Shown here: positions 1 to 64,000 of the stretch, in pieces
Layout of the letters: each line of letters begins with the position of its first letter
Position numbering within the stretch: position 1 is the stretch's first letter
Source: a virus
Taxonomy: Duplodnaviria > Heunggongvirae > Uroviricota > Caudoviricetes
Length of the DNA: 64,000 bases
Strand: one strand, 5' to 3'
Virus record (IMG/VR): IMGVR_UViG_3300006226_001702
Location: 75,064 to 139,063 of that record
Made by a program: the position numbers and the translations under genes
Notes under the pieces: model-generated
What the model was told of the DNA's origin: nothing
Database searches by the model: none
Seen by the model: the letters and a program-made list of their open reading frames with translations, nothing else

Positions 1-1
1 A

Positions 2-3000
2 TGATGGGCCATTTGTTACAAATGTTTCATCATCATGATACATGATTCTAAATCTATAATCTTCTTTTCTAATAGTTGATTTTCTTAATATCAATCTGCT
101 GTTATCAAATAATTCTCGTTCTTCAGCTCTTGGTGTGTTAACTGGTTGTCCACCAACATTTGTGTCAAGCCAAGCTAAATCTTGAACAATTTTCATGTTT
201 TCTAATTTAACTAATTGTCTGAAAGTATATTCATACCAGAGGCTTTCATCACCATAAACTGGAGTTTTTCCTTCCATATCAAATGCTTGTGTTGAACCAG
301 CTGCTTTTGATGGAGTTACAACTCTTAATTTTACTACGTTTTTATTATCAGGAGCACCTGGAATTATTAAGAAATCTCTATCTCCAGGTTTTTCTAATAA
401 TTTAATACCAAACTTGTACATATTTATTACTTCAGCTTGTGATAATTGAGCTGTAATATCATCTGAATGTTTGAACAATATTACTTTAATCTGAGTTGTG
501 TCGTACATTGTTATGTACACAGGCTCTGGTCTAATTAAAGGATTTTGTGACCAATCATTATTGATCATGAATTCTTTATTTATAAAATCGATATCAATTT
601 TGTTTAAAGTATCGTCTTCATAATAAATCAATTCTTTCTTATCAGATGTGAAATTATTTACAACTGATAATTCAGGTTTAGTTCCATTATAGAATATTTT
701 TCTATAAATAAATGGTGTCATTACTAATACTTGACTAAATTTTCCTAATGCAGGTTCATCAATTGTTGGCACATAATTTGCATCAATGCTAGTTAAAGCA
801 TTACCTTCATAAGTTTTATCATCCCAAATTTTTCCTCTAACAGGCATTCTTGTAATTTTAAAGTCCCACTTATTTTTAATTATATGTCTGTTTGTGTTTT
901 CACCCGTGTTGTTTTTGAGACTGTGAATGAAATATCCAACATCACCAGCATCTGGAACTAAATTAAGTTCAAATTTGATTTCGTCATAATATGATTGGAA
1001 TTTCATATTATAGCCACTATCATCATATAAATGATGAGATGAATGAATTAAGTTCTTTGGTAAGTGTCTGTTTATATCAACAGTAACTATATGAGGAACT
1101 GGTCTAAAGTCAATTCTTAAGTCATAAATTCCAGTATCAGTGTCTTTAACTTCAGGGAATACGAATACGTTACCTGTTCCATCTACTTTGTCATGCTCAC
1201 CCATCATTACACGACCTCTTGCTAGAACTCTATTAGCAAATTCTGATGAGTTTTCTTTAGCAACGTCAATGATTTCCCAGTCATAGCCGAGCTCATAGTT
1301 GTGAGTCCAACCGTTACAAATTCCACTTAATTCACTATCAGTTGTTAAGTTAGGATCTCTATCAGCATCCTTGTTAGTGAATAATGAATTAATGAAGATT
1401 TTTTCTCCAGGTCGTCTAACGATGTATGTTACTTTTTCTCTATCAAGTTCGAGACTTCTAAATCTTGAGTCTCCCATTGACATTAAGTCTTTATTTTTAC
1501 TAAAAAGTTTTACTGCATCTTCAGTACCTCTAAATGTTGAATTAAGAGGGAATTCTCCTTTTATATTACCTAAGAGAATTGAAATACCATCAATTACAAT
1601 GTTCTTAACATTTGGTGTAGTCTGTTTAATAACGAGACCATTTCTATCATTTTCTTGATAACCAATTGCATGAATCACACTCATTGCGTTTATTTCTAAG
1701 TTCTCTAATCCAACTTCATATAAGTCAACTGCATTGTGTAAGTGGTTATTGATTTTGAAGTTACAAATTTGTCCGTCTTTGCCTTGTTCAACATAGAATG
1801 TGTAATGTCTTCCATTTATCACATTTGTAAATTGAACTTGTGCATCTACTAAGAGCACTATTTTGTAAACTGAATGATATTTGTCAAGCTCAATAGTTGT
1901 TGTACCAGCATCACCAACTTTATCAATTGTGTAAGTTTTAATGCTACTTCCATAAGCATTGAGATAAGTTTCTTTCTTGTGTAAGTTACCAAATATTTCA
2001 ATATTTTCAAGTAACATATTATCATAAGAATCATTTTTAAATTCAGCTTCATTTAAGTCAATAGGAGCAATATATTCTTCTCCCTTAATGAATTTGATGT
2101 TACTGAAGTCAATAACTTTTCTATCATTTTCAGGTTTAACATAAGAATAGTTAACACCATCTGTTGGTTGCTTAAAGAGAATTCTTTCAGCTAATTCAAA
2201 TGTGCCATCATTAAGCCATTCATTAAATTTAACATTATCTTCAATAACTAAATCAAACTGTTCAATGCTATATGAAGCCCATTCATTGGCTTCACTATGA
2301 ATTGTTGAAACAGTTTCAGTTTTAGTATAAACATCTTTTTTAGTATAAAATTCATCTCTTATATCTTCTTCAGTTATATAAGGTTTAATGTTTTCATCAA
2401 AGTTATCTTTAACAATACCAGGAATTGAATCTTCAAGAGTATCAATTTTTTCATCAAGTCTTTCAACTTCTTCTTTATATTCTTTTTCAATTCTTACATT
2501 CTCTCTAGTACGTTCATCAACTTCATTTTCTAAAAGAACTGAAACAGCTTTAAAATCTCCAGATATAGCATCTGTAAATTCTCTACCAGCATATCTACTA
2601 TCAATTTCTTGGCCATAAACTTTTATCTCTGGGTGTTCTTCAATTCTTTCATAAACATAAACTTGGTCAACTACATTTAATTTATGTGTGTCACCATATT
2701 CAATTCTTTCATCTTCACCAATAACTATGTCATCAGCGGTGAGATTAAACTTCTCAGCATCAATTCTAAGCTCTTCAGTTACAACTCTAATATCCTTTGC
2801 ATTAGTTAATGAGAAGTGTTCAGTTTCAATTATAGCATCAGTTGCTTTGATGTCTAAATCTTTTTCAACATCAATAGTAAAATTGCCATCTTCATCTGAG
2901 CCGTCACTATCAACTGTTATTCCCATGTTAGTCTCAGTAGTTAAGTTATAATTGCCAATAACACTAATTTCTTCATTTCCATCAAGTTGTGTTACTCTTG

Positions 3001-5539
3001 TGCCAATAAAGTGTTGGTCAGTTGTTTCTTGAACTTCTAATTTAAGATTGCCACTGATTGTAGATGTAACATCTTTTTCAACATGTGAAGTAACATTTCC
3101 GCTAATATTTTCAATTTGGTCTTTAACTACATAACCGTGAACATTTCCGCTAATTGTGTAATTAAGATTTTCATCAGTGTTTAAGTTATAGTTAAGCGCA
3201 TTTTGTGTCCAATTGAGAAGAGTTCCTTCTGGGAATTGGTCACTGTTTATTAAGCTTCTAGCTTCAGCAATAACATCAGCATATTGGATAACCCAAAGCT
3301 CAACACTAATGTTTGTGAGTGCAGCAGCTCCGTTACCTCTTACAAATACTTTGTCAAATTTCTGTAATGATGCACCTGGCCAATTGATTGTATCTCCAGT
3401 CATACTACCAGCAGTATCAGGAACTAAAACACCTTCTTCATCAAGTTTGTTAAAGCCAAAAGAGCCAACAGTTACTGAAGGAGAAGCAGGCATGAATTTA
3501 TTATCAGTTCTAAAATGGATTGGAATGTATTTATCTTCACCATCCATTAAAGATGCAACTGCTTGAACTTTTAGTTTGCTGTTAAATACTATAAATCCTT
3601 CTTTTTCTAAAGAAGCAATAAATGGTAACAAGCCATGGAATATTTCATCACCAACATTAACACCAGTTGGTTTACTATATTGACTTGCAGGTGGTACACC
3701 AGTTTCAACATAATTTGGATGTGTTGAAGGATTCCATACTGACATTCCAGGAACCCAAACGATTCTTTTTGATTCACTTTCAGGTTGCTGAATTAATGAT
3801 GGAATAACTACATTTCTGTAAATGTCCCAGCGTTCGTGGTTTCTATCCCAGTTAGCATGATCATCATTCATTGGGATGTTTATCTTATTTGCTAAGAGAA
3901 CATCAAGCTCTCTAAAGAGATCAGTTTGTTCTTGGATGTCGCCTTCTATTTTGCCCCAAGATGCTTTTAAGTGATGTTCACCTTTAGTTATAACGTGTGA
4001 TAATGGAGTACCATTATAAAGTGGCTCGCCTTCACCTGTGTCTGGGTCCCATTTTGGTCCAACGAGATTAAGAGCAAGACGATCATTCATTGTTTCTCGT
4101 CTATCACCAATATCAACAGTTTGCATTTGTGCATAAGTGAAAGTTATTCTAAAGCTACCAATATTTATTGGCATGTTTGTATTATATTCACCAGAGTTTG
4201 AACTTCTAACTCTTAGTCTAATGTTGTTAAAAGTTTCAAGTGGTTTAATTTTCCAAATATCTACAGTGTTTTTGAAGTCAAATGTTCTTGACCTATGTTT
4301 TGGTCTGTGGCCTGTTGCTGAGTATAAATCAGTTTCAAACCAAGCTTCAATATTTAATGCTCCGACTGCAACATTGTTTATCTCAATCTTAACTTCTTTA
4401 ACTCTACAATTTCTATTTTTGAATTCATTGAAGACAAGAGCTAATTGGTCAATTACTATATCATTATCTCTTCCTGAGAAAGTTTTGTTTAAGTTTCCAC
4501 CTTCTAAAACTTGAGTCTTATCTTCTTCTTCACCTATTTGTTCGAATGCTTTTTCAAACACACCATTAGTTGCGATGAATCTATCATTATCTTCTGGAAG
4601 AGGTTGAATTGCACCATAAGTGTACTCGAGCATTGCTCTTTCCTCAGGACTAAAGTGAGGTGAAGTTACATTACCAATATCATTTATGTGATGGTCAAGT
4701 TGATTTCTAGTTTCGTCAAAAGCCTCATTTAAGTAGCCGCTAACTTCATGTAAGAGTCCACTTGCATTATTCCAAGCTTCTCTTTCAAAATCACCACTTA
4801 AGTGATAGTTCCAGTTGTTAGTGTGCTGATGATGTGCTGGATATGTTACGAATGCGCGCATATCAGGAATGCCAACTTCAATCCAACCTTCTTGAATTGA
4901 ACCCTTAACTCCTTGATGTTTATCATGCTGTCGTAAGTCCCAAATCCAATAAGTTGCTTCTTGCTTGTCTAAGTCTGTTCCTGGTTTTGGTTCAACGAGA
5001 TAGAAGTTTTCAGTCATACCTCCGTCCATGAATGTTTGATTAAGAACATCTTCTGGAGTTTCACACCAGTCACCAGTTTTTGGGTCTATGCACCATGAAA
5101 CGTAAATGTAAGTTCTGTCATTATTATCGTTTATCTTCTTTGAGATTAAGTCGTAAATTTCTTGTTTAGTGAATGTGTCGATTATCTGTGGAGTAATCTG
5201 AAGTTTAATAGCTCCATCAGCATTTGGGAGTTGTAAAGGTCTATCATTAATTGCAATAGCTTGAATACCATTGATTTCAGCTTCTGGCAATTCCATCCAA
5301 CCAGTCCAAGTTGGGTTACCATAGATATCTTTTACTAGTCTTTTTTCCCAGAGTTTTCCAGGTGCTCCGTCTTCATCTTTTGCTCTAAAGACTTGTCTAC
5401 CAGCGTCAAAGTTATAGCGCCATGATTGGAAGATACCATCACGAGCCTGCGGGAAGTCATTAAGTTTTCCCTCTTTGTAATAAATTGTTCCATTGTGTTG
5501 TCTTTCAAACGTTTCCTGTGGATATATAGGTATAGACAT
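2..5539 (-). CDS. Giant virion structural protein (tail fibre/baseplate-associated), >1846 aa, 3'-truncated at window edge; absent from ORF track
   Basis: ATG at 5539 with AGGAG SD. Manual translation (MSIPIYPQETFERQHNG...) stays in one frame at every checkpoint down to position 2, with no stop found. Contains 16-aa ISGN repeats at ~3000-3160. Confidence 0.85.
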   Translation of the reverse strand, partial: MSIPIYPQETFERQHNGTIYYKEGKLNDFPQARDGIFQSWRYNFDAGRQVFRAKDEDGAPGKLWEKRLVKDIYGNPTWTGWMELPEAEINGIQAIAINDRPLQLPNADGAIKLQITPQIIDTFTKQEIYDLISKKINDNNDRTYIYVSWCIDPKTGDWCETPEDVLNQTFMDGGMTENFYLVEPKPGTDLDKQEATYWIWDLRQHDKHQGVKGSIQEGWIEVGIPDMRAFVTYPAHHQHTNNWNYHLSGDFEREAWNNASGLLHEVSGYLNEAFDETRNQLDHHINDIGNVTSPHFSPEERAMLEYTYGAIQPLPEDNDRFIATNGVFEKAFEQIGEEEDKTQVLEGGNLNKTFSGRDNDIVIDQLALVFNEFKNRNCRVKEVKIEINNVAVGALNIEAWFETDLYSATGHRPKHRSRTFDFKNTVDIWKIKPLETFNNIRLRVRSSNSGEYNTNMPINIGSFRITFTYAQMQTVDIGDRRETMNDRLALNLVGPKWDPDTGEGEPLYNGTPLSHVITKGEHHLKASWGKIEGDIQEQTDLFRELDVLLANKINIPMNDDHANWDRNHERWDIYRNVVIPSLIQQPESESKRIVWVPGMSVWNPSTHPNYVETGVPPASQYSKPTGVNVGDEIFHGLLPFIASLEKEGFIVFNSKLKVQAVASLMDGEDKYIPIHFRTDNKFMPASPSVTVGSFGFNKLDEEGVLVPDTAGSMTGDTINWPGASLQKFDKVFVRGNGAAALTNISVELWVIQYADVIAEARSLINSDQFPEGTLLNWTQNALNYNLNTDENLNYTISGNVHGYVVKDQIENISGNVTSHVEKDVTSTISGNLKLEVQETTDQHFIGTRVTQLDGNEEISVIGNYNLTTETNMGITVDSDGSDEDGNFTIDVEKDLDIKATDAIIETEHFSLTNAKDIRVVTEELRIDAEKFNLTADDIVIGEDERIEYGDTHKLNVVDQVYVYERIEEHPEIKVYGQEIDSRYAGREFTDAISGDFKAVSVLLENEVDERTRENVRIEKEYKEEVERLDEKIDTLEDSIPGIVKDNFDENIKPYITEEDIRDEFYTKKDVYTKTETVSTIHSEANEWASYSIEQFDLVIEDNVKFNEWLNDGTFELAERILFKQPTDGVNYSYVKPENDRKVIDFSNIKFIKGEEYIAPIDLNEAEFKNDSYDNMLLENIEIFGNLHKKETYLNAYGSSIKTYTIDKVGDAGTTTIELDKYHSVYKIVLLVDAQVQFTNVINGRHYTFYVEQGKDGQICNFKINNHLHNAVDLYEVGLENLEINAMSVIHAIGYQENDRNGLVIKQTTPNVKNIVIDGISILLGNIKGEFPLNSTFRGTEDAVKLFSKNKDLMSMGDSRFRSLELDREKVTYIVRRPGEKIFINSLFTNKDADRDPNLTTDSELSGICNGWTHNYELGYDWEIIDVAKENSSEFANRVLARGRVMMGEHDKVDGTGNVFVFPEVKDTDTGIYDLRIDFRPVPHIVTVDINRHLPKNLIHSSHHLYDDSGYNMKFQSYYDEIKFELNLVPDAGDVGYFIHSLKNNTGENTNRHIIKNKWDFKITRMPVRGKIWDDKTYEGNALTSIDANYVPTIDEPALGKFSQVLVMTPFIYRKIFYNGTKPELSVVNNFTSDKKELIYYEDDTLNKIDIDFINKEFMINNDWSQNPLIRPEPVYITMYDTTQIKVILFKHSDDITAQLSQAEVINMYKFGIKLLEKPGDRDFLIIPGAPDNKNVVKLRVVTPSKAAGSTQAFDMEGKTPVYGDESLWYEYTFRQLVKLENMKIVQDLAWLDTNVGGQPVNTPRAEERELFDNSRLILRKSTIRKEDYRFRIMYHDDETFVTNGPS

Positions 5540-5571
5540 TAATTTGCTAATCTCCTTTTATTCGATTTATT

Positions 5572-5579
5572 AAGTTAGT
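5572..5579 (-). promoter_or_regulatory. Class I (late-like) motif ACTAACTT upstream of the giant ORF
   Basis: Matches the recurrent ACTAAnT(A/T) motif; followed by SD AGGAG and ATG 5539. Confidence 0.5.
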
Positions 5580-5631
5580 TATTTTGACTTTTAATAATAT
5601 GACTTCTTAATTTTTTAGAGAAGTCTCAAGG

Positions 5632-5639
5632 ACTAACTA
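5632..5639 (+). promoter_or_regulatory. Class I motif ACTAACTA, 2 nt before an SD-less ATG
   Basis: ACTAACTA-AT-ATG(5642). Confidence 0.6.
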
Positions 5640-5641
5640 AT

Positions 5642-5887
5642 ATGATGTATGAGTGGTATAACAATGGACAAGTCAACAAAAAAGTTAACTTAGGAGATGA
5701 GCCACCAGAGGGCTTTATTAAGGGATATAAGCTCAAAAATAATATGAAAAAACTAAGAGAATTGACTAGAATTTATGAGATTCGTGTGGAAAATGCTCGA
5801 ATTAAATATAACGAAAAATTTGAAAAAGAGAAAGAAAAGTTAGAAAAAGAGCTGCTAATTAGGCAGAAACTTTTAACTCCGTTTTAA
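5642..5887 (+). CDS. Small protein with a WxNNG..K....PEGF.KG module
   Basis: N-terminus resembles the C-terminal module of the HNH protein at 39704-40468 (WVNNGVNNKRVKENEIPEGYVRG); class I motif upstream. Confidence 0.6.
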   Translation: MMYEWYNNGQVNKKVNLGDEPPEGFIKGYKLKNNMKKLRELTRIYEIRVENARIKYNEKFEKEKEKLEKELLIRQKLLTPF

Positions 5888-6073
5888 GTCGTCTATTTTT
5901 TGAATGTTAAAACTTTTATCTTCATCATAATTTCTACAATGGTTCAAGTAATAGTCAGATTGTGGTTGCCTCAATTCTGACCACCCATCATAATTATCAC
6001 ACTTTTTCTTAGAAACTGAAGTTTTCCAATTTTTACACTTTTCACAAAAATAATCTGTTGCTGGACTAAACAT
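5873..6073 (-). CDS. Small Cys-containing hypothetical protein
   Basis: CEKC plus further Cys; GTTAATATA motif 5 nt upstream of the ATG. Confidence 0.55.
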   Translation of the reverse strand: MFSPATDYFCEKCKNWKTSVSKKKCDNYDGWSELRQPQSDYYLNHCRNYDEDKSFNIQKIDDLKRS

Positions 6074-6162
6074 AGTAATATATTAACTATATTTAATTTT
6101 TAGTAATAAAATTACATTTTAACTATTAAAATATAACTAACTACACATAGGAGAAACAAGTT

Positions 6163-6834
6163 ATGAAAACTCGATTTTTAACGGGTGCATGCTTAGCACT
6201 TATTTTAAGCATATTTATGTTCGGATGTACTTGGGGTGATGAAGATGAAAAGGATGAACCAAATAATCCAATCATTGGAACCATCAATGCCGAAGTACAA
6301 GTCTCAGGAGTAGTAGTACCATTTACTGGAACTGATATCACTACAGGCGAAGTTTTACGCTTTAGATTTTCAGAAGCAATAGCTGATGTTGCATTAGAGA
6401 TTACAGTTGAAGATGTTGATGGAAGCAGCACAACTCGAAATGTAGTGAACACCTACACAATTCCAACTGTATCATCAGTCGGCGATAGAATTCAAATTGT
6501 TGCAACTTTACAAAGTGGCTCATTGATCACGAGAACATTTAACTTCGTTGTTGTTGAAGAACTCATACCAGAATTTAGCATTAGAGCTGTTGATGGTGTT
6601 AGAGCCGATTTAACAGATGATGATGTAACTTTGAAGTTTGAAGTTGCTAGAACTGATACTTTAGGTAAGAGAATTGATGACGATGATTTTGTCTGGAACC
6701 CTGGCAATAAAAATGGAAACACATTTAGTTTAGAACTAAAAGCTGCCGATCATAGCGAAGATACTACTGTTGATGTAGTACTAACATATGGTGAAATTGA
6801 GAAAAAAGTAACTGTAACTGTAATAGCTGAATAA
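6163..6834 (+). CDS. Lipoprotein with predicted beta-rich (Ig-like) body
   Basis: MKTR + hydrophobic stretch + FMFG-C lipobox; SD AGGAG; ACTAACTA motif at 6136-6143. Confidence 0.75.
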   Translation: MKTRFLTGACLALILSIFMFGCTWGDEDEKDEPNNPIIGTINAEVQVSGVVVPFTGTDITTGEVLRFRFSEAIADVALEITVEDVDGSSTTRNVVNTYTIPTVSSVGDRIQIVATLQSGSLITRTFNFVVVEELIPEFSIRAVDGVRADLTDDDVTLKFEVARTDTLGKRIDDDDFVWNPGNKNGNTFSLELKAADHSEDTTVDVVLTYGEIEKKVTVTVIAE

Positions 6835-6929
6835 TGCGTTAACTTTGCTAGCTCATCAGTGTCGGATGACCTTGTTAAGTAAATGTGCGAAAGAGAGTGG
6901 AATGAATATTTCACTCTCTTTTTTTATGT

Positions 6930-6937
6930 ACTAATTA
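6930..6937 (+). promoter_or_regulatory. Class I motif ACTAATTA, 2 nt before ATG 6940
   Basis: ACTAATTA-TT-ATG. Confidence 0.6.
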
Positions 6938-6939
6938 TT

Positions 6940-9579
6940 ATGAAAAGATTTGATCAGACTTCTATATATAATAGATTGATCCAACGATTACAAGTCAAAG
7001 AAGACTGGGCCAACATTCTTGGCGTAGGAACAATTGGTAACTTAATTCAAGTAATATCTGAAGGTAATGCCGAATTAGCGCGCTATCTTGAATATCTCTA
7101 TAACGAAAAGAAATGGCGCAATGCCAGAAATATGTCATCATTAATGCACTTATCTGACTTAATTTCGTATAAGCGACAACTTCCAAAAAGTGCCGTTGGT
7201 CATGTTGTTGTATCACATTCAGACATACACAATGTTGAAAGATTGCCAAATTATGGCATCACTTTTTTCGATTTAGACCAGCCTTCAAACTTTGACGATT
7301 TAGTTGAAGACGCAAGAGCCTCATATGTTGAAACTACAGCTTTAGTGCCATGGACTTCAGATAGCAGATACATGATCCCAAAAGGAACTGAGTTCAAAAC
7401 TAATTCAGGTATCACATTCGTTAGCCTCGAAACTATAGAATCTCGTGCACTCAAAGAGCCTTACTCACTCATAAAAGCTGACCCAGCCAAATTAGAAGAT
7501 TTTAGACGAGCTGGTGGTTGGAATGGAATTAAGTACGTCAAAGTGCCAGTCATTCAAGGTGAGCTTGTAACGATACAGTTTGGTTTAACTAAAGGTAGAA
7601 GATTTGAATCATTCGTAATAGATAGTTTGAGCGTTGAAAATGCTAGTAACATTGTGTCAGAACAATTCTTCAAAGTTGAATTACACTTTGCTAACACTGG
7701 GGTAACTGAAACTTGGGAAAAAATCCACAACATACGATTAGCGGGTCCTTATGATCGCGTCTTTGAAGCTAGAGTGCTTAACAACGAGAATGCAGTCCTC
7801 ATTAAGTTCGGTGACGGCATAACTGGTAGGATGCTTCCAACTGGTGCAAACTTAGTAGTCAAGTACATTGAAACTTTGGGAAGTCGCGGTAATGTGTTTG
7901 AGCGCTTCCAAATTGTGAGCATGCAATTCCCAGCAGGCCACAGGATGATTGACCCGAGGACGAATCAACAGTCAGGCTTTTTGAACTGTACTAACATCCT
8001 TCCGGTTATGGGTGGGCATGACATCGAGCTTGAAGAAGACATCCGCCAAAACGCCCCGCCATCATATTTGCAATCATATACGATATCAACACAACCTTCA
8101 TATTATGAACAGATAATGAAGAACAGTCCAATTAGCTTATTGCACTGTAAAATCTTCTTTTCAAATGTGTATGAAACTCAAGGATATGGGTCAAACCCAA
8201 CTATATCAAGTAACTTCATATCAAACTTAAACACTTCAGTTAGCAGCAATGTTCTTCAAGAAATATCAATGAATAAGAATATCCTGCTCATAACAGCTAT
8301 TAAGTCAAATGGCCAAAAAATTGATGACCCTCAAAATGAACTCATTGACCCAATTATTAAGGCCTTCGTAGATGTTAAGTCACCTTCAGACTCATTCGAT
8401 TACATTGAGCCAAACTACATTGAGATACGCCCAAATATATTGATCAACACAACTGAATCACTCACAGAGAACGATATAATTGCTAAAGTGCAGCCAAACA
8501 TCATGAACAGGTATAGCATCTTTAACACTGACTTTGATGAACCATTTTACAAGAGTGATATTGTTGATATAACTCAGAGCAGTCTAATCAGTACTTACAG
8601 TGAAGTTTTCTTAGAGGCAAAAGCTGCATTAGCCCCGCTTCCAATTGTGTTAAGTCATAGAGGAGATGGTAAAGAAGTCATGAATGATGAAACAGCTCTT
8701 TTGGCTTTCCCATTTAACTTTGACAAAGTATTTGCACAGAATAAGTTGAACCCAGGCTTTAAGAACTTCAAAGTTAAATCACCATATCTCATTAGAGCCG
8801 ACATATCATTTAGAAGCATACCAGAAAAGAATCGCTCGTTATTCTTATTAGATGAACGAACTCATCTACAGGATGTTATCACTCTAATTGAAGCTGAGCA
8901 AACTCCGATTGACCCATCAATAACGATTCCAATCATTAAGGATGTTAGAAGATATGATAACTTCGAAGAGTTTGTGCTATTCAACAATTATGCAGAAAGC
9001 TTCTTTAATCAGCAGTCTCGCACAATTCAGTTTAACTCAATTGAAAGAATAACGACACCAACTTACTTTTATCAGATGAGACAATTCAACATTAGTCCAG
9101 TGGAAAACAGGCCGCTCTATATTGATGAAAGTGGAAAGAACAAACTTTTTGAAAGAGAAGAAGTTATCCCACAAGAAAGAATCTCATTAAACTTCACAAC
9201 TGAAGATGTAGGACAATTTTGTTACAGAAAAAACACTCAGTTTATTGAAGACTGCAAAATCATTTTCCATGAGAATTATCATGACACTAAGTCACCACAA
9301 TATGCAAGAGGGTTTGTCGTTATTCCATTGAAGTATGTATTTGGCGGGGCTCAAGGACAAACGTCAGTTGAAATGGAACAGTTGGGAAATTCAATGACTG
9401 AAGATCGAGATAAAGTTGTTATGGCAGAGAAAATGAACTTCTTATTAAGGGACCAGTTTACATTGAATGTTTATGCTATTCCAATGGAGGATAATTTCCA
9501 TTGTGAAAATCCATTTGATATCATATTTACTGCTAGAGATAACTGTTTAATTCAGAAACAATTTATAACTTCTAAATAA
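6940..9579 (+). CDS. Baseplate wedge protein (T4 gp6 / baseplate J-like)
   Basis: IPKGTEFKT..GITFVSLE, VPVIQG, LIKFGDGITGRMLPTGA..VKY..TLGSRGN and GGHDIE.EEDIRQNAP are typical gp6/J-like segments. Start moved from 6883 to 6940 on the basis of the motif. Confidence 0.8.
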   Translation: MKRFDQTSIYNRLIQRLQVKEDWANILGVGTIGNLIQVISEGNAELARYLEYLYNEKKWRNARNMSSLMHLSDLISYKRQLPKSAVGHVVVSHSDIHNVERLPNYGITFFDLDQPSNFDDLVEDARASYVETTALVPWTSDSRYMIPKGTEFKTNSGITFVSLETIESRALKEPYSLIKADPAKLEDFRRAGGWNGIKYVKVPVIQGELVTIQFGLTKGRRFESFVIDSLSVENASNIVSEQFFKVELHFANTGVTETWEKIHNIRLAGPYDRVFEARVLNNENAVLIKFGDGITGRMLPTGANLVVKYIETLGSRGNVFERFQIVSMQFPAGHRMIDPRTNQQSGFLNCTNILPVMGGHDIELEEDIRQNAPPSYLQSYTISTQPSYYEQIMKNSPISLLHCKIFFSNVYETQGYGSNPTISSNFISNLNTSVSSNVLQEISMNKNILLITAIKSNGQKIDDPQNELIDPIIKAFVDVKSPSDSFDYIEPNYIEIRPNILINTTESLTENDIIAKVQPNIMNRYSIFNTDFDEPFYKSDIVDITQSSLISTYSEVFLEAKAALAPLPIVLSHRGDGKEVMNDETALLAFPFNFDKVFAQNKLNPGFKNFKVKSPYLIRADISFRSIPEKNRSLFLLDERTHLQDVITLIEAEQTPIDPSITIPIIKDVRRYDNFEEFVLFNNYAESFFNQQSRTIQFNSIERITTPTYFYQMRQFNISPVENRPLYIDESGKNKLFEREEVIPQERISLNFTTEDVGQFCYRKNTQFIEDCKIIFHENYHDTKSPQYARGFVVIPLKYVFGGAQGQTSVEMEQLGNSMTEDRDKVVMAEKMNFLLRDQFTLNVYAIPMEDNFHCENPFDIIFTARDNCLIQKQFITSK

Positions 9580-9605
9580 AAATGGGAGCCATTTGGCCCC
9601 CCATT
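9575..9605 (-). terminator. Hairpin between convergent genes, probable intrinsic terminator
   Basis: Minus strand AATGGGGGGCC-AAAT-GGCTCCCATT followed by TTTATT. Confidence 0.6.
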
Positions 9606-9608
9606 AAG

Positions 9609-10025
9609 TTATTTTGCAAATTGTAATTCTTTTAAGTCCTCATTATAAATAACAAGTTTTACGTTTTTAGTTTTCAAGTAATCCAAAAGTTCTTTAACTT
9701 GATGTTTATAAGCAAGATCTACGCAGTCAACTCTTCCCCCATGTTTTTTTAGAAACTTAGTTTTTACTGGTACACAAAGTCCTTGATAAGTTTGTCTCGT
9801 GCCAGGGGTGTCACCAAAACCCCCACCATAGCAATACATAAAATCATCAGTTAAATTCCTCACAAATTTATAAATGACATCATCAAGTTCATTAGCCATG
9901 TCATTGTCGCTCATGAAAAAGTTAATTTCCCACGACCTTTGCCAATTTTTGTTTTGAATTTTGACATCAATTGTTTCGACCCATTTGTTAGTGTACACAA
10001 CTTGCCTTTTTGTCTTTACTTCCAT
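9609..10025 (-). CDS. Hypothetical protein
   Basis: 138-aa ORF with a purine-rich SD-like leader. Confidence 0.7.
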   Translation of the reverse strand: MEVKTKRQVVYTNKWVETIDVKIQNKNWQRSWEINFFMSDNDMANELDDVIYKFVRNLTDDFMYCYGGGFGDTPGTRQTYQGLCVPVKTKFLKKHGGRVDCVDLAYKHQVKELLDYLKTKNVKLVIYNEDLKELQFAK

Positions 10026-10136
10026 AAAACCCTACCCTTTGTTTTAAAAGATCTCTGTGCCATTAACAATGGCATTAATAATATATAAGATTTGCTTTTT
10101 AAATGTTCAATTATCTTTTCCCCAACTATTTAATAT

Positions 10137-10571
10137 ATGGAAAATGATAATGATACTTTAATAACGAATGAAAAATCGTTATTTCAAAAGAAGATAAACA
10201 ATATACTAAAAAAGGATGTCTCAGAAGAAGTCATCAAGGACTTAATCAAGTTACACTATTTACGACTAGCCTCTAAAAATGAATCACAATTTTTGCTAGT
10301 TGAAATCTATGAATTGTTGGGCTCTGAGTTATTTGCTGAGTTTATTGAATTGATGAATGGTAGAACTTTCACATTCCCTGATAGAGAGTCATTCAAAGAG
10401 TCAGTTCAAATTGCCCTCTGCTATTATTTCAAGTACTTCAAGCACAAAAAGTGGGACGAGATTAAGAACATTCTACAGGACGAGGAAGTGAGTTCAATTA
10501 AGTACGGGATTAACTGTAATAAGTTGAACAGCTTTATCAATGAAATGGCAGGCAAGATTGTTGATGAATAA
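10137..10571 (+). CDS. Possible Mor/C-family-like transcription activator
   Basis: ELLGSELFAEFIELMNGRTFTFP resembles the Mor-family core (IG.E....L...FGG..IYIP). Confidence 0.4.
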   Translation: MENDNDTLITNEKSLFQKKINNILKKDVSEEVIKDLIKLHYLRLASKNESQFLLVEIYELLGSELFAEFIELMNGRTFTFPDRESFKESVQIALCYYFKYFKHKKWDEIKNILQDEEVSSIKYGINCNKLNSFINEMAGKIVDE

Positions 10572-10701
10572 TGATGAAGGCTACCAAGAATTGCAGGACT
10601 TACTAGAAGATTTAGAGTCCACCGACAAATACCAAACTCCAGACATTTTAGAAGTCATCCTCAAATATGTCAAAAGACTTCGAGACTTTATTAAGAAATA
10701 G
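10564..10701 (+). CDS. 45-aa hypothetical protein (not in track)
   Basis: MNNDEGYQELQDLLEDLEST...FIKK*; start overlaps the end of the previous gene. Confidence 0.55.
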   Translation: MNNDEGYQELQDLLEDLESTDKYQTPDILEVILKYVKRLRDFIKK

Positions 10702-10731
10702 CATACTAACTCATTTTGTTAACTAAATATT

Positions 10732-12207
10732 ATGAACACAGCTGTAATATGTTTCCCAGGTGGAAATGACTTCATAAAGCAAAAACAGATTAAGCAAATC
10801 TTAAAAGAAGAGAATGAACGAAAAGCTATCCTTTGTGAGGATTATGACCAACTCGATGAAGTTGTACAAATTCTAAGAGAAGATGGTATTAAAAATCTCG
10901 TTATCATACATGAAGAAGATGAGAATTTTCGTAATTCAGTTATGGAAGAATATGACACACTTTTTGAGAAAATAGAAGTAGTTAACGATTTTAGTAAAGA
11001 TAAACATAGTTTGAAAGATGTGCCTTACTATAGAGCACATTTATTAGAGGCAAATTGGGGTGATACATCGATGGCTGAAGATGCTGAAGGATGGAATGAA
11101 GATGGGACTCCAATTAATCAAATTGAAAAAATAAGACAAGATATTGATAGTGTGGGTGGAGTTGGTGTAGGAACAGCATTAATTACTCAGGTTAAAAATC
11201 AAATATTACCTATGCAACAAATGACTCAAGAACAAAAACTTGATTTAATTATTAGAGGGGTTTTTGATTTAGCTGTAAAAAATGGTTATTTTAATCAAGA
11301 TGATAAAGATAAATATGTAAAAAAAGATAATAATTCAATAACTAAAATTATTATACTTCCAGTAAACCCACCAATAGTTGGCACAAATGCAATACTTCCA
11401 CAAATTAAAAGTAAAATTGATAGTTTTGTAGATGAAAATACTAGAGTCATAGTTTGTACTAATAAAGAAGATGGCGCATGGTGCTCAAAGGTTGTTGAAT
11501 GTATAACTCTTTTATCAAATGGAGAAGGCCTTGGACAACAAATTAAAGATTTTGATTTAAATCCAGAAGGCGAAGAAATTGATTCAAAATATCCAATGGT
11601 TAGATCTGTTTTAGCTACAGCCCGTGATATTAAAATTTCTAAATCATTAAAATTAAAAGGATTATATGAAAGTAGAGATCCTACAAAGTATCAAGATTTT
11701 GGAATTGATACTGAAAAATATACAACAATTGGTTTAAAATCAATGAAATTATATTCCGAAATGCTTAAAGACAAAGGTTCTCTTTCATTAGATTTTGACA
11801 AAGAAAAGTTACAACAAGCACAAGAATGGCTTGGAAAAGAAGAAAATTCAAAACAGATTGGCTTCTTTAAAATGATATTTGATGATATTGAAACATTTTT
11901 AAGAGGTGATGGAAGTGATAGACCAAAAGGAAATAATGGTAAAAGTGTTTTAGATAATGCTCTTAATAAACTTGGAGTTTATAAAGATATTGCATCAGCT
12001 AAACAACAAGCTAATTTAGCTGGTGCTGGTTTACTTTGGTCAGCAGCAGGAGTTGTTAAAGATGCTGTTAAAAAAGGTCTTGAAAAGAATGATGAAAAGA
12101 AAAGGAAAAAATTTATAGAGCAGTATAAAGGAATTCTTCCATTCATAACACATGATAATTGGGAAGAATTTGCAGCTTGTTTTGACAAAGGGAGTGAATT
12201 CAAATAA
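10732..12207 (+). CDS. Hypothetical late/virion protein
   Basis: 491-aa ORF; ACTAAATA-TT-ATG start. Confidence 0.75.
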   Translation: MNTAVICFPGGNDFIKQKQIKQILKEENERKAILCEDYDQLDEVVQILREDGIKNLVIIHEEDENFRNSVMEEYDTLFEKIEVVNDFSKDKHSLKDVPYYRAHLLEANWGDTSMAEDAEGWNEDGTPINQIEKIRQDIDSVGGVGVGTALITQVKNQILPMQQMTQEQKLDLIIRGVFDLAVKNGYFNQDDKDKYVKKDNNSITKIIILPVNPPIVGTNAILPQIKSKIDSFVDENTRVIVCTNKEDGAWCSKVVECITLLSNGEGLGQQIKDFDLNPEGEEIDSKYPMVRSVLATARDIKISKSLKLKGLYESRDPTKYQDFGIDTEKYTTIGLKSMKLYSEMLKDKGSLSLDFDKEKLQQAQEWLGKEENSKQIGFFKMIFDDIETFLRGDGSDRPKGNNGKSVLDNALNKLGVYKDIASAKQQANLAGAGLLWSAAGVVKDAVKKGLEKNDEKKRKKFIEQYKGILPFITHDNWEEFAACFDKGSEFK

Positions 12208-12680
12208 TGAAATATTATCAAGATGATTATTTACAACGATTAACTGAATCTGAACCGTTTGGTGGTTGGAGAATTAGAGAAAATAAAGCTGAAAAAAATG
12301 AATTAGAAGAAATTAGAAAATATATAACTGATAGATCACATACTAAAAACAAAACAGGTTATTATGTTTGTATAACTAATGGTAAAGCAACTGATATATT
12401 TGAAATGAATTCCTCAAGTATATTTAGAATAAATGGTAGTAAAATTTTTGATGTTAAAGAATTAAGTTTTGGCTCACAAAAATTTGGGGGTTTAGTTTTT
12501 ATAAATGAAGCCGCTGCCAAATTTAAGCATAAACTAGATGAAGGTGACTTCAAAAAAGATAGAGCTATGACTACTTATGAAATTTCGGCATTTGATAAAA
12601 AAAATCTTGAAACTCCAGTTCTTGATAATATATTAGACCATTCAGTTGGAGAAATTAGTTGGTTAGGACCAACAAAATAA
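12207..12680 (+). CDS. Hypothetical protein
   Basis: 157-aa ORF coupled to the upstream gene (TAATG overlap). Confidence 0.7.
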   Translation: MKYYQDDYLQRLTESEPFGGWRIRENKAEKNELEEIRKYITDRSHTKNKTGYYVCITNGKATDIFEMNSSSIFRINGSKIFDVKELSFGSQKFGGLVFINEAAAKFKHKLDEGDFKKDRAMTTYEISAFDKKNLETPVLDNILDHSVGEISWLGPTK

Positions 12681-12692
12681 GGAAGAGGAAAG

Positions 12693-13919
12693 ATGTTTTT
12701 AAGCGCAAAAGAATACGATATAGAGGACTTTCTAAAGTCATTAAAGTTTATCCCACCAAAGGGAACCTCAGTTCAATATTTCATTTCACCAAAATCAATG
12801 GGTGATGTACCAGAACAAGCTGGGTTTGAACCACAAGTTAAAGACGTTCCTCCTGATGAATCAGTCACATATGTTATGACTCCTCCAATTCAAAAGGTTG
12901 ATCAAGCTGTTTCACCAGCTGAATATAGCTCATGGACCCCAGGCGAATTAAGCAGGCGTCAACCAACACCTAACATCTTACCAAAAGTTACTGAACCTGA
13001 AGATTTAGATTGTCCATTCGTACAAGTACTTTCTGAATCAAAAGTGTTTGGAACTGATGTTAAACTTTTAGAGGATTTTGGTCCATTCTATAAAAACACC
13101 GTTTTTCATTGTGTACCGGGAAAATTAAATGAAAGAGGCCTTTTAGATACATTTGTTAACATTGGCCAAAACATTCCACTTCCTGATGGTGACTTAAAAG
13201 ATAGTAGAGACAGAAGTGTTAGAAGATATTGGCTAAAACATTACCCTGATGAAGCAGGTGCTTTTTATGAAAAAGAAGATTTAAGAAGACGAGATGAATA
13301 TGAAGCAGCTAATCCAAGTGCAAAGAAAAAACGATTACAAAAAGAAGCAATAGAAGCTGAAAAAGAAAAATATGGTGGATATAAGGGCTTAAAAAGTCCA
13401 GAAGTTTGGAAAAGATACTTTGATGAAGTAGCGCCTAATAATGAAGAGTTTATGTCTCATTTTGAAGGCCCAGTTGATATGAAAAGAAAAGTTTTAGCCC
13501 GTATGAATTGTGGCAGCACAATTACAAATACTTGTCAAAAACAATTAGCAACAAATAGAATGCTAAGTAGACATAGTGAAAAACCTGTAAGGAGACCAAA
13601 ATTGGCAAATGCAATAAGCAAAAAAGATAGTGAATTATTTGAAAGTATCTATCATTTAGGAAATACAATGAACTTAAAAGAAGGCTCAGTTGGAAAAGTT
13701 TTTAAGCATCGTGGTGCTGGAATGTATGAACCAACTGAAGAAGGCATCGTTAAGTTTGTATATGACAGAGGACATCTTGGAGAAAATGGAATTGACCAAT
13801 CAATTAAGTCATTTGCATTAGCTCATGATATGACAAAAAGAGAAGCCATCACTTTATATAACGATGGCATGAAAGCTATGCGAGCTAGAAACAAAGCTAG
13901 AGCGGAAGCAAACATATAG
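12693..13919 (+). CDS. Hypothetical protein with Pro-rich N-terminus
   Basis: 408-aa ORF; SD-like GGAAGAGG. Confidence 0.7.
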   Translation: MFLSAKEYDIEDFLKSLKFIPPKGTSVQYFISPKSMGDVPEQAGFEPQVKDVPPDESVTYVMTPPIQKVDQAVSPAEYSSWTPGELSRRQPTPNILPKVTEPEDLDCPFVQVLSESKVFGTDVKLLEDFGPFYKNTVFHCVPGKLNERGLLDTFVNIGQNIPLPDGDLKDSRDRSVRRYWLKHYPDEAGAFYEKEDLRRRDEYEAANPSAKKKRLQKEAIEAEKEKYGGYKGLKSPEVWKRYFDEVAPNNEEFMSHFEGPVDMKRKVLARMNCGSTITNTCQKQLATNRMLSRHSEKPVRRPKLANAISKKDSELFESIYHLGNTMNLKEGSVGKVFKHRGAGMYEPTEEGIVKFVYDRGHLGENGIDQSIKSFALAHDMTKREAITLYNDGMKAMRARNKARAEANI

Positions 13920-13965
13920 TTAGTTCATTTACTAAATTATTATAAGAAATTAAGGAGACTAATAA

Positions 13966-16680
13966 ATGGCATTTAGTAGCAGAAAATCATGGCGATTGAG
14001 ATTTATTGATATAGACAGCTCATTTACATTAATACCAAGTGAAGACCCACTTAATGGGTATATCGTAGCAAGAGCACCAAAAGGTCAAACGAGACCACAA
14101 TATTTCCCAAGAAATAGCCCACAAGCAATTGATGCTCTTTGCGGTGTAGCATCAGCACATTGGCCTGATCTAATAGAAGCAAAAGCATTTAACGAAGAAT
14201 ACCCAATATATATCTCATCACCATCAGGAACAAGTGAAGCTTATCCTTCATACATTGGTGGTTTTTATGTTACAAAGCATGGTATATATAAGTTCTATAA
14301 CGTATCAGACAAGTACGAACTTGAAGATGGTGTTGGTAATGCATTCAAGGTTGTTGTTGAACCAGGTAGAGAACATATGTTCAGTAGAGATTTTGCTGAA
14401 CGAAGGTCACAAATAATCATACAAGGCCCAGAACTTGATGACTGGATTCCAGGTGAAGACGTTCCAGGTTTTGGTATATTTGAATTTAGAAAAGATGAAA
14501 ATGCTGCCTTAATGATAACTAAAGATCGAAGACTAAATGTTACTGAAATAGATTATGATAGAATGGTAAGAGGTATTGTAGCACCAGTAGGCACAACTAA
14601 AACTTATTGGGGTGATAATGACCAAGACCTTTGGGTGTTTGATGGCCAAACAGCTATTATGCCTGATTTTGGTATTAAATATCGAACTGATGATATTAGA
14701 GCTCCTCTTAAAGATTGGATTGGCGAAGACAACTGGGAAGTTCTCTTTGGTGGTGAAGAACCAAACTTAGAAGGCTTCTGTCGCTTACTAGCTAATGGCT
14801 GGTGGGCAGATGATGATGACAACGTAATCTATCTTCCATTCGCACTTCAAGATATTATCACATTCCTCGTTTCAATTCGAGGTGATACATATGCTTATTT
14901 CAATCAGAAAGGCGCAACTGAAAAAGTTACTAACATCAAAATTGGTGATATTGGTTATGACAAATATCGCTATGACGCAATTTGGCCTTATGCTGCTTAT
15001 GATACTAGAGAGTATGATGATACTGGTAAGATTAGGATTGAACTCCCACCTGGTTTAGTGGCAGAAGAACTTGTAGAGATTTTTGCTGAAATGGCAAATC
15101 ATGACTATGTAGTTTTCTATGACCCAGAAAGACCAGATAGAGTTCGTTTCATTGGTCAGTACACAGAAGCTGAAGATGTTGGTGATCCTCCATACTACAA
15201 AGATGTTACAGCCAATTATATCACACGCATATTCACTTGTCAAGACCCAGTTTATGGCCCAGAAAATGACAACTTATATCACAGAATCTTCTTAATTGAA
15301 GGTCTTAATCAGATTAAACACCTCTTAACTGAGGAAGAAAATATTGCACTTTATGGAATTGACCAAGGACCAAATGCTTACATTAAGGGCATGGCAACAA
15401 GTGATAGTGCACCAAAGAACAACATGTTCAACAACATAACTTTAGCTTGTGCTGAAGAAGTGTATGCTGGTAGAGTTACATCAGGTGGTGAGTTTACTGG
15501 CTCACTTGATGAAATGGGTAGAGATACTTTTGGCACACCAAACTACTGGCCTGAAATTCTCCAAGATGATGACATGTCATTCCTTGAAGTTAGAGTCCTT
15601 AAGAAGTTCGGTGATGACCCAGAAGATTTAGATGAAACTGGCTTCTGGACACACAAGCGAATTGTTGACCCATTTGATATGGACAGAGATGGAAACTATC
15701 TCACTGAAAGAAACTTCACTATTGAAGGTGACCGCTATGCAACACTTGTGTCTACAATGAATGTGCTTGAACAAAAAACTGGTGGTATTTGGAGAGATGA
15801 ATGGATTAACATCATAAGAGAAGGTTTGCAGGAAGCAACTAACACTGAATATGATGATGCATACATCTTTATGGAGCCAACTGGGCAAGAAGTATTCAAA
15901 ACAGATTTAGCAAATATCAATAGAAATCATGAGTTTGCAACCGTTATATCACCTAAGCTTTTACAAGCAAACAACAGAGGCGTTTTCACAGCACAACTTG
16001 CTGATAGAGTTGTAGTTAATGGAAGAATTTCCACACGCTCAAATGCACAGTTTGCTGGAGAATTTGAAGTGTATGACCACATCACTTACAAGAAATATTG
16101 GAGACTTCCAATTGGTGATGTTGCTTGTAACTTAGCTAGAATCATCGAGAAGAAATATGGTGGTTGGGGCCCAATGTGGTACAACATTGCTGGTGACCTT
16201 GGTGGACAACTTAAGGGTACTGTTCTTAGAGCTAAATACTCATTTGAAGACGAAGCTACTAGAATTCTTGATAAGAAAGGTATCAACCCAATTTCATACA
16301 CATCAGATGATGGTTTAATGATTCTCTCACAGAAAACTACACAGGATCCAAACTTTACATCAGACTGGTCATACTTAGGACACAGTATGTCATTCGACCT
16401 CGTAAAACGTGAGATTAGAGATAATGTCATGAGGTCACAAATTGGTAAACCAATCAATGACTACTGGATGGGATTAAGAACTGGTCAAGTTGAAAACATA
16501 CTTGCTAAGAGAACATCAGGAAGCTCACCAATTTGGGCATGGGCAACTTGTGATATCGAAGGACAAAATACTGCCCTAACTAAGGCACAACGTAACTTCG
16601 TTATTAAGGTTGATTTAAGAGTGTACGTATTCTCAGAGACAGTTACACTAATCTTAGAAAATCACGCTCAGGGCGATTAA
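13966..16680 (+). CDS. Contractile tail sheath protein
   Basis: C-terminal sheath signature PIGDVA...LDKKGINPI...GLMILSQKT...LGHSMSFDLVKR...QNT......RNFVIKVDLR; SD AAGGAG. Confidence 0.8.
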   Translation: MAFSSRKSWRLRFIDIDSSFTLIPSEDPLNGYIVARAPKGQTRPQYFPRNSPQAIDALCGVASAHWPDLIEAKAFNEEYPIYISSPSGTSEAYPSYIGGFYVTKHGIYKFYNVSDKYELEDGVGNAFKVVVEPGREHMFSRDFAERRSQIIIQGPELDDWIPGEDVPGFGIFEFRKDENAALMITKDRRLNVTEIDYDRMVRGIVAPVGTTKTYWGDNDQDLWVFDGQTAIMPDFGIKYRTDDIRAPLKDWIGEDNWEVLFGGEEPNLEGFCRLLANGWWADDDDNVIYLPFALQDIITFLVSIRGDTYAYFNQKGATEKVTNIKIGDIGYDKYRYDAIWPYAAYDTREYDDTGKIRIELPPGLVAEELVEIFAEMANHDYVVFYDPERPDRVRFIGQYTEAEDVGDPPYYKDVTANYITRIFTCQDPVYGPENDNLYHRIFLIEGLNQIKHLLTEEENIALYGIDQGPNAYIKGMATSDSAPKNNMFNNITLACAEEVYAGRVTSGGEFTGSLDEMGRDTFGTPNYWPEILQDDDMSFLEVRVLKKFGDDPEDLDETGFWTHKRIVDPFDMDRDGNYLTERNFTIEGDRYATLVSTMNVLEQKTGGIWRDEWINIIREGLQEATNTEYDDAYIFMEPTGQEVFKTDLANINRNHEFATVISPKLLQANNRGVFTAQLADRVVVNGRISTRSNAQFAGEFEVYDHITYKKYWRLPIGDVACNLARIIEKKYGGWGPMWYNIAGDLGGQLKGTVLRAKYSFEDEATRILDKKGINPISYTSDDGLMILSQKTTQDPNFTSDWSYLGHSMSFDLVKREIRDNVMRSQIGKPINDYWMGLRTGQVENILAKRTSGSSPIWAWATCDIEGQNTALTKAQRNFVIKVDLRVYVFSETVTLILENHAQGD

Positions 16681-16686
16681 AATTAT

Positions 16687-16717
16687 ATGGGAACCTACTA
16701 AAGGTTCCCATTTTTTT
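16687..16717 (+). terminator. Intrinsic terminator after the sheath gene
   Basis: Perfect 10-bp stem ATGGGAACCT/AGGTTCCCAT, 5-nt loop, T-tract. Confidence 0.85.
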
Positions 16718-16746
16718 GGACTAAATTATTAAAGGATTAAAATTAA

Positions 16747-17493
16747 ATGGAAGTTATTGGCATAATGCTTGAATCTGTACAAGGTACTGTTCTCCTCTTT
16801 ATGATATTTTTCGCAATCATAGCTTTTCTTGCTTTTCTTTTCATAAAAATATTGCCAAACATTGGTCATATTGGAAAGAGTGGCATTAAGTTCAATGGCG
16901 GAAAGAGTAGTAATGTCTCCATACCTCTACTTGTTAGAATTATTGGTGATGAATATGAGAAATACTTACTATCAAAAGAAGAAGTACATACACAGATAAA
17001 TCAACAAATTAAGAATGTACAACAAACTGCACTAACTCGAGCTATTGAATATCTTTGTTTAGAATTTAGCAATCTTTATATTGACACACCTGAAGATAGC
17101 CTAAGTAAAATGGGAAAAATATTGGAGCTTTATTTACATAAAGACTTCAGTAAGATTTTATTACATCAATTGGATATGTTATACACTTCAGCAACATTTA
17201 TGAATAAAACAGATTTAGAAATAAATAATGAGATTCAATCAATTACTGATGATAGCATAAGAGCAATGAAGCTCAAAATAAATGAATACATATTATTTTC
17301 TGACACAAAATTATTGCACAAATTATTTGATACTGCTACTAGCAAGATAAAAGAATCAATAGATGAAGCAATTAAAAACTTCATTAAATTGTCAAAAGAA
17401 CAGCAGCTTAGAATAATTGAACTAACAAAAGTTAAAACGGAGTCAATTGAAAAGAAGTTAAAAGAACTAACCAATGAACCGGAGAAAGCGTAG
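16747..17493 (+). CDS. Single-pass membrane protein with helical/coiled-coil C-terminus
   Basis: One N-terminal hydrophobic helix; ACTAAATT motif at 16720-16727. Confidence 0.7.
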   Translation: MEVIGIMLESVQGTVLLFMIFFAIIAFLAFLFIKILPNIGHIGKSGIKFNGGKSSNVSIPLLVRIIGDEYEKYLLSKEEVHTQINQQIKNVQQTALTRAIEYLCLEFSNLYIDTPEDSLSKMGKILELYLHKDFSKILLHQLDMLYTSATFMNKTDLEINNEIQSITDDSIRAMKLKINEYILFSDTKLLHKLFDTATSKIKESIDEAIKNFIKLSKEQQLRIIELTKVKTESIEKKLKELTNEPEKA

Positions 17494-17495
17494 AT

Positions 17496-18227
17496 ATGGT
17501 ATTTTTTAATTCAGTCTTGATAATGATACTAATGGGATTTTTAATCTTTTTAATTGGTTACATTATTAGACTAGTGATTCAGAATAAATGGACCCCAATT
17601 AACTTTGCATGGCTTTTATCATCAAAAGTTACTCTGTTAATTATGCTATATTTTATGTTTAGATATCATAGCATTAGTTTTCTTCAAAATGTAACTTATA
17701 GAGATTTTCAATATCTGTTAATTCTTGGGATTATGAATGCTGGACTTTTAGAGAATTTATTTTTTACTAAAATGTATAATTTATTTTATAACATAACTTT
17801 TAAGAAAGTCTTTGTCTTTGTTTCTATCGTTAGCATTTTTATAGTTATATTTTATACATCACATCTATTGACACAAAATCCAGAAGGTTTAGCTTTATTA
17901 AGTGATTCAAAACTTCCTGGGTATATTTGTCTATTTTTAGTTGATGGTTATAGAATAGATTATTCATATGTTTTAGTACCATTGGTAAATACTTTGATGT
18001 TAGCCTCATTATTATTTAACGTTAAAGAGCTTAACAAATTAAATGTTTGGACTAAACTTTTATTATTATTATGTGTCTTAAAATATATCACATTTTATAT
18101 CTTTATTCCAAATCCACCAAATAGTGAAATGATAGTTACTATGTTACTATTATTGAATATTTTATCTAATATTTGTTTTATAAAATATTTAATCATAAAT
18201 AGAGGAAGACAATATGATAGTGACTAG
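17496..18227 (+). CDS. Polytopic membrane protein (~7 TM)
   Basis: About seven hydrophobic segments by eye. Confidence 0.65.
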   Translation: MVFFNSVLIMILMGFLIFLIGYIIRLVIQNKWTPINFAWLLSSKVTLLIMLYFMFRYHSISFLQNVTYRDFQYLLILGIMNAGLLENLFFTKMYNLFYNITFKKVFVFVSIVSIFIVIFYTSHLLTQNPEGLALLSDSKLPGYICLFLVDGYRIDYSYVLVPLVNTLMLASLLFNVKELNKLNVWTKLLLLLCVLKYITFYIFIPNPPNSEMIVTMLLLLNILSNICFIKYLIINRGRQYDSD

Positions 18228-19131
18228 TATATTCGTTATATTTTTTGCATTTACTGTGTTATTCAGTTTACGACAACTAATAGTTCTTTCAAAAAATTAT
18301 CTAATTGCTGGGGCAGATGAAAGAGCCCCATATATAGTAGCCGGATATTTAATAACGATAATAATAAATTGTTTTCTCATATATTGTTTGATAGATAATC
18401 ATATCACAACAATGTTCTCTTTTTATATCTATTTTCTCTATATAATTATAATATCAATGTCAACAATGACTAGATTACTTGGATTTAAGATAAACAGAAA
18501 ATACAATTCATTACAGATTATTCAAAGTGTATATGCATTCTTATTTGTGGCTATCATTTTAATGAACAGTATAAACTTAGAATATTTTAACATAGAATTA
18601 AATAATGGAAACTTTTTCAGTTTTATGTCAATATTTTGTAGTTCAATATTATTGAATCAAACTAACGTTAAAATGATAGTTGTTGTAGTTTTTTTATTAG
18701 CATCATGTGTCTTTAATATCATATTTGATTTACTAACTCATCAATCTAAGAAACATTTAATCATCAATATTATAAACTTCTATCCAGTGTTTTTCATTAT
18801 TTATTTCTTAAATGCCAGCCCAGATAGCCACTTAGTTTTAAGCTTTATTCTTTGTCTCGTTTATTTCATTATACCAAACTTAGAATTGAATAAAGAATTC
18901 GTATCAATTTCAAATAGATGTTTTGGATTAGATAGTCGAATTGAATCAATTCATAACATACTTAAAACTTTCAAAGAGGATGAGGAAATCTCTTCTAAAC
19001 AGTCTTTCCAATTAAAGCTTATCAAAAAGCTCTTTAATGAAGACCCAACTATTAAGAAGATATGTTTTTCTAAGTTTTTCAATAAAAAGAAACAGAAATA
19101 TTTTAACAAACTTTTAGATGAATGTTGTTAA
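18214..19131 (+). CDS. Polytopic membrane protein (~8 TM) with soluble C-terminal tail
   Basis: About eight hydrophobic segments then a charged ~70-aa tail. Confidence 0.65.
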   Translation: MIVTSIFVIFFAFTVLFSLRQLIVLSKNYLIAGADERAPYIVAGYLITIIINCFLIYCLIDNHITTMFSFYIYFLYIIIISMSTMTRLLGFKINRKYNSLQIIQSVYAFLFVAIILMNSINLEYFNIELNNGNFFSFMSIFCSSILLNQTNVKMIVVVVFLLASCVFNIIFDLLTHQSKKHLIINIINFYPVFFIIYFLNASPDSHLVLSFILCLVYFIIPNLELNKEFVSISNRCFGLDSRIESIHNILKTFKEDEEISSKQSFQLKLIKKLFNEDPTIKKICFSKFFNKKKQKYFNKLLDECC

Positions 19132-19135
19132 TATA
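19127..19135 (+). promoter_or_regulatory. Class II motif GTTAATATA, 5 nt before ATG 19141
   Basis: TGT-TAATAT-ATACTC-ATG, i.e. an extended -10-like box with the ATG at +1. Confidence 0.65.
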
Positions 19136-19140
19136 TACTC

Positions 19141-19470
19141 ATGAAACAGAACCCATTAGAAGATATCCAAAAAATTCGCTTAAATGAAGAAGAATATAAG
19201 TTTTGCGGTAAACTTGCCAAAAAAATAGAACGATATAATTCCTCATTGGAAGAAGATAGACAAAAAGTTTTAGCATATCTTGAAAAAGAATGCAAATCAA
19301 AAAAGTACACTGTCTCATATCATAAAATTGATACTGAAGACGAGTTTATCGTTTATCAATTCAACTTGAACAACAAGCCCTGTTATGTCTCATTTGAGAA
19401 AAATGGCAAAAGTAGTCCAAATCTAATACCTTCTGGTGTAGTGCAATTGGGGAATCCAAATAGCAACTAA
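19141..19470 (+). CDS. Hypothetical protein
   Basis: 109-aa ORF with class II motif. Confidence 0.7.
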   Translation: MKQNPLEDIQKIRLNEEEYKFCGKLAKKIERYNSSLEEDRQKVLAYLEKECKSKKYTVSYHKIDTEDEFIVYQFNLNNKPCYVSFEKNGKSSPNLIPSGVVQLGNPNSN

Positions 19471-19475
19471 TTACT

Positions 19476-20813
19476 ATGCAATATTGCACTAGTGTTATTA
19501 CGTTAAATGAAGTCTATGAAATACCAATCGACGCAATAAAGAAATGGCATATAGCTAATCATCTTGATGATGGTTTGCCTTATGGTTATGTTGACTTTCA
19601 AGATAGAACTGGTGACTTATTTGCTGCGTTTGAACATTTTCAAGTTGGCGCATCAGTTGATATCACTGTAGTCAATTTAGCCAATATGCAAAAACGTGTG
19701 TTCCCAACTTATAGAGTCCTCAAAATAGAAAATGACTTTGCTATTGACACATCATGGATGGCTGGTGTTGTTCGCATTTGGTATGGGCATCCTTGGTTTC
19801 TCTATAAGGACATGACTAATCATGCTTACAAGCCAAAGAATATTGGCGAGCAGATTAAAGATATCCTCAAAGATGAAACGAGAGGAATTAAGTTCAATGA
19901 TGAAAGACCCGCTCCTCCACCAAATAATGACTTTCCACAGTTATACACTGATGACATGGATAAGAACTTTGATAGAACTGATGACACTGGAAAGTTTACT
20001 CGTTACAAAATAGCTGAATCAGACTGGGACTTTATTAAGAATAAGCTTTTGCCATACACTGCTATTGGTCAGTTACCTGCTCACTTTTATACAGATGACT
20101 CAAATGATATGTTCTATTTGAAATCATTCAGAAATCTATATAAGCAAAAGCCAAAAATTGTTTTCCACCAAAAGGAAGAAGTACTTCAAGAGGAAAACAA
20201 CTTGAAGAGATTACAGGACAATATCCGTAACAATAACATTGACTTAAACACTGGACATTTCATTATACAATCTGCCAATATGGTAATCAATGACTTTAAT
20301 TTGATTAAAGAGATCTACCCGTCATTTTATATTGAAAACTTAGAGATGACTACATTCTTAAAAGGTAGTAAACGATTAGCCAACAAATTACGACCAAGGT
20401 CAGGCGTTTCATTTGGTAATGTGCTTCCAATAGATGCAGTACTTGCCTCTTCAATAAATGGCACTGATGCTAAGCTTATTCATAATCGGCAGCTAATCGA
20501 TGGTTTATTCTTGCTCTTTCAAACTTCAAAAGAGTTAGACAAGATGTTCTCATTAAATGTTGTGACTTATTTCAATGGACATGTCATTACAGTTGGCAAC
20601 ACAGCTGAAATCTTTTTAGCTCCAGTTGAAATGCCAAATGGAAAGAAAACACACTGGATGAATGGAAAGTGGCTCATAACTGGAGTGGAACATTTTATGG
20701 CTGATAATAACCCAAGGTTGATATTCACTAATACAACTATTATCCGTCCATCATTTATTGGTACTGACACTAAAACATCATTACAATCATTGCCGCTACT
20801 TTATGAGAACTAG
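19476..20813 (+). CDS. Baseplate hub-like protein (gp27/gpD-like)
   Basis: C-terminal GKWLITGVEH strand typical of hub proteins; position before a spike-like gene; ACTAATTA-CT-ATG start. Confidence 0.5.
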   Translation: MQYCTSVITLNEVYEIPIDAIKKWHIANHLDDGLPYGYVDFQDRTGDLFAAFEHFQVGASVDITVVNLANMQKRVFPTYRVLKIENDFAIDTSWMAGVVRIWYGHPWFLYKDMTNHAYKPKNIGEQIKDILKDETRGIKFNDERPAPPPNNDFPQLYTDDMDKNFDRTDDTGKFTRYKIAESDWDFIKNKLLPYTAIGQLPAHFYTDDSNDMFYLKSFRNLYKQKPKIVFHQKEEVLQEENNLKRLQDNIRNNNIDLNTGHFIIQSANMVINDFNLIKEIYPSFYIENLEMTTFLKGSKRLANKLRPRSGVSFGNVLPIDAVLASSINGTDAKLIHNRQLIDGLFLLFQTSKELDKMFSLNVVTYFNGHVITVGNTAEIFLAPVEMPNGKKTHWMNGKWLITGVEHFMADNNPRLIFTNTTIIRPSFIGTDTKTSLQSLPLLYEN

Positions 20814-20821
20814 GAGATATT

Positions 20822-21619
20822 ATGGACGATAAACAATCACTCTTTCAAGAGTTTATGAATAACCCATTAGATATGGATAAACGAAAACAAGCTGCTTTTT
20901 CAGATGAGTTAGTTGTTCGTAAAGCCAAAATCTACAAAGTGTTAGGCCCAAATGATGATAGACTTCAAGTTCAAGTTCTTCCTGAATTACAGAGCATTCC
21001 AGATAATGAGATGGATGATTTACCAAAATATCCACCATTCATTAAGGGTCATGTAGTTACTGGAAAATCTCACGTTAAATATGGAAAAGAAGCAGAGTTC
21101 GTTTGGGTGTTTTGTACAGCTGACTTACAAGTTGGCTACATATTGGGCAAGGCTAACCGTTTTGAAAAGAGCACTCAACGTTTTAATGATAGCTATTCAT
21201 ACAGAGATATCAAATCATTCATATCAGCTCGTAGAGCTCTTCCAAGTGACTTTGACTACGAGCATTTAGATGTAGTTCATTGGGTTAGCACTGACAAAGG
21301 TGGTATGATTCAATGTTACAACTATCTCACTGGAGACTGGGTGCTTCTAAACACATCAGGAGCTATCTTAACAGTTCAACAGAAAATGATCTATCTCAGA
21401 GTTGGTACGCCGCCATTCCCACCAAAGCTTGGGCCTGTTGCATTTAGCGCAATCACACTAACACCTGACAAGATTCATTTCAAAGCACCTAACATTGAGT
21501 TCGATGCTATTGACTTAATCTTAGCTCATAATGGGTTTAGCGCAACTGGCATATTGGGACAAGTTCCTTCAGCTGATAATGGCGTACCTGTAATTCCCGT
21601 GCGAAACGTTCATATCTAG
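20822..21619 (+). CDS. Baseplate spike / gp5-gpV OB-fold-like protein
   Basis: RKAKIYKVLGPNDDRLQVQVLPEL resembles the gp5/gpV OB-fold start; beta-strand-rich C-terminus; SD AGGAG. Confidence 0.5.
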   Translation: MDDKQSLFQEFMNNPLDMDKRKQAAFSDELVVRKAKIYKVLGPNDDRLQVQVLPELQSIPDNEMDDLPKYPPFIKGHVVTGKSHVKYGKEAEFVWVFCTADLQVGYILGKANRFEKSTQRFNDSYSYRDIKSFISARRALPSDFDYEHLDVVHWVSTDKGGMIQCYNYLTGDWVLLNTSGAILTVQQKMIYLRVGTPPFPPKLGPVAFSAITLTPDKIHFKAPNIEFDAIDLILAHNGFSATGILGQVPSADNGVPVIPVRNVHI

Positions 21620-21620
21620 A

Positions 21621-24600
21621 CTACTCATAATCGTCAATTCCAACCATAAACTGCTGCCAAATTTCTGGCACTTCACCATCAACACCTGGAACAGCTCTAT
21701 CTTGCTTTCCAGTTATTGGGTACACTGAATAAGCCATTGGGCCCAATAGTGTAACGTATGCATCCTTTCTAATTGAAGGTTTAATGTTTGGTGCTTCATA
21801 TAAGCGCAATTTCAAGTCCGTCTTGTAACCAGTGTTTCGTGGCCATTGATTTTCTGGTACTCTAATTGTCCAGAAGTCTGCTCCCTCTTCAATGAGACAG
21901 AGAAGTTCCTCAGGTGAAATTGACTCTTTACTGTACTCAATTAAGTTGTCAACATTTATTGTCCCAAAAACATTCCATCTAATTGGAGTTAAAGTATCTT
22001 GATTGCCCCAGAAAATCTGCCAAATTGCTGTATCATAATCTTCAACTGGTCGTTGTGGATCATTTGGATGTAACTCATTCCACTTCATGTCTCTGTCGTT
22101 GTTGAGCCATTCTTTACTAAATAGTTGATACATTCCATCCCGTGGTTTTTCGGCATACTTAATTTCGCCGTCATGTTCGATAATAACTACTTCTTCAACT
22201 TCAACATATTGGTTTGGATTATCTCGATATTTAATCCACTTATCATAAGCCTTTTCATCAACCCATTTAACTCTAACATACACAACGTTAACTCTGTCAT
22301 CATCTAATTCATATTCATTCATTAGAGCTTCATGCTTTATAGTTGTGTTATTCTGTAACTCATAGAATGCAACCTTATATGAAATGAGCTTAGTTTGTAG
22401 TCTAGTTGGTGATGGCGGAGGATTATGTTTGTCAGTGAATGGCACCATAAACTCGAGAATTGATTCAAGTTGTCTCATTATCCACATTGTGCCATCTTCT
22501 TTATTAAAGCGCTTACATATGAAGTAAAGTCTATAATTGTAGAGAATATTCAAATAAGCAAACATAAAGTTGTCAATTAAGTCGCGAGGTTCAACCGCCT
22601 TAAACTCAGCTAACAAGTCAAAGGCTGAACATATTTCGTTAAATGTCCATTCCCATGGGTCTCTTAATACGAGTGATGTAAAGTGTTGAATTGCTACCTT
22701 AAACATACGGATTCTATTGTTGACTAACGTTTTTAGCTCATCTTTAGTTTTCTCATGTGTTGCTTTATCACCAAAAAGTTGTACCGCCATATCAGTCCAG
22801 TAAGCATATAATGGGTGATCTTTGTCAGCACCAATCATTTCGCCATCTGGAGTTAAACCATTTGCTTTAATCACACACTTATCAACACATTCAAATAATG
22901 CATTATGCATAACTTCAAAGTCAACTGTTTCAACAATGCTTTCTTTCATTATCTCATAATAAGGAAGTTGAGTCTGTAATATTGATAAGAAGTTTCTAAA
23001 TGGCACATCAATGCTAATGAATGAGTAGGGCTGTTCTTCTACAAATTCAGGCTTAAACAATGCTCTAGTGTACATCTTAATGAAAGTCATTTTGAGTGCA
23101 TCATCCATATCAGTTGTTGTGTATGTCGTTTCATTAGTTGTCCAATGATGATAGCCATACTGATTGTGATAACGATAATATCCATTATGCCAACCATATC
23201 CCCAACTGTTGTAACCGTAGCCATAACCTACATTGTGGCCATAACCGGGCCAGCCCCAATACCCGTGCCCATAGTATGAATACCAAGAGTTTCCCCAACC
23301 CCAACCGTAGCTCCAGTTCCATCCCCAGCCTCGATTGTAGTAGTGGTTATAACCGTAACCCCAACCAAAGTGGCGATAGTTCCAATTCCAACCACCATAC
23401 CAACCCCAGTTCCATCCATAATTGTAGCCCCAGTTGTTGTAGTAGTTGCCATAGTTGTAATAGTCATTGTGGTAATAATCTTGGTCAGCTGTATGAAACT
23501 TGAACTCGAGATCTTTTAATGGGACATCTTTACTGTAGTCTGGAAGTGCTCCATGTTTTCTGAAATAGATTGCTACATTTGGCTCGACACTATCTTCAAT
23601 GTCTGGGTCTAATCCCATCATATCAGAGAGAATGCCAATGCCTGATATTCCCTGTGTTGCTGTTGATGTCCACCATATTGGATTGAACCAAAAGCCCCAG
23701 CCCCAACCTCTATAGCGCCAAGAGCTTCCCCAGCCACCTCGCCAGTTGTAATACCAGTTGTTCCAGCCAGACCCTCTCCAGCCCCAGTTCCATCCCCATC
23801 TCCAACGACTCCAATACCAAATGTGAGCTGTTACAACATCATAATGATTGTTCGTAAACTTGTTCATTATGTTGTCAAAATAAGGAGCTGATTCATATCT
23901 ATTCTTAATGAGCTTAATGTGTAATGGTACATCATGCCCGCTTTCATATTTGTTTGTAAACAATGGTGCTTGTAAGTTATCTTCAAAGAAGTCTATTGAA
24001 GTTAAATCAACTGAGATATAATAGACTTTCTTGAAACGAGGCCACCACCAACCCCATCCCCATCCACGCCAGCCCCAGCCACCGCGGTTCCATCCCCACC
24101 AGGAATGATTATTACCTCCCCAACCTCTTCGGCCCCATGAGCCAAACCAGTTACCAAGACGATGACCCCAATAACCACCGCCTCTCCAACCCCAGCGGCC
24201 CCAACCGCCCCAGGATCGGCAAGCATCCCAATAGTAACTAACGGAACACTTTGCTCTAAAGATTGCATCAGGTCCTTGTGTGTATCTATTATCTTCATTT
24301 CCTAACAAGAACAATAGTGAAACTTCGTTCTTGCCATGATAATCGTTATTCAACATTCTTCTAATGAAGCGGTTTTCTAAATCACTGTCTCCATAGAACT
24401 TTAACACATAGGCATTCTTTTTCTGAACTTCACGAGGTTGATACCAATGTCCTCCCCAACCCCAATAGCTGCTATGTCTCCAAGTTCGATAGTTGTAACG
24501 ATGATATCTATTCCATCCCCAATAGCCAGAAGTGTAATAAGCACCCCAGCCTCCCCAAGGATTGGCCCAAGAATATCTCCATCCCCAGCCCCAACCCCAG

Positions 24601-27188
24601 CCAAATGATGGTGGCTGAGTATCACCAAACTCATGGTGGATAATGTTCCACTTAACATCTGGCATATCTTCAAAGACGTACTTTTTATATGGGACTAAAC
24701 CAACTTCATAGTAGGTTCCCATTCTGAAAACGTCATAAGTGATTAAGTTGTAGCGCCAGCCACCACCCCAATATCCATAGTAGTATGAGTTGTAATAGTT
24801 ATGATAACTGTAGTAATTGTAGTACCAATTGCGATAAGTCCAAGGATGCCATGCCCAAGTGATTCGTCTCTGTCTGTACTCTATCTCTCCAGTGTAAGTG
24901 ATTGGGTAACCCTGTGATGTGTGGTTTGGGAAAGTGAAGTTACTGAAGTTGTACCACCAGTAGTGCCAACTAACATTGCCCTGCACCCAATCAGTCTTAT
25001 ATTGACCGCCCATTTTGTAGTCAATAACGTATGTGTTTAGTCCTTGAACTAACTTCTTTAATCCAGAATGGAAAGTTTGTGATTTCTTCTCTTCATCATC
25101 TCTGTGGTAAAAGTCATTCAAGTCTTCTATTGTGTCTTCATATCCCTTAGTTGTAAAGTACTCATTGTTGAGATGTGATATGCGCGGGATATTGCGAAGA
25201 TATTTGCTATCTTGTTGGAACCAAGCTCTGTATGTAATCGGTGAGAAGTCAGATGAATGAGGACCGCCCCAAATTGGTGGACTGTATCTGTTTATACCAG
25301 TCATCTTACCCATTTGAGATGCATCAGGTTTCATGTTCAAGCCAGCATCTAAGAATGCTTTAGCTTGATCGTTGTTCATTGGGTCACCTGACATGCCTCT
25401 CAAGAAATCTTCAAATGGTGAAACGTCTTGCCCATCACCAGCTCCGATTAGTCTGTTTGCTGCATCTAAACCAGCCTGATGTGATGATTTCTTCTGTCGC
25501 TTATCAGTTGAACGACCTCGGCGTATCTTTTGGTCTCCATCTTTAACGATAGACATACCAGCATGAACACCTAAACCAGAGTGAACACTCCAATGAGGGG
25601 CAATGTGAGCTAAAACTCCAGTGTCAACAAACGGCTCCATCTTTTGCATAATATGTTGCCATTCACCTGGGTCATCATATTTCATTCCTAAAGCTGACTT
25701 AACTTCTTCTCTACCTTGGTAACCTGTGCCTAAACCCGCTGGGTCTGGTTTACCATTTAGCCCACCATTACAAAGCATTTCAACCTTAGCTAAAAAGGCA
25801 AGTTCACCTGCATCAATGCCAACTTCTTTTGGCATTCCAGGAGGTGCTCCTTTGATTAGCGACATCATGTACTCAAGTTCAACTTCAAAGTTAGTGAGTG
25901 CTTCATGATCAGATGAATAGAACACTTCATAATACTTGCTATTGAAGTTTGCATGAGCACCCATTATCATACCTTGATAATCTTGATGTCTAAATATGTC
26001 TCTTAAACTCCATTTATCTTCATATGTAAAGTCTGGGTCCCATCGATCATAAATGTCAATGTATGGCATTTTGATATCCATTGCAAGTTGCCCATTATAG
26101 TACTCAAAAAATGCGATGTCATAATCTCTACCGGCAACGTATGGAAGATGCCATTGTGCTAGCGGGAAGTCTGAAGGGCGCCAATGTGCTTGACAGTCAA
26201 ACCTAACTTTTGAAACAGCACTACCTGCAACATTAAAACATAGAGCCTTTTCAGTTGTGCTGTAATCACTATCAACTGCTGCCATTGGGTTATCTTGATA
26301 GATTCTGTAATTCAAGAAAAGATGAATTGGTCCGCCATTTGCCATTGGAGTCATCATTCTTTCTTGCATGTAAATTGATAAGTCCCATTCAGTTAAGAAT
26401 GTTGAAGTTACCCCAGTGATGCCTTCAGCTAACCATTGAAGATAAATGATGTTGTCATTTATTGCCTTAAATCCTGGGTCTCTATAAGTAAATCCATTTT
26501 TTCGGATTCTGAAATTATCTTGGTCAAATGCTATATTTGGTTGGTCCTCTTTAATCCTGTGCATGAACAATGTGTTTTGATCAAGCTCTGGGAATAAACC
26601 AACTTTGAATGGCGGAAAGAATAATGTTGTGTAAAACTCACGCCTAGATGATATGCTATTATTGTCAATGAACTCACGAGTATATGGAATAGCAAAATTT
26701 GAGCGAGTGTACATTTCACCATTTACTATCGTTCCTAACTCATCTGTTTTTGCTGTATCTAAAACAGTACCAGTAACTGGGCCCAATCTCCAAAGTGAGT
26801 CTGACAATTTTGGTGACATATAACAGTCGAAATAAAGTTGAAGAAACTTAAGCTTCATTTCTTCTTGAAGCTGTTTGTAAATAACATCAGCCTCTTCTGA
26901 CATATCTTCTGGTGCATCAGTACCATCAACTAATTTCTGTAAGTCTTCTTCAAACTTCTGTTTTTTAGTGATTGTTCTGTCTTGGCTGTCTATCTTTTTG
27001 CTAATGAGAATATTGAACCAAGATAAGTCAGTATCTTTTGCGTCTCTAATAGTTGGATTAGCCAACCAATAGTTTACATCAGCCCACTTCTTGTACTCTT
27101 CGATTCTTTCCCATAGATTAGCAAAGTCGTTAACACCAGTGAAATGATCATTTCGTATAAAATCTTCTCTGTTATATGGAGTAAACAT
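21621..27188 (-). CDS. 1855-aa probable virion protein with W/G/Y/N-rich low-complexity islands
   Basis: Long ORF; SD AGGAG; located in the structural module. Confidence 0.85.
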   Translation of the reverse strand: MFTPYNREDFIRNDHFTGVNDFANLWERIEEYKKWADVNYWLANPTIRDAKDTDLSWFNILISKKIDSQDRTITKKQKFEEDLQKLVDGTDAPEDMSEEADVIYKQLQEEMKLKFLQLYFDCYMSPKLSDSLWRLGPVTGTVLDTAKTDELGTIVNGEMYTRSNFAIPYTREFIDNNSISSRREFYTTLFFPPFKVGLFPELDQNTLFMHRIKEDQPNIAFDQDNFRIRKNGFTYRDPGFKAINDNIIYLQWLAEGITGVTSTFLTEWDLSIYMQERMMTPMANGGPIHLFLNYRIYQDNPMAAVDSDYSTTEKALCFNVAGSAVSKVRFDCQAHWRPSDFPLAQWHLPYVAGRDYDIAFFEYYNGQLAMDIKMPYIDIYDRWDPDFTYEDKWSLRDIFRHQDYQGMIMGAHANFNSKYYEVFYSSDHEALTNFEVELEYMMSLIKGAPPGMPKEVGIDAGELAFLAKVEMLCNGGLNGKPDPAGLGTGYQGREEVKSALGMKYDDPGEWQHIMQKMEPFVDTGVLAHIAPHWSVHSGLGVHAGMSIVKDGDQKIRRGRSTDKRQKKSSHQAGLDAANRLIGAGDGQDVSPFEDFLRGMSGDPMNNDQAKAFLDAGLNMKPDASQMGKMTGINRYSPPIWGGPHSSDFSPITYRAWFQQDSKYLRNIPRISHLNNEYFTTKGYEDTIEDLNDFYHRDDEEKKSQTFHSGLKKLVQGLNTYVIDYKMGGQYKTDWVQGNVSWHYWWYNFSNFTFPNHTSQGYPITYTGEIEYRQRRITWAWHPWTYRNWYYNYYSYHNYYNSYYYGYWGGGWRYNLITYDVFRMGTYYEVGLVPYKKYVFEDMPDVKWNIIHHEFGDTQPPSFGWGWGWGWRYSWANPWGGWGAYYTSGYWGWNRYHRYNYRTWRHSSYWGWGGHWYQPREVQKKNAYVLKFYGDSDLENRFIRRMLNNDYHGKNEVSLLFLLGNEDNRYTQGPDAIFRAKCSVSYYWDACRSWGGWGRWGWRGGGYWGHRLGNWFGSWGRRGWGGNNHSWWGWNRGGWGWRGWGWGWWWPRFKKVYYISVDLTSIDFFEDNLQAPLFTNKYESGHDVPLHIKLIKNRYESAPYFDNIMNKFTNNHYDVVTAHIWYWSRWRWGWNWGWRGSGWNNWYYNWRGGWGSSWRYRGWGWGFWFNPIWWTSTATQGISGIGILSDMMGLDPDIEDSVEPNVAIYFRKHGALPDYSKDVPLKDLEFKFHTADQDYYHNDYYNYGNYYNNWGYNYGWNWGWYGGWNWNYRHFGWGYGYNHYYNRGWGWNWSYGWGWGNSWYSYYGHGYWGWPGYGHNVGYGYGYNSWGYGWHNGYYRYHNQYGYHHWTTNETTYTTTDMDDALKMTFIKMYTRALFKPEFVEEQPYSFISIDVPFRNFLSILQTQLPYYEIMKESIVETVDFEVMHNALFECVDKCVIKANGLTPDGEMIGADKDHPLYAYWTDMAVQLFGDKATHEKTKDELKTLVNNRIRMFKVAIQHFTSLVLRDPWEWTFNEICSAFDLLAEFKAVEPRDLIDNFMFAYLNILYNYRLYFICKRFNKEDGTMWIMRQLESILEFMVPFTDKHNPPPSPTRLQTKLISYKVAFYELQNNTTIKHEALMNEYELDDDRVNVVYVRVKWVDEKAYDKWIKYRDNPNQYVEVEEVVIIEHDGEIKYAEKPRDGMYQLFSKEWLNNDRDMKWNELHPNDPQRPVEDYDTAIWQIFWGNQDTLTPIRWNVFGTINVDNLIEYSKESISPEELLCLIEEGADFWTIRVPENQWPRNTGYKTDLKLRLYEAPNIKPSIRKDAYVTLLGPMAYSVYPITGKQDRAVPGVDGEVPEIWQQFMVGIDDYE
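23143..24990 (-). repeat. Five imperfect Trp/Gly/Tyr/Asn/Arg-rich peptide repeat islands
   Basis: e.g. GWGWGWGWRY, WGGWGRWGWRGGGYWG, WRWGWNWGWRG, YGWNWGWYGGWNWNY; islands at ~24740-24990, 24437-24610, 24038-24240, 23670-23826, 23143-23481. Confidence 0.9.
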
Positions 27189-27196
27189 CCAATCTC

Positions 27197-28765
27197 CTAT
27201 TCATAATCTTCTATATCAAATTGTGGGCTTTGAACTAATGATTGTTCACTTGCTCCACTACTCTTACTTACCATTGCTGTTGCAAGTTGTAATCCCGCTT
27301 TTGCATCCATCATTGCGTCAAATACACCATCAGCTTCATCTGCCAAATCACCGAGGCTACCTTTTAACCTGTCGGCTGTATCATTGAATTTGCCCATACT
27401 ATTTGCTAAACCAGTTTTAACACCAGTCATAACAGCATTTTGCATATCTTGTCCGGCCTTTTTGATGTCAATGCCATTTTGGAATTTCTCTTTCATCTCT
27501 GCACCAAATGCAGCCCAAGCTTCTTTCTTGCCTTTTGCATCAGCCATGATTTCTTCGAGAGGATCCATTATATCACTCTTAAGTTTACCTGCTAACATAT
27601 TAACTGCGGTGGGATTGAATGCATTCATTATTGATTTGAACATGGAAATTGCTCTTCTAATTTGCTCGATAATATCAGCTGTTTGATCAGCAACACAGTC
27701 TAAGTTCAACATATCCCAAATGAGCTGCGTAATCATACCAATTAGCTTAACGATTAGCGCAACAATTAGTTCAAGAACTTTTTGAGCAATCATTGGAATG
27801 TTTGGTGGGTTTATCCACGCACCTGACGCAAGGTGTAAAATGTCAATGAGTGGAAAAATGATCGCCATAATTAGCTCAATGATTATCTTGAGGATTTTGA
27901 TAAGCTTAACTAATATGAGCAACATCTTTAACCAAGTCATTTCAATTTCAGTACACTCACGCATTTCGCGTTCAGCTTTTTCCTCGGGTGATTCATCATA
28001 GATATCATCATCACCATCGTCATCATCCATTCCATCATCTAAATTGTCAGCGCCGTCTCCGCCATCACCATAACCATCATCACCATCTCCGCCATCACCT
28101 CCAGGGCCACCTGGAGAATCTGGGCCACCACCTCCGCCTGGGCTATCGTCGTCACCGCCATCTTCACCGCTTCCTCCACCAGAACTATCGCCACCTTCAC
28201 CACTGTCAGTTGGAATGTGATAACCATCTTCTAAGTCATACACCTCAGATTCAGCATCATCAAATTCAAACTTCTTCAAGATGTACTCACAATCTAAAAT
28301 GATTGGATGGTCAAGTTCCTGTAACAAATCAGGCATTGGAAATAAGCCAATAACTTCTTCAAGCAACTTTTCCATTGGTGAAGCATCATGAGATGAGCCC
28401 GGAGCTACAACACCATTTACGAGAAACTTTGAGGGTGAATTGAAATTGATAACTGGGAATAAAAGTGCGTTGCCTAAACCACCAGTTTGAGCTAATAGTC
28501 GCTGCTTCTTAATTGGAATACCTTGAGGAAAAGTTTCTCCGCCTAAAGCATGTGAATAGATCTCAACAGGTGTTGCTGCTGGTTGGATTCTTTTGAGAAC
28601 AATATTGTCAGTGACTTCTTGAAGCTTCTTAGCAATTTTGTCCAATTGGTCAAATGATATTTCACGTTTTGGATTTAAGTTTACTGAGTCTACGCTTGAA
28701 TAATCGAAGTCTTTTTGGGTATATTGGTCATATAACCGTTTAATGGTGAGATTGTTCTCATTCAT
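27197..28765 (-). CDS. Probable virion protein with Gly/Asp-rich linker and long hydrophobic helices
   Basis: GGDSSGGGSGEDGGDDDSPGGGGG linker followed by WLKMLLILVKLIKILKIIIELIMAII; ACTAATTA-CT-ATG start. Confidence 0.75.
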   Translation of the reverse strand: MNENNLTIKRLYDQYTQKDFDYSSVDSVNLNPKREISFDQLDKIAKKLQEVTDNIVLKRIQPAATPVEIYSHALGGETFPQGIPIKKQRLLAQTGGLGNALLFPVINFNSPSKFLVNGVVAPGSSHDASPMEKLLEEVIGLFPMPDLLQELDHPIILDCEYILKKFEFDDAESEVYDLEDGYHIPTDSGEGGDSSGGGSGEDGGDDDSPGGGGGPDSPGGPGGDGGDGDDGYGDGGDGADNLDDGMDDDDGDDDIYDESPEEKAEREMRECTEIEMTWLKMLLILVKLIKILKIIIELIMAIIFPLIDILHLASGAWINPPNIPMIAQKVLELIVALIVKLIGMITQLIWDMLNLDCVADQTADIIEQIRRAISMFKSIMNAFNPTAVNMLAGKLKSDIMDPLEEIMADAKGKKEAWAAFGAEMKEKFQNGIDIKKAGQDMQNAVMTGVKTGLANSMGKFNDTADRLKGSLGDLADEADGVFDAMMDAKAGLQLATAMVSKSSGASEQSLVQSPQFDIEDYE

Positions 28766-28785
28766 AGTAATTAGTAGAAAAAGGA

Positions 28786-28944
28786 TTACTTATGAACTTT
28801 AATCTTTAAATTGTTCTTAATTGCATTACGAAATTCAGCTAATAATGCTCGCAACATTTTGACTTTGTTGTAATCATTTTTGCTTTTATCGTTAGTAACA
28901 TCTTCTAGAAATTTAATGAATTCGATAATCTCTTCATGGTTCAT
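28786..28944 (-). CDS. 52-aa hypothetical protein (not in track)
   Basis: MNHEEIIEFIKFLEDV...VHK*; ATGA overlap with the upstream stop. Confidence 0.55.
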   Translation of the reverse strand: MNHEEIIEFIKFLEDVTNDKSKNDYNKVKMLRALLAEFRNAIKNNLKIKVHK

Positions 28945-29132
28945 TGAGTTATTGAATACTCCACTCTTTGTGTAAATTCGGCTTGCTTGCCATCATTAAA
29001 GTTTGTAACCGGTCTATAATATCCGCTTACGCGAGTATAGCATTCTGCTGTGCCTTCACAAAGTTTTGGGTCATTTAATTTTGATTGTATCTGTTGAATT
29101 TGTTCGTCAATTCTTTCAATTTGTTTATTCAT
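28941..29132 (-). CDS. nrdD: Stand-alone glycyl-radical domain of anaerobic ribonucleotide reductase (NrdD C-terminal fragment)
   Basis: YTRVSGYYRPVTNFNDGKQAEF is the NrdD glycyl-radical loop; N-terminal coiled coil; SD AGGAG. Confidence 0.85.
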   Translation of the reverse strand: MNKQIERIDEQIQQIQSKLNDPKLCEGTAECYTRVSGYYRPVTNFNDGKQAEFTQRVEYSITQ

Positions 29133-29565
29133 TATGCTCTCCTATTTGTTTTCTGCTCACTAAATCATCTATAGCTTTCATCCAAAAATCACTTCGTCTG
29201 GCTTTCCACTTAACTTGAAATGAAACTGGCAAAGGACTTCCTTTGAATTGGCTTATTGATTCCTGAATATATCTCACTTGTGGATTACCAGTTGCGTTAG
29301 CACATTTACCTTCTATTTTATCAATAAAAGATCTACTATCACTGTACATTATGTAATTGTCCACTTTATTACTGATAACATCTTTGATAACTTGAAACAT
29401 AGCTTCACTTTCGGCTGTTTCAACATCCGCTGTACCGGCAGCACTTTTGACTCCATTCTTTTTAGAGATGACTTTATTATCTTGAACGACAATATAGCCC
29501 CAAGTTATTAAGTTTAAGTCTTTATAGTAACCACCATCTGTATAGCATTCTATATAGCTTTTCAT
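29125..29565 (-). CDS. rnhA: Ribonuclease HI-like protein
   Basis: YTDGG, AESEAM, YSDSR and a C-terminal IDDL helix match the RNase H acidic tetrad. Confidence 0.75.
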   Translation of the reverse strand: MKSYIECYTDGGYYKDLNLITWGYIVVQDNKVISKKNGVKSAAGTADVETAESEAMFQVIKDVISNKVDNYIMYSDSRSFIDKIEGKCANATGNPQVRYIQESISQFKGSPLPVSFQVKWKARRSDFWMKAIDDLVSRKQIGEHNE

Positions 29566-29574
29566 TAAATTAGA

Positions 29575-29814
29575 TTAACTTACTTCGTATATGTGTTTTG
29601 ATTCTTTTACTGCGAGTTGACCGAAATCTTTGATATTTCTATTACATCTAAAACATATTAGATTCACACTATTTCGTAATCTTTGAATTGTTTCTCTACC
29701 ACAAACATCACAATCAAATCTTATTCTAATTTGTCTAGCTCTATAAAATGTTATTTCTGGGTCATTTTTTAATGCATTAAAATCGTCTATGTTATCTATG
29801 TCTCTAATATCCAT
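29575..29814 (-). CDS. Small putative Zn-ribbon protein
   Basis: CDVC...CFRC; ACTAACTA-TTT-ATG start. Confidence 0.6.
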   Translation of the reverse strand: MDIRDIDNIDDFNALKNDPEITFYRARQIRIRFDCDVCGRETIQRLRNSVNLICFRCNRNIKDFGQLAVKESKHIYEVS

Positions 29815-29830
29815 AAATAGTTAGTAGAGT

Positions 29831-30046
29831 TTAATCCGCTAACTCAAAATTTACAGAATTGAAACGTCCCTTAATTCCTTCTAAAGTTATTTTAGTGTGC
29901 CATGAATGAACATCTACACTCTCTAAGATATAAGTTTTTCCAATTTCGACCAGATTATTTGGGTCATCATTACTTCCCCATCTAATCTGGTCTTTGTCCT
30001 GCTTTTCTACAAGTTTGACTCTATCGCCTGGTCTCCATGTTGGCAT
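29831..30046 (-). CDS. Small hypothetical protein (SH3/KOW-like beta fold possible)
   Basis: WRPGDRVKLVE start; SD AGGAG. Confidence 0.6.
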   Translation of the reverse strand: MPTWRPGDRVKLVEKQDKDQIRWGSNDDPNNLVEIGKTYILESVDVHSWHTKITLEGIKGRFNSVNFELAD

Positions 30047-31830
30047 GTTTGCTCCTCTAATAATTTTCTCTTTTTCTCTTCTAATTCATTTAACTTTTCT
30101 TGATATTGCTCAACAGCTGCAGCTTTACATTGTGGACAAATCCCACGCATATTTCCCTTAATAAAACCATGAGTTTGACAATGACTGAATGTTGGTGTTA
30201 TAGTCAAATAAGGAAGTTTAGTGTTGTACATTACTTTCTTAACGAAGTCTTTTATCCTTGGCCAATCATCTAATCCTTCACCGAGGTAACAATGGAAAAC
30301 TGTGCCACCAGTGTATTTATTTTGTAATTCAACTTGATGTTCAATTGCCTCCCATGGATTTTCAGTAAAACTAACTGGCAAGTTTGAACTATTTGTGTAA
30401 TAAGGATGCTGAATTGTGCCTGCTGTTAAAATATCTGGATATTTCATTTTATCATGTCTAGCCAATCTATATGAACAACTCTCAGCTGGTGTTGATTCTA
30501 AGTTATATAAATTTCCAGTCTCTTCTTGAAAGTCTGAGCATTTATTTCGCATAAAATCTAAAACATCTAAGGCCAATTGTCTCCCATCTTTTGTAGAAAT
30601 ATCCCAATCTTTTTTCTTAACATTTCTAAAAAAGTTACGACACAATTCATTCATACCAACTAACCCAATAGTGCTAAAATGATTTTCATATTTAGCAGGA
30701 AGATATCGTTTAGTGTAAGGATATAGTCCTCTGTCAAACCATTCATTTAATTTGACTCGCTTTAGTTCCAATGAACGTTTAGCGATATTCATACATGAAC
30801 CAATTCGTTCCAATAGCTCTTCTTTTGTATGTGAAAGATAACCAATTTTTGGTAAATTCAAAGTAACAACTCCAATAGAACCAGTGTTATCACCACTACC
30901 AAAAAGTGAGCCATTTTTTCTAGTCAATTCCCTCAAGTCTAATCTTAATCTACAACACATTGACCTCGTTTCAGAAACATCCATATCAGAATTAACATAA
31001 TTACTGAAATAAAAGCTGCCGAACTTGCCAGTGAGCCTGTAGATTCTTTCTTCAAGTTCTGGGTCTAATGATTCAAAAAACTCTTTAGTACAATTTAATG
31101 TGGGAATTGGATATTGAAATATGTTGCCTAAACCATCACCATTCTCTAACAAATCAAAAAAGATTTTGTTAAGCATATTCATCTCATTTTGTAAGTCGCC
31201 ATAAGTGAATTGTTGCTTTCTTCCACCAATTACTGGTTGTTTATCTTTTAAGTCATGAGGTGGAACCAAATCTAAAGTGATGTTGCTAAATGGGGCCTGA
31301 CTGCCCCATCGTGATGGAATGTTAATTCCATATAGAAAATATTGCAAGCACTGTTTTATCTCAGTACAATTCATATTGTCTTTTCTAATAAATGGCGCCA
31401 AATAAGTATCAAAACCATTTAATGCTTGTGCGCCATTCCATTCATTCTGTAAAATGCCCAAGAAATTCACGAGCTGTTGAACAGCTGTACCCAAGTGTTT
31501 TGGAGGGCGTGAATTTATCTTGCCTCTTACACCTCCTAAACCTTCCTCTAAAACAGTTGCAATTGACCACCCCGCACAATATGCCGCTACTAATTGTAAG
31601 TCGTGAATATGAAAATCACATGACTTATGAGCACTCCTAACATCTGATGGGTAAACTTTATTTAGCCAATATTGTGCTGAAACAGTTCCAGCCTGATGAA
31701 GTATCAAGCCGCCAATTGAATATGACGAGGTACTATTTTCTCGTACTCGCCAATCCTGCTTATCCAAATAAGAATCAGTAACAAGACATGGATCAATTGT
31801 TACTGGAGAATAATCACCGTTATCTGCCAT
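30007..31830 (-). CDS. nrdD: Anaerobic (class III) ribonucleotide reductase catalytic subunit lacking the glycyl-radical loop and ATP cone
   Basis: HIHDL, YCAGWS, GAQA, SQAPFSNITLD, YPIPT, MCCRL, TGSIGVVTLN, NLESTPAES, YTGGT and C-terminal CxxH/CxxC Zn site. Confidence 0.95.
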   Translation of the reverse strand: MADNGDYSPVTIDPCLVTDSYLDKQDWRVRENSTSSYSIGGLILHQAGTVSAQYWLNKVYPSDVRSAHKSCDFHIHDLQLVAAYCAGWSIATVLEEGLGGVRGKINSRPPKHLGTAVQQLVNFLGILQNEWNGAQALNGFDTYLAPFIRKDNMNCTEIKQCLQYFLYGINIPSRWGSQAPFSNITLDLVPPHDLKDKQPVIGGRKQQFTYGDLQNEMNMLNKIFFDLLENGDGLGNIFQYPIPTLNCTKEFFESLDPELEERIYRLTGKFGSFYFSNYVNSDMDVSETRSMCCRLRLDLRELTRKNGSLFGSGDNTGSIGVVTLNLPKIGYLSHTKEELLERIGSCMNIAKRSLELKRVKLNEWFDRGLYPYTKRYLPAKYENHFSTIGLVGMNELCRNFFRNVKKKDWDISTKDGRQLALDVLDFMRNKCSDFQEETGNLYNLESTPAESCSYRLARHDKMKYPDILTAGTIQHPYYTNSSNLPVSFTENPWEAIEHQVELQNKYTGGTVFHCYLGEGLDDWPRIKDFVKKVMYNTKLPYLTITPTFSHCQTHGFIKGNMRGICPQCKAAAVEQYQEKLNELEEKKRKLLEEQTCQHGDQAIESNL

Positions 31831-31879
31831 ACTTTCCTTTTTTCCAATTATGTATTATAGTTAGTTGATCTAAAGGATT

Positions 31880-32995
31880 TCAGAACTTATCATGTTGTCT
31901 ATTTACTCTAATGAAGGAACAACACTTCCCGAAATGCTTCAATTCTGATGCGCCAATATAAGTACATGCGGACCTAAGTCCTCCTAATATATCGTTAATT
32001 ATTGGTTGCACTGGCCCCTTATAATCAACTTCTTCAACAGCTCCCTCAGATGTGGCATAAGATTTATTTTTTCCAATATTTAATGGAGATATTTCACTAC
32101 TCATTCCATAGAATATTTTAAACTTTTTTTCTATTGGAGCAGTGTGTGCCCAACCACCATTTTCCCAATAAACTTCATCTGTACGAAAATATTTTGTAAT
32201 AATCTCTCCCTCACATTCATCTGTGCCTGCTAACATTCCTCCTAACATGACAAAATCTGCGTTTGCTCCAAAAGCCTTTGCAACGTCTCCAGGAACTCTC
32301 ATACCACCATCTAAACAAATAAGTGCATTCAATCCATGAGCAACATCTGCATTTTCCATTGCTGCGCTTATTTGTGGGTAACCAACTCCTGTCTTTTTTC
32401 TAGTTGTACATACTGACCCTGGACTAATTCCAATTTTGATAATATCAGCTCCCGCCATAATCAATTCTTGAGTCATTTCTGGTGTACAAACATTTCCTGC
32501 CATAATAACATTTTCTTTAAATCTTCTTCTAACTTCTCTAATAAAGTCAGCAAATGTCTGTGAATAACCATTAGCAATATCTACACATATTTTCAAATCT
32601 CTTTTGACGAGAATTTTATTAGCAAATTTCTCTAAAGCGTTTAATTCATCGTCACTCATTCCAATTGTGTAAAAACAAGTTTCTACAGCCATTTCTAATT
32701 TATCATTCCAAGCTTTAGACTGCTGGCCACCATTGCCTAACAATTCTTCCCATTTATGATTATTATGTTTAGCAATTGAAACTAGCATATTGTTCTTTCT
32801 AAAAACTTCAGCCATTTCAAATGTGCCAGTAGCCATATTTGATGCAATAATTGGAACACAACTTAATGTGGATCTAGAATGTAAAGTTTTGAAAGTTCTT
32901 TTTAATGAGACGTCTTTTCTTGATAAAAGGGTACTGCGCTTTGGCCTAATTAAAACAGAGTCAAAGTCCAATTTGAGTGAGGGATCTATATACAT
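31880..32995 (-). CDS. guaC: GMP reductase
   Basis: LDFDSVLIRPKRSTLLSR, PIIASNM, CVDIANGYS, MAGNV, GISPGSVCTTR, GVGYPQISA, LGGMLAG, FYGMSS, ILGGLRSACTYIGA. Confidence 0.93.
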   Translation of the reverse strand: MYIDPSLKLDFDSVLIRPKRSTLLSRKDVSLKRTFKTLHSRSTLSCVPIIASNMATGTFEMAEVFRKNNMLVSIAKHNNHKWEELLGNGGQQSKAWNDKLEMAVETCFYTIGMSDDELNALEKFANKILVKRDLKICVDIANGYSQTFADFIREVRRRFKENVIMAGNVCTPEMTQELIMAGADIIKIGISPGSVCTTRKKTGVGYPQISAAMENADVAHGLNALICLDGGMRVPGDVAKAFGANADFVMLGGMLAGTDECEGEIITKYFRTDEVYWENGGWAHTAPIEKKFKIFYGMSSEISPLNIGKNKSYATSEGAVEEVDYKGPVQPIINDILGGLRSACTYIGASELKHFGKCCSFIRVNRQHDKF

Positions 32996-33000
32996 GAGTT

Positions 33001-33009
33001 TAAATTAAC
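33001..33009 (-). promoter_or_regulatory. Class II motif GTTAATTTA, 5 nt before the guaC ATG
   Basis: GTTAATTTA-AACTC-ATG. Confidence 0.65.
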
Positions 33010-33372
33010 TTAAGGATTTAAGTTATCGATGACTTTATTAATGAAGTTTTCTTGGAAGAATTGTACTAAACCTGTGTCATAACCATTGCGCAAATTCTTA
33101 ATAACTTCTTTAACGTTGGAATCTATCAACAAAAATTGCTCAAAGTCATTGTTGTCTTCATTAAAACGAAGCATAATTTTTCCAATGTAAGGGATTTTCA
33201 TTTCGCAAGTCTTTTTATCTTTCTGTTCTAACAAAGATAAATATGTACTAAAAAATGTGTATTGCCAAACTTGTTTAATTATGTCTTGCTTTAAGCCACA
33301 CAACGCCGAAATTTTTGTTATTAGTTCTTTTTGATCAGCATCCTGAACAAAGATTTTTTCGATATTTTTCAT
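33010..33372 (-). CDS. Possible HU/IHF-like DNA-binding protein
   Basis: ELITKISALCGLKQDIIKQVW....MKIPYIGKIMLR follows the HU helix-helix-strand pattern; class II motif at 33378-33386. Confidence 0.4.
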   Translation of the reverse strand: MKNIEKIFVQDADQKELITKISALCGLKQDIIKQVWQYTFFSTYLSLLEQKDKKTCEMKIPYIGKIMLRFNEDNNDFEQFLLIDSNVKEVIKNLRNGYDTGLVQFFQENFINKVIDNLNP

Positions 33373-33385
33373 ATTGTTATATTAA

Positions 33386-33417
33386 CACAAAAAGGGCTTC
33401 CTGTTACAGAAGCCCTT
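33386..33417 (-). terminator. Intrinsic terminator
   Basis: AAGGGCTTC/GAAGCCCTT 9-bp stem followed by a T-tract on the minus strand. Confidence 0.8.
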
Positions 33418-33448
33418 GGAAGGAAGTAAGCTTAAAAGATATAAGCTC
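33386..33448 (-). ncRNA. Candidate ~60-nt small RNA
   Basis: Class II motif at 33454-33462 predicts +1 at 33448; 7-bp 5' hairpin, C/U-rich linker, then terminator; no ORF. Confidence 0.45.
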
Positions 33449-33462
33449 AATTATAAATTAAC

Positions 33463-33867
33463 TCAATCACCCAAATGTGCATCTCTCAAAGTAAAGTTCA
33501 CTAACGAGTGCGATGTTTCTATCCCCGGTTTACGATGCAAAGTTATGATGTATCTGTCAGGATAGAGCCGCCAGAAAACTATCACATCGGGGTCAATATA
33601 ATTGATATAAGAGTGATATCCCCTTAACTCATCAAAAGGAAGCTCAAACACTCTACAATCAAATTCCTCATAGCCCCTGAGAATGTAATAAGCTTCCATT
33701 TGGGTCGCCATATCCCATTCACCAAAAGTTTCAAAATCTAACTGAACTTTATGGTCAGCATAAATTGACATTGACTGGCCATTAAGTCTCGTGGTTGCAA
33801 AAAATGCTAACAAAACAATCATTAGAATCAGCAACCAAAGTTTTCGATACTCATCGTTTATATACAT
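33463..33867 (-). CDS. Secreted or membrane-anchored hypothetical protein
   Basis: Start moved to 33867 (SD AGGGGGAG); N-terminal signal-like hydrophobic stretch. Confidence 0.7.
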   Translation of the reverse strand: MYINDEYRKLWLLILMIVLLAFFATTRLNGQSMSIYADHKVQLDFETFGEWDMATQMEAYYILRGYEEFDCRVFELPFDELRGYHSYINYIDPDVIVFWRLYPDRYIITLHRKPGIETSHSLVNFTLRDAHLGD

Positions 33868-34116
33868 ATTTTCTCCCCCTAAATGTAAGCAGTCCATTGC
33901 AGGACTGATGGCTCATAGTTGACAAAGTTATGAGCTCGTCGCCTCCTGTGGGCTGTCGGACCCGTGAGGCCTCAGGCTTAGACGGGTTACAAATCCGCCT
34001 TTTACGTCCCTTTGCAGAACTCCTTCCACAAAGCTTATTAAGACAACCTAGCGCTTGCACTTACATTCCAAAATGAGTCCCGCTCTTCCACTTAAGGATG
34101 CGGTAACTCATTTGGA
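33868..34116 (-). ncRNA. Candidate ~245-nt structured RNA or 5' leader
   Basis: GC-rich intergenic region with several hairpins and a 9-bp long-range closing stem; class II motif at 34117-34125. Confidence 0.45.
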
Positions 34117-34124
34117 TAAATTAA

Positions 34125-34499
34125 CTACCTAATCTTTTCAAGCTCAGCGATGCGAGCACTGTAGAACTGGCGAGTTATGGGATTTTGACGCCAGACACGC
34201 GCTTGCTCAATCTCAATGTTTATCTCATTGGCGGCATTAAGCACGCCGGCTCGTTCAATATCCACACCATTGGCCCTGAAGTCAGCTATCGTTTCCACCG
34301 TTGCGTTGTACTTCGCTTCGAAGGATGTTGCTGTAATTGGGACAAGTAAGAGCAAAAGCCCTACGAACAGAACCCCAATTCCACCAATAACTGCCGTTAT
34401 AATTCCGGACACACCGAGTGCATTAAACCACCCGCTGTCAATAATTGTCATTACAATCCCTGCCCCAAGCAATGCGATGAAAATTAACAATAAAATCAT
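34125..34499 (-). CDS. Two-TM membrane protein
   Basis: Two N-terminal hydrophobic helices; SD GGAGG; GC-richer codon usage. Confidence 0.7.
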   Translation of the reverse strand: MILLLIFIALLGAGIVMTIIDSGWFNALGVSGIITAVIGGIGVLFVGLLLLLVPITATSFEAKYNATVETIADFRANGVDIERAGVLNAANEINIEIEQARVWRQNPITRQFYSARIAELEKIR

Positions 34500-34546
34500 T
34501 TTCTACCCTCCGATATTATATAAGATACGCAAGACTTGCGTTTACT

Positions 34547-35074
34547 TCAACCAGCACCCCAGCCATGTCTGGGTTTGGGAGCCCTTTCATCTTCCTTAAC
34601 TTTTGCCATAAACTCACCTTTTGTGAGGATATCATACATCTCAATCTCAACGTTGAATAAGTTGGGCTGTTTATGCATGGCGCCACCTGTTTTAGTAACA
34701 TTAAAATGGGGGAACATCCAAGGGCGGGCAGCGTAGTATTTCATAAGCCGCTGAACATCGGTGCTCTTTTGATTTTCCCAGACAAGGCGGCGAGTGAATC
34801 TTTCCTCGACCACATTCCGCTTTTCCTCAGAACTGTAGAATTCTACATAATAAGTGTTAGTTCTTGCCACTTTAATCTCCCTTAAGTTTATTGGTTTACC
34901 GTATAATAATATATAAGACTGATAGAATTCATGTTCAAAATCAATAGTAATTCTACTCCAGAGAAAAGGCCCAAGTCTTCTGGAGTTTAGCTTGACCTCA
35001 GCTTTTCTTTCATAGCTAAATTTATCTTTAAAGATGAAAGAGTTTTCATAGTCAAGAATGATTATATCTAACAT
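34547..35074 (-). CDS. Hypothetical protein
   Basis: 175-aa ORF. Confidence 0.6.
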   Translation of the reverse strand: MLDIIILDYENSFIFKDKFSYERKAEVKLNSRRLGPFLWSRITIDFEHEFYQSYILLYGKPINLREIKVARTNTYYVEFYSSEEKRNVVEERFTRRLVWENQKSTDVQRLMKYYAARPWMFPHFNVTKTGGAMHKQPNLFNVEIEMYDILTKGEFMAKVKEDERAPKPRHGWGAG

Positions 35075-35085
35075 ACTAAATAGAT

Positions 35086-35787
35086 ATGGCTACTAACAAA
35101 GTATTTGGTATATTAAAAGGAACATGTCCATACGTAATTTTCTTTGGATTTTTCGTGGGAGTGTGCTTGCTTCTTCAATGTTTTATTCCCTTCATTCAAA
35201 GAATGGCAGAACTAAGTGGGAATGGATCTTACAACTGGAGTTTTTGGTTACAAGTGTTAAACACTCAATTTGTTCTACCAATGGAACTCATATCACAATT
35301 TTGGGCAGCCATTGCTGCAACTTATGTTGGTTTAGATAGAACAGCATTCGCAGTAGATGCATTCAAGCATGGCACAAATGGCGGACACGCTTTTAATGAT
35401 GAAAAGTTGAGCCAATTAAATTCTATTATTTGGTTATCATTTGGCATATTTATTTTAGCAACTTTATTAAACACATTCTTTCAAGCAGAATTAGCATTAG
35501 CCCCATTATTTGCTTGTTTTGGCGCAACAGTTTTATTCTATGTTGGCGGAAATAAATCTGTTAGAACAATGGAAAATATCTGTCCAGAAGAATATTCAGA
35601 AGCTTTTATTAGGGAAAGTGATCTAGATTTGAAAGACTTATGTGAAGCCGTTTGTAAAGATGAGACTTTAACAGATGATGATAGAAAAACTATTATTGTT
35701 GTTGCTAATATGTTAAAAAGAGACGAACCATTTACAATGAAAGTTTGTGAAAATGGGAAAATTCAAACACTAAATAAAAAATCATAA
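35086..35787 (+). CDS. Multi-pass membrane protein (holin candidate)
   Basis: About 4 hydrophobic segments and a charged C-terminus; ACTAAATA-GAT-ATG start. Confidence 0.55.
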   Translation: MATNKVFGILKGTCPYVIFFGFFVGVCLLLQCFIPFIQRMAELSGNGSYNWSFWLQVLNTQFVLPMELISQFWAAIAATYVGLDRTAFAVDAFKHGTNGGHAFNDEKLSQLNSIIWLSFGIFILATLLNTFFQAELALAPLFACFGATVLFYVGGNKSVRTMENICPEEYSEAFIRESDLDLKDLCEAVCKDETLTDDDRKTIIVVANMLKRDEPFTMKVCENGKIQTLNKKS

Positions 35788-36351
35788 CATTGGTTTCTTT
35801 TTCTTTTCGTTTAGAGAAGTAATAATAGTCATAAACTTATTAAAGTTGTTTTTAACTGAAGAAAACTTAATTTTATCCAACACATTATCTTGATACTCTT
35901 TATGAACTTGCTTAAAGTTTTCAGTGAGTGCTTCTTTTACTAAAGATTTTCTAGTTTCAACTAATAATTCTTGTGGGTTTATTTTAGATAAGTCAACCCT
36001 TTCAGTAACTTGTTTGAATATGTTTTCTTTTCTATCATAATGAAATATGCCGCCATACACGTTTAATGACTCTTTAATTCTAAATAGCGTATATTGGCAT
36101 TCTTTTAATAGTGTTTCATTTAATAAATCTTCCATAATTTTTAGAAACTTATCTCGTTTCATGTAAAACTTAATTGTGCCATCATCTAAAATAATTCTAA
36201 CATTATCTTTTACTGGATTAACGAAGTATAATAAAAAGACAAATTGATTTAAGTATTCAGTTGGGTCTGGTATAACAAACTTTGGAACTTCTTCTAAACT
36301 TTTTGGGTTAACCATCTGTGCTGTTTCAGCATTTAAGATTCTATCTTCCAT
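35782..36351 (-). CDS. Hypothetical protein
   Basis: 189-aa ORF; ACTAAATT-TT-ATG start. Confidence 0.7.
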   Translation of the reverse strand: MEDRILNAETAQMVNPKSLEEVPKFVIPDPTEYLNQFVFLLYFVNPVKDNVRIILDDGTIKFYMKRDKFLKIMEDLLNETLLKECQYTLFRIKESLNVYGGIFHYDRKENIFKQVTERVDLSKINPQELLVETRKSLVKEALTENFKQVHKEYQDNVLDKIKFSSVKNNFNKFMTIITSLNEKKKKPML

Positions 36352-36356
36352 AAAAT

Positions 36357-37661
36357 TTAGTCACTATATTTTGATTGTTCCGGCCTAACATTATTGTGAA
36401 AATAGATATTTGACTTATTTCCTTCTGGATGAATTATTCGTTTGTTGTCCCAATCTTCAAGCACTTTTCTACATTCGTCAATCCAAAACTTAGTTGTACG
36501 AACTGGAACATTTTGGCCAACTACTGAACCAAAAGAATGGAAATTATGTAAATAGTTTAAGTCATGTGGAAGTCCCATAAAGTGCATATATTCTCTAAAA
36601 GTGAAACATCTATCTTCTATTGGATGTAATGCGCTCCAAGTGTTACCATGATAAACAGTTGGCATTTTCTCATTAGCAACTGAAAAGAATGACCTATCAT
36701 AATAGCCCATTCCAATTGCTTTTTTACCCAAACAATAATCATAATGTGCTTTTAATTTTTCATCTTTGTGGAACTTGTAAAACTCATCAGCTAATCCATT
36801 TAGAATAATAAAGCTTTTTAATCTATATCTTCCAACTGTATCTCGCCAATTTTTTCCAAACTTTTTGCTAATAAAAGCATACTCTTGATTTCCATCTAAA
36901 GTGTAACATTCAAACTCTTTAGTATTCTGAGTTGCGTTTGTTGGTATTCTTGAAAGGTATTCCGTAATAGTGCCAACTTTTTTGCTTTCAAATCCAATTA
37001 CAGGTGGTGGAATATCATCTTTTAACCACTTCCAAAATATCACATAAGTTCGTGGTCTATATTGAATGTTGTCATGAAGATAAGTATCTGTTTTAACATA
37101 AGTTACAGAATAACCAGAAACTTCAGCAATTTCATTTAAGTAATCTCTAACAACTTTTCCCTTTGGTGTATAAAGAGCAGGAGCATTTTCAAATAAGTAC
37201 ACTTTTGGTCTAACTGATTGTAAAACAAATTTAGTGAGAAACTTGAGGTTGTTGTTTTTCATTGAGTCATCTTTGCCATGGTCAGCTGTATTTGCTGCTG
37301 ATAAACCACTACAAACTGGCACTGAAACTATTAAGTCAACTGACTTTAAAGTTGTATCTTCTGGATTAAAATTGGCATTGCTATATTCATTATCATTTGT
37401 TATAGCAACTGGTCCATTTATATCATCAAACATTCCTCTGTTAAATTGTACATAAGGAGGAAGTTTTTTCTTTTTCTTGAGGTATTCTAAAAAATGTCTT
37501 TCGTTTCCAATGCCTCGTAAAGAGCCATCTTTTCCAAAAATTTCTTTTTCTAATCCAGGATATGATAATATCCAATTTGCCTGTTTACCAAATGATTGTT
37601 CGCCTGCGAAATAAGCACCACCAGTTAGCGGTTGAATTGCGGCCCATGTTAAATTACTCAT
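36357..37661 (-). CDS. Divergent DNA cytosine-C5 methyltransferase-like protein
   Basis: Motif IV PVCSGLS, VI FENAP, VIII IQYRPRTYVIF, IX FTFREYMHFMGLP, X GQNVP; atypical motif I (QPLTGG). Confidence 0.75.
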   Translation of the reverse strand: MSNLTWAAIQPLTGGAYFAGEQSFGKQANWILSYPGLEKEIFGKDGSLRGIGNERHFLEYLKKKKKLPPYVQFNRGMFDDINGPVAITNDNEYSNANFNPEDTTLKSVDLIVSVPVCSGLSAANTADHGKDDSMKNNNLKFLTKFVLQSVRPKVYLFENAPALYTPKGKVVRDYLNEIAEVSGYSVTYVKTDTYLHDNIQYRPRTYVIFWKWLKDDIPPPVIGFESKKVGTITEYLSRIPTNATQNTKEFECYTLDGNQEYAFISKKFGKNWRDTVGRYRLKSFIILNGLADEFYKFHKDEKLKAHYDYCLGKKAIGMGYYDRSFFSVANEKMPTVYHGNTWSALHPIEDRCFTFREYMHFMGLPHDLNYLHNFHSFGSVVGQNVPVRTTKFWIDECRKVLEDWDNKRIIHPEGNKSNIYFHNNVRPEQSKYSD

Positions 37662-37694
37662 AAATAATGAGTTATTGGTGGCTACTATGACAAA

Positions 37695-37937
37695 TTATTT
37701 ACCAATATGACTATCACCATAACCGGCTGGCCACTTAAATTCTCTGCCGTATTTTAATTTTCTCACATGAAACTCAGTTGGCCCTTCGGTGTCCATAAAA
37801 TCTTTTACATATTCAATAAGTTGTATATCTGTTTTAGCTATATAGCTTTCTTCTTCCCCATCATGGCCTTTTTCTACAAATTCATATCTTCCATCAGATT
37901 CTTTTAAGCTTTCTTTATATATTTTTTCAAAATCCAT
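37695..37937 (-). CDS. Small acidic hypothetical protein
   Basis: 80-aa ORF; SD GAGG. Confidence 0.65.
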   Translation of the reverse strand: MDFEKIYKESLKESDGRYEFVEKGHDGEEESYIAKTDIQLIEYVKDFMDTEGPTEFHVRKLKYGREFKWPAGYGDSHIGK

Positions 37938-37938
37938 T

Positions 37939-39702
37939 TTATATCCTCACTACTGTTTTAAGCCATGGTATAACTTTTCGTCTCATCATTTCTGGAATTA
38001 AGTCATTTGAGATTTTAGTCATTAAAGCTTTATCATCAACATTTAAGTCCTTACCATAAACACGCTCACATCTATCCATTGCATATCGTTCCCAAGCTGA
38101 AACGAACTCATCAAACATTCTGAACGTTAACTTTCTGTTTATTTCAACTGGTTTACCAAAAACTGGTCTATTTGCTTTCCAACATTCAATTGCAATTCCA
38201 ATTAAAGTGTAAACACATTCACGAGACCATTTTCTAACTTTTGGGTCAACCAAAGAAGAGTCACCAATTTTGGCAAGATTTGAATAGATTTTTCCAAGTC
38301 TTTCAAGATATTGGTCAAGAGATAATTTAACTTCAACAGATTCAGTTCTGTCCAAAACAGCTGAATTGATGTCATCCATCTCTAAATTTGAAATAAAGAT
38401 AATTGAAGAGTTAAATAAGAATCTGCGTGGGAATGATTCACCCTCACCAAAGGATTCAGTGGCACCAGAGTCTTTCATTGACTTCATTGCTTTAATATCT
38501 TCTTTAGTGTAACCAGCATATTCATCTTCGTCTTCATCTGAACCAATTAAATCATCGAGAAGTTCCTTATTGGTTCCCATTTTTCCTTCTCGTAAATAAT
38601 CCCATGACTTCGTATAATTTTCATCAGTATTATCAATTATTCTATTTTGTAAGTTTTGTGATTCTCTTAATGAGATGTAATTATCAACAACTATCTCATC
38701 ATCAACCGCCACTACGAATCTATTTTCCTTAAGAGCCTCTGTATCAACTTCAATCCAAACACCTTCTTTTAATGCTTCTGCATCAGCAGATACTAAGTCA
38801 TCATATTGATTTTGGAATGCTTTCATCAATGTACCGCGTACAGTAATTGGTTTTTCCTTTGCTGCTTTTGGGTCCATAATGGCTTTCATGATATTTAAGA
38901 TACTCTGTTCTAATCCTTTCATAATCATTTTATCATTATCATCAAGGACTATAACTTTGTTATTTGAGTGATAATAGAAGAATGGCACAAGAGATGACAT
39001 TGCACTACCAATATCACCAGCTTCATACACATATTTAGCCTTTGATGGAGACTGCGGCATGTATCGTTTACAAACTTCCATAACTTCGAAAGTTTTACCA
39101 ATTCCAGGGTCTCCATAGATAATAGCATGGGTTTTATCCGTTTTCTTTAATATGATATTTTTAACTACATTGTAGATATCTTGAAAAGTTTCCTCAGCTG
39201 AACCTTTTAATGATGCTTCACCATATTTGGAAAACAAACCTTCTGCCTGCTTTGAATATTCGCCAGCTTCATAATTTTCATCTCTTTCGTATGGCCCAAT
39301 TGCTTTTTTCTCTTTACTAGAACCACCCGCTCCATAGCTTTTACCAAGAGTTGAAAACTGTTTTCCAGTTCCAATATAACCCTTATTAGTTAACCAAGAG
39401 ATATCCTTATCGAATTGCTCTTTAGTACAGTTTGGGTGTGCCCATTCTGACTTCATGAATCCTTCATAAGTTGGGTTTTCAACATTGTTTGCATAGGCAT
39501 TGACTAAATCACCTCTTTTTGCTTCTTGCAACCTTCGTTGCATATTAGCAAGATATGATTCTCGTATCATTTCTGGGTCTTTAGTTTCATCATACACAAA
39601 ACCAGACTCAGTTGTTCCATCACAATCAGGAGCTAAAACGTCAGCAGATACGGGAGCTCCACCTTGCTCCACATCCGAAATAAACTCTATAAAATCACTC
39701 AT
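37939..39702 (-). CDS. AAA+ family ATPase
   Basis: Walker A GDPGIGKT, Walker B VIVLDD, sensor IIFISN and AVLDR; ACTAAATA-AC-ATG start. Confidence 0.8.
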   Translation of the reverse strand: MSDFIEFISDVEQGGAPVSADVLAPDCDGTTESGFVYDETKDPEMIRESYLANMQRRLQEAKRGDLVNAYANNVENPTYEGFMKSEWAHPNCTKEQFDKDISWLTNKGYIGTGKQFSTLGKSYGAGGSSKEKKAIGPYERDENYEAGEYSKQAEGLFSKYGEASLKGSAEETFQDIYNVVKNIILKKTDKTHAIIYGDPGIGKTFEVMEVCKRYMPQSPSKAKYVYEAGDIGSAMSSLVPFFYYHSNNKVIVLDDNDKMIMKGLEQSILNIMKAIMDPKAAKEKPITVRGTLMKAFQNQYDDLVSADAEALKEGVWIEVDTEALKENRFVVAVDDEIVVDNYISLRESQNLQNRIIDNTDENYTKSWDYLREGKMGTNKELLDDLIGSDEDEDEYAGYTKEDIKAMKSMKDSGATESFGEGESFPRRFLFNSSIIFISNLEMDDINSAVLDRTESVEVKLSLDQYLERLGKIYSNLAKIGDSSLVDPKVRKWSRECVYTLIGIAIECWKANRPVFGKPVEINRKLTFRMFDEFVSAWERYAMDRCERVYGKDLNVDDKALMTKISNDLIPEMMRRKVIPWLKTVVRI

Positions 39703-39703
39703 G

Positions 39704-40468
39704 TTATTTAGTTATATTTTTATGTTTCATTACACCTCTAACATATCCCTCAGGAATCTCATTTTCTTTTACTCTTTTGTTATTTACACCGTTATTCACC
39801 CAAATAAGCGAACTAAAATGATTTCGTAATAATTGTTTTGATTCAGATGTATGATTTTTTCCTTTCATCCATGTAGTTTTTCCTTTATTTGATTGACCTA
39901 TTTTTATTTTTGTTTCTTCAGAATGCTGATAATCAATTCTTGATTTAAGTCTTTTTTGTACTGTTTCTGATGTTTGTTTTTTTCCTGTAAGTGCTTCACT
40001 TATTCTTAAACAAAATTCTTTAGACCTCTTTTTTCCTTTATTTGCAATTCTTATTTTTTCTATAGTTTCTTTTGATGGTTTTCTGCCCATCATTCTCAAA
40101 CTTTGTCTTCTGTTCATTTCTTCTGTATGTTTTTTACCACTTATTCCTTTTCTATTTTCACTCATTTTTCTAACTGCTTCAGAAGTTTCTTTAGTTTGTC
40201 CTTTTCTATGATAATTATTATGTTCTTCAATAGTCATTTTAACAGCATATTTCATTATACCATCAAAATCAAATCCCCATCGTTCATAATGAGCATCATT
40301 AAAAGCTCTTTGTTCTTCTGTCTCACGAAGATGATGAATTACATAGCCTTTTGTTATATTAAAATAACCTACAGCCATATTTTTAAATTTATATGACCTA
40401 TTTGTTGATGTTCTCCATTCTTTTATATTCATAATATTTAGTATTAAACATTCAAATAACTCACTCAT
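39704..40468 (-). mobile_element. Free-standing HNH homing endonuclease with NUMOD3-type repeats
   Basis: VIHH...EEHNNYH nuclease core; repeated H(T/S)EE.K.KI/S..KGK units; WVNNG tail. Confidence 0.75.
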
Positions 40469-40506
40469 AAATTAATGAAATTAAAAACTTAAAACTACTA
40501 ATTACT

Positions 40507-40923
40507 ATGGAAGGCCGCAATTTTATCGAGTGGACTGATAAAGAATTCTCAATAAATAACGACATTCTAGATGCACAGCATAAAGGATTCGTTAAAATGA
40601 TTAATGATATCTTTAATAACATAAACTTAATTGACAGAAGTAAAGAGTTTGAATATTTTGAATGTGTTAAAGAAGACATCTCTAATTATCTAAAAATCCA
40701 CTTTTACACAGAAGAAAAGATAATGGGGAAACTCAATATTTGTAAGGAACTAGTTAAGGCTCATATTAAAGAACATGATAAGTTTATTGAAAACTTTGAT
40801 ATGATAATTAAGAACTTCAAAAAAGAGGACCTAAATCTTGATGAATTAGTTTTTTTCTTAATAGACTGGATTGCTGATCACGTCCAGACTATTGATAAAA
40901 AAACTTTTAAGGAAGTAAACTAA
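40507..40923 (+). CDS. Bacteriohemerythrin
   Basis: Complete di-iron ligand set: QH, HFYTEE (HxxxE), HIKEH (HxxxH), HVQTID (HxxxxD); N-terminal IEW..EFS. Confidence 0.9.
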   Translation: MEGRNFIEWTDKEFSINNDILDAQHKGFVKMINDIFNNINLIDRSKEFEYFECVKEDISNYLKIHFYTEEKIMGKLNICKELVKAHIKEHDKFIENFDMIIKNFKKEDLNLDELVFFLIDWIADHVQTIDKKTFKEVN

Positions 40924-41507
40924 TGAATAGAAATATCATTATCGCTGATATAGACGACACACTGATAAAATCATCTCCAGACGATATTGGTATTTGGAAA
41001 ATGAAAGATGGAGAAGAAACTCGACTAACGACTGAGGAGTTTGCTGAAGACCCAGATAAGGGAAAGCCTGGAATAACTTATGATTATTGGGAGTTTGAAG
41101 ACCCAAAAAGAGTTAGAGACAGTATTATGAATGGCACACCTCTTATTAGAAACTTAGAGATTATTGATGATTATCTTGATAATGGATATGATTTCGTTTT
41201 CCTAACAGCCCGTGGTTGTGAAGATGTTATCAAAGATGTAATGGCTGACTTTATGAAATATCGTTCAAAAGATGGTGAGTTAAAAGAATTGGGTGATAAG
41301 TTCAAAAGAAGTCTTTCTTATGCTGTTAATGATGAAAAATATTGTGAGATATTTGATGGCTTAAAAGATTTTGAAAGAAAAGCCAGCGTTATTAAACATA
41401 TTGCTAGAATGTATGATGACGTTATTTTCATTGATGATGATGATAGAAACTTAGAAGCTGTTAAAAATCTAGACTTACAAAACGTTTCAGTAGTTAAAGC
41501 GACTTAA
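40923..41507 (+). CDS. HAD-superfamily phosphatase
   Basis: Motif I DIDDT, motif II LTARG, motif IV FIDDD..N. Confidence 0.8.
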   Translation: MNRNIIIADIDDTLIKSSPDDIGIWKMKDGEETRLTTEEFAEDPDKGKPGITYDYWEFEDPKRVRDSIMNGTPLIRNLEIIDDYLDNGYDFVFLTARGCEDVIKDVMADFMKYRSKDGELKELGDKFKRSLSYAVNDEKYCEIFDGLKDFERKASVIKHIARMYDDVIFIDDDDRNLEAVKNLDLQNVSVVKAT

Positions 41508-42184
41508 ATCCTTTTTCCCATTCTAACAAAAGCCTCTGTGTTACCAAATCTTTTTAAGTCTCTATTATAAAGAACATCAAAGTTATCTTCAAACCATTTT
41601 AATAGCTCCCTAGATTCTTCTTCTTTTTTCCTACAGTGAATTTCGATAGCAAGATACTTAATGTATTTTGGAAGCTTAGTCCAGTCAATAGTGTATTCAC
41701 CACCTTCTGTGTCCATCTTCAAAATAGTTGGTTTGTATTTTTTGAGCTCATCATAAAATGACAAAGTTGGAACAGTTATCTTATCTCTTCCTCTCACTGG
41801 AATAATTGAATGAGTTCCCATGCATGGTTTAGTACCAGCTTTTCTTCTAGTTATGTAAAAATCAATTGTGCCAACTTCTCCAGCCATTGCGACATTATTT
41901 AGAATTGCATTACCCAATTTCTGTTTAGACAACACTTGAAAGTTTTCAGGTTCTGGCTCGTAAGAGATAACTTGTTTTGCTCCATATTTTAGAGCATTAT
42001 ATGCAAAGACGCCAATATTAGCACCAACGTCCATAACGACTTGGTCTTCACAAACTTTGAAAATTTCTTTATATTCATACATCTCTTTTAAGACGTCTAA
42101 ATCTCCAGTGTCAGGTCTATAAAATAATCCAGTTTTAGCATCTTCTAAAATAACGAGATTATTATTTCCAAATGTAAATGACAT
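41504..42184 (-). CDS. FkbM-family SAM-dependent methyltransferase
   Basis: MDVGANIGVF, ISYEPEPENF, ILKMDTEGGEY. Confidence 0.85.
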   Translation of the reverse strand: MSFTFGNNNLVILEDAKTGLFYRPDTGDLDVLKEMYEYKEIFKVCEDQVVMDVGANIGVFAYNALKYGAKQVISYEPEPENFQVLSKQKLGNAILNNVAMAGEVGTIDFYITRRKAGTKPCMGTHSIIPVRGRDKITVPTLSFYDELKKYKPTILKMDTEGGEYTIDWTKLPKYIKYLAIEIHCRKKEEESRELLKWFEDNFDVLYNRDLKRFGNTEAFVRMGKRI

Positions 42185-43083
42185 TAAAGTCCTCCAAATT
42201 TAAATCCATTCAATTGTTTGTATTCATCAGGATATTCTTTTATGTACCATTCTGGATATTTGACAGCATTTTTTGCACTAATTTTTGCTCCCATGACTCC
42301 ATTCAAATCCCAATGAATAATGTTTGGATATTTTTTAATTAGATATCTATAAACATCTTTATGCTTTTTGGACTGTTCTGCCTTTTTAGTTTGCTCTACA
42401 TTTAAGTCCCATGCTTGTGATTTAATTTTCTTGTCATAAACTGCTTCTAAAAAGTTTACTGTCTTTCCAGAAAAACCACTCTTAATAAATCTACAAACGA
42501 GTTCAACATCTTCTCCAACACCTAATGGACAATCTTTATCAAAGTTTATGTTGTGCTGTTTCATTAGTTCAATGTTTATTCCATAACAACCAGCAAATAA
42601 AGTATGTGAACTTTTAGATAATGGAGTTGTTCCTTTATAAGATTTGTTTGGACCAAATAATTTTAATCCAATTTGACTAGAAGGTATTTTAACAAACCAA
42701 TCTTTTTCAACATCAATATATTGTTCAATAGTGGCAAAGAAAGAAGCAATATCGACTGGGATGTATTTTGAATCTAAATCCTTAGTTTGGAACTTGATAT
42801 AATCATCATCAATGAACCAAGCAAATTTAGTTCCCAATTCCTGCTGATGCTTAATCATATCATATCTTTTTTCAGCAATATTTCTCTTTGGACCTTGTAC
42901 AATTATGTTACCAGTTTTTTCGTATTCTTCTTTATCATCAGTTACATCAATATAAATGTAAGCACTTAATTTTGATTTCTTTAAATGCTCAAAAGTATGT
43001 CCAACTGGCCTCTGATGACTGGGCACACAAATTGGATATTTTGGTGTGCCTTTTATAATGTAATCTAAATGAGTTTTCATCAT
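42184..43083 (-). CDS. GT-A glycosyltransferase, TET-associated (TAGT/GREB1-like) type
   Basis: YPICVPSHQR, NIAEKRYDM, AWFIDDD (DxD), GEDVE. Confidence 0.7.
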   Translation of the reverse strand: MMKTHLDYIIKGTPKYPICVPSHQRPVGHTFEHLKKSKLSAYIYIDVTDDKEEYEKTGNIIVQGPKRNIAEKRYDMIKHQQELGTKFAWFIDDDYIKFQTKDLDSKYIPVDIASFFATIEQYIDVEKDWFVKIPSSQIGLKLFGPNKSYKGTTPLSKSSHTLFAGCYGINIELMKQHNINFDKDCPLGVGEDVELVCRFIKSGFSGKTVNFLEAVYDKKIKSQAWDLNVEQTKKAEQSKKHKDVYRYLIKKYPNIIHWDLNGVMGAKISAKNAVKYPEWYIKEYPDEYKQLNGFKFGGL

Positions 43084-43085
43084 AT

Positions 43086-44390
43086 TTAATTTATGAAACT
43101 AGAATGCTGCACTTTGTTAGTTTCAAGCTCCATCAATATTTTGTTAGTTTCTGCTATCTTACAATTTATTGGGCAATATCTAGTATTTAATTCCTCCCCT
43201 TGTTTATAACGATAATCACTATTCCAAATATCAATTAAACGATTATCTGCTGTTATTTTTCCATAATAGCCACTCTTTGATCCATTATTGTAATCATTTA
43301 ATTTGAAACAACAAGTTAGGACTACACCTTCTGAAGTGATAGTTGGATATAATGCATGTCCATAACATTTCTTAAAAGGTATTCCAGTTTTTTCATATTT
43401 AATCAATTCTGCAAACTTATATGAGATAGTATAAACTTTGAAGGTGTCAGTTGAATAAGCAGACACATTAGATAATAGACTAAATATCTCCTTATCCCAA
43501 AATATGAAGGCAAGATTTAATCTATCTTCTGGGAATAAAACTATTGGTTTAATTTGTATATAATCGACACCAATTTTTCTAAAAGTATTTATTGCAGGAA
43601 GTACATCGAGATAATTATATGGAGTTAAAAGATAAGACACCCCAATAGTTATATCTGAATTATTTTCTCTTTTACATTGGACTGCTCTTTCAATAGCAGC
43701 AACAGTTTCATCAAAGTCAGCTACATTTCCATGCATCTCTTTATAAACTGTATCACTACCAGCATCAACTGAAAATCTAACCCATTGACAATAATCAATA
43801 ACAGGTTTTGGGTCCTTCAATAATTGACCATTAGTTATTAAGCCAACATCAAAATGTTGATTTAATGCTCTAATAATCTCTTGCCATTTTGGATGGCATA
43901 ATGGTTCACCACCTCCAGATAAGTTAACACCCTTAACCCCAAGTGTCTTCATATCTTCAACTAAGTTTGGCAATAATTTCATGTCAAAATTATGTTTCTG
44001 TTGTGGTGATAATTCTTTAACTGAAAAGGTACAACCTGGGCAAGCATGATTACAGAAAGTAGAAGGATGCATTTCAACAGTAACTGGTCCAACTTCTTTT
44101 CGAGTTTCTGGACAGAGATAATCTCTTAATTTGTCAAAATGAGATAATATCTTATTTGAAGTAAAGATAGAAGATTTTTGATTTGCAAATCTATTGTAGA
44201 ATTCCTCTAAGTTTTTCTGTTCTTCATCTAACATAATAGTTTTGACTTTAATAACAGTTTGTGCAGGTAACATTTCGGTGTTGTGAATAAACATATTATA
44301 GTCACTCAATGTGAGTCCTATCTGATTTGCAAAATCGTCTTTAGACAATTTTAATTGATTTCTTAATTTTTCTAAAACTTCTGTTCTCAT
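43086..44390 (-). CDS. XRE-type HTH fused to a radical SAM enzyme with SPASM/twitch-like tail
   Basis: N-terminal LEKLRNQLKLSKDDFANQIGL HTH; CNHACPGC (CxxxCxxC); SGGGEP; LITNG; C-terminal KCY...TCC...CPINC. Confidence 0.85.
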   Translation of the reverse strand: MRTEVLEKLRNQLKLSKDDFANQIGLTLSDYNMFIHNTEMLPAQTVIKVKTIMLDEEQKNLEEFYNRFANQKSSIFTSNKILSHFDKLRDYLCPETRKEVGPVTVEMHPSTFCNHACPGCTFSVKELSPQQKHNFDMKLLPNLVEDMKTLGVKGVNLSGGGEPLCHPKWQEIIRALNQHFDVGLITNGQLLKDPKPVIDYCQWVRFSVDAGSDTVYKEMHGNVADFDETVAAIERAVQCKRENNSDITIGVSYLLTPYNYLDVLPAINTFRKIGVDYIQIKPIVLFPEDRLNLAFIFWDKEIFSLLSNVSAYSTDTFKVYTISYKFAELIKYEKTGIPFKKCYGHALYPTITSEGVVLTCCFKLNDYNNGSKSGYYGKITADNRLIDIWNSDYRYKQGEELNTRYCPINCKIAETNKILMELETNKVQHSSFIN

Positions 44391-45361
44391 AATTGACCAA
44401 ATTTCTCCTTGAAACTTTTTGGTGTTGCATTCTTGATTAGATTAACCCATTCATAACCGTCGGATTTTGATTTCATTGAATCTCTAGCATAAAAAGTTTC
44501 ATTCTCTTCTAATATGTCCTGTAAAAAGTTATCCAATGAATCTGTTCTCCATCTATATTGAATTGGTCTCAATGATGATAAGCCTCGTCTAATAACGATA
44601 TCCGCCATATTGACTTTTCTCATTGCCATTACATTTTCACTTCCCCATTTCTTGTAAAGATTAAAACCTAACATACAAGTTTTATCTAAACCAGTAGAAA
44701 AGAATGCTCCCTTTTTAACTCGAGCATCTTGTGAAGTAGCTTTTTGAGCAGCATATTCAATATAAGTCATGGGTCTAATTCCCTGCTCTAATAATTGTAA
44801 GAAGTAATCATAATCTTCCCACATCATAATATCAGTAGTGTGATAAATAAGTTTACCACATTTTTCTCTCATTTTTTTCAAGTCCCAATAATGAATTGAT
44901 ATTGGACTCATGTGACAATATTTTGCTGGACGATGAATTCTATTCTTAATAAAATTGCTTCCTGCCATACCTCCATAAATGTGTTCGATTTCTGGAAGCT
45001 CTGGCCATCTAACATAAGGTACAGTTAGATTACGAATAAAATCTTCTTTACTGTAAGGGCCAAACTTACAAAGTCGTGATATGTTTTCATCAAACATCCA
45101 AACTTTATTATAGCCGTGAGCCTCTGCCCAATCCATAACATAATTCTTTAATGATGACATATTAGACTGTGTATCTTTATATGGCATTCCGTTATGTTCA
45201 ACAGCAAAATTTTTCGGTTTCCAATCTGGAAATTCGTTTTTATCTACAAATGCTACGACATCTTGTTTGTCATTAGAATGAAAAACATTCTTATATTTAA
45301 TGTCATCATATTTACAAAACGGTCCCCTTCCAGCCAAAATTGTTACTAAAGTTTTACTCAT
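44387..45361 (-). CDS. Second GT-A glycosyltransferase, TAGT-like
   Basis: NYVMDWAEAHGYNKVWMFDENI and WEDYDYFLQLL. Confidence 0.65.
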   Translation of the reverse strand: MSKTLVTILAGRGPFCKYDDIKYKNVFHSNDKQDVVAFVDKNEFPDWKPKNFAVEHNGMPYKDTQSNMSSLKNYVMDWAEAHGYNKVWMFDENISRLCKFGPYSKEDFIRNLTVPYVRWPELPEIEHIYGGMAGSNFIKNRIHRPAKYCHMSPISIHYWDLKKMREKCGKLIYHTTDIMMWEDYDYFLQLLEQGIRPMTYIEYAAQKATSQDARVKKGAFFSTGLDKTCMLGFNLYKKWGSENVMAMRKVNMADIVIRRGLSSLRPIQYRWRTDSLDNFLQDILEENETFYARDSMKSKSDGYEWVNLIKNATPKSFKEKFGQL

Positions 45362-45756
45362 GTCCTTTCCTTGATATTTTTAAGTACTCCATATCCTGAA
45401 GTTACTAGTATTGGTATGTTGTTTTTAATATGTATTAGAATGCTTTCAAATTCATCTACAATTGGTGGATAAGCATTTTTATTTCCAAGGCTCACCGCAA
45501 TTCTTGCACTCTCTAAAATCTTTTGCATATCCACACAAGCATTTAAAGTTTTTTCTACTGCTTCTGTTAGTTGTGTTACTCTTCTATTAGCTAATTCTCT
45601 ATTTACTCCAATTCCAAACATTGCGTTATAGATACTTTTTTCTTCATCATCTTCACCAACTAAATCATCTAAATCTATTGGTTGATAGTCCATAGCATCT
45701 TCTACATCTGAGAGAAGTTGGTCGATTTCTTTTTGACTCAAAGTTCCATCACTCAT
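45358..45756 (-). CDS. Protein with N-terminal FliM/FliY-like CheY-binding peptide
   Basis: MSDGTLSQKEIDQLL; class II motif 5 nt upstream. Confidence 0.7.
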   Translation of the reverse strand: MSDGTLSQKEIDQLLSDVEDAMDYQPIDLDDLVGEDDEEKSIYNAMFGIGVNRELANRRVTQLTEAVEKTLNACVDMQKILESARIAVSLGNKNAYPPIVDEFESILIHIKNNIPILVTSGYGVLKNIKERT

Positions 45757-45761
45757 ATTCT

Positions 45762-45770
45762 TATATTAAC
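45762..45770 (-). promoter_or_regulatory. Class II motif GTTAATATA
   Basis: GTTAATATA-AGAAT-ATG(45756). Confidence 0.65.
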
Positions 45771-46083
45771 TTTTACAAAACTGGCAATTACAATTAGTCT
45801 TACCAGAGAAAATGCAAACATCGTCATTTTCAGTTTTATCTTCCTCTGGAAAATTAAAGTCAGCAAAATCATCGAATTCTATTCCTGGAAACTCTAATTT
45901 TTTCGGAGGAAGATTTAACTTCACATTAACTTGTTTTACTACTTTCGGTTGTGGGGATTCAATAACTGTTGGTTTATATGGCCTGTTATATGTATGTCTT
46001 TTATATAAAATTGGAATAATAATCGTCAAGAGCCAGACGCCAGTCATTGATATGATAATTGAAAGTAGAATTTCTTCAATCAT
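45766..46083 (-). CDS. Small single-pass membrane protein
   Basis: N-terminal TM helix; C-terminal CxxC. Confidence 0.65.
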   Translation of the reverse strand: MIEEILLSIIISMTGVWLLTIIIPILYKRHTYNRPYKPTVIESPQPKVVKQVNVKLNLPPKKLEFPGIEFDDFADFNFPEEDKTENDDVCIFSGKTNCNCQFCKS

Positions 46084-46241
46084 TTTCTTGTATAAGTTTC
46101 CTCTTCTCCATATATCATTTTATTATCTTCATACAATTTAATTAAAATGTTGTATAATTCTTCTTGTTCTTTTTTATCTAATTCTACCTTCCCAACTGGA
46201 GTCTTAAATTCGTGAATCCAATATTCTATTCTGTCAGTCAT
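46080..46241 (-). CDS. 53-aa hypothetical protein (not in track)
   Basis: MTDRIEYWIHEFKTPVG...; SD AAGGAG; ATGA overlap with the next gene. Confidence 0.6.
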   Translation of the reverse strand: MTDRIEYWIHEFKTPVGKVELDKKEQEELYNILIKLYEDNKMIYGEEETYTRK

Positions 46242-46252
46242 AATTATGCTCC

Positions 46253-46441
46253 TTAATCAAATAATTCTGATCTTCCAAGTAGTTTTTCTACTGTCTTTAG
46301 TGCTTTAGTGAGTCTTAAATCAAATATGTTTAATCTCCTATTTACTACACTTACATCATTTTCTACTCTTGCTATTGTTGTTTCTAACTCCTTTAAGTAC
46401 ACAAACCAATCATTGTTTGTTTTTACTTGTTCTATTGTCAT
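46253..46441 (-). CDS. Small coiled-coil hypothetical protein
   Basis: 62-aa ORF; SD AAGGA. Confidence 0.6.
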   Translation of the reverse strand: MTIEQVKTNNDWFVYLKELETTIARVENDVSVVNRRLNIFDLRLTKALKTVEKLLGRSELFD

Positions 46442-47360
46442 TAATGCATTCCTTTATAGTTTTTCTAACTGCATCATCAGATGATCTATCAACTATAAAA
46501 CCTAATTTCTGTAATTTATCGACATTAAAACTGAATGTGTTAATGTCGCCCACATACCCGGTGGGGTTTGCTCCGTATTGAATGTTATTGCAATTAAATT
46601 CTTTAGCTACCCATTCGGCCATATCCTTCAATTTAGTTTTCGATTTATCGTATGGCGCTACATTAAATACATTAACCTTCTTAGCAGAATTAAACCACAA
46701 AAAGATTATTGCATCAATTAAATCTTTAACATGTATGTACGGTTTGCATTGAGACCCATCTCCCAACACTTCTAATTTTTTTGGATTTTCTTTTAACTGT
46801 CTAATAAAATTCCAAAGAGCTCCATGAGTCATTCTTGGGCCAATAACATTTGGGAATCTTATTATTAAAGTATGCATTCCATAGTTTTCAGCAAAGGAAG
46901 ATATAAAAGCTTCAGAAGCTAATTTTGCTGCCCCATAATGTGATAATGGTAAAAGTGGCCCACTAGATTCTAACAAACTCATATTTCCATGGTCACCATA
47001 AACTGTTGACGATGATGAAAATATGAAGTTCTTTATTTTATTTACACGGGCTATTTCAAGCATATAAAATGTTGAAAGAAAAGTTTCATTCAAATCAAAA
47101 GAGCTATCCTCTATTGACTTAAAAGTATCAGCATTAGAAGCGATGTGAAAAATTGCATCCACTCCTTCAAATATTGAATCTGGAAGTGTTTTAATATCTT
47201 TTGCAATTAACTGAAACTTATCACTTTTAATATGTTTGATATTATTTTCAGTTCCTTTGGAGAAATTATCAATCCCAATAACTTCGTAATCTTGAGCTAA
47301 TAATGCGTCAACTAAATGACTACCAATAAAGCCAGCGGCACCCGTACAAATAACTTTCAA
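46410..47360 (-). CDS. NAD-dependent NDP-sugar epimerase (UDP-glucose 4-epimerase-like extended SDR)
   Basis: TGAAGFIGSHL, SSSSTVYG, YGAAK (YxxxK), RFPNVIGPR, LEVLGDGSQ; TTG start with GGAGG SD. Confidence 0.9.
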   Translation of the reverse strand: MKVICTGAAGFIGSHLVDALLAQDYEVIGIDNFSKGTENNIKHIKSDKFQLIAKDIKTLPDSIFEGVDAIFHIASNADTFKSIEDSSFDLNETFLSTFYMLEIARVNKIKNFIFSSSSTVYGDHGNMSLLESSGPLLPLSHYGAAKLASEAFISSFAENYGMHTLIIRFPNVIGPRMTHGALWNFIRQLKENPKKLEVLGDGSQCKPYIHVKDLIDAIIFLWFNSAKKVNVFNVAPYDKSKTKLKDMAEWVAKEFNCNNIQYGANPTGYVGDINTFSFNVDKLQKLGFIVDRSSDDAVRKTIKECINDNRTSKNKQ

Positions 47361-47370
47361 AAGTTACCTC

Positions 47371-48033
47371 CTATAATTCTAATAATTTATTTAAAGTTTC
47401 TTCTGCGCTATTTCCAGGTTGAACAGTTTTCCAGACTTCATATTCACCACCATCTTTATGAACCATTGAAGCCATATCTTCATAAGCTTGTTTAACTCTA
47501 GTTTCAAAAGAGTCACCGGCTGTTTCAAACAAATCATTTACTCCAATAGAACGATTTCCCACTCTATCTGGAAAATAGTAAATGATATTTGGTGTTACAT
47601 CTGGATAAGGATTTTTGAAAAAGTTTATAACATGCATTACTTTTTCTTTTGAATGATACTTTAACATATCATCAATAATTTGCTTGCCATAAAATTGATA
47701 AGCAATGCACGAATAAGTGTGTCTATCACATATAACAGTTTTACCTGCTTTCAAGTTCGGTCTAATTATTTTGGCAATGCATTCAGCTTTATCCAACATA
47801 AATGCATGCATATTTCCATAAGAAGATAATTCCCATCGTTTATCTTTACAAAGAGAACGAAGCGTTGTTGCTAATGGACCCCAATCACCACCAGGTTGTC
47901 TAGTCATAATTGTGTCAATTCCCTCTGAGTTTAGTTTATCGGCCAAAAGTTTTGCAACACTAGTTTTTCCAGTAGCGTCAAAACCTTCAAACACGATAAA
48001 TTTATTCTTGAATTTGTTCATTAAAAGCTCCAT
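47371..48033 (-). CDS. tmk: Thymidylate kinase-like dNMP kinase
   Basis: FIVFEGFDATGKT, TRQPGG, VICDRH. Confidence 0.85.
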   Translation of the reverse strand: MELLMNKFKNKFIVFEGFDATGKTSVAKLLADKLNSEGIDTIMTRQPGGDWGPLATTLRSLCKDKRWELSSYGNMHAFMLDKAECIAKIIRPNLKAGKTVICDRHTYSCIAYQFYGKQIIDDMLKYHSKEKVMHVINFFKNPYPDVTPNIIYYFPDRVGNRSIGVNDLFETAGDSFETRVKQAYEDMASMVHKDGGEYEVWKTVQPGNSAEETLNKLLEL

Positions 48034-48253
48034 AGCTTAATTTAGTCATAATACTGTCACCTTGAATCGCTACAAAATCAGCAGCTCTTAACTCTAAAAT
48101 TATTTTAGATAACTCAATAAAGTTTATATTTCCACCAGCATCAAGTTTAGTGTGAATTAAATGTTCGAGACAATTTAACACACCATCTCTAGTGTTATCA
48201 GAAACTAAATGAATTTCTTTTTCGCTCAATAACATGCGCTTTCCAGATGACAT
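48002..48253 (-). CDS. Hypothetical protein
   Basis: 83-aa ORF in operon. Confidence 0.6.
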   Translation of the reverse strand: MSSGKRMLLSEKEIHLVSDNTRDGVLNCLEHLIHTKLDAGGNINFIELSKIILELRAADFVAIQGDSIMTKLSYGAFNEQIQE

Positions 48254-48262
48254 TATTATTTC

Positions 48263-48904
48263 CTATTTTAGATTATCGTCATAAATATCGTTATATGCCG
48301 TTTCAGTCATGTTCAAATTAGTTATTTTAGTTTGATAAATGTCGTCAACATCTTTTTCTTCTGTAACTTTTGCATATAAATTAAGAGCACCTTTAAATTC
48401 TGCTTTTGGTGAGAAATTAATGTCTTCAGCAACTTGTGTACAACCAAAATTTATCTCATCAGCAAGCTCACAAATAGTAGCTTGAAAACCTTTCATGTTA
48501 TCTATTGCGGCCCAAGTTTCGTCAATGTCATTTACTCTAACATCTTTGTTTTTAACTTTAATCTCAATACCATGAGCTGCCATTGCTTCAAAGTATGGCT
48601 CTAACAAATCTGGATTACCAGTTGCATACAAGTCATCAATTATTTGAAGTAACTTCTTAAAAGTTGGACTCACTCTGTCCTTAAATTTTTCATTTGGGTC
48701 GAGCTCTAATGGGTTACCCATCCAGCCTCTTTTGTGGTAGTAAGAATAATCCTTACAACGAATCATGACAGGCTTCTCGATTTTTTGCATCTTTGCCATA
48801 TCTGCTGCCACCATGTTCATATGCTTTGAAGCAGTTTTCTTTTCAGTTAAAAGACCATAAGCTTCCGATAGCAATTCTTTTGGTGTCGTTTGTTTTTCTG
48901 ACAT
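48263..48904 (-). CDS. Hypothetical protein
   Basis: 213-aa ORF; SD AAGGAG; class II motif at 48924-48932. Confidence 0.7.
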   Translation of the reverse strand: MSEKQTTPKELLSEAYGLLTEKKTASKHMNMVAADMAKMQKIEKPVMIRCKDYSYYHKRGWMGNPLELDPNEKFKDRVSPTFKKLLQIIDDLYATGNPDLLEPYFEAMAAHGIEIKVKNKDVRVNDIDETWAAIDNMKGFQATICELADEINFGCTQVAEDINFSPKAEFKGALNLYAKVTEEKDVDDIYQTKITNLNMTETAYNDIYDDNLK

Positions 48905-48931
48905 ATTTTATCTCCTTGAATGTTATATTAA

Positions 48932-49786
48932 CTATTGTATAAATCCAGAATTTGGATTTTCATACATCTTTTTGACTTCTGGTTGATTATGTAGATATTC
49001 AAAATACTCTTTAATGATTTTATCAAGTAATTCAAAGTCTCTTTCATAAATGTGAAGTGAGCCTGCATTCCAATAAATGTTTCCACGTTCTGGATCCATG
49101 CTACTAAACATTCTAATATCTTTTAGAAAATATTCATAAACAAATCCATGCCATGGTAAGTCACCACAATGAAGTCCTCTAATAACATCATTACTTCTCA
49201 TTGTAACAATATAATCAAATCTATTTTTTCTAATAAAATGTTGTGTTGTTATAGTACAAGTAAAATCAGATTTAGCATTTATTCCATCATTCCATTCCCA
49301 TTGCATTTGTGGACGACCATAATAGATTATTGACTGTCTTCCATCTGGTTTTTCAATAAGTTGTTCTAAAGCATATTTATATTGAGATTTTTCAACTTTA
49401 TTTCTTGGTATATAAATATGTCTTTTATTATCAGTAAGTCCATCATAATAGATCCTTCCATTTTCTGGACTAAAAACACACCAACCATAATTTGAATTAA
49501 CTCGGCCATCATCAGTACAAATGCGGGACCAAATTTTATTATCTTCAATTCCCTTATGTCCCTTAATACATCTGTCTTGACTCATGTACCATTTGTGTTC
49601 ATTTTCTATATATTTATGTTGAGCTTTTCTGGATTCACCAAGATGAAGTTTAGTATCAGTTGCATCAAAAACAAGATTTGCATTAATGATTTCAGCTGTT
49701 CCTGCAACTAAATCATTTTTCTTAATTTTTTCCTGTAATGGAATTAAAACATTTTCAATGAGATAAATAGCGTTTTTTGTGTACAT
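48932..49786 (-). CDS. dCMP hydroxymethylase-like enzyme (T4 gp42 branch of the thymidylate synthase superfamily)
   Basis: NSNYGW..F, RQSIIYYGRPQMQ, DFTCT, MRSNDV..G....DLPW and IYWNAGSLHIY mirror T4 gp42 (DFMCT, MRSNDVVFGFRNDYAW, IIWNVGSLHVY, as recalled). Confidence 0.8.
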   Translation of the reverse strand: MYTKNAIYLIENVLIPLQEKIKKNDLVAGTAEIINANLVFDATDTKLHLGESRKAQHKYIENEHKWYMSQDRCIKGHKGIEDNKIWSRICTDDGRVNSNYGWCVFSPENGRIYYDGLTDNKRHIYIPRNKVEKSQYKYALEQLIEKPDGRQSIIYYGRPQMQWEWNDGINAKSDFTCTITTQHFIRKNRFDYIVTMRSNDVIRGLHCGDLPWHGFVYEYFLKDIRMFSSMDPERGNIYWNAGSLHIYERDFELLDKIIKEYFEYLHNQPEVKKMYENPNSGFIQ

Positions 49787-49807
49787 ATTCCTTTCCTTAA
49801 GTTTATT

Positions 49808-50356
49808 TTATAAAAACTTATTTGCGTGTAAATGATGTTTAACTTCATCAAATACTTGTTCTATTGTCTTTCCAGTTATATTGATTAATGTTTTGTGTTT
49901 AATGTTACTCTTTTCATAAAACTCTTTGAAACGATTTATCTCATCAGTTTTCTTTTCAAGTTCAACTGAAAAAGATTTTCCATCATCTCTGCTAATTAAA
50001 TCTTGTGGGTCAGCAACGAATACATATAATTTTATATTATTTAAGACTCGCCTGCCAAATCTTTCTTCAATTTCATAAACATAGTCACCAATGTAATTTC
50101 TATAAATTGAACTATAAACTGTTTCACCACCATGTGCTCTATCCATTGCAAGATTCAAATTATTATAAGTGGCGAACTTAATTAGATTAAACATTTCTGT
50201 GTAATGACGTTCTGATTTCTCTTTAACATTATCTCCCTTAATAGATGAATAATGCAAAACATGAATCGTTTGTCCATTTTCTTCCAGATATTTTTTGATT
50301 AAATCTAACTGTGTTGATTTTCCAACCCTATCAGGTCCTTCTATCAAAATAACCAT
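49808..50356 (-). CDS. Second nucleoside-monophosphate kinase (P-loop)
   Basis: ILIEGPDRVGKST, MDRAH..E.VY. Confidence 0.8.
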   Translation of the reverse strand: MVILIEGPDRVGKSTQLDLIKKYLEENGQTIHVLHYSSIKGDNVKEKSERHYTEMFNLIKFATYNNLNLAMDRAHGGETVYSSIYRNYIGDYVYEIEERFGRRVLNNIKLYVFVADPQDLISRDDGKSFSVELEKKTDEINRFKEFYEKSNIKHKTLINITGKTIEQVFDEVKHHLHANKFL

Positions 50357-50387
50357 TATTTTCCCTCTTCTTATTTTATAAATTAAC

Positions 50388-51056
50388 TTAGATTTCTTCG
50401 CCAGTTAGATTCTTATATTCAAGTGTATAACGCTCTTTCTCTTCTTCACTTAAAGTTTCAGGTTCATTCCTCAATTTGTTAAATAAAAAATGAATTCTTG
50501 CCCCAATTTCTGCGTTATAATTAAGTCCCTCTTCTGATAGTTTTAAGTTAACTGGTTCTTGATCTTTTTTACCAAATAAATTGATGTTTAACTTAAGTTT
50601 ACCATTATTTTCAAATAACTTATCATAATTGATACTATTTTCTATCATTACTTGTGGCCACATCATATTCTCTTTAATAAAAAGACTAATGAATAATGAA
50701 ACTTTTTCTGATATTGAAGCGTCCTTAAGTGACTCCTTAAAAGCTTCTCTATGAGATTTATTGGGCCATTGAAATGATTTTTTCATTTTACAATGCTTAC
50801 TGTTTTTAACGTAATTATCAATCCATTGTTTGCATCTATATTGTTCACCAGCGGGAACAGCTCTGTTTAATTCACAAATGTAATTACTTCTGTGATAAAA
50901 TAAACCATCAGTAGCATGAATTGTCTTTTTGACTTTACAATTTTTTAATCCTTGCTTTTTTGCATAATCAAATAAATAAGCTTTTAATTCGTTAAATCTT
51001 TTAAATTGATCTGCATCTTTTTCTACTCGTTCTTCATCTAAACTTTTATGTATCAT
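50388..51056 (-). CDS. Hypothetical protein
   Basis: 222-aa ORF. Confidence 0.65.
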   Translation of the reverse strand: MIHKSLDEERVEKDADQFKRFNELKAYLFDYAKKQGLKNCKVKKTIHATDGLFYHRSNYICELNRAVPAGEQYRCKQWIDNYVKNSKHCKMKKSFQWPNKSHREAFKESLKDASISEKVSLFISLFIKENMMWPQVMIENSINYDKLFENNGKLKLNINLFGKKDQEPVNLKLSEEGLNYNAEIGARIHFLFNKLRNEPETLSEEEKERYTLEYKNLTGEEI

Positions 51057-51734
51057 TTAAACTCCTATTTCTAAAAAATGTTGGCCAACAGATGCATGAT
51101 TATATTTTAGTTTTTTAGTAAAGCAATATTGTGCAACTTTATCTTTTCCATTATTTTTAGTATCAAGAATAATAAGCTTGTGGTCTAACTTATATTTTCC
51201 TCTAATTTCTGTGATTAAATCATCTTGGTCATTCAATACTATAATTGAAGAAAATTGATGATTTATTATTTCCTGTAAAGCGAGCTGCCCATAATCTTTA
51301 TTTTTTAATAATCCATAAGTGCAGTTAAAATATTGATAAAATTGTCTGTTACCAGTAAAATCAGTTGGGACACCAGCCCAAATACAGAATGGTGGACGAA
51401 CTTGGTCAGGACGAAGCTTTAAAGTTTTTTGTACGTCTAATGAATTACGAGATAATACTCTATTGAAATTATCCCATTCCAACCAATGCTTTTCTTTTTC
51501 AATAACGCCGCCAGTAAAAACTATAAATACAGATAGAGTTCCATTTATTGCATTTAACCATTCTTGTTCTAAGTCTTGTTCTTTTATTTTCTCAACAATA
51601 TCATTATATAAAGTTGAATGATCATTCTTTTTTAATTCTTCATCATTTTCTCCAATGTCCAACTTTACTGCTGGTTGGCCATTACCTGGTCCAAATGGAA
51701 TTAAACCAAAATCTACTTTATTGATTTTTAACAT
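51057..51734 (-). CDS. Hypothetical protein, possibly a degenerate QueE/NrdG-like fold
   Basis: MLKINKV...GPGNGQPAV and IVFTGG; no CxxxCxxC. Confidence 0.5.
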   Translation of the reverse strand: MLKINKVDFGLIPFGPGNGQPAVKLDIGENDEELKKNDHSTLYNDIVEKIKEQDLEQEWLNAINGTLSVFIVFTGGVIEKEKHWLEWDNFNRVLSRNSLDVQKTLKLRPDQVRPPFCIWAGVPTDFTGNRQFYQYFNCTYGLLKNKDYGQLALQEIINHQFSSIIVLNDQDDLITEIRGKYKLDHKLIILDTKNNGKDKVAQYCFTKKLKYNHASVGQHFLEIGV

Positions 51735-52128
51735 TAAGTTTTTCCCTCATTTCTTTTTTGATATCTTCTTTATTTTCAATAAACATATCAACTCTTCTTC
51801 TCAATTCCTCAAATGCTTTTCTAAAAGTTACTGAACCTCGAGGTGCTTCTGTTGTAAAGAGCTCTGCTACTGCATATTCAGAATGATCCGTTTCATCATG
51901 ATAGTATAGCGTCATTCTATCATTTATGCCTGGACGAATTGCGCATCTTAATCCTTTGTCAATAGTATATTCCATAATATCATCCATCAAAGGATCCGTC
52001 TTAAACTCATGTAACATTCTTTGGTCATTTGGTCCAGGAGCTACTTCAACTTTTTTCTTGTAAAGAATAAAACCAAAAATGATAATTGCCAGCAGTTGTG
52101 CTGCTTGTAGTATAATAATCGTACTCAT
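51718..52128 (-). CDS. Single-pass membrane protein
   Basis: N-terminal TM followed by KKK; class II motif at 52134-52142. Confidence 0.65.
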   Translation of the reverse strand: MSTIIILQAAQLLAIIIFGFILYKKKVEVAPGPNDQRMLHEFKTDPLMDDIMEYTIDKGLRCAIRPGINDRMTLYYHDETDHSEYAVAELFTTEAPRGSVTFRKAFEELRRRVDMFIENKEDIKKEMREKLNVKNQ

Positions 52129-52132
52129 GTTC

Positions 52133-54013
52133 TTATATTAACCTCAAAAAATTTGTTTGTGCTTCATAATCTCCGCCCAAAGTTAGTTTCCATTCTTCAG
52201 GTGTGAGTGTGTTTTTTCTAATAAGTCCGTCAAGAACTTTCCCCTTTTGTTCTAAGTTCAACAACATTAAATTATCAATAGAATTATGATAACATAAGTT
52301 ATAATATCTAGTTTCCTCATCTTGTCCAATGCGATGAATTCTTCCTCTGAATTGCTCATAAGTTATGTATGCCCAAGTTCTCTCAAAGAAAACTGCTGCT
52401 TTACATTCAGTTAACGTAAAAGAAGAATTAGCAATATTTATTGATGCAAGAAGAATCTTATTTTTGCTTTTCTTAAAATCAGCAATTAATGGAAAACGAT
52501 CTTCCTTTGCGACATCAGCTGATATTACATGAAAATCAAATTTAAGATGCTGTTTCAAACATTCAAGCGTAATTGGATGATAATATGATATGATAATTTT
52601 GTTATCTTTTTCTACACACTCCTCTTCAATAATTGCATCCAATAATTTTAACTTTTCAAAATCTCTTTCAAAATTAAAGTTCTTAACATTTTGTTGTAAT
52701 ATTGGGTCGAACTTATCAAAGTTTGGCGTCTTTAATAAACACAATGGATTATCAATAGATAATTGTAAATATTGGAATGTATTAGTTAAATTAGCAACCA
52801 ATCCGGCATTATTTGAAAAGTTTCTTTTCTTAACATCATTAATAACTTCATATGTAAATGCCTCATAAATTTCTCTATGTGGTTTAGACATGTTCGTATA
52901 AATAGTTGGCACATCATAAGCTGTTGGAAGATTTAATAAACTTTTTTCTCTTTTAACAGCATAATTTTTATATAAGTTGTCTTGCAATTCAGTCCACTTT
53001 TGATAATTCCAAGTGTCTTTATTTATTCCATAACGGGACCATTTATTTCCCAATGTGCAATATTCAGTTAACCAATTTGTGTAATCTAATCCATTTACTA
53101 GAGCATTATTTAGCACTTTTAATAACAGATACATCTTCTCTTCTTTGTCAGAAGGAGTTGCACTAAATTGATAACGATATTCAAAATATTGCAAGTTCAT
53201 GTCAATAAACTTTGACCTCAAAGAACTTGGACTTCCTAAAAAGTGGCACTCATCTAAAAATAATAATCCTTTATATTTTCCAAACCATTCTTTTAATGGA
53301 AGAGGTGATTTTCTATATTTAACTTTTTTAGTTCTTTTATTTATAGCCTTATCATAAGCATCCCCAATAGACCTAAATGAATCATATCCACAAATTATTA
53401 TATCATAATCTTTATCAAAAACTAATCTATCTTTTAATGATGATATTGATTTAATAACGAGCGTTTTTTCTTCATCATAATCTTTAATAAACTTTTTTAA
53501 TTCATGTGGCAAGTTTAAAACACCAATGGGAGAAGTTAAAATAATTGCTTTGTAACATTCACCAGCTAATCTCAAATGTGATAACAGAGCAGCAAGCACG
53601 TAACTTTTTCCTAATCCAGTTGCATGCGCAAATAAAAATCTGTTTTGATTTAAGCCTCGAACTATATCAATTTCTTGAAAACTTCTAATATCTTTTTCAA
53701 CTTGATATGGTTCACATAATAAAAGTTCTTGATTAAACTTGCGATATTCTGAACGCTTATTTATAACTTTTAATTCATCTATATTGTCAAAATATTTAAT
53801 TATTTCTCTTTTGTCATATTCATTTAAGTCAATGTGGTAAGGCTCTAATTCTTTGAAAACTTCGTTAAACTTCCCCACACCAATTTGCCAAATCTTTTTA
53901 GTTGGTTCAAATCTAGCGCCTAATAATTTTAACGTTTCAATTTGCTCACTAAATTGATTTCCTGAGGGTTTAATGTTTAATAGTTTTTCATCATCATAAC
54001 TTAACTGTATCAT
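52133..54013 (-). CDS. SNF2-like SF2 helicase/ATPase
   Basis: ATGLGKS, LDECH, FSATP, QFRGRIHRIGQ. Confidence 0.85.
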   Translation of the reverse strand: MIQLSYDDEKLLNIKPSGNQFSEQIETLKLLGARFEPTKKIWQIGVGKFNEVFKELEPYHIDLNEYDKREIIKYFDNIDELKVINKRSEYRKFNQELLLCEPYQVEKDIRSFQEIDIVRGLNQNRFLFAHATGLGKSYVLAALLSHLRLAGECYKAIILTSPIGVLNLPHELKKFIKDYDEEKTLVIKSISSLKDRLVFDKDYDIIICGYDSFRSIGDAYDKAINKRTKKVKYRKSPLPLKEWFGKYKGLLFLDECHFLGSPSSLRSKFIDMNLQYFEYRYQFSATPSDKEEKMYLLLKVLNNALVNGLDYTNWLTEYCTLGNKWSRYGINKDTWNYQKWTELQDNLYKNYAVKREKSLLNLPTAYDVPTIYTNMSKPHREIYEAFTYEVINDVKKRNFSNNAGLVANLTNTFQYLQLSIDNPLCLLKTPNFDKFDPILQQNVKNFNFERDFEKLKLLDAIIEEECVEKDNKIIISYYHPITLECLKQHLKFDFHVISADVAKEDRFPLIADFKKSKNKILLASINIANSSFTLTECKAAVFFERTWAYITYEQFRGRIHRIGQDEETRYYNLCYHNSIDNLMLLNLEQKGKVLDGLIRKNTLTPEEWKLTLGGDYEAQTNFLRLI

Positions 54014-55155
54014 TATTGGCTCTTATAGAAATTATATTTCTTATTTTTATTATATTTGAATGGAGCATGATTACAATTATGTTTTACGAATAAAATATCT
54101 TCTTCTGAGTAAGAATCCTGCAATCCATTAGTTTCAATAAATAAATCTTTATAATAAGTATATTCTTCTGACGAGCGGCAATATTTCCATTTTTTAACTG
54201 CCCACTGTAAATTATATTTTCTTGGCTTTGGAGCATTTTTCAAATACAAGTTACAATATTTTCTAGCTTGTTCCAAATCAATTTTAGTCCAATCTAAAAC
54301 TATATATGAAAATCTCTTTTGAGTCTTTAATACATTTTTATGATACAACATTGGCTCTTTGGACAATAAGTTTTTAGTATGAAGTCGAACTATATTTCCC
54401 ATGCCTTGAGTTGTTTTTGGCCATTGCCACATTCTTCCGAAGTGTACTAAGTCACTTAAGTTAACGAATAATTTCCACTCAAAATAAGATTCATTATCTG
54501 AGTTTTCAATTCTAAATACACCATATTTTGGTTTACTGCTTTGATTATATGCTCTTAAATTAAAGTTTAGAAATGCATCTGAAAAAGTTATATTTTTTAT
54601 GTTACCAGTTCTTCTATTATTAAACATATCATAATATTCAAAATCATGAGTTGTAAAATCAATTAAGCCAAACCAATGTACTAAATCAACTTTACTATAA
54701 TTAAATAAATCAGATATGTAAATTTCGTAATTTTTAAGTTTAGTTGGTTGATATGGAATTAAACCAAGCCCCATAGCATGCTGTAACTCTTTACAATCAA
54801 CCATTAAAAATAAATCACCACAAGTAAAGAAAATGTATCTACCTAAATGAAAATATTTGTAATCCTCTATTGGAAATTGAATTGAATTGCTGATATCTAA
54901 ACAGGAAGATAATCTAACAGGATGCTCATCAATTTTAAGATGTCCATAAACTCTATTATCAGAAGAATTAGTCATTGTACATCTTGGATGTAATTTGCTG
55001 ATTCGATGCATTCCAAATACTGTTTTAATTACAGCAGCATAATATTTGTTAAAATTATCATTGAGAAATTTTAGATTACTAATTTTATCTTGAGACTTCC
55101 ATTTGTTATGAACTGATTTAGAAACTAATGTAGCCCAATTGTTATAATTTCTCAT
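54013..55155 (-). CDS. Hypothetical protein
   Basis: 380-aa ORF; GTTAATTTA-GAGAT-ATG start. Confidence 0.65.
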   Translation of the reverse strand: MRNYNNWATLVSKSVHNKWKSQDKISNLKFLNDNFNKYYAAVIKTVFGMHRISKLHPRCTMTNSSDNRVYGHLKIDEHPVRLSSCLDISNSIQFPIEDYKYFHLGRYIFFTCGDLFLMVDCKELQHAMGLGLIPYQPTKLKNYEIYISDLFNYSKVDLVHWFGLIDFTTHDFEYYDMFNNRRTGNIKNITFSDAFLNFNLRAYNQSSKPKYGVFRIENSDNESYFEWKLFVNLSDLVHFGRMWQWPKTTQGMGNIVRLHTKNLLSKEPMLYHKNVLKTQKRFSYIVLDWTKIDLEQARKYCNLYLKNAPKPRKYNLQWAVKKWKYCRSSEEYTYYKDLFIETNGLQDSYSEEDILFVKHNCNHAPFKYNKNKKYNFYKSQ

Positions 55156-55164
55156 ATCTCTAAA

Positions 55165-55521
55165 TTAACTGAACTTCTTTTCGTATGCTGCTTTAACTTC
55201 TTCGTAAACTTCTCTTAATGAATCAACGAATGACCAACAAGCCTCTTTTTCCGTTAAAAAGAAACCAGTACTAATATCTGTTTTTAATTCTACCTTATCG
55301 AATCTTTCGTCTTTTAATTCAGCTAAAATTGCTCCCTCTTTTTCGTCTAATCCTTCAATGTGATTATTAGAATCATGAAATCTAACGAATGTTAATTCTC
55401 TAGTTTCAAGAACTCCTTCACTATCTCCATCTTTAGAAAATTCAACAGTATAAAGTTTATCACCTTCTTTTAGGCTGTTAAAATCTATTTCACTTATTTG
55501 TGGTAACGTTTGTCTTTGCAT
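55165..55521 (-). CDS. Hypothetical protein
   Basis: 118-aa ORF; SD GAGG; class II motif at 55536-55544. Confidence 0.7.
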   Translation of the reverse strand: MQRQTLPQISEIDFNSLKEGDKLYTVEFSKDGDSEGVLETRELTFVRFHDSNNHIEGLDEKEGAILAELKDERFDKVELKTDISTGFFLTEKEACWSFVDSLREVYEEVKAAYEKKFS

Positions 55522-55542
55522 ATAACCTCTTACTTTAAATTA

Positions 55543-55560
55543 ACTGCCCCGAAGGGCAGC
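55543..55560 (-). terminator. Intrinsic terminator with UUCG tetraloop after uraA
   Basis: GCTGCCC-TTCG-GGGCAGT followed by an AT-rich tract. Confidence 0.75.
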
Positions 55561-55568
55561 CGTTATTT

Positions 55569-56819
55569 CTATTTCTTCAAGTTAACTATTAAGTTTGCAA
55601 CAATCCCAAGAACTGCTCCAAGTGCGACACCAGATAATGAGAATTGACCAGCATTCAATGCAAGGCCTCCCAAACTTGGTGCTAAAATACAAGCTGTTAC
55701 ACACAAGTTTTTGTTATCAGAATAATCAACTCCATTTTTAACTAACATTCTTAATCCACTTGCTGCTATTAAACTGAAGAGCAACATACAGACACCACCA
55801 AGAACTGGCGTTGGAATAGTTTGAATTACAGCTCCAAACTTTCCAAAGAATGAAATAACTATTGCAATAATTGCGCCTAAACCAATGACCCAAACTGAAT
55901 AAACTTTAGTGATAGACAATACACCAACATTTTCTCCGTATGAGGTGTTTGGCGGTCCACCAAATAATGCAGCGAAAGAAGTTGCTAAACCATCACCAAT
56001 TAAAGTTCGATGAACTCCTGGGTCCTTAAACAATTCTCTATTAGTTATTGAACTCACTGCATACACATCACCAAAGTGTTCAATCATTGTTGCAATTGAC
56101 ACAATTAAGAATACGACAATTGCTGCCCATGAAAATTGTGGAACTATTATCTGTGGGAAATTAAGCCAAGGTGCAGACGCTACAATACTAAAATTGATTA
56201 AATTGTATGCTGGAAAAAATTGTCCCATTATTAAAGTGAAAACATAACCAACGATTATGCCACCAAGAATTGGAATAATTTTGAAAAATCCCTTAGAAAA
56301 AACAGACAAGAAAATAGTTGCCGCAAGTGAGACTGCTGCAATTGATAGTAAAACTAAACTGTAACCATTACCTGCACCGTCTAAAGTCATAGCCATATTT
56401 ACTGCAACTGGTGCTAAATACAAACCAATTGAAATAATAACTGAACCAATAACGACTGGAGGGAAAACAGTGTCAAACCATTTAGTGCCGAACTTCTTAA
56501 TAATTGATGCAATTATAATGTAGAATAAACCAACACATATCGCACCACCCATTGCATAACTCCAACCTAAACTACTGCTAATTGCAATTAGTGCTGGAAT
56601 AAACGCAAACGAACTCCCCAAAAACATTGGTACCTTAGCTCCAGTAATTGCAATAAAAAGCAAGGTACCAATACCTGCTGTAAATAATGCCGTTAGTGGA
56701 TTAAGTCCAACTATTATTGGGACTAGAATTGTTGCTCCAAACATTGCAAACACATGTTGGAAACTTAATACAAACCAAGATGCAATCGATTTTGGCTTCT
56801 CGTGAATGTCATAAACCAT
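55569..56819 (-). CDS. uraA: Uracil permease (NAT/NCS2 family)
   Basis: QHVFAMFGATILVP, LGSSFAF, FPPVVIG, EHFGD, HRTLIGDG, PNTSYGENVG, IPTPVLGG. Confidence 0.93.
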   Translation of the reverse strand: MVYDIHEKPKSIASWFVLSFQHVFAMFGATILVPIIVGLNPLTALFTAGIGTLLFIAITGAKVPMFLGSSFAFIPALIAISSSLGWSYAMGGAICVGLFYIIIASIIKKFGTKWFDTVFPPVVIGSVIISIGLYLAPVAVNMAMTLDGAGNGYSLVLLSIAAVSLAATIFLSVFSKGFFKIIPILGGIIVGYVFTLIMGQFFPAYNLINFSIVASAPWLNFPQIIVPQFSWAAIVVFLIVSIATMIEHFGDVYAVSSITNRELFKDPGVHRTLIGDGLATSFAALFGGPPNTSYGENVGVLSITKVYSVWVIGLGAIIAIVISFFGKFGAVIQTIPTPVLGGVCMLLFSLIAASGLRMLVKNGVDYSDNKNLCVTACILAPSLGGLALNAGQFSLSGVALGAVLGIVANLIVNLKK

Positions 56820-57033
56820 TAAAAATACTCCTTCTTCGTGGGTTTAATTTTTCTTTAACTTTTTCTTTTAATTTCTCTGTGCAATACTTTTTAGCTTCTG
56901 TTGCATCTTCAAATGATTTTTCTACAATGTCTGATGGCTTTCCCCAATAACAATTGTACATTTTATCTTCTAATTTAATTGTGTAAAATCCCGCTCCTGG
57001 GAAGTTTTTTGATTCTATTTTATATGATATCAT
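56809..57033 (-). CDS. Small WGR-domain-like protein
   Basis: FYTIKL......YWGK.....KSF.D..EAKK....KL.EK. Confidence 0.45.
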   Translation of the reverse strand: MISYKIESKNFPGAGFYTIKLEDKMYNCYWGKPSDIVEKSFEDATEAKKYCTEKLKEKVKEKLNPRRRSIFNGL

Positions 57034-58060
57034 TCTTCTTTAATAATTTTTGTATAACGTATCTACCATCTAATAATTCACTAATAGATTCCTTCTTAAA
57101 GATTTTAGAAATAATTGTTGCAAAAAACTTAGTTACATCTGCTTCTAAAAACCACTCATTGTTCCAAAGATGTGGATTATAAACTGCATTGGTTCCAATC
57201 ACATAATTAAAGTCGCCATTTTTGAATGCCTCATCAAAAGAGTCAACCGCATTGCCATTAAAGAATGGAAGTGATGTCCCAATAGTTACTGTCTGTGCTC
57301 CTTCTGCTTTCAATAATTGCGCTGCTCTTAAAATAGTTCCGCCAGTATCAATCATATCATCAAAGAGGAAACAATCTTTTCCCTTAATATCACCCAACAC
57401 TTTCATTGATATGATGTTTGAATCTTTTACTGAATCAGAAACTCTCTCATAATCTCGCTCTTTGTAAATAACAGCATAATCAGCTTTTAGAATTCTAGCA
57501 AAAAACTTATTCCGTTCAGCAGCACCTGTATCTGGAGCCACAACGCAGATATTGTCAGCCTCTTTTAATGATGGTAATAACTTTTTCATTATGTAATATG
57601 AAGCATGAAGATTTTCTACGACAATGTTACAGAACGCATTTTCTAATTCTCTATTATGTAAGTCGAGCGTAATAATTCTATCGATATTGAAAGTCTCAAA
57701 AAACTGTGCCAACATTTTAGCAGTTAGTCCTTCTCTGCCAGCCTTACGATGTTGTCTAGCGTATGGAAAAGTTGGAAGGATTAGTGATATGCTGTTAGCC
57801 CCGCTTCGGCGTACTGCGTCAGTTATAACGAATAACTCAAATAAGTTATCGTGAATGTGCCCTGGCATATTAGCAACATCTTGAATTATGAAAACTTCAC
57901 ATCCTCTTACGGATTCTAACAATTCAGATTTAAGTTCACCGTTCTTAAATTTAGTCCACTTAACTGGGATTTCAAGTTCATGGTCAAACTTCTCTTTAAG
58001 ATGATAACATACTTTGTTTCCAAAAAACGTTGCTGATGGGCAGCTGATTATCTTAAGCAT
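57020..58060 (-). CDS. prs: Ribose-phosphate pyrophosphokinase (PRPP synthetase)
   Basis: FKNGE, VRGCEVFIIQ, PYARQHRK, TLDLH, VAPDTG, FDDMIDTGGT. Confidence 0.93.
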   Translation of the reverse strand: MLKIISCPSATFFGNKVCYHLKEKFDHELEIPVKWTKFKNGELKSELLESVRGCEVFIIQDVANMPGHIHDNLFELFVITDAVRRSGANSISLILPTFPYARQHRKAGREGLTAKMLAQFFETFNIDRIITLDLHNRELENAFCNIVVENLHASYYIMKKLLPSLKEADNICVVAPDTGAAERNKFFARILKADYAVIYKERDYERVSDSVKDSNIISMKVLGDIKGKDCFLFDDMIDTGGTILRAAQLLKAEGAQTVTIGTSLPFFNGNAVDSFDEAFKNGDFNYVIGTNAVYNPHLWNNEWFLEADVTKFFATIISKIFKKESISELLDGRYVIQKLLKKNDII

Positions 58061-58065
58061 GATTA

Positions 58066-58074
58066 TATATTAAC
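58066..58074 (-). promoter_or_regulatory. Class II motif GTTAATATA
   Basis: GTTAATATA-TAATC-ATG(58060). Confidence 0.65.
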
Positions 58075-58714
58075 TGTTCGGTGGAAGCCACTTGAATTCA
58101 GTTCCGCCAACGTGACCTTTTGTCCACATCATCCAACAAAATGCTACTGAGCCACCATTGTTGAACCCATCCATTAAACCTTCTGGAGAGCAGCCTTGCC
58201 TGCTAGAATGAAGAAAGATGTACTTTGGAGGAAGCTTCTTAAAGAGCTCGTATCTCTTTTTTCCTTCGAGATAAGTGAGTTTTAGATACATGATAGTCCA
58301 ACCATGGGCTGGAAGCAAATCAACAGAATGTCGAATAAAATCCTCGGCTTGCTTGAAAGGAGGGTTAGTCATTATAACGTTAACATTTCTATCAATTAAG
58401 TCGCTCTTTAAAAAGTCACGGGGTTCGTGTATTTTTCCAATGTCTGGTAATTTGCTGTATCTATCAATCAAATCAGATGAATGAGTTATGAAGTTATTCT
58501 TGACTAAAGTTCTAGATATGTTGCCCATTCCGCAGGCCGGTTCCCAAACTACTATTCGTTTTCTAATAAAGTCCTGTCCATTCCAACAAGTAGAAAAAGC
58601 GTGGTCAATAAAAGTTTGGACTGAATTTTGGTGAGTTGAATAGAATTCATATTCAGATATCTCTGACTCTGGCTTTCTATGATTAGTTAAATAAACGTTG
58701 TGATTTTTTTTCAT
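58070..58714 (-). CDS. N6-adenine DNA methyltransferase-like protein
   Basis: FYST, WEPACGMG, IMTNPPF; start moved to 58714 (class II motif at 58721-58729). Confidence 0.75.
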   Translation of the reverse strand: MKKNHNVYLTNHRKPESEISEYEFYSTHQNSVQTFIDHAFSTCWNGQDFIRKRIVVWEPACGMGNISRTLVKNNFITHSSDLIDRYSKLPDIGKIHEPRDFLKSDLIDRNVNVIMTNPPFKQAEDFIRHSVDLLPAHGWTIMYLKLTYLEGKKRYELFKKLPPKYIFLHSSRQGCSPEGLMDGFNNGGSVAFCWMMWTKGHVGGTEFKWLPPNS

Positions 58715-58730
58715 TAGATTTAAATTAACA

Positions 58731-58755
58731 AAGGACTGCACAATGGCAGCCCCTT
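58731..58755 (-). terminator. Hairpin terminator after the lipoprotein operon
   Basis: AAGGGGCTGC-CATTGT-GCAGTCCTT followed by TGTT. Confidence 0.65.
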
Positions 58756-58758
58756 AAA

Positions 58759-60348
58759 TTAAAAATTTATATTCAGTCTTTCAGCAGTCCAAGGTCTTGG
58801 AGCAGGCAATGGTTCAATAAATTTATGTCCAGCGGCATATCCAGCTCCAAATAAGTTATTACCTCTAGCAAATAAAACATTATGTTTACCACCACCTAAA
58901 TCAGTAACATTAGTTGCTCTTAAAATTACAGATGCACCTCCAACATTATATCCCTCAGAACCCCATGTAAAAACTCTTCCCATATTTGTTATAGCAACAG
59001 TACTTATAAAACGTGAATGTAAAGATGCCCATTTTTCTCCAGCTAATGGACTTGGAATTTGTATGAAAATCGGATTATGTGTCCACCCTGTTCCACTTCT
59101 TGCTATTCTATTATTTTCACCCCATGCTATAATGTCACCATTATTTAATAATGCATGTCCATGTCTATAACCGCCAGCTATATATTCTATTTGACTTGCA
59201 TATCCACTTAATGCTGTTGATTCTGTTGGTGTTGGTCTTCTTTCAATTAAATAATTTCCATTTAAATCACCTGGTAATCCAAGACTTCCTGATGCATTTC
59301 TGCCCCAAACAAAAACTTTATTATCATTATTTATGGCAAAAGCACCTTCATATGAAGCCCCAATTAAGCGAACATTTCCTATACCTGTAACTTGAATTGG
59401 ATTATTTCTATTAGTAATAATAGAGTTTCTTTGTCCCATCTGTCCAAAGTTATCATGACCCCAGACCCAAACAGTTCCATCAATTCCTCGTGCTATCATA
59501 AAATATTCACCAGCTGCCAACTGATCAACTTTTACAGGAATTGGCACTTGTTCAGGTGAGTTTATTGTACCAATTTGACTAATCCCAGTTGCTCCATGTA
59601 AGTTTTGTCCCCAGCCCCAAACATTTCCATCGATATCAATTGCTGCTAATGAGTAAGCGCTTCCTGTTACATGAACAATTTTTGGTAAACCCATAACCCT
59701 AGCTGGTGCTCTAGTTTCACCAATAGCCATTGTGCCATTTCCTTGTTGTCCGCTTCCCCTAAAACCCCAAACCCATACTTCTCCATTTTCAGTTAAGAAA
59801 ACAGATGTATCAATTAAAGTGTTACGAGTTGCAGCAAATCCCCAAGTAAATGAAGGGGGATTAGTTGGAATTAATGCACATTGGCAATCAATTCCATTAC
59901 AATCACAATTATCTTTATTTGTATCAGTACAGTTACAAGTTATTGGAGCAGTACAATTACATCCATTATTACAATCACAATAAAGTTTATTATCACAATC
60001 ACAATTTGGATTACCATCATCACACTCACATGGGTTATAACCATAGCAACCATTATTTGGATTATCATGGCCACAATTACATTCACCATACAAATCCATA
60101 CAATTACAGAATCTTGGATTACATGGAGGCATTGGGGTGCAACCGCAATTATCCCAAAGAGTACAATTACAGCCATTACCATCACAATCGCCACAATCAC
60201 AACCATTTATTGGGCCACCAGCTATATCACAAGCACAATTATCTTCGTATTCTCTCCACCAACCATCTCCTATTGATATTGGGTCCATACAGGTTGATAT
60301 TGATAATGAAAATAAAATTATGCTTAAAATAATTAAAAACTTTTTCAT
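58759..60348 (-). CDS. Lipoprotein with Cys-rich CxC repeat region and RCC1/BLIP-II beta-propeller
   Basis: MKK-hydrophobic-ISTC lipobox; ~125-aa Cys-rich tract; repeats VW.WG.N..GQ.G and LAAG..F. Confidence 0.85.
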   Translation of the reverse strand: MKKFLIILSIILFSLSISTCMDPISIGDGWWREYEDNCACDIAGGPINGCDCGDCDGNGCNCTLWDNCGCTPMPPCNPRFCNCMDLYGECNCGHDNPNNGCYGYNPCECDDGNPNCDCDNKLYCDCNNGCNCTAPITCNCTDTNKDNCDCNGIDCQCALIPTNPPSFTWGFAATRNTLIDTSVFLTENGEVWVWGFRGSGQQGNGTMAIGETRAPARVMGLPKIVHVTGSAYSLAAIDIDGNVWGWGQNLHGATGISQIGTINSPEQVPIPVKVDQLAAGEYFMIARGIDGTVWVWGHDNFGQMGQRNSIITNRNNPIQVTGIGNVRLIGASYEGAFAINNDNKVFVWGRNASGSLGLPGDLNGNYLIERRPTPTESTALSGYASQIEYIAGGYRHGHALLNNGDIIAWGENNRIARSGTGWTHNPIFIQIPSPLAGEKWASLHSRFISTVAITNMGRVFTWGSEGYNVGGASVILRATNVTDLGGGKHNVLFARGNNLFGAGYAAGHKFIEPLPAPRPWTAERLNINF

Positions 60349-60354
60349 AATTTC

Positions 60355-61854
60355 CTACCTAAAATAAATTGTAAGACTTAAATTTTCTCCATTATTAACA
60401 CTTGGATGAATTCTATATCTTAGCCATCGATCTTCTAATGGAGACCCGTCTATTACTGCATAATATGGAGTTAAACCCCACGGTGCACCAGATGATGTAA
60501 TTCCTGGGCCAGTCACTATATTCCCACCCTCTCCATCATTCCATGCAGCATTTGACTGATTAACATAAACTTGTCTTTGAGCTGGTGTTTCACCTGGTGC
60601 ATGGAAAATTACAGATGGAAGCCAAACTGAATTAGCATTTAAATTTACTTGGGTATCTCCATAACCCACAGTAGTTAAACGAACTCCTGCTGATAAAACT
60701 GAAAAAGAAATTCCTGTAAATCTTGGAGTTCCTGGAAGAGGTGGTTCTGGTAAGTTTTCAAACTTATGTAAGTTTGCATTAGCACTTCCTGATGCGCTAT
60801 CAGCTACAACAACCACTTGTCTAATAACAGCACTATTATTAACTACAATATCATATGTTCCAACTGGAAGAATTAGTTCACCTCTACTTGGTGTATTATT
60901 ACCACCTTCAAATTTTGGAATTTCAGTTAAAATGGATTCAAATCTTCTAATTGATACGTATCCAAATTCCTCATCTAATGGTAATGGAGAATAAGAATAT
61001 CTTTGATTAAATATTTCAATAGTTGTTATTGGTTGGTCTGATAAGTTTTCAATAACTAATGTACCAAAATTAAATCCTCTTGATATTGTTGTGTTTAATA
61101 AAGCAAATCCATTTCTTATTTCAGTCCCCATTATATTTACACCATTAGTTAAATCAACTAATATTTCTTGTGTTCTATTAAAATGTTGAATTAAACTCTG
61201 ATCTATTTTAAGTTCTGAATTTATAGTTACAGAAGTACCACCGCCTGGATTAATATTTATTTCAATTGGAATTGTGTCATCAATATCACTTTCATTCATA
61301 ACATCAACTGGATTTTCAGTTAAACGTACATTTCCATTTCTATCAATAAAAAGATAAAATTCTCTAACCATACGAGAAGCAGGTATTGCTAAACTTCTTT
61401 TTAATGGGCTAATTCCCTGTGCTGATGGATGTGTCCAAAATAATTCAAAACTATAATTATGTTCTGAAGCATTAGCAAAAATTGCTCTTTGATTTTGTGG
61501 CTCAATAACTGGTGAAATTGATGAATCAATTCTATTACCAAATCTTCTAAAATTAGCAGCACCATCTACTACGACAATAGTGCCAGCCATTCCTGAATTT
61601 ATTATTCTTTCTTCTGTTAAATCTCTATAAGACCAATGTCTTACATCTATTTGGTCTACAACTAAAGTTCGTGACAAATTATTTATAACAAACGCACCAG
61701 CAGTCACATCTGTCATATTAAAATCACCTTGTAATCTTGGAAAATCTGGCATCATAGAAATTGGATCCAAACAACCAACGAATGATAGCACTAAAATTAA
61801 TGCAACTCCTAAGATGACTACTCCCCTCATTAACGATTTTTTCGTCTTCTTCAT
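60355..61854 (-). CDS. Lipoprotein, beta-rich
   Basis: MKKTKK...LSFVG-C lipobox; SD AAGGA; start moved to 61854. Confidence 0.75.
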   Translation of the reverse strand: MKKTKKSLMRGVVILGVALILVLSFVGCLDPISMMPDFPRLQGDFNMTDVTAGAFVINNLSRTLVVDQIDVRHWSYRDLTEERIINSGMAGTIVVVDGAANFRRFGNRIDSSISPVIEPQNQRAIFANASEHNYSFELFWTHPSAQGISPLKRSLAIPASRMVREFYLFIDRNGNVRLTENPVDVMNESDIDDTIPIEININPGGGTSVTINSELKIDQSLIQHFNRTQEILVDLTNGVNIMGTEIRNGFALLNTTISRGFNFGTLVIENLSDQPITTIEIFNQRYSYSPLPLDEEFGYVSIRRFESILTEIPKFEGGNNTPSRGELILPVGTYDIVVNNSAVIRQVVVVADSASGSANANLHKFENLPEPPLPGTPRFTGISFSVLSAGVRLTTVGYGDTQVNLNANSVWLPSVIFHAPGETPAQRQVYVNQSNAAWNDGEGGNIVTGPGITSSGAPWGLTPYYAVIDGSPLEDRWLRYRIHPSVNNGENLSLTIYFR

Positions 61855-61944
61855 AAAATATTCCTTTTTTGTATTTACTATTAACGACAATCGCTTAATC
61901 ATAGCGATGAACAAAGGTGGGTGTTTTTCAACGTTTTTCTTGTT

Positions 61945-61999
61945 TAATTAGTATGTAATTTTGTTATAAATTATTATACTATCTTAACATTATATTAAC
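61945..61999 (-). promoter_or_regulatory. Tandem class II (61991-61999) and class I (61945-61952) motifs upstream of the lipoprotein operon
   Basis: GTTAATATA and ACTAATTA in the same orientation. Confidence 0.55.
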
Positions 62000-62003
62000 A
62001 CTG

Positions 62004-62654
62004 TTAACTTTTAATGTTGGGTCGGAAAGAAGTTTTCTTATCAAAGCCATGATTTTCAATCTTTTGGACGTCTGAGTTGACAATTTCGACAGTTTTGTCA
62101 TTATACATTCCACTAAAATAGTTGGCCAAAATATTGTAGAATTCCCGGCTATCAATCAAACTTGGGATAAAAGTCTCTCCCCAGATACAATCACCAAAAT
62201 TGTGGTTGTATGCTTTTTCTGAGACTATTATGTTTTCTAGCTTATCGAAACTTAACATCCTCCTTTTACTTAAATCTATTCCAGTCCTAAAATGCGTAAA
62301 AGTTACTGTGTTTTTAGTTATCTTTTTATTCTCTTTGAAGATGCGATCAATTTTTTGCCATTTTCTTGAGACATCAATTATATATTGGACATTACCAATT
62401 TCAAAGAGAATTTTGCCAAACTTTTCTCTGTTTTTATCTCTCCAATCTCCTGTCCAATTTATATTCCAATCCCATCTTCTTAGAGCGTATTCGTAAGTGT
62501 TTTCTGCTAAACAATAATCAAGTAAAGTTTCCTCAGTTATGATTCGGCTTTTTCTTCTGTCGTAAGTTGCAGCTTTATCTGGTTGGCCGAACTCAAACTG
62601 ATGCCAGTCGTAGTAATCTTTCTTATTATCTAAGATTTGCATGTCACACCCCAT
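62004..62654 (-). CDS. Hypothetical protein
   Basis: 216-aa ORF. Confidence 0.7.
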   Translation of the reverse strand: MGCDMQILDNKKDYYDWHQFEFGQPDKAATYDRRKSRIITEETLLDYCLAENTYEYALRRWDWNINWTGDWRDKNREKFGKILFEIGNVQYIIDVSRKWQKIDRIFKENKKITKNTVTFTHFRTGIDLSKRRMLSFDKLENIIVSEKAYNHNFGDCIWGETFIPSLIDSREFYNILANYFSGMYNDKTVEIVNSDVQKIENHGFDKKTSFRPNIKS

Positions 62655-63016
62655 TTACTTCTAAATGACGGCTTAAATTTACTGAAAGGCTCTTTATTCC
62701 AAAATTCATCATTAGTTATATCATCCTCTAAAACGTTACCCACTTGAAAATTACCACCTGGAAATTTCTCAATACAGAACTTAATTGCTTCTGGGTCAAT
62801 GTCAACACCATATAAATCTTCATTTGAGATAAAATCATAAGTATTAAGAACTGCTACGAAGAGATTACCCTTACCACAACATGGGTCTAACACTTTACAT
62901 TTTTCTTTTAGTTTAAGCATTTTAGCCATTTTGATAGCCAACTTTTCTGGTGTATAAAAGCTGCCTTGAGATTGGGCTTCTTCTTTATTTAAATGATCAG
63001 CTATTTCATAATCCAT
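62630..63016 (-). CDS. Short SAM-binding half of an N6-MTase (motifs X-I-II-III only)
   Basis: GSFYTP, VLDPCCGKGNLF, LYGVDIDP; no NPPY motif. Confidence 0.7.
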   Translation of the reverse strand: MDYEIADHLNKEEAQSQGSFYTPEKLAIKMAKMLKLKEKCKVLDPCCGKGNLFVAVLNTYDFISNEDLYGVDIDPEAIKFCIEKFPGGNFQVGNVLEDDITNDEFWNKEPFSKFKPSFRSKWGVTCKS

Positions 63017-64000
63017 AGTATTTTCTCATGTCTGAAATCATTTTATTATTTCCAATTTCTCTAAATTCTAAACTTCTTTTTGCTAATTTTTCAATTTTTG
63101 ATAAAAGATTACTTATTCCCATTTGAGCTATATATTCATCTTCTGTAATATGTTGTGAATAATCATTAAGCATTTTTAATTCTTCAAGAGCATTTCTCCC
63201 TGTATTATTACCTGCTTTTAATGCTAAATTTAATTTTTTAATGATCATGAGATCGAATGAATTAATTATATTTTCAGCAATTTTTTTATTTTTTACATAA
63301 ATTACTTTATCCCAAGAATTTTTTGTTGGAGACCAATTATCACCAGGTTTTATTAGTTTTTGTTTTCCAGTTAAACTTCCAATAAAAGTTGCTATATTTA
63401 TTGCAAATTGTTTTTTATTATTATCAAAAGTTTCGAGATTATCTTTTATAGACTTAAAATTTTTCCAATTACATTTTTTTAATTCATTTATTAAATCATC
63501 TCTTTCTTGTCTTAAATTTATATCTTTCATAAAAGCATCATAATCAATTTTACCTTTATTTTTTTCTAAGATAACAATAGCAAGTTCTTGTTCAAACCAA
63601 ATATCAGTAAAAGCTTTACATAAATCTTTTGACATTTCAACTTCAATTAAAGAATTTTCAAATGCTGTTCTAAACTTTTCATGTTTATTTTGTGAGTTAG
63701 TTTTCAAAAAGTCAGGTGGTAATAACATTATTGATTTTTTTGCTATATTTAAAGATTTTTCTAATATCTTTGTATGAAGATTAGACTTCATATTATAAGG
63801 TGGATTTGCAATAATTACATCAAATTTCATAGAGTCTACTACCTTTATATTAAAATTAACTTGAAGATATTCTATATGATCTTCAGTCCAAATATTCATA
63901 ATATCAAATAATTTTACATTACAATCATGATTCTTCATATAAATGTAAAAATCAAAATTTAATGTACCAAAATTATCTTTATTATTTAGGTGTTTGTTAA
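63006..64000 (-). CDS. N6-adenine methyltransferase (Eco57I-like), 5'-truncated at window edge
   Basis: FDVIIANPPY; the frame stays open upstream of 63938 to the window end. Confidence 0.7.
   Translation of the reverse strand, partial: NKHLNNKDNFGTLNFDFYIYMKNHDCNVKLFDIMNIWTEDHIEYLQVNFNIKVVDSMKFDVIIANPPYNMKSNLHTKILEKSLNIAKKSIMLLPPDFLKTNSQNKHEKFRTAFENSLIEVEMSKDLCKAFTDIWFEQELAIVILEKNKGKIDYDAFMKDINLRQERDDLINELKKCNWKNFKSIKDNLETFDNNKKQFAINIATFIGSLTGKQKLIKPGDNWSPTKNSWDKVIYVKNKKIAENIINSFDLMIIKKLNLALKAGNNTGRNALEELKMLNDYSQHITEDEYIAQMGISNLLSKIEKLAKRSLEFREIGNNKMISDMRKYYGL

Follow-up and report, generated by a model that had tools for sequence, protein, structure and literature searches.

Why does a large phage encode a small protein that opens with the docking peptide of a bacterial flagellar switch and continues with a body of another kind? 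The question is raised by a 64,000-nucleotide stretch of viral DNA, referred to here as the window, which comprises bases 75064 to 139063 of a 198.6-kb IMG/VR virus record. The record, only about 60% complete, has a G+C content of 35% and carries 22 tRNA genes together with a tmRNA gene, and on these grounds it is regarded as a large fragment of a jumbo phage genome. A preliminary description of the window had drawn attention to a 132-amino-acid open reading frame (ORF) beginning with a FliM/FliY-type peptide, and had proposed that its product acts as a sponge or decoy for phosphorylated CheY (CheY-P) in a host that was guessed to be a spirochaete.

The target gene and its N-terminal peptide

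The target gene (P0001) is confirmed as one minus-strand ORF at positions 45358 to 45756, with an ATG start and a product of 132 amino acids. The protein starts with MSDGTLSQKEIDQLLSDVE, given as MSDGTLSQKEIDQLLSDVEDAMDY in the ORF listing, and the range to which attention had been drawn, 45712 to 45756, corresponds to residues 1 to 15, with the core LSQKEIDQLL at residues 6 to 15 (45712 to 45741). Since the ATG is the first start codon past the upstream in-frame stop, the peptide is truly N-terminal. Calculated from the amino acid composition of the phage itself, a motif of the form LSQxEIDxLL would be expected 2e-5 times in the whole phage proteome, a figure that drops to 9e-7 when only the first ten residues of each ORF are considered, and the match to FliY, described below, runs past the motif to a length of 20 residues; a chance origin of the motif is excluded.

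Relationship of the peptide to spirochaete FliY

When 185,579 species genomes were scanned for VLSQDEIDQLLTAI, a string first met in a FliM gene of a viral contig, more than 120 loci came up, and among the titles listed nearly all belonged to Spirochaetota, many of them to termite-gut Treponema MAGs. The spirochaete FliM encoded at these loci is about 341 to 346 amino acids long and starts with M[TN]EVLSQDEIDQLLTAI, while the gene adjoining fliM encodes a product of 350 to 410 amino acids that starts with MSDG[SA]LSQ[DAE]EIDALL. Because this neighbor combines a clear FliMN_C match with a weak CheX-like match below the Pfam curated cutoff, it was identified as FliY. The N termini of FliY from termite-gut Treponema (MSDGALSQDEIDALLAGVD and MSDGALSQDEIDALLAGVDSS) can be set beside those of other members of the phage family (MSDGSLSQDEIDALLAGVES, MSDGAMSQDEIDALLAGVDA, and MSDGALSADEIDALLSGVNT), and in BLASTP two phage family members were 74 to 82% identical to FliY over their first 22 to 23 residues. 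When the phage family (alignment A1) was compared with 14 spirochaete FliY sequences (alignment A2) using hhalign, the two aligned over residues 1 to 20 only, with a probability of 97% and an E value of 6.7e-11. On this basis, residues 1 to 20 of the target (MSDGTLSQKEIDQLLSDVED; 45697 to 45756, minus strand) are a copy of the spirochaete FliY N terminus, and among switch peptides the target is closest to the FliY of termite-gut Treponema. An apparent continuation of the similarity past residue 20 in BLASTP (GEDDEEKS in the phage and G(S)EDERK in FliY) was unsupported by the profile comparison and was rejected.

The phage peptide resembles the EIDAL peptide of the spirochaete switch proteins (FliY and FliM) in being of the 20-residue type, in starting at residue 1, and in being followed by a flexible linker; unlike FliY, it is encoded by a phage and joined to an unrelated helical hairpin. 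Comparison of the proteins thus indicates that the target carries the tip of host FliY, lineage-specific flanks included, on an unrelated body and that in every other respect it is a fragment of neither FliY nor FliM. Its assignment to the EIDAL docking-peptide class draws on several features: (i) the motif LSQxEIDxLL lies within the first ~15 residues, and the target keeps all of the core positions; (ii) homology to bona fide switch peptides extends beyond the bare motif, as seen in the alignment with the 14 FliY sequences; and (iii) the peptide is conserved among homologues and is followed by a linker that appears flexible from its pLDDT of below 50. By sequence, position, and conservation, the peptide of the target is a member of this class, and as such it may bind CheY-P or FlhG.

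A phage-only family with a conserved peptide

The target is the founder of a family confined to phages. Only three relatives emerged when 1.84 billion representative proteins were searched exhaustively with HMMER, and a profile search added two further ones, bringing the family to six members of 123 to 137 amino acids; those that can be placed lie on large phage contigs of up to 328 kb. A word-index protein search and a related-locus search of viral contigs gave no match for the target, and blastn of the 6-kb target region against the phage collection found nothing. Among the four members aligned first, residues 1 to 16 are 50 to 81% identical, compared with 25 to 30% over the remainder, and this better conservation of the peptide than of the body suggests selection on the peptide, which is the best-conserved part of the family. 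A failure of homologues to conserve the peptide had been named beforehand as evidence that would speak against the docking idea; all five relatives keep either the peptide or its coding DNA.

One relative (P0006, on a 5.7-kb Logan contig; L260:2119-2180, plus strand) has an 8-nt insertion within the peptide-coding DNA. The flanks of the insertion still read MSDGALSQDE and EIDALLAGVD, and the altered frame gives MSDGALSQDE, a stop, and a restart leading to MNEIDALLAGVD. The insertion reflects an assembly error or else a natural knock-out of the docking peptide.

Linker, body, and domain content

AlphaFold2, run on the four-member family alignment, predicted for the target a helix at residues 8 to 21, an acidic stretch of low confidence at residues 19 to 41, a short helix at residues 38 to 47, and two long helices at residues 53 to 92 and 97 to 131, a layout that matches the acidic linker and helical or coiled-coil body given in the preliminary description. 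The acidic linker (residues 19 to 41; 45634 to 45702, minus strand) is predicted to be disordered, with pLDDT below 50 at residues 19 to 35 and 37 to 41, and contains residues D31 and L32, invariant in all six members, as well as G34 and D37, which are constant among the four members aligned first. The linker of every one of the six family members also has a second conserved motif, DDL[IV]G[ED]xD, which could be a second binding element.

The body (45364 to 45600, minus strand) is modeled as a two-helix hairpin (residues 53 to 92 and 97 to 131; pLDDT 71 to 85) with a conserved GY near the C terminus, and G121 and Y122 are the only hairpin residues invariant across the six sequences. Judged by its shape alone, the hairpin may dimerize. 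In a Foldseek comparison with the PDB, its best match had an E value of 0.58 and consisted of generic helices, only generic helical hairpins in the ESM Atlas resembled the body, and the target profile found nothing below an E value of 0.05 among PDB sequences.

No PHROG family matches the target protein, and in Pfam nothing was found at an E value of ≤0.1 except a sub-threshold match to DUF2779; the target is therefore without a FliM, CheC/CheX, or FliMN_C domain, which bears out the absence of FliM middle and SpoA domains noted before. The CheC-like or FliM middle domain (PF02154/PF13690 type) is missing, homology to FliY stopping at residue 20, and so is the C-terminal SpoA/FliMN_C domain (PF01052) for C-ring assembly, which is present in Treponema FliY. 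Lacking both the CheC-like and the FliN/SpoA domains, the target cannot assemble into the C ring. It stands outside the FliM, FliY, CheZ, and CheC families, the defining domains of which are absent from it.

The predicted architecture nevertheless has a parallel in CheZ, the CheY-P phosphatase of gammaproteobacteria, which combines a CheY-binding peptide, a flexible linker, and a long dimerizing helical hairpin. The predicted structure of the target shows the same design of a short docking helix, a flexible tether, and a two-helix hairpin; unlike CheZ, however, the target has its peptide at the N terminus, so that the order is reversed, and it has no sequence similarity to CheZ and no Asp/Gln catalytic pair. 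Neither Pfam nor the six-sequence alignment revealed CheZ-like phosphatase features, be it a catalytic Asp/Gln on the hairpin or similarity to the CheZ family. As for the CheC/CheX/FliY phosphatase fold with its ExxN motif, the target has no CheX/CheC match in Pfam, and its predicted fold is an all-helical hairpin. A phosphatase of the CheZ or CheC type was rejected, since the hairpin is without a conserved acidic/amide catalytic pair. Because the hairpin has no conserved catalytic residues, a binder or sponge is proposed rather than a phosphatase, and the target probably acts like a tethered binder.

Host and signaling genes of the phage

The phage encodes a chemoreceptor of 693 amino acids with dCache, HAMP, and MCP signaling domains, the cytoplasmic part of which is 52 to 62% identical to many MCPs of five termite-gut Treponema genomes. 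Relatives of the phage chemoreceptor were sought in genome contigs, and none were found there. Taken together, the FliY-type peptide and the Treponema-like chemoreceptor suggest that the host is very probably Treponema, which fits the earlier guess of a spirochaete host, the peptide being the Spirochaetota-specific N terminus of FliY.

Also encoded by the phage is a hybrid histidine kinase of 975 amino acids (G000:C1:170641-173568, minus strand, outside the window; L006:642-3569), for which domain matches indicate the order PDC-type sensor, HisKA, HATPase, REC, Hpt, and REC. The stretch holding the kinase gene also contains many of the tRNA genes of the phage and its tmRNA gene. CheW is absent from the phage record, incomplete as it is, and the phage is thus without a full chemotaxis set.

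In four termite-gut Treponema genomes (G001 and G003-G005; L254-L257), no cheY was found downstream of cheA-cheW-cheX, an operon in which cheW is long (424 to 445 amino acids). In the same loci, genes encoding CheY-like proteins of 122 to 128 amino acids lie upstream of separate cheX paralogues. The CheY-like protein encoded beside a cheX paralogue was used for complex prediction (alignment A3), and when combined with residues 1 to 40 of the target (A1) it scored 0.29, the mark being 0.32, in a run without controls.

Occurrence of the peptide in other phages

The preliminary description had suggested looking for the N-terminal peptide in phage proteomes, and several more unrelated phage proteins were found in this way. 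Degenerate DNA scans of IMG/VR for LSQ[DE]EIDxLL gave 57 in-frame matches, about twenty of them located no more than 12 residues from the beginning of a small ORF. At least five further small-protein families carry the peptide at or near the N terminus, and their bodies are unrelated in BLASTP once the peptide is removed.

A coiled-coil family of 126 to 150 amino acids (L115:9269-9649, plus strand; L119:2207-2620, minus strand; L024:6361-6813, minus strand) bears the spirochaete FliM tip, YTEVLSQ[DE]EIDQLLTAI, 25 to 30 residues from the start; its members are encoded on contigs of 87 to 329 kb and end in ELFD. The neighborhoods on L115 and L119 contain chaperonin and structural genes. L024 and L011, the latter a contig of the target family, derive from one JGI sample.

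Another family, of 121 to 128 amino acids (L096:1404-1769, plus strand; L105:3150-3536, minus strand; L103; L112; L114; L118), was detected by tblastn in Campylobacter phages, each of the 29 matching records containing it, such as those of CP220, CP21, CPt10, NCTC12673, CP81, CP8, PC14, and others. The proteins, always annotated as "hypothetical protein," start with MA.ILSQEEIDALL, which we take to be the FliM tip type of their epsilonproteobacterial host. The representative in CP220, located by tblastn, is gp071 (YP_009169205.1; NC_027997.1, 65899 to 66264; L258:5001-5366). Similar to the target, gp071 and its homologues are small phage proteins with an N-terminal peptide and a body without a Pfam match; they differ from it in that the bodies are unrelated by BLASTP. 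The gp071 gene is two genes away from a QueD-like DNA-modification gene, and CPt10 contains a second, truncated copy of the gene (L122).

Further small proteins with an N-terminal EIDAL peptide (152-amino-acid Cys-rich and MADILSQ[DE]EIDRLL types included) are encoded at L009:4460-4918 (plus strand), L014, L021:1936-2280 (plus strand), L110:754-1185 (minus strand), and L036:2174-2512 (plus strand). The Cys-rich protein of 152 amino acids starts with MRDILSQDEIDALLNG, and single phage proteins start with MADILSQDEIDRLL (290-kb contig) and MADILSQEEIDRLL (114-kb contig). A truncated FliM-like ORF of 225 amino acids with the EIDAL peptide lies on a jumbo phage contig of 305,833 bp (L086:200-877, plus strand); it matches Pfam FliM over profile positions 1 to 99 of 192 (E value, 8.5e-15) and has no SpoA domain.

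Similar strings also turn up in unrelated settings, LTQDEIDALL in phage tyrosine integrases and GLSQDEIDYLL at an internal position in a family of phage proteins of about 140 amino acids, and the string alone is therefore nondiagnostic; what is diagnostic is an N-terminal position together with a following linker and flanks of the host lineage. Across phages, the capture of the peptide looks convergent.

Proposed function of the target protein

It is established that CheY binds FliM at its N-terminal EIDAL motif (PMC6946799). For the target, we favor a role in which a protein made by the phage mimics the host flagellar switch as a CheY-P decoy or sponge, and hold the arguments for and against this role to be about evenly balanced. 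The mechanism could operate as follows: (i) residues 1 to 20 would mimic the docking peptide of Treponema FliY, with the acidic linker tethering the peptide to the helical hairpin; (ii) the free phage peptide would compete with the FliM and FliY of the motor for phosphorylated CheY; (iii) with less CheY-P reaching the switch, the frequency of reversal or flexing would change; and (iv) the chemotactic control of the infected Treponema would be blunted or re-set, presumably to the benefit of the phage, which may at the same time bring its own chemoreceptor into play. Dimerization of the hairpin, as its shape suggests, would make the sponge bivalent.

Those parts of the original decoy proposal that can be checked in silico were all supported, but the proposal had overlooked a second partner of the EIDAL motif: it is established that FlhG, the flagellar-number ATPase, docks there as well. 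The phage peptide might accordingly target this MinD-like ATPase, which docks on the same motif, and pull it off the C ring, in which case one would expect disturbed flagellar number or placement, and disturbed division-site control where FlhG serves it, rather than an effect on chemotaxis. The EIDAL motif of FliM has been reported to be required for the binding of FlhG in Shewanella and to be sufficient for it, and in Bacillus subtilis FlhG binds FliY, the type to which the phage peptide belongs. A possible host partner is encoded in Treponema genome G001, in which flhF is followed by a gene for a MinD-family ATPase, with fliA two genes further on. The Campylobacter phage family would fit as well, given that in C. 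jejuni division, too, is under the control of FlhG, whose placement at the poles is C-ring dependent. We nevertheless consider FlhG, the main rival, an unlikely target and favor CheY-P, for two reasons: FlhG is reported to bind only one switch tip per species, whereas related spirochaete phages copy the tips of both FliM and FliY, to both of which CheY-P is expected to bind, and the presence of a chemoreceptor in this phage speaks for the chemotaxis pathway.

A partner inside the phage itself, with the peptide docking on a phage-encoded receiver domain and the small protein serving as the output or adaptor of a phage-owned phosphorelay, seems quite improbable to us. Although the sensor-HisKA-HATPase-REC-Hpt-REC protein of 975 amino acids provides two receiver domains, and CheY-type receiver domains are the known fold binding such a peptide, the lineage-specific flanks match host FliY, as mimicry of a host interface predicts, and the stretch of Campylobacter phage that was viewed contains no sign of a receiver domain.

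The decoy reading for CheY-P can be extended beyond the target. Capture of a host-switch peptide, from FliM or FliY, may be a recurrent strategy that evolved independently, in which a combination of peptide, linker, and arbitrary body titrates CheY-P or FlhG; we offer this tentatively, the doubts slightly outweighing the support. Its scope would include spirochaete jumbo phages, the Campylobacter phages of Eucampyvirinae, and several other uncultured lineages, and through it phages would gain control of the infected cell's motility, chemotaxis, or flagellar assembly. In Treponema phages, the peptide protein and the phage-borne chemoreceptors together would constitute a viral chemotaxis-rewiring kit. 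Since such copies are carried by unrelated phages, phages probably interfere with the way in which their hosts control swimming.

Phages use flagella as receptors. No account of phage proteins with the EIDAL motif came to light in full-text literature searches, in agreement with the earlier remark that no described phage system of this kind was known, and the target joins an already known docking peptide to a viral scaffold that is new. If the proposal is true, it would have several implications: (i) phages would possess a direct grip on bacterial behavior, that is, on where the infected cell swims and whether flagella get built; (ii) short-linear-motif mimicry of the chemotaxis pathway would join the mechanisms of phage takeover; (iii) conserved "hypothetical proteins" encoded by the Campylobacter phages now being developed for biocontrol would gain a function; and (iv) the presence of chemoreceptors on jumbo phages of gut spirochaetes would be explained. 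The idea is already testable at the bench, since the Campylobacter phages, like their host, are in culture and amenable to genetics.

Gene neighborhood and promoter-like element

In all six phages of the family, the gene directly downstream of the family member encodes a TET-associated glycosyltransferase (TAGT). In the window, this gene (44387 to 45361, minus strand) has an ATG that overlaps the target stop codon by 4 nt, an overlap with the first gene of a DNA-hypermodification cluster that had been missed in the preliminary description. The slot occupied by the family lies in a cluster of the thymidylate-synthase-like/kinase/epimerase/radical-SAM DNA-hypermodification type, and the downstream run in the window continues on the minus strand with genes for an HTH-radical SAM/SPASM enzyme (43086 to 44390), a second TAGT (42184 to 43083), and an FkbM-type methyltransferase (41504 to 42184). 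The downstream run (41504 to 44390) is probably cotranscribed with the target. The target could be construed as an accessory subunit of DNA hypermodification, for example, a partner of TAGT whose FliY-like N terminus is an inherited or coincidental helix without a role in motility, given the slot upstream of TAGT that is invariant in the six phages, the 4-nt start/stop overlap, and the QueD-like gene two genes from the Campylobacter phage analogue, but this seems quite improbable, as the peptide is the most strongly conserved part and agrees with the host switch peptide along 20 residues, other peptide-bearing phage families are found in different contexts (chaperonin and structural genes; L115 and L119), and the conserved position beside TAGT, real as it is, says little when the six phages are syntenic across the whole region.

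Upstream of the target, the syntenic context consists of minus-strand ORFs for a membrane protein of 105 amino acids (45766 to 46083), a protein of 53 amino acids (46080 to 46241), and a coiled-coil protein of 62 amino acids ending in SELFD (46253 to 46441), and small ORFs occupy matching upstream positions in the relatives.

The promoter-like motif that had been noted ahead of the target gene is real as a sequence. The element, GTTAATATAA (45761 to 45770, minus strand), ends 4 nt before the target ATG and occurs 17 times in the 198.6-kb record, compared with 2.8 copies expected; 12 of the 17 copies lie no more than 60 nt upstream of the start of a gene on the same strand. Further copies lie on the minus strand of the window (33377 to 33386, 48923 to 48932, and 52133 to 52142), and 13 more occur in the record (G000). 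On these statistical grounds, the element is a putative promoter. In six cases, it ends only 4 to 5 nt ahead of the ATG, and there a leaderless or near-leaderless transcript would be expected if it is a −10-like element.

The ending (S/G)ELFD is shared by four small proteins of the phage, encoded at 46253 to 46441 in the window and at 61912 to 62208, 67740 to 67958, and 142343 to 142537 of the record (G000:C1), all on the minus strand. ELFD or ELLD also ends many small proteins of related phages, including those on L115 and L024, as a recurrent C-terminal tag.

Follow-up and report, generated by a model that had tools for sequence, protein, structure and literature searches.

The window analysed here is a 64,000-nucleotide stretch (C1:75064-139063) of a 198,648-bp IMG/VR virus record, G000, which CheckV rates as 60% complete. 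The record has a G+C content of approximately 33%, 22 tRNA genes and a tmRNA gene, features that lead us to regard it as a fragment of a jumbo phage. The tRNA and tmRNA genes lie at C1:162758-179804, with others at 13540 and 66057-66857, and the tmRNA tag ends in AALLAA. Within the window, the minus strand encodes a C5 cytosine DNA methylase (36357-37661), a NUMOD3 homing-endonuclease-like gene (39704-40468) and a DNA hypermodification cluster (41504-50356). The cluster comprises a thymidylate-synthase-like enzyme, two thymidylate-kinase-like proteins, a NAD epimerase, two TET-associated-type glycosyltransferases (TAGTs), a radical SAM/SPASM protein with a helix-turn-helix (HTH) and a FkbM methyltransferase. 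Two very large ORFs also lie on this strand, one open-ended (2-5539, more than 1,846 aa) and the other of 1,855 aa (21621-27188).

The gene of interest, P0001, is a single minus-strand ORF of 132 aa (45358-45756) with the cluster genes as its neighbours. The gene directly upstream (45766..46083, minus) encodes 105 aa, with a single membrane helix at the N-terminus and a tail that is acidic, and directly downstream is a TAGT gene (44387..45361, minus) that overlaps the P0001 ORF by 4 nt. An initial sequence-only reading had taken P0001 to be the first gene after a promoter. This does not hold, given that the gene starts 9 nt behind the 105-aa ORF inside a tightly packed run of co-oriented genes that extends from 46441 to 41504, and that the 19 sigma-70-like sites found around it compare with 19.6 expected from shuffles. 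The combined promoter and terminator scan around the gene likewise stayed at chance level. A 53-aa protein (46080-46241, minus) and the 105-aa membrane protein occur in the same order in related phages, and megablast of 4 kb against GenBank phages gave no match.

The first ATG of P0001 lies three codons past a stop, and the translation opens MSDGTLSQKEIDQLLSDVE. These first 19 codons (45700..45756, minus) encode the putative copy of a host FliY N-terminal CheY-P docking peptide; the segment originally singled out, 45712-45756, covers codons 1-15. Codons 20-45 (45622..45699, minus) form a disordered acidic linker with a conserved DDL(V/I)G(E/D)D, in which D31 and L32 are invariant, and codons 46-132 with the stop (45358..45621, minus) form an antiparallel helical hairpin with a conserved GY(E)IL near the C-terminus. 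The AF2 model built with the family alignment (mean pLDDT 72.7) has a helix at residues 8-21, pLDDT below 50 at residues 22-39 and antiparallel helices at 53-92 and 97-131. The 132-aa ORF with a FliM/FliY-type start, the acidic linker and the helical body of the sequence-only reading are thus all borne out, as is its statement that the FliM middle and SpoA domains are absent. Neither a FliM middle domain (PF02154) nor a CheC-like domain was found in Pfam even at E <10, the model is all-helical, and Pfam gave no C-terminal SpoA/FliN rotor-assembly domain, the chain ending after the hairpin at residue 132.

The remainder of the protein resembles nothing informative in the resources searched. Pfam and PHROGs assigned no family (nothing below E 0.07), phmmer against PDB sequences returned nothing and the ESM Atlas gave no informative neighbour. 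Fold searches with Foldseek against the PDB and a wide VIA-align run retrieved generic helical hairpins only (Z <10), with no CheZ or FliS-type lead among them. By eye, the post-linker EDDEEKSIYNAMFG is similar to the start of the FliY CheC-like helix, SEDERKAIQNFLSG; hhalign stops short of this region and we do not claim the similarity.

The N-terminus of P0001 carries the LSQxEIDxLL ('EIDALL') docking peptide of FliM, FliY and FliN, and the CheY-P binding site established for FliM and FliY is this EIDALL motif (PMC9126983). In a six-frame translation of the 198,648-bp record the relaxed FliM-type motif occurs once, at the P0001 N-terminus. An exhaustive HMMER search, covering 1.84 billion representatives, recovered three relatives and a profile search two more, giving five distinct homologues (P0002-P0006) of 123-137 aa, all on large AT-rich contigs. 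They are 28-34% identical to P0001 overall and open MSDG(A/S)LSQDEIDALL(A/S)GV. Conservation within the family is highest in the peptide (65-72% identity, against 23% for the body), and mean pairwise identity falls from 0.72 at residues 6-15 to 0.36 in the linker and 0.23 in the body. Loss of the peptide in homologues, named at the outset as an observation that would speak against a docking function, is therefore not what the family shows. The only invariant columns are E10, I11, L15, D31, L32, G121 and Y122. In P0002 the peptide is degraded to LTQDEIEAML, which counts against a role as a CheY-P competitor.

The family profile also retrieved bacterial FliY fragments starting MSDGALSQDEIDALLAGVD. 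A scan for such fragments in one genome per species gave 80 loci, all from Treponema, Spirochaetaceae or Breznakiellaceae and mostly from termite-gut MAGs; MSDGALSQDEIDALLAGVDS is the start of 45 of the 74 full Treponema FliY proteins from these loci, and FliM in the same Treponema-group genomes begins MTEVLSQ(E/D)EIDQLLTAINAG. Aligned by hhalign to 20 Treponema FliY N-termini, the P0001 family matched with a probability of 98.1% and an E value of 6.7e-14 over columns 1-26 only, which upholds the proposed FliY-type CheY-P docking peptide at sequence level. The alignment takes in the MSDG prefix, which we presume to lie outside the CheY contact, and the GV(D/E) suffix. These shared flanks argue for capture from the 5' end of a host fliY gene and not for convergence. 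LTQDEIDALL also occurs in tyrosine integrases (L135, L136), so the motif can arise in unrelated proteins. The case for P0001 is accordingly built on where the peptide sits, on its flanks and on its conservation, and not on the bare motif. Judged by these alignments, the P0001 peptide is a homologous copy of the host FliY N-terminus and not a chance motif.

Degenerate DNA scans over all IMG/VR contigs for two peptide variants gave seven stretches for LSQDEIDALL and seven for LSQxEIDQLL, five of the 14 on related AT-rich jumbo-phage contigs. Four of the 14 define a second family of small proteins (126-150 aa), also on AT-rich jumbo-phage contigs (L140:6364-6813, minus; L141:564-1004, minus; L143:9269-9646, plus; L145:2210-2620, minus). 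After a short lead-in, its members carry the FliM peptide of Treponema (TEVLSQxEIDQLLTAI) and then an acidic stretch that leads into a coiled coil; the C-terminus is (E/D)LFD. Identity is 0.92 in the peptide versus 0.14 in the middle of the protein, and the family is otherwise unrelated to that of P0001. It lies approximately 85 kb from P0001 in another gene context, and a terminator-like hairpin stands just before the gene in all three loci whose upstream sequence was examined. One member, P0011, shares a single ENA contig with P0001 (ERZ27257348, 183,314 bp), in a region outside the part included in G000. P0010 pairs with P0003 and P0012 with P0002 on contigs taken to be shared from their matching lengths. 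A FliY-type and a FliM-type mimic thus occur together in at least three phages, two of the three pairs being established through matching lengths. In a further relative, P0019 has the peptide at its very N-terminus and fills the syntenic slot.

Two other proteins, P0018 (L168:298-585) and P0022 (L164:725-1042), consist of three tandem CheY-docking-type peptides and little else. They are 95-105 aa long and come from the same metagenome series, on short contigs with 47-54% G+C that may be bacterial; one adjoins a PemK toxin gene. Separately, a 152-kb G+C-rich IMG/VR contig encodes a Cys-rich 154-aa protein with ILSQDEIDALLNG six residues from its start (L132:4454-4918, plus). The product of the next gene (L132:4965-5840, plus) is 291 aa long and has a FliM middle domain (Pfam E 2e-12), an LSQEEVTALL start and no SpoA match in Pfam. 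This contig, noted together with L137, may represent another mobile element carrying such genes.

The host is likely a termite-gut Treponema-like spirochaete, because both peptides match lineage-specific FliY and FliM flanks and because of the identity of two metabolic genes. These are a uracil/xanthine permease gene (window 55569-56819, minus) and a PRPP synthetase gene (57020-58060, minus), which have 63-72% nucleotide identity to many Treponematales genomes in a comparison with no outgroup. The spirochaete host suggested in the sequence-only reading agrees with the same N-terminus heading FliY in termite-gut Treponema and Breznakiellaceae genomes. A 20-kb DNA query, run on 401 Treponematales genomes to look for spacer-like links to a host, hit mainly the shared permease and PRPP-synthetase genes; a few matches of approximately 45-50 bp, with 83-87% identity, were not strong enough to count as spacers. 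The anaerobic ribonucleotide reductase NrdD in the window (30007-31830, minus) fits an anaerobic host. The host assignment comes largely from the peptides themselves, which counts against the competitor role considered below.

To model the presumed interaction, residues 1-45 of the P0001 family were co-folded with a 145-aa CheY3-like protein of Breznakiella homolactica (L100:4638-5075, minus), using a partner alignment of 17 Breznakiellaceae CheY3-like sequences. The complex reached an ipSAE of 0.32 (three runs, 0.31-0.32) versus 0.00 for the best control, which is weak support. At least 71% of contacts agree between runs, and partner pLDDT is at least 53. In calibration, 58 of 80 solved complexes reached the ipSAE mark, as did 2 of 110 mismatched pairs, and values of 0.60 or below were seen for only 7 of the 80 solved complexes and for both mismatches that passed. 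Complexes of CheY with FliM peptides have already been solved, and the predictor may have passed P0001 through having learnt them. The co-folding check proposed in the sequence-only reading is therefore counted as no more than a small positive. Isolated FliM peptides bind CheY-P with micromolar affinity (27 uM, quoted in PMC9126983), so sequestration by a sponge would depend on high abundance or on avidity, a further point against competition.

The interpretation we favour, by a modest measure, is that P0001 is a host-takeover protein that binds CheY-P in competition with the motor switch; the binding, the competition and any motility phenotype are inferred. Residues 1-19 to 1-26 would derive from the host FliY N-terminus, the peptide that captures phosphorylated CheY, and the enzymatic and rotor-binding domains of FliY would have been replaced by the acidic flexible linker and the helical hairpin. 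The peptide is expected to form a short helix that sits in the alpha4-beta5-alpha5 groove of host CheY-P, where it would compete with the N-termini of FliM and FliY. The motor switch would then receive less CheY-P, altering reversal or flexing of the infected cell. The hairpin probably oligomerises or anchors the protein, and the phage would pair P0001 with the second protein bearing the FliM-type peptide. Somewhat more tentatively, and at a little under an even chance, we propose that spirochaete jumbo phages carry a two-part FliY/FliM mimic kit that removes CheY-P from the motor and fixes the swimming of infected cells.

Comparison with known systems places P0001 closest to spirochaete FliY (and that of Bacillus and Thermotoga), with which it shares homologous first 19-26 residues at the same very N-terminal position. 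It differs from FliY in being phage-encoded, in its length (132 aa versus approximately 370 aa), in having neither the CheC-like phosphatase domain nor the FliN/SpoA rotor domain, and in having an acidic linker where that of FliY is Ala/Pro/Gly-rich. Activated CheY with the FliM N-terminal peptide is known from solved complexes such as 1F4V (cited in PMC9126983). P0001 shares the LSQxEIDxLL core of that peptide, is predicted to be helical there, and presumably would bind the alpha4-alpha5 face of CheY; without the FliM middle domain that relays the signal to the rotor, such binding would be a dead end. CheZ is a dimer built on a long helical hairpin, to which a flexible linker joins a terminal peptide that docks on CheY. 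P0001 is similar in this layout, but its peptide is N-terminal whereas that of CheZ is C-terminal. The stretch separating L32 from G121 contains no invariant position in the P0001 family; the hairpin helices therefore lack any conserved Gln, Asn or acidic side chain that could serve in catalysis, and the catalytic residues of CheZ (Gln/Asp) or of the CheC type (Glu..Asn) are not conserved in the family. A CheZ-like phosphatase role is consequently not supported.

The best-surviving alternative, which we consider improbable but worth keeping in view, is that P0001 is a CheY-P tether or sensor, in which the peptide brings CheY-P to a partner of the hairpin and does not starve the motor. Candidates for this partner are a phage assembly and the upstream membrane protein, with the C-terminal LFD as the equivalent in the second family, and the effect would be to read the chemotactic state of the host or to relocalise CheY. 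Both families do join the peptide to a conserved second module, either the GYEIL hairpin end or the coiled coil ending in (E/D)LFD, and the conserved membrane-protein gene always precedes the P0001 gene. In this phage, six open frames end in [ED]LFD where 0.12 would be expected, an excess suggestive of a common hub. Against a tether, the hairpin shows generic structural matches only, and the three-tandem-peptide mini-proteins P0018 and P0022 fit plain sequestration better. The six [ED]LFD-ending frames (P about 4e-9) are one at window 46253-46441 (minus) and those with C1 ends at 61912, 67740, 142343, 173766 and 174005. The ending looks like a shared C-terminal docking motif for a hub, and it resembles the clamp-binding tails of T4-type proteins.

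The constant adjacency to a DNA glycosyltransferase gene could mean another role and so counts against the competitor reading. In all six contexts read, the P0001-family gene lies between the membrane-protein gene and the TAGT gene, abutting or overlapping the TAGT start, while the rest of the cluster varies among relatives (epimerase, dCMP deaminase, SIS, amine oxidase, QueC-like, radical SAM and methyltransferase genes). P0001 could on this basis be an accessory of DNA hypermodification, such as a TAGT chaperone, scaffold or regulator, with the peptide serving another use or none, which we regard as quite unlikely. The gene for the approximately 100-aa single-pass membrane protein is directly upstream of P0001 in all relatives and is also present in a phage without the P0001 gene: in the complete 329-kb relative G046 it is followed directly by TAGT, with no P0001 homologue in the slot. 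Co-occurrence of P0001 with TAGT is thus not obligate, and the P0001 gene is a separable module and not an obligate part of DNA modification. In addition, selection acts on the peptide and not on the body, and the FliM-type family sits far from the cluster with its own terminator-like hairpin.

Two further explanations appear more remote still. The peptide might dock on the phage's own receiver domains, of which G000 has two in a 975-aa hybrid histidine kinase (C1:170641-173568, minus; Pfam: PDC sensor, HisKA, HATPase, REC, Hpt, REC); no receiver domain was found in two records with P0001 homologues (G044, 79% complete; G045, 29% complete), and the peptide follows the sequences of host FliY and FliM, proteins known to partner with CheY, so we give this very little weight. 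The kinase gene itself lies outside the window, within the tRNA array and beside an HNH endonuclease gene. That P0001 is a neutral relic, a captured fliY 5' end fused to a phage gene with a functionless peptide, would account for identity reaching into the presumably non-contact MSDG, as expected of a recent capture, but is hardly credible when bodies have diverged to 23% identity with the peptide still at 65-72%, which points to purifying selection, and when an independent family repeats the pattern for the FliM peptide.

Full-text literature searches found no phage protein with a CheY-docking peptide or targeting the CheY-to-switch step, in line with the sequence-only reading, which knew of no described phage system of this kind. 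Only one case of phage interference with motility signalling came up in the literature searched, that of peptides binding YfiN. These phage peptides reportedly bind the diguanylate cyclase YfiN and alter host motility signalling (PMC8085984). Pilus targets of phages are also known. P0001 would resemble the YfiN-binding peptides in being small, phage-encoded and directed at a component of host motility control, and would differ in acting on the CheY-to-switch step through a copied host docking peptide. The peptide itself is already known; what is new is its detachment from the switch domains, its location in phages and its paired use.

Host docking peptides have been copied onto two unrelated phage scaffolds and kept there under strong selection. 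P0001 may prove useful as a natural, genetically encoded binder of CheY-P in spirochaetes. Short-motif mimicry is well known from eukaryotic viruses, and the present case indicates that a search of phage genomes for host docking peptides separated from their usual domains can reveal it there too. What a phage would gain from this in a host whose flagella are periplasmic is a matter for speculation, and could include dispersal, niche retention or blocking of a CheY-dependent host response. If the two-part kit of FliY and FliM mimics is as we propose, it would be the first phage hijack of bacterial chemotaxis output and a clear case of viral short-linear-motif mimicry in bacteria.
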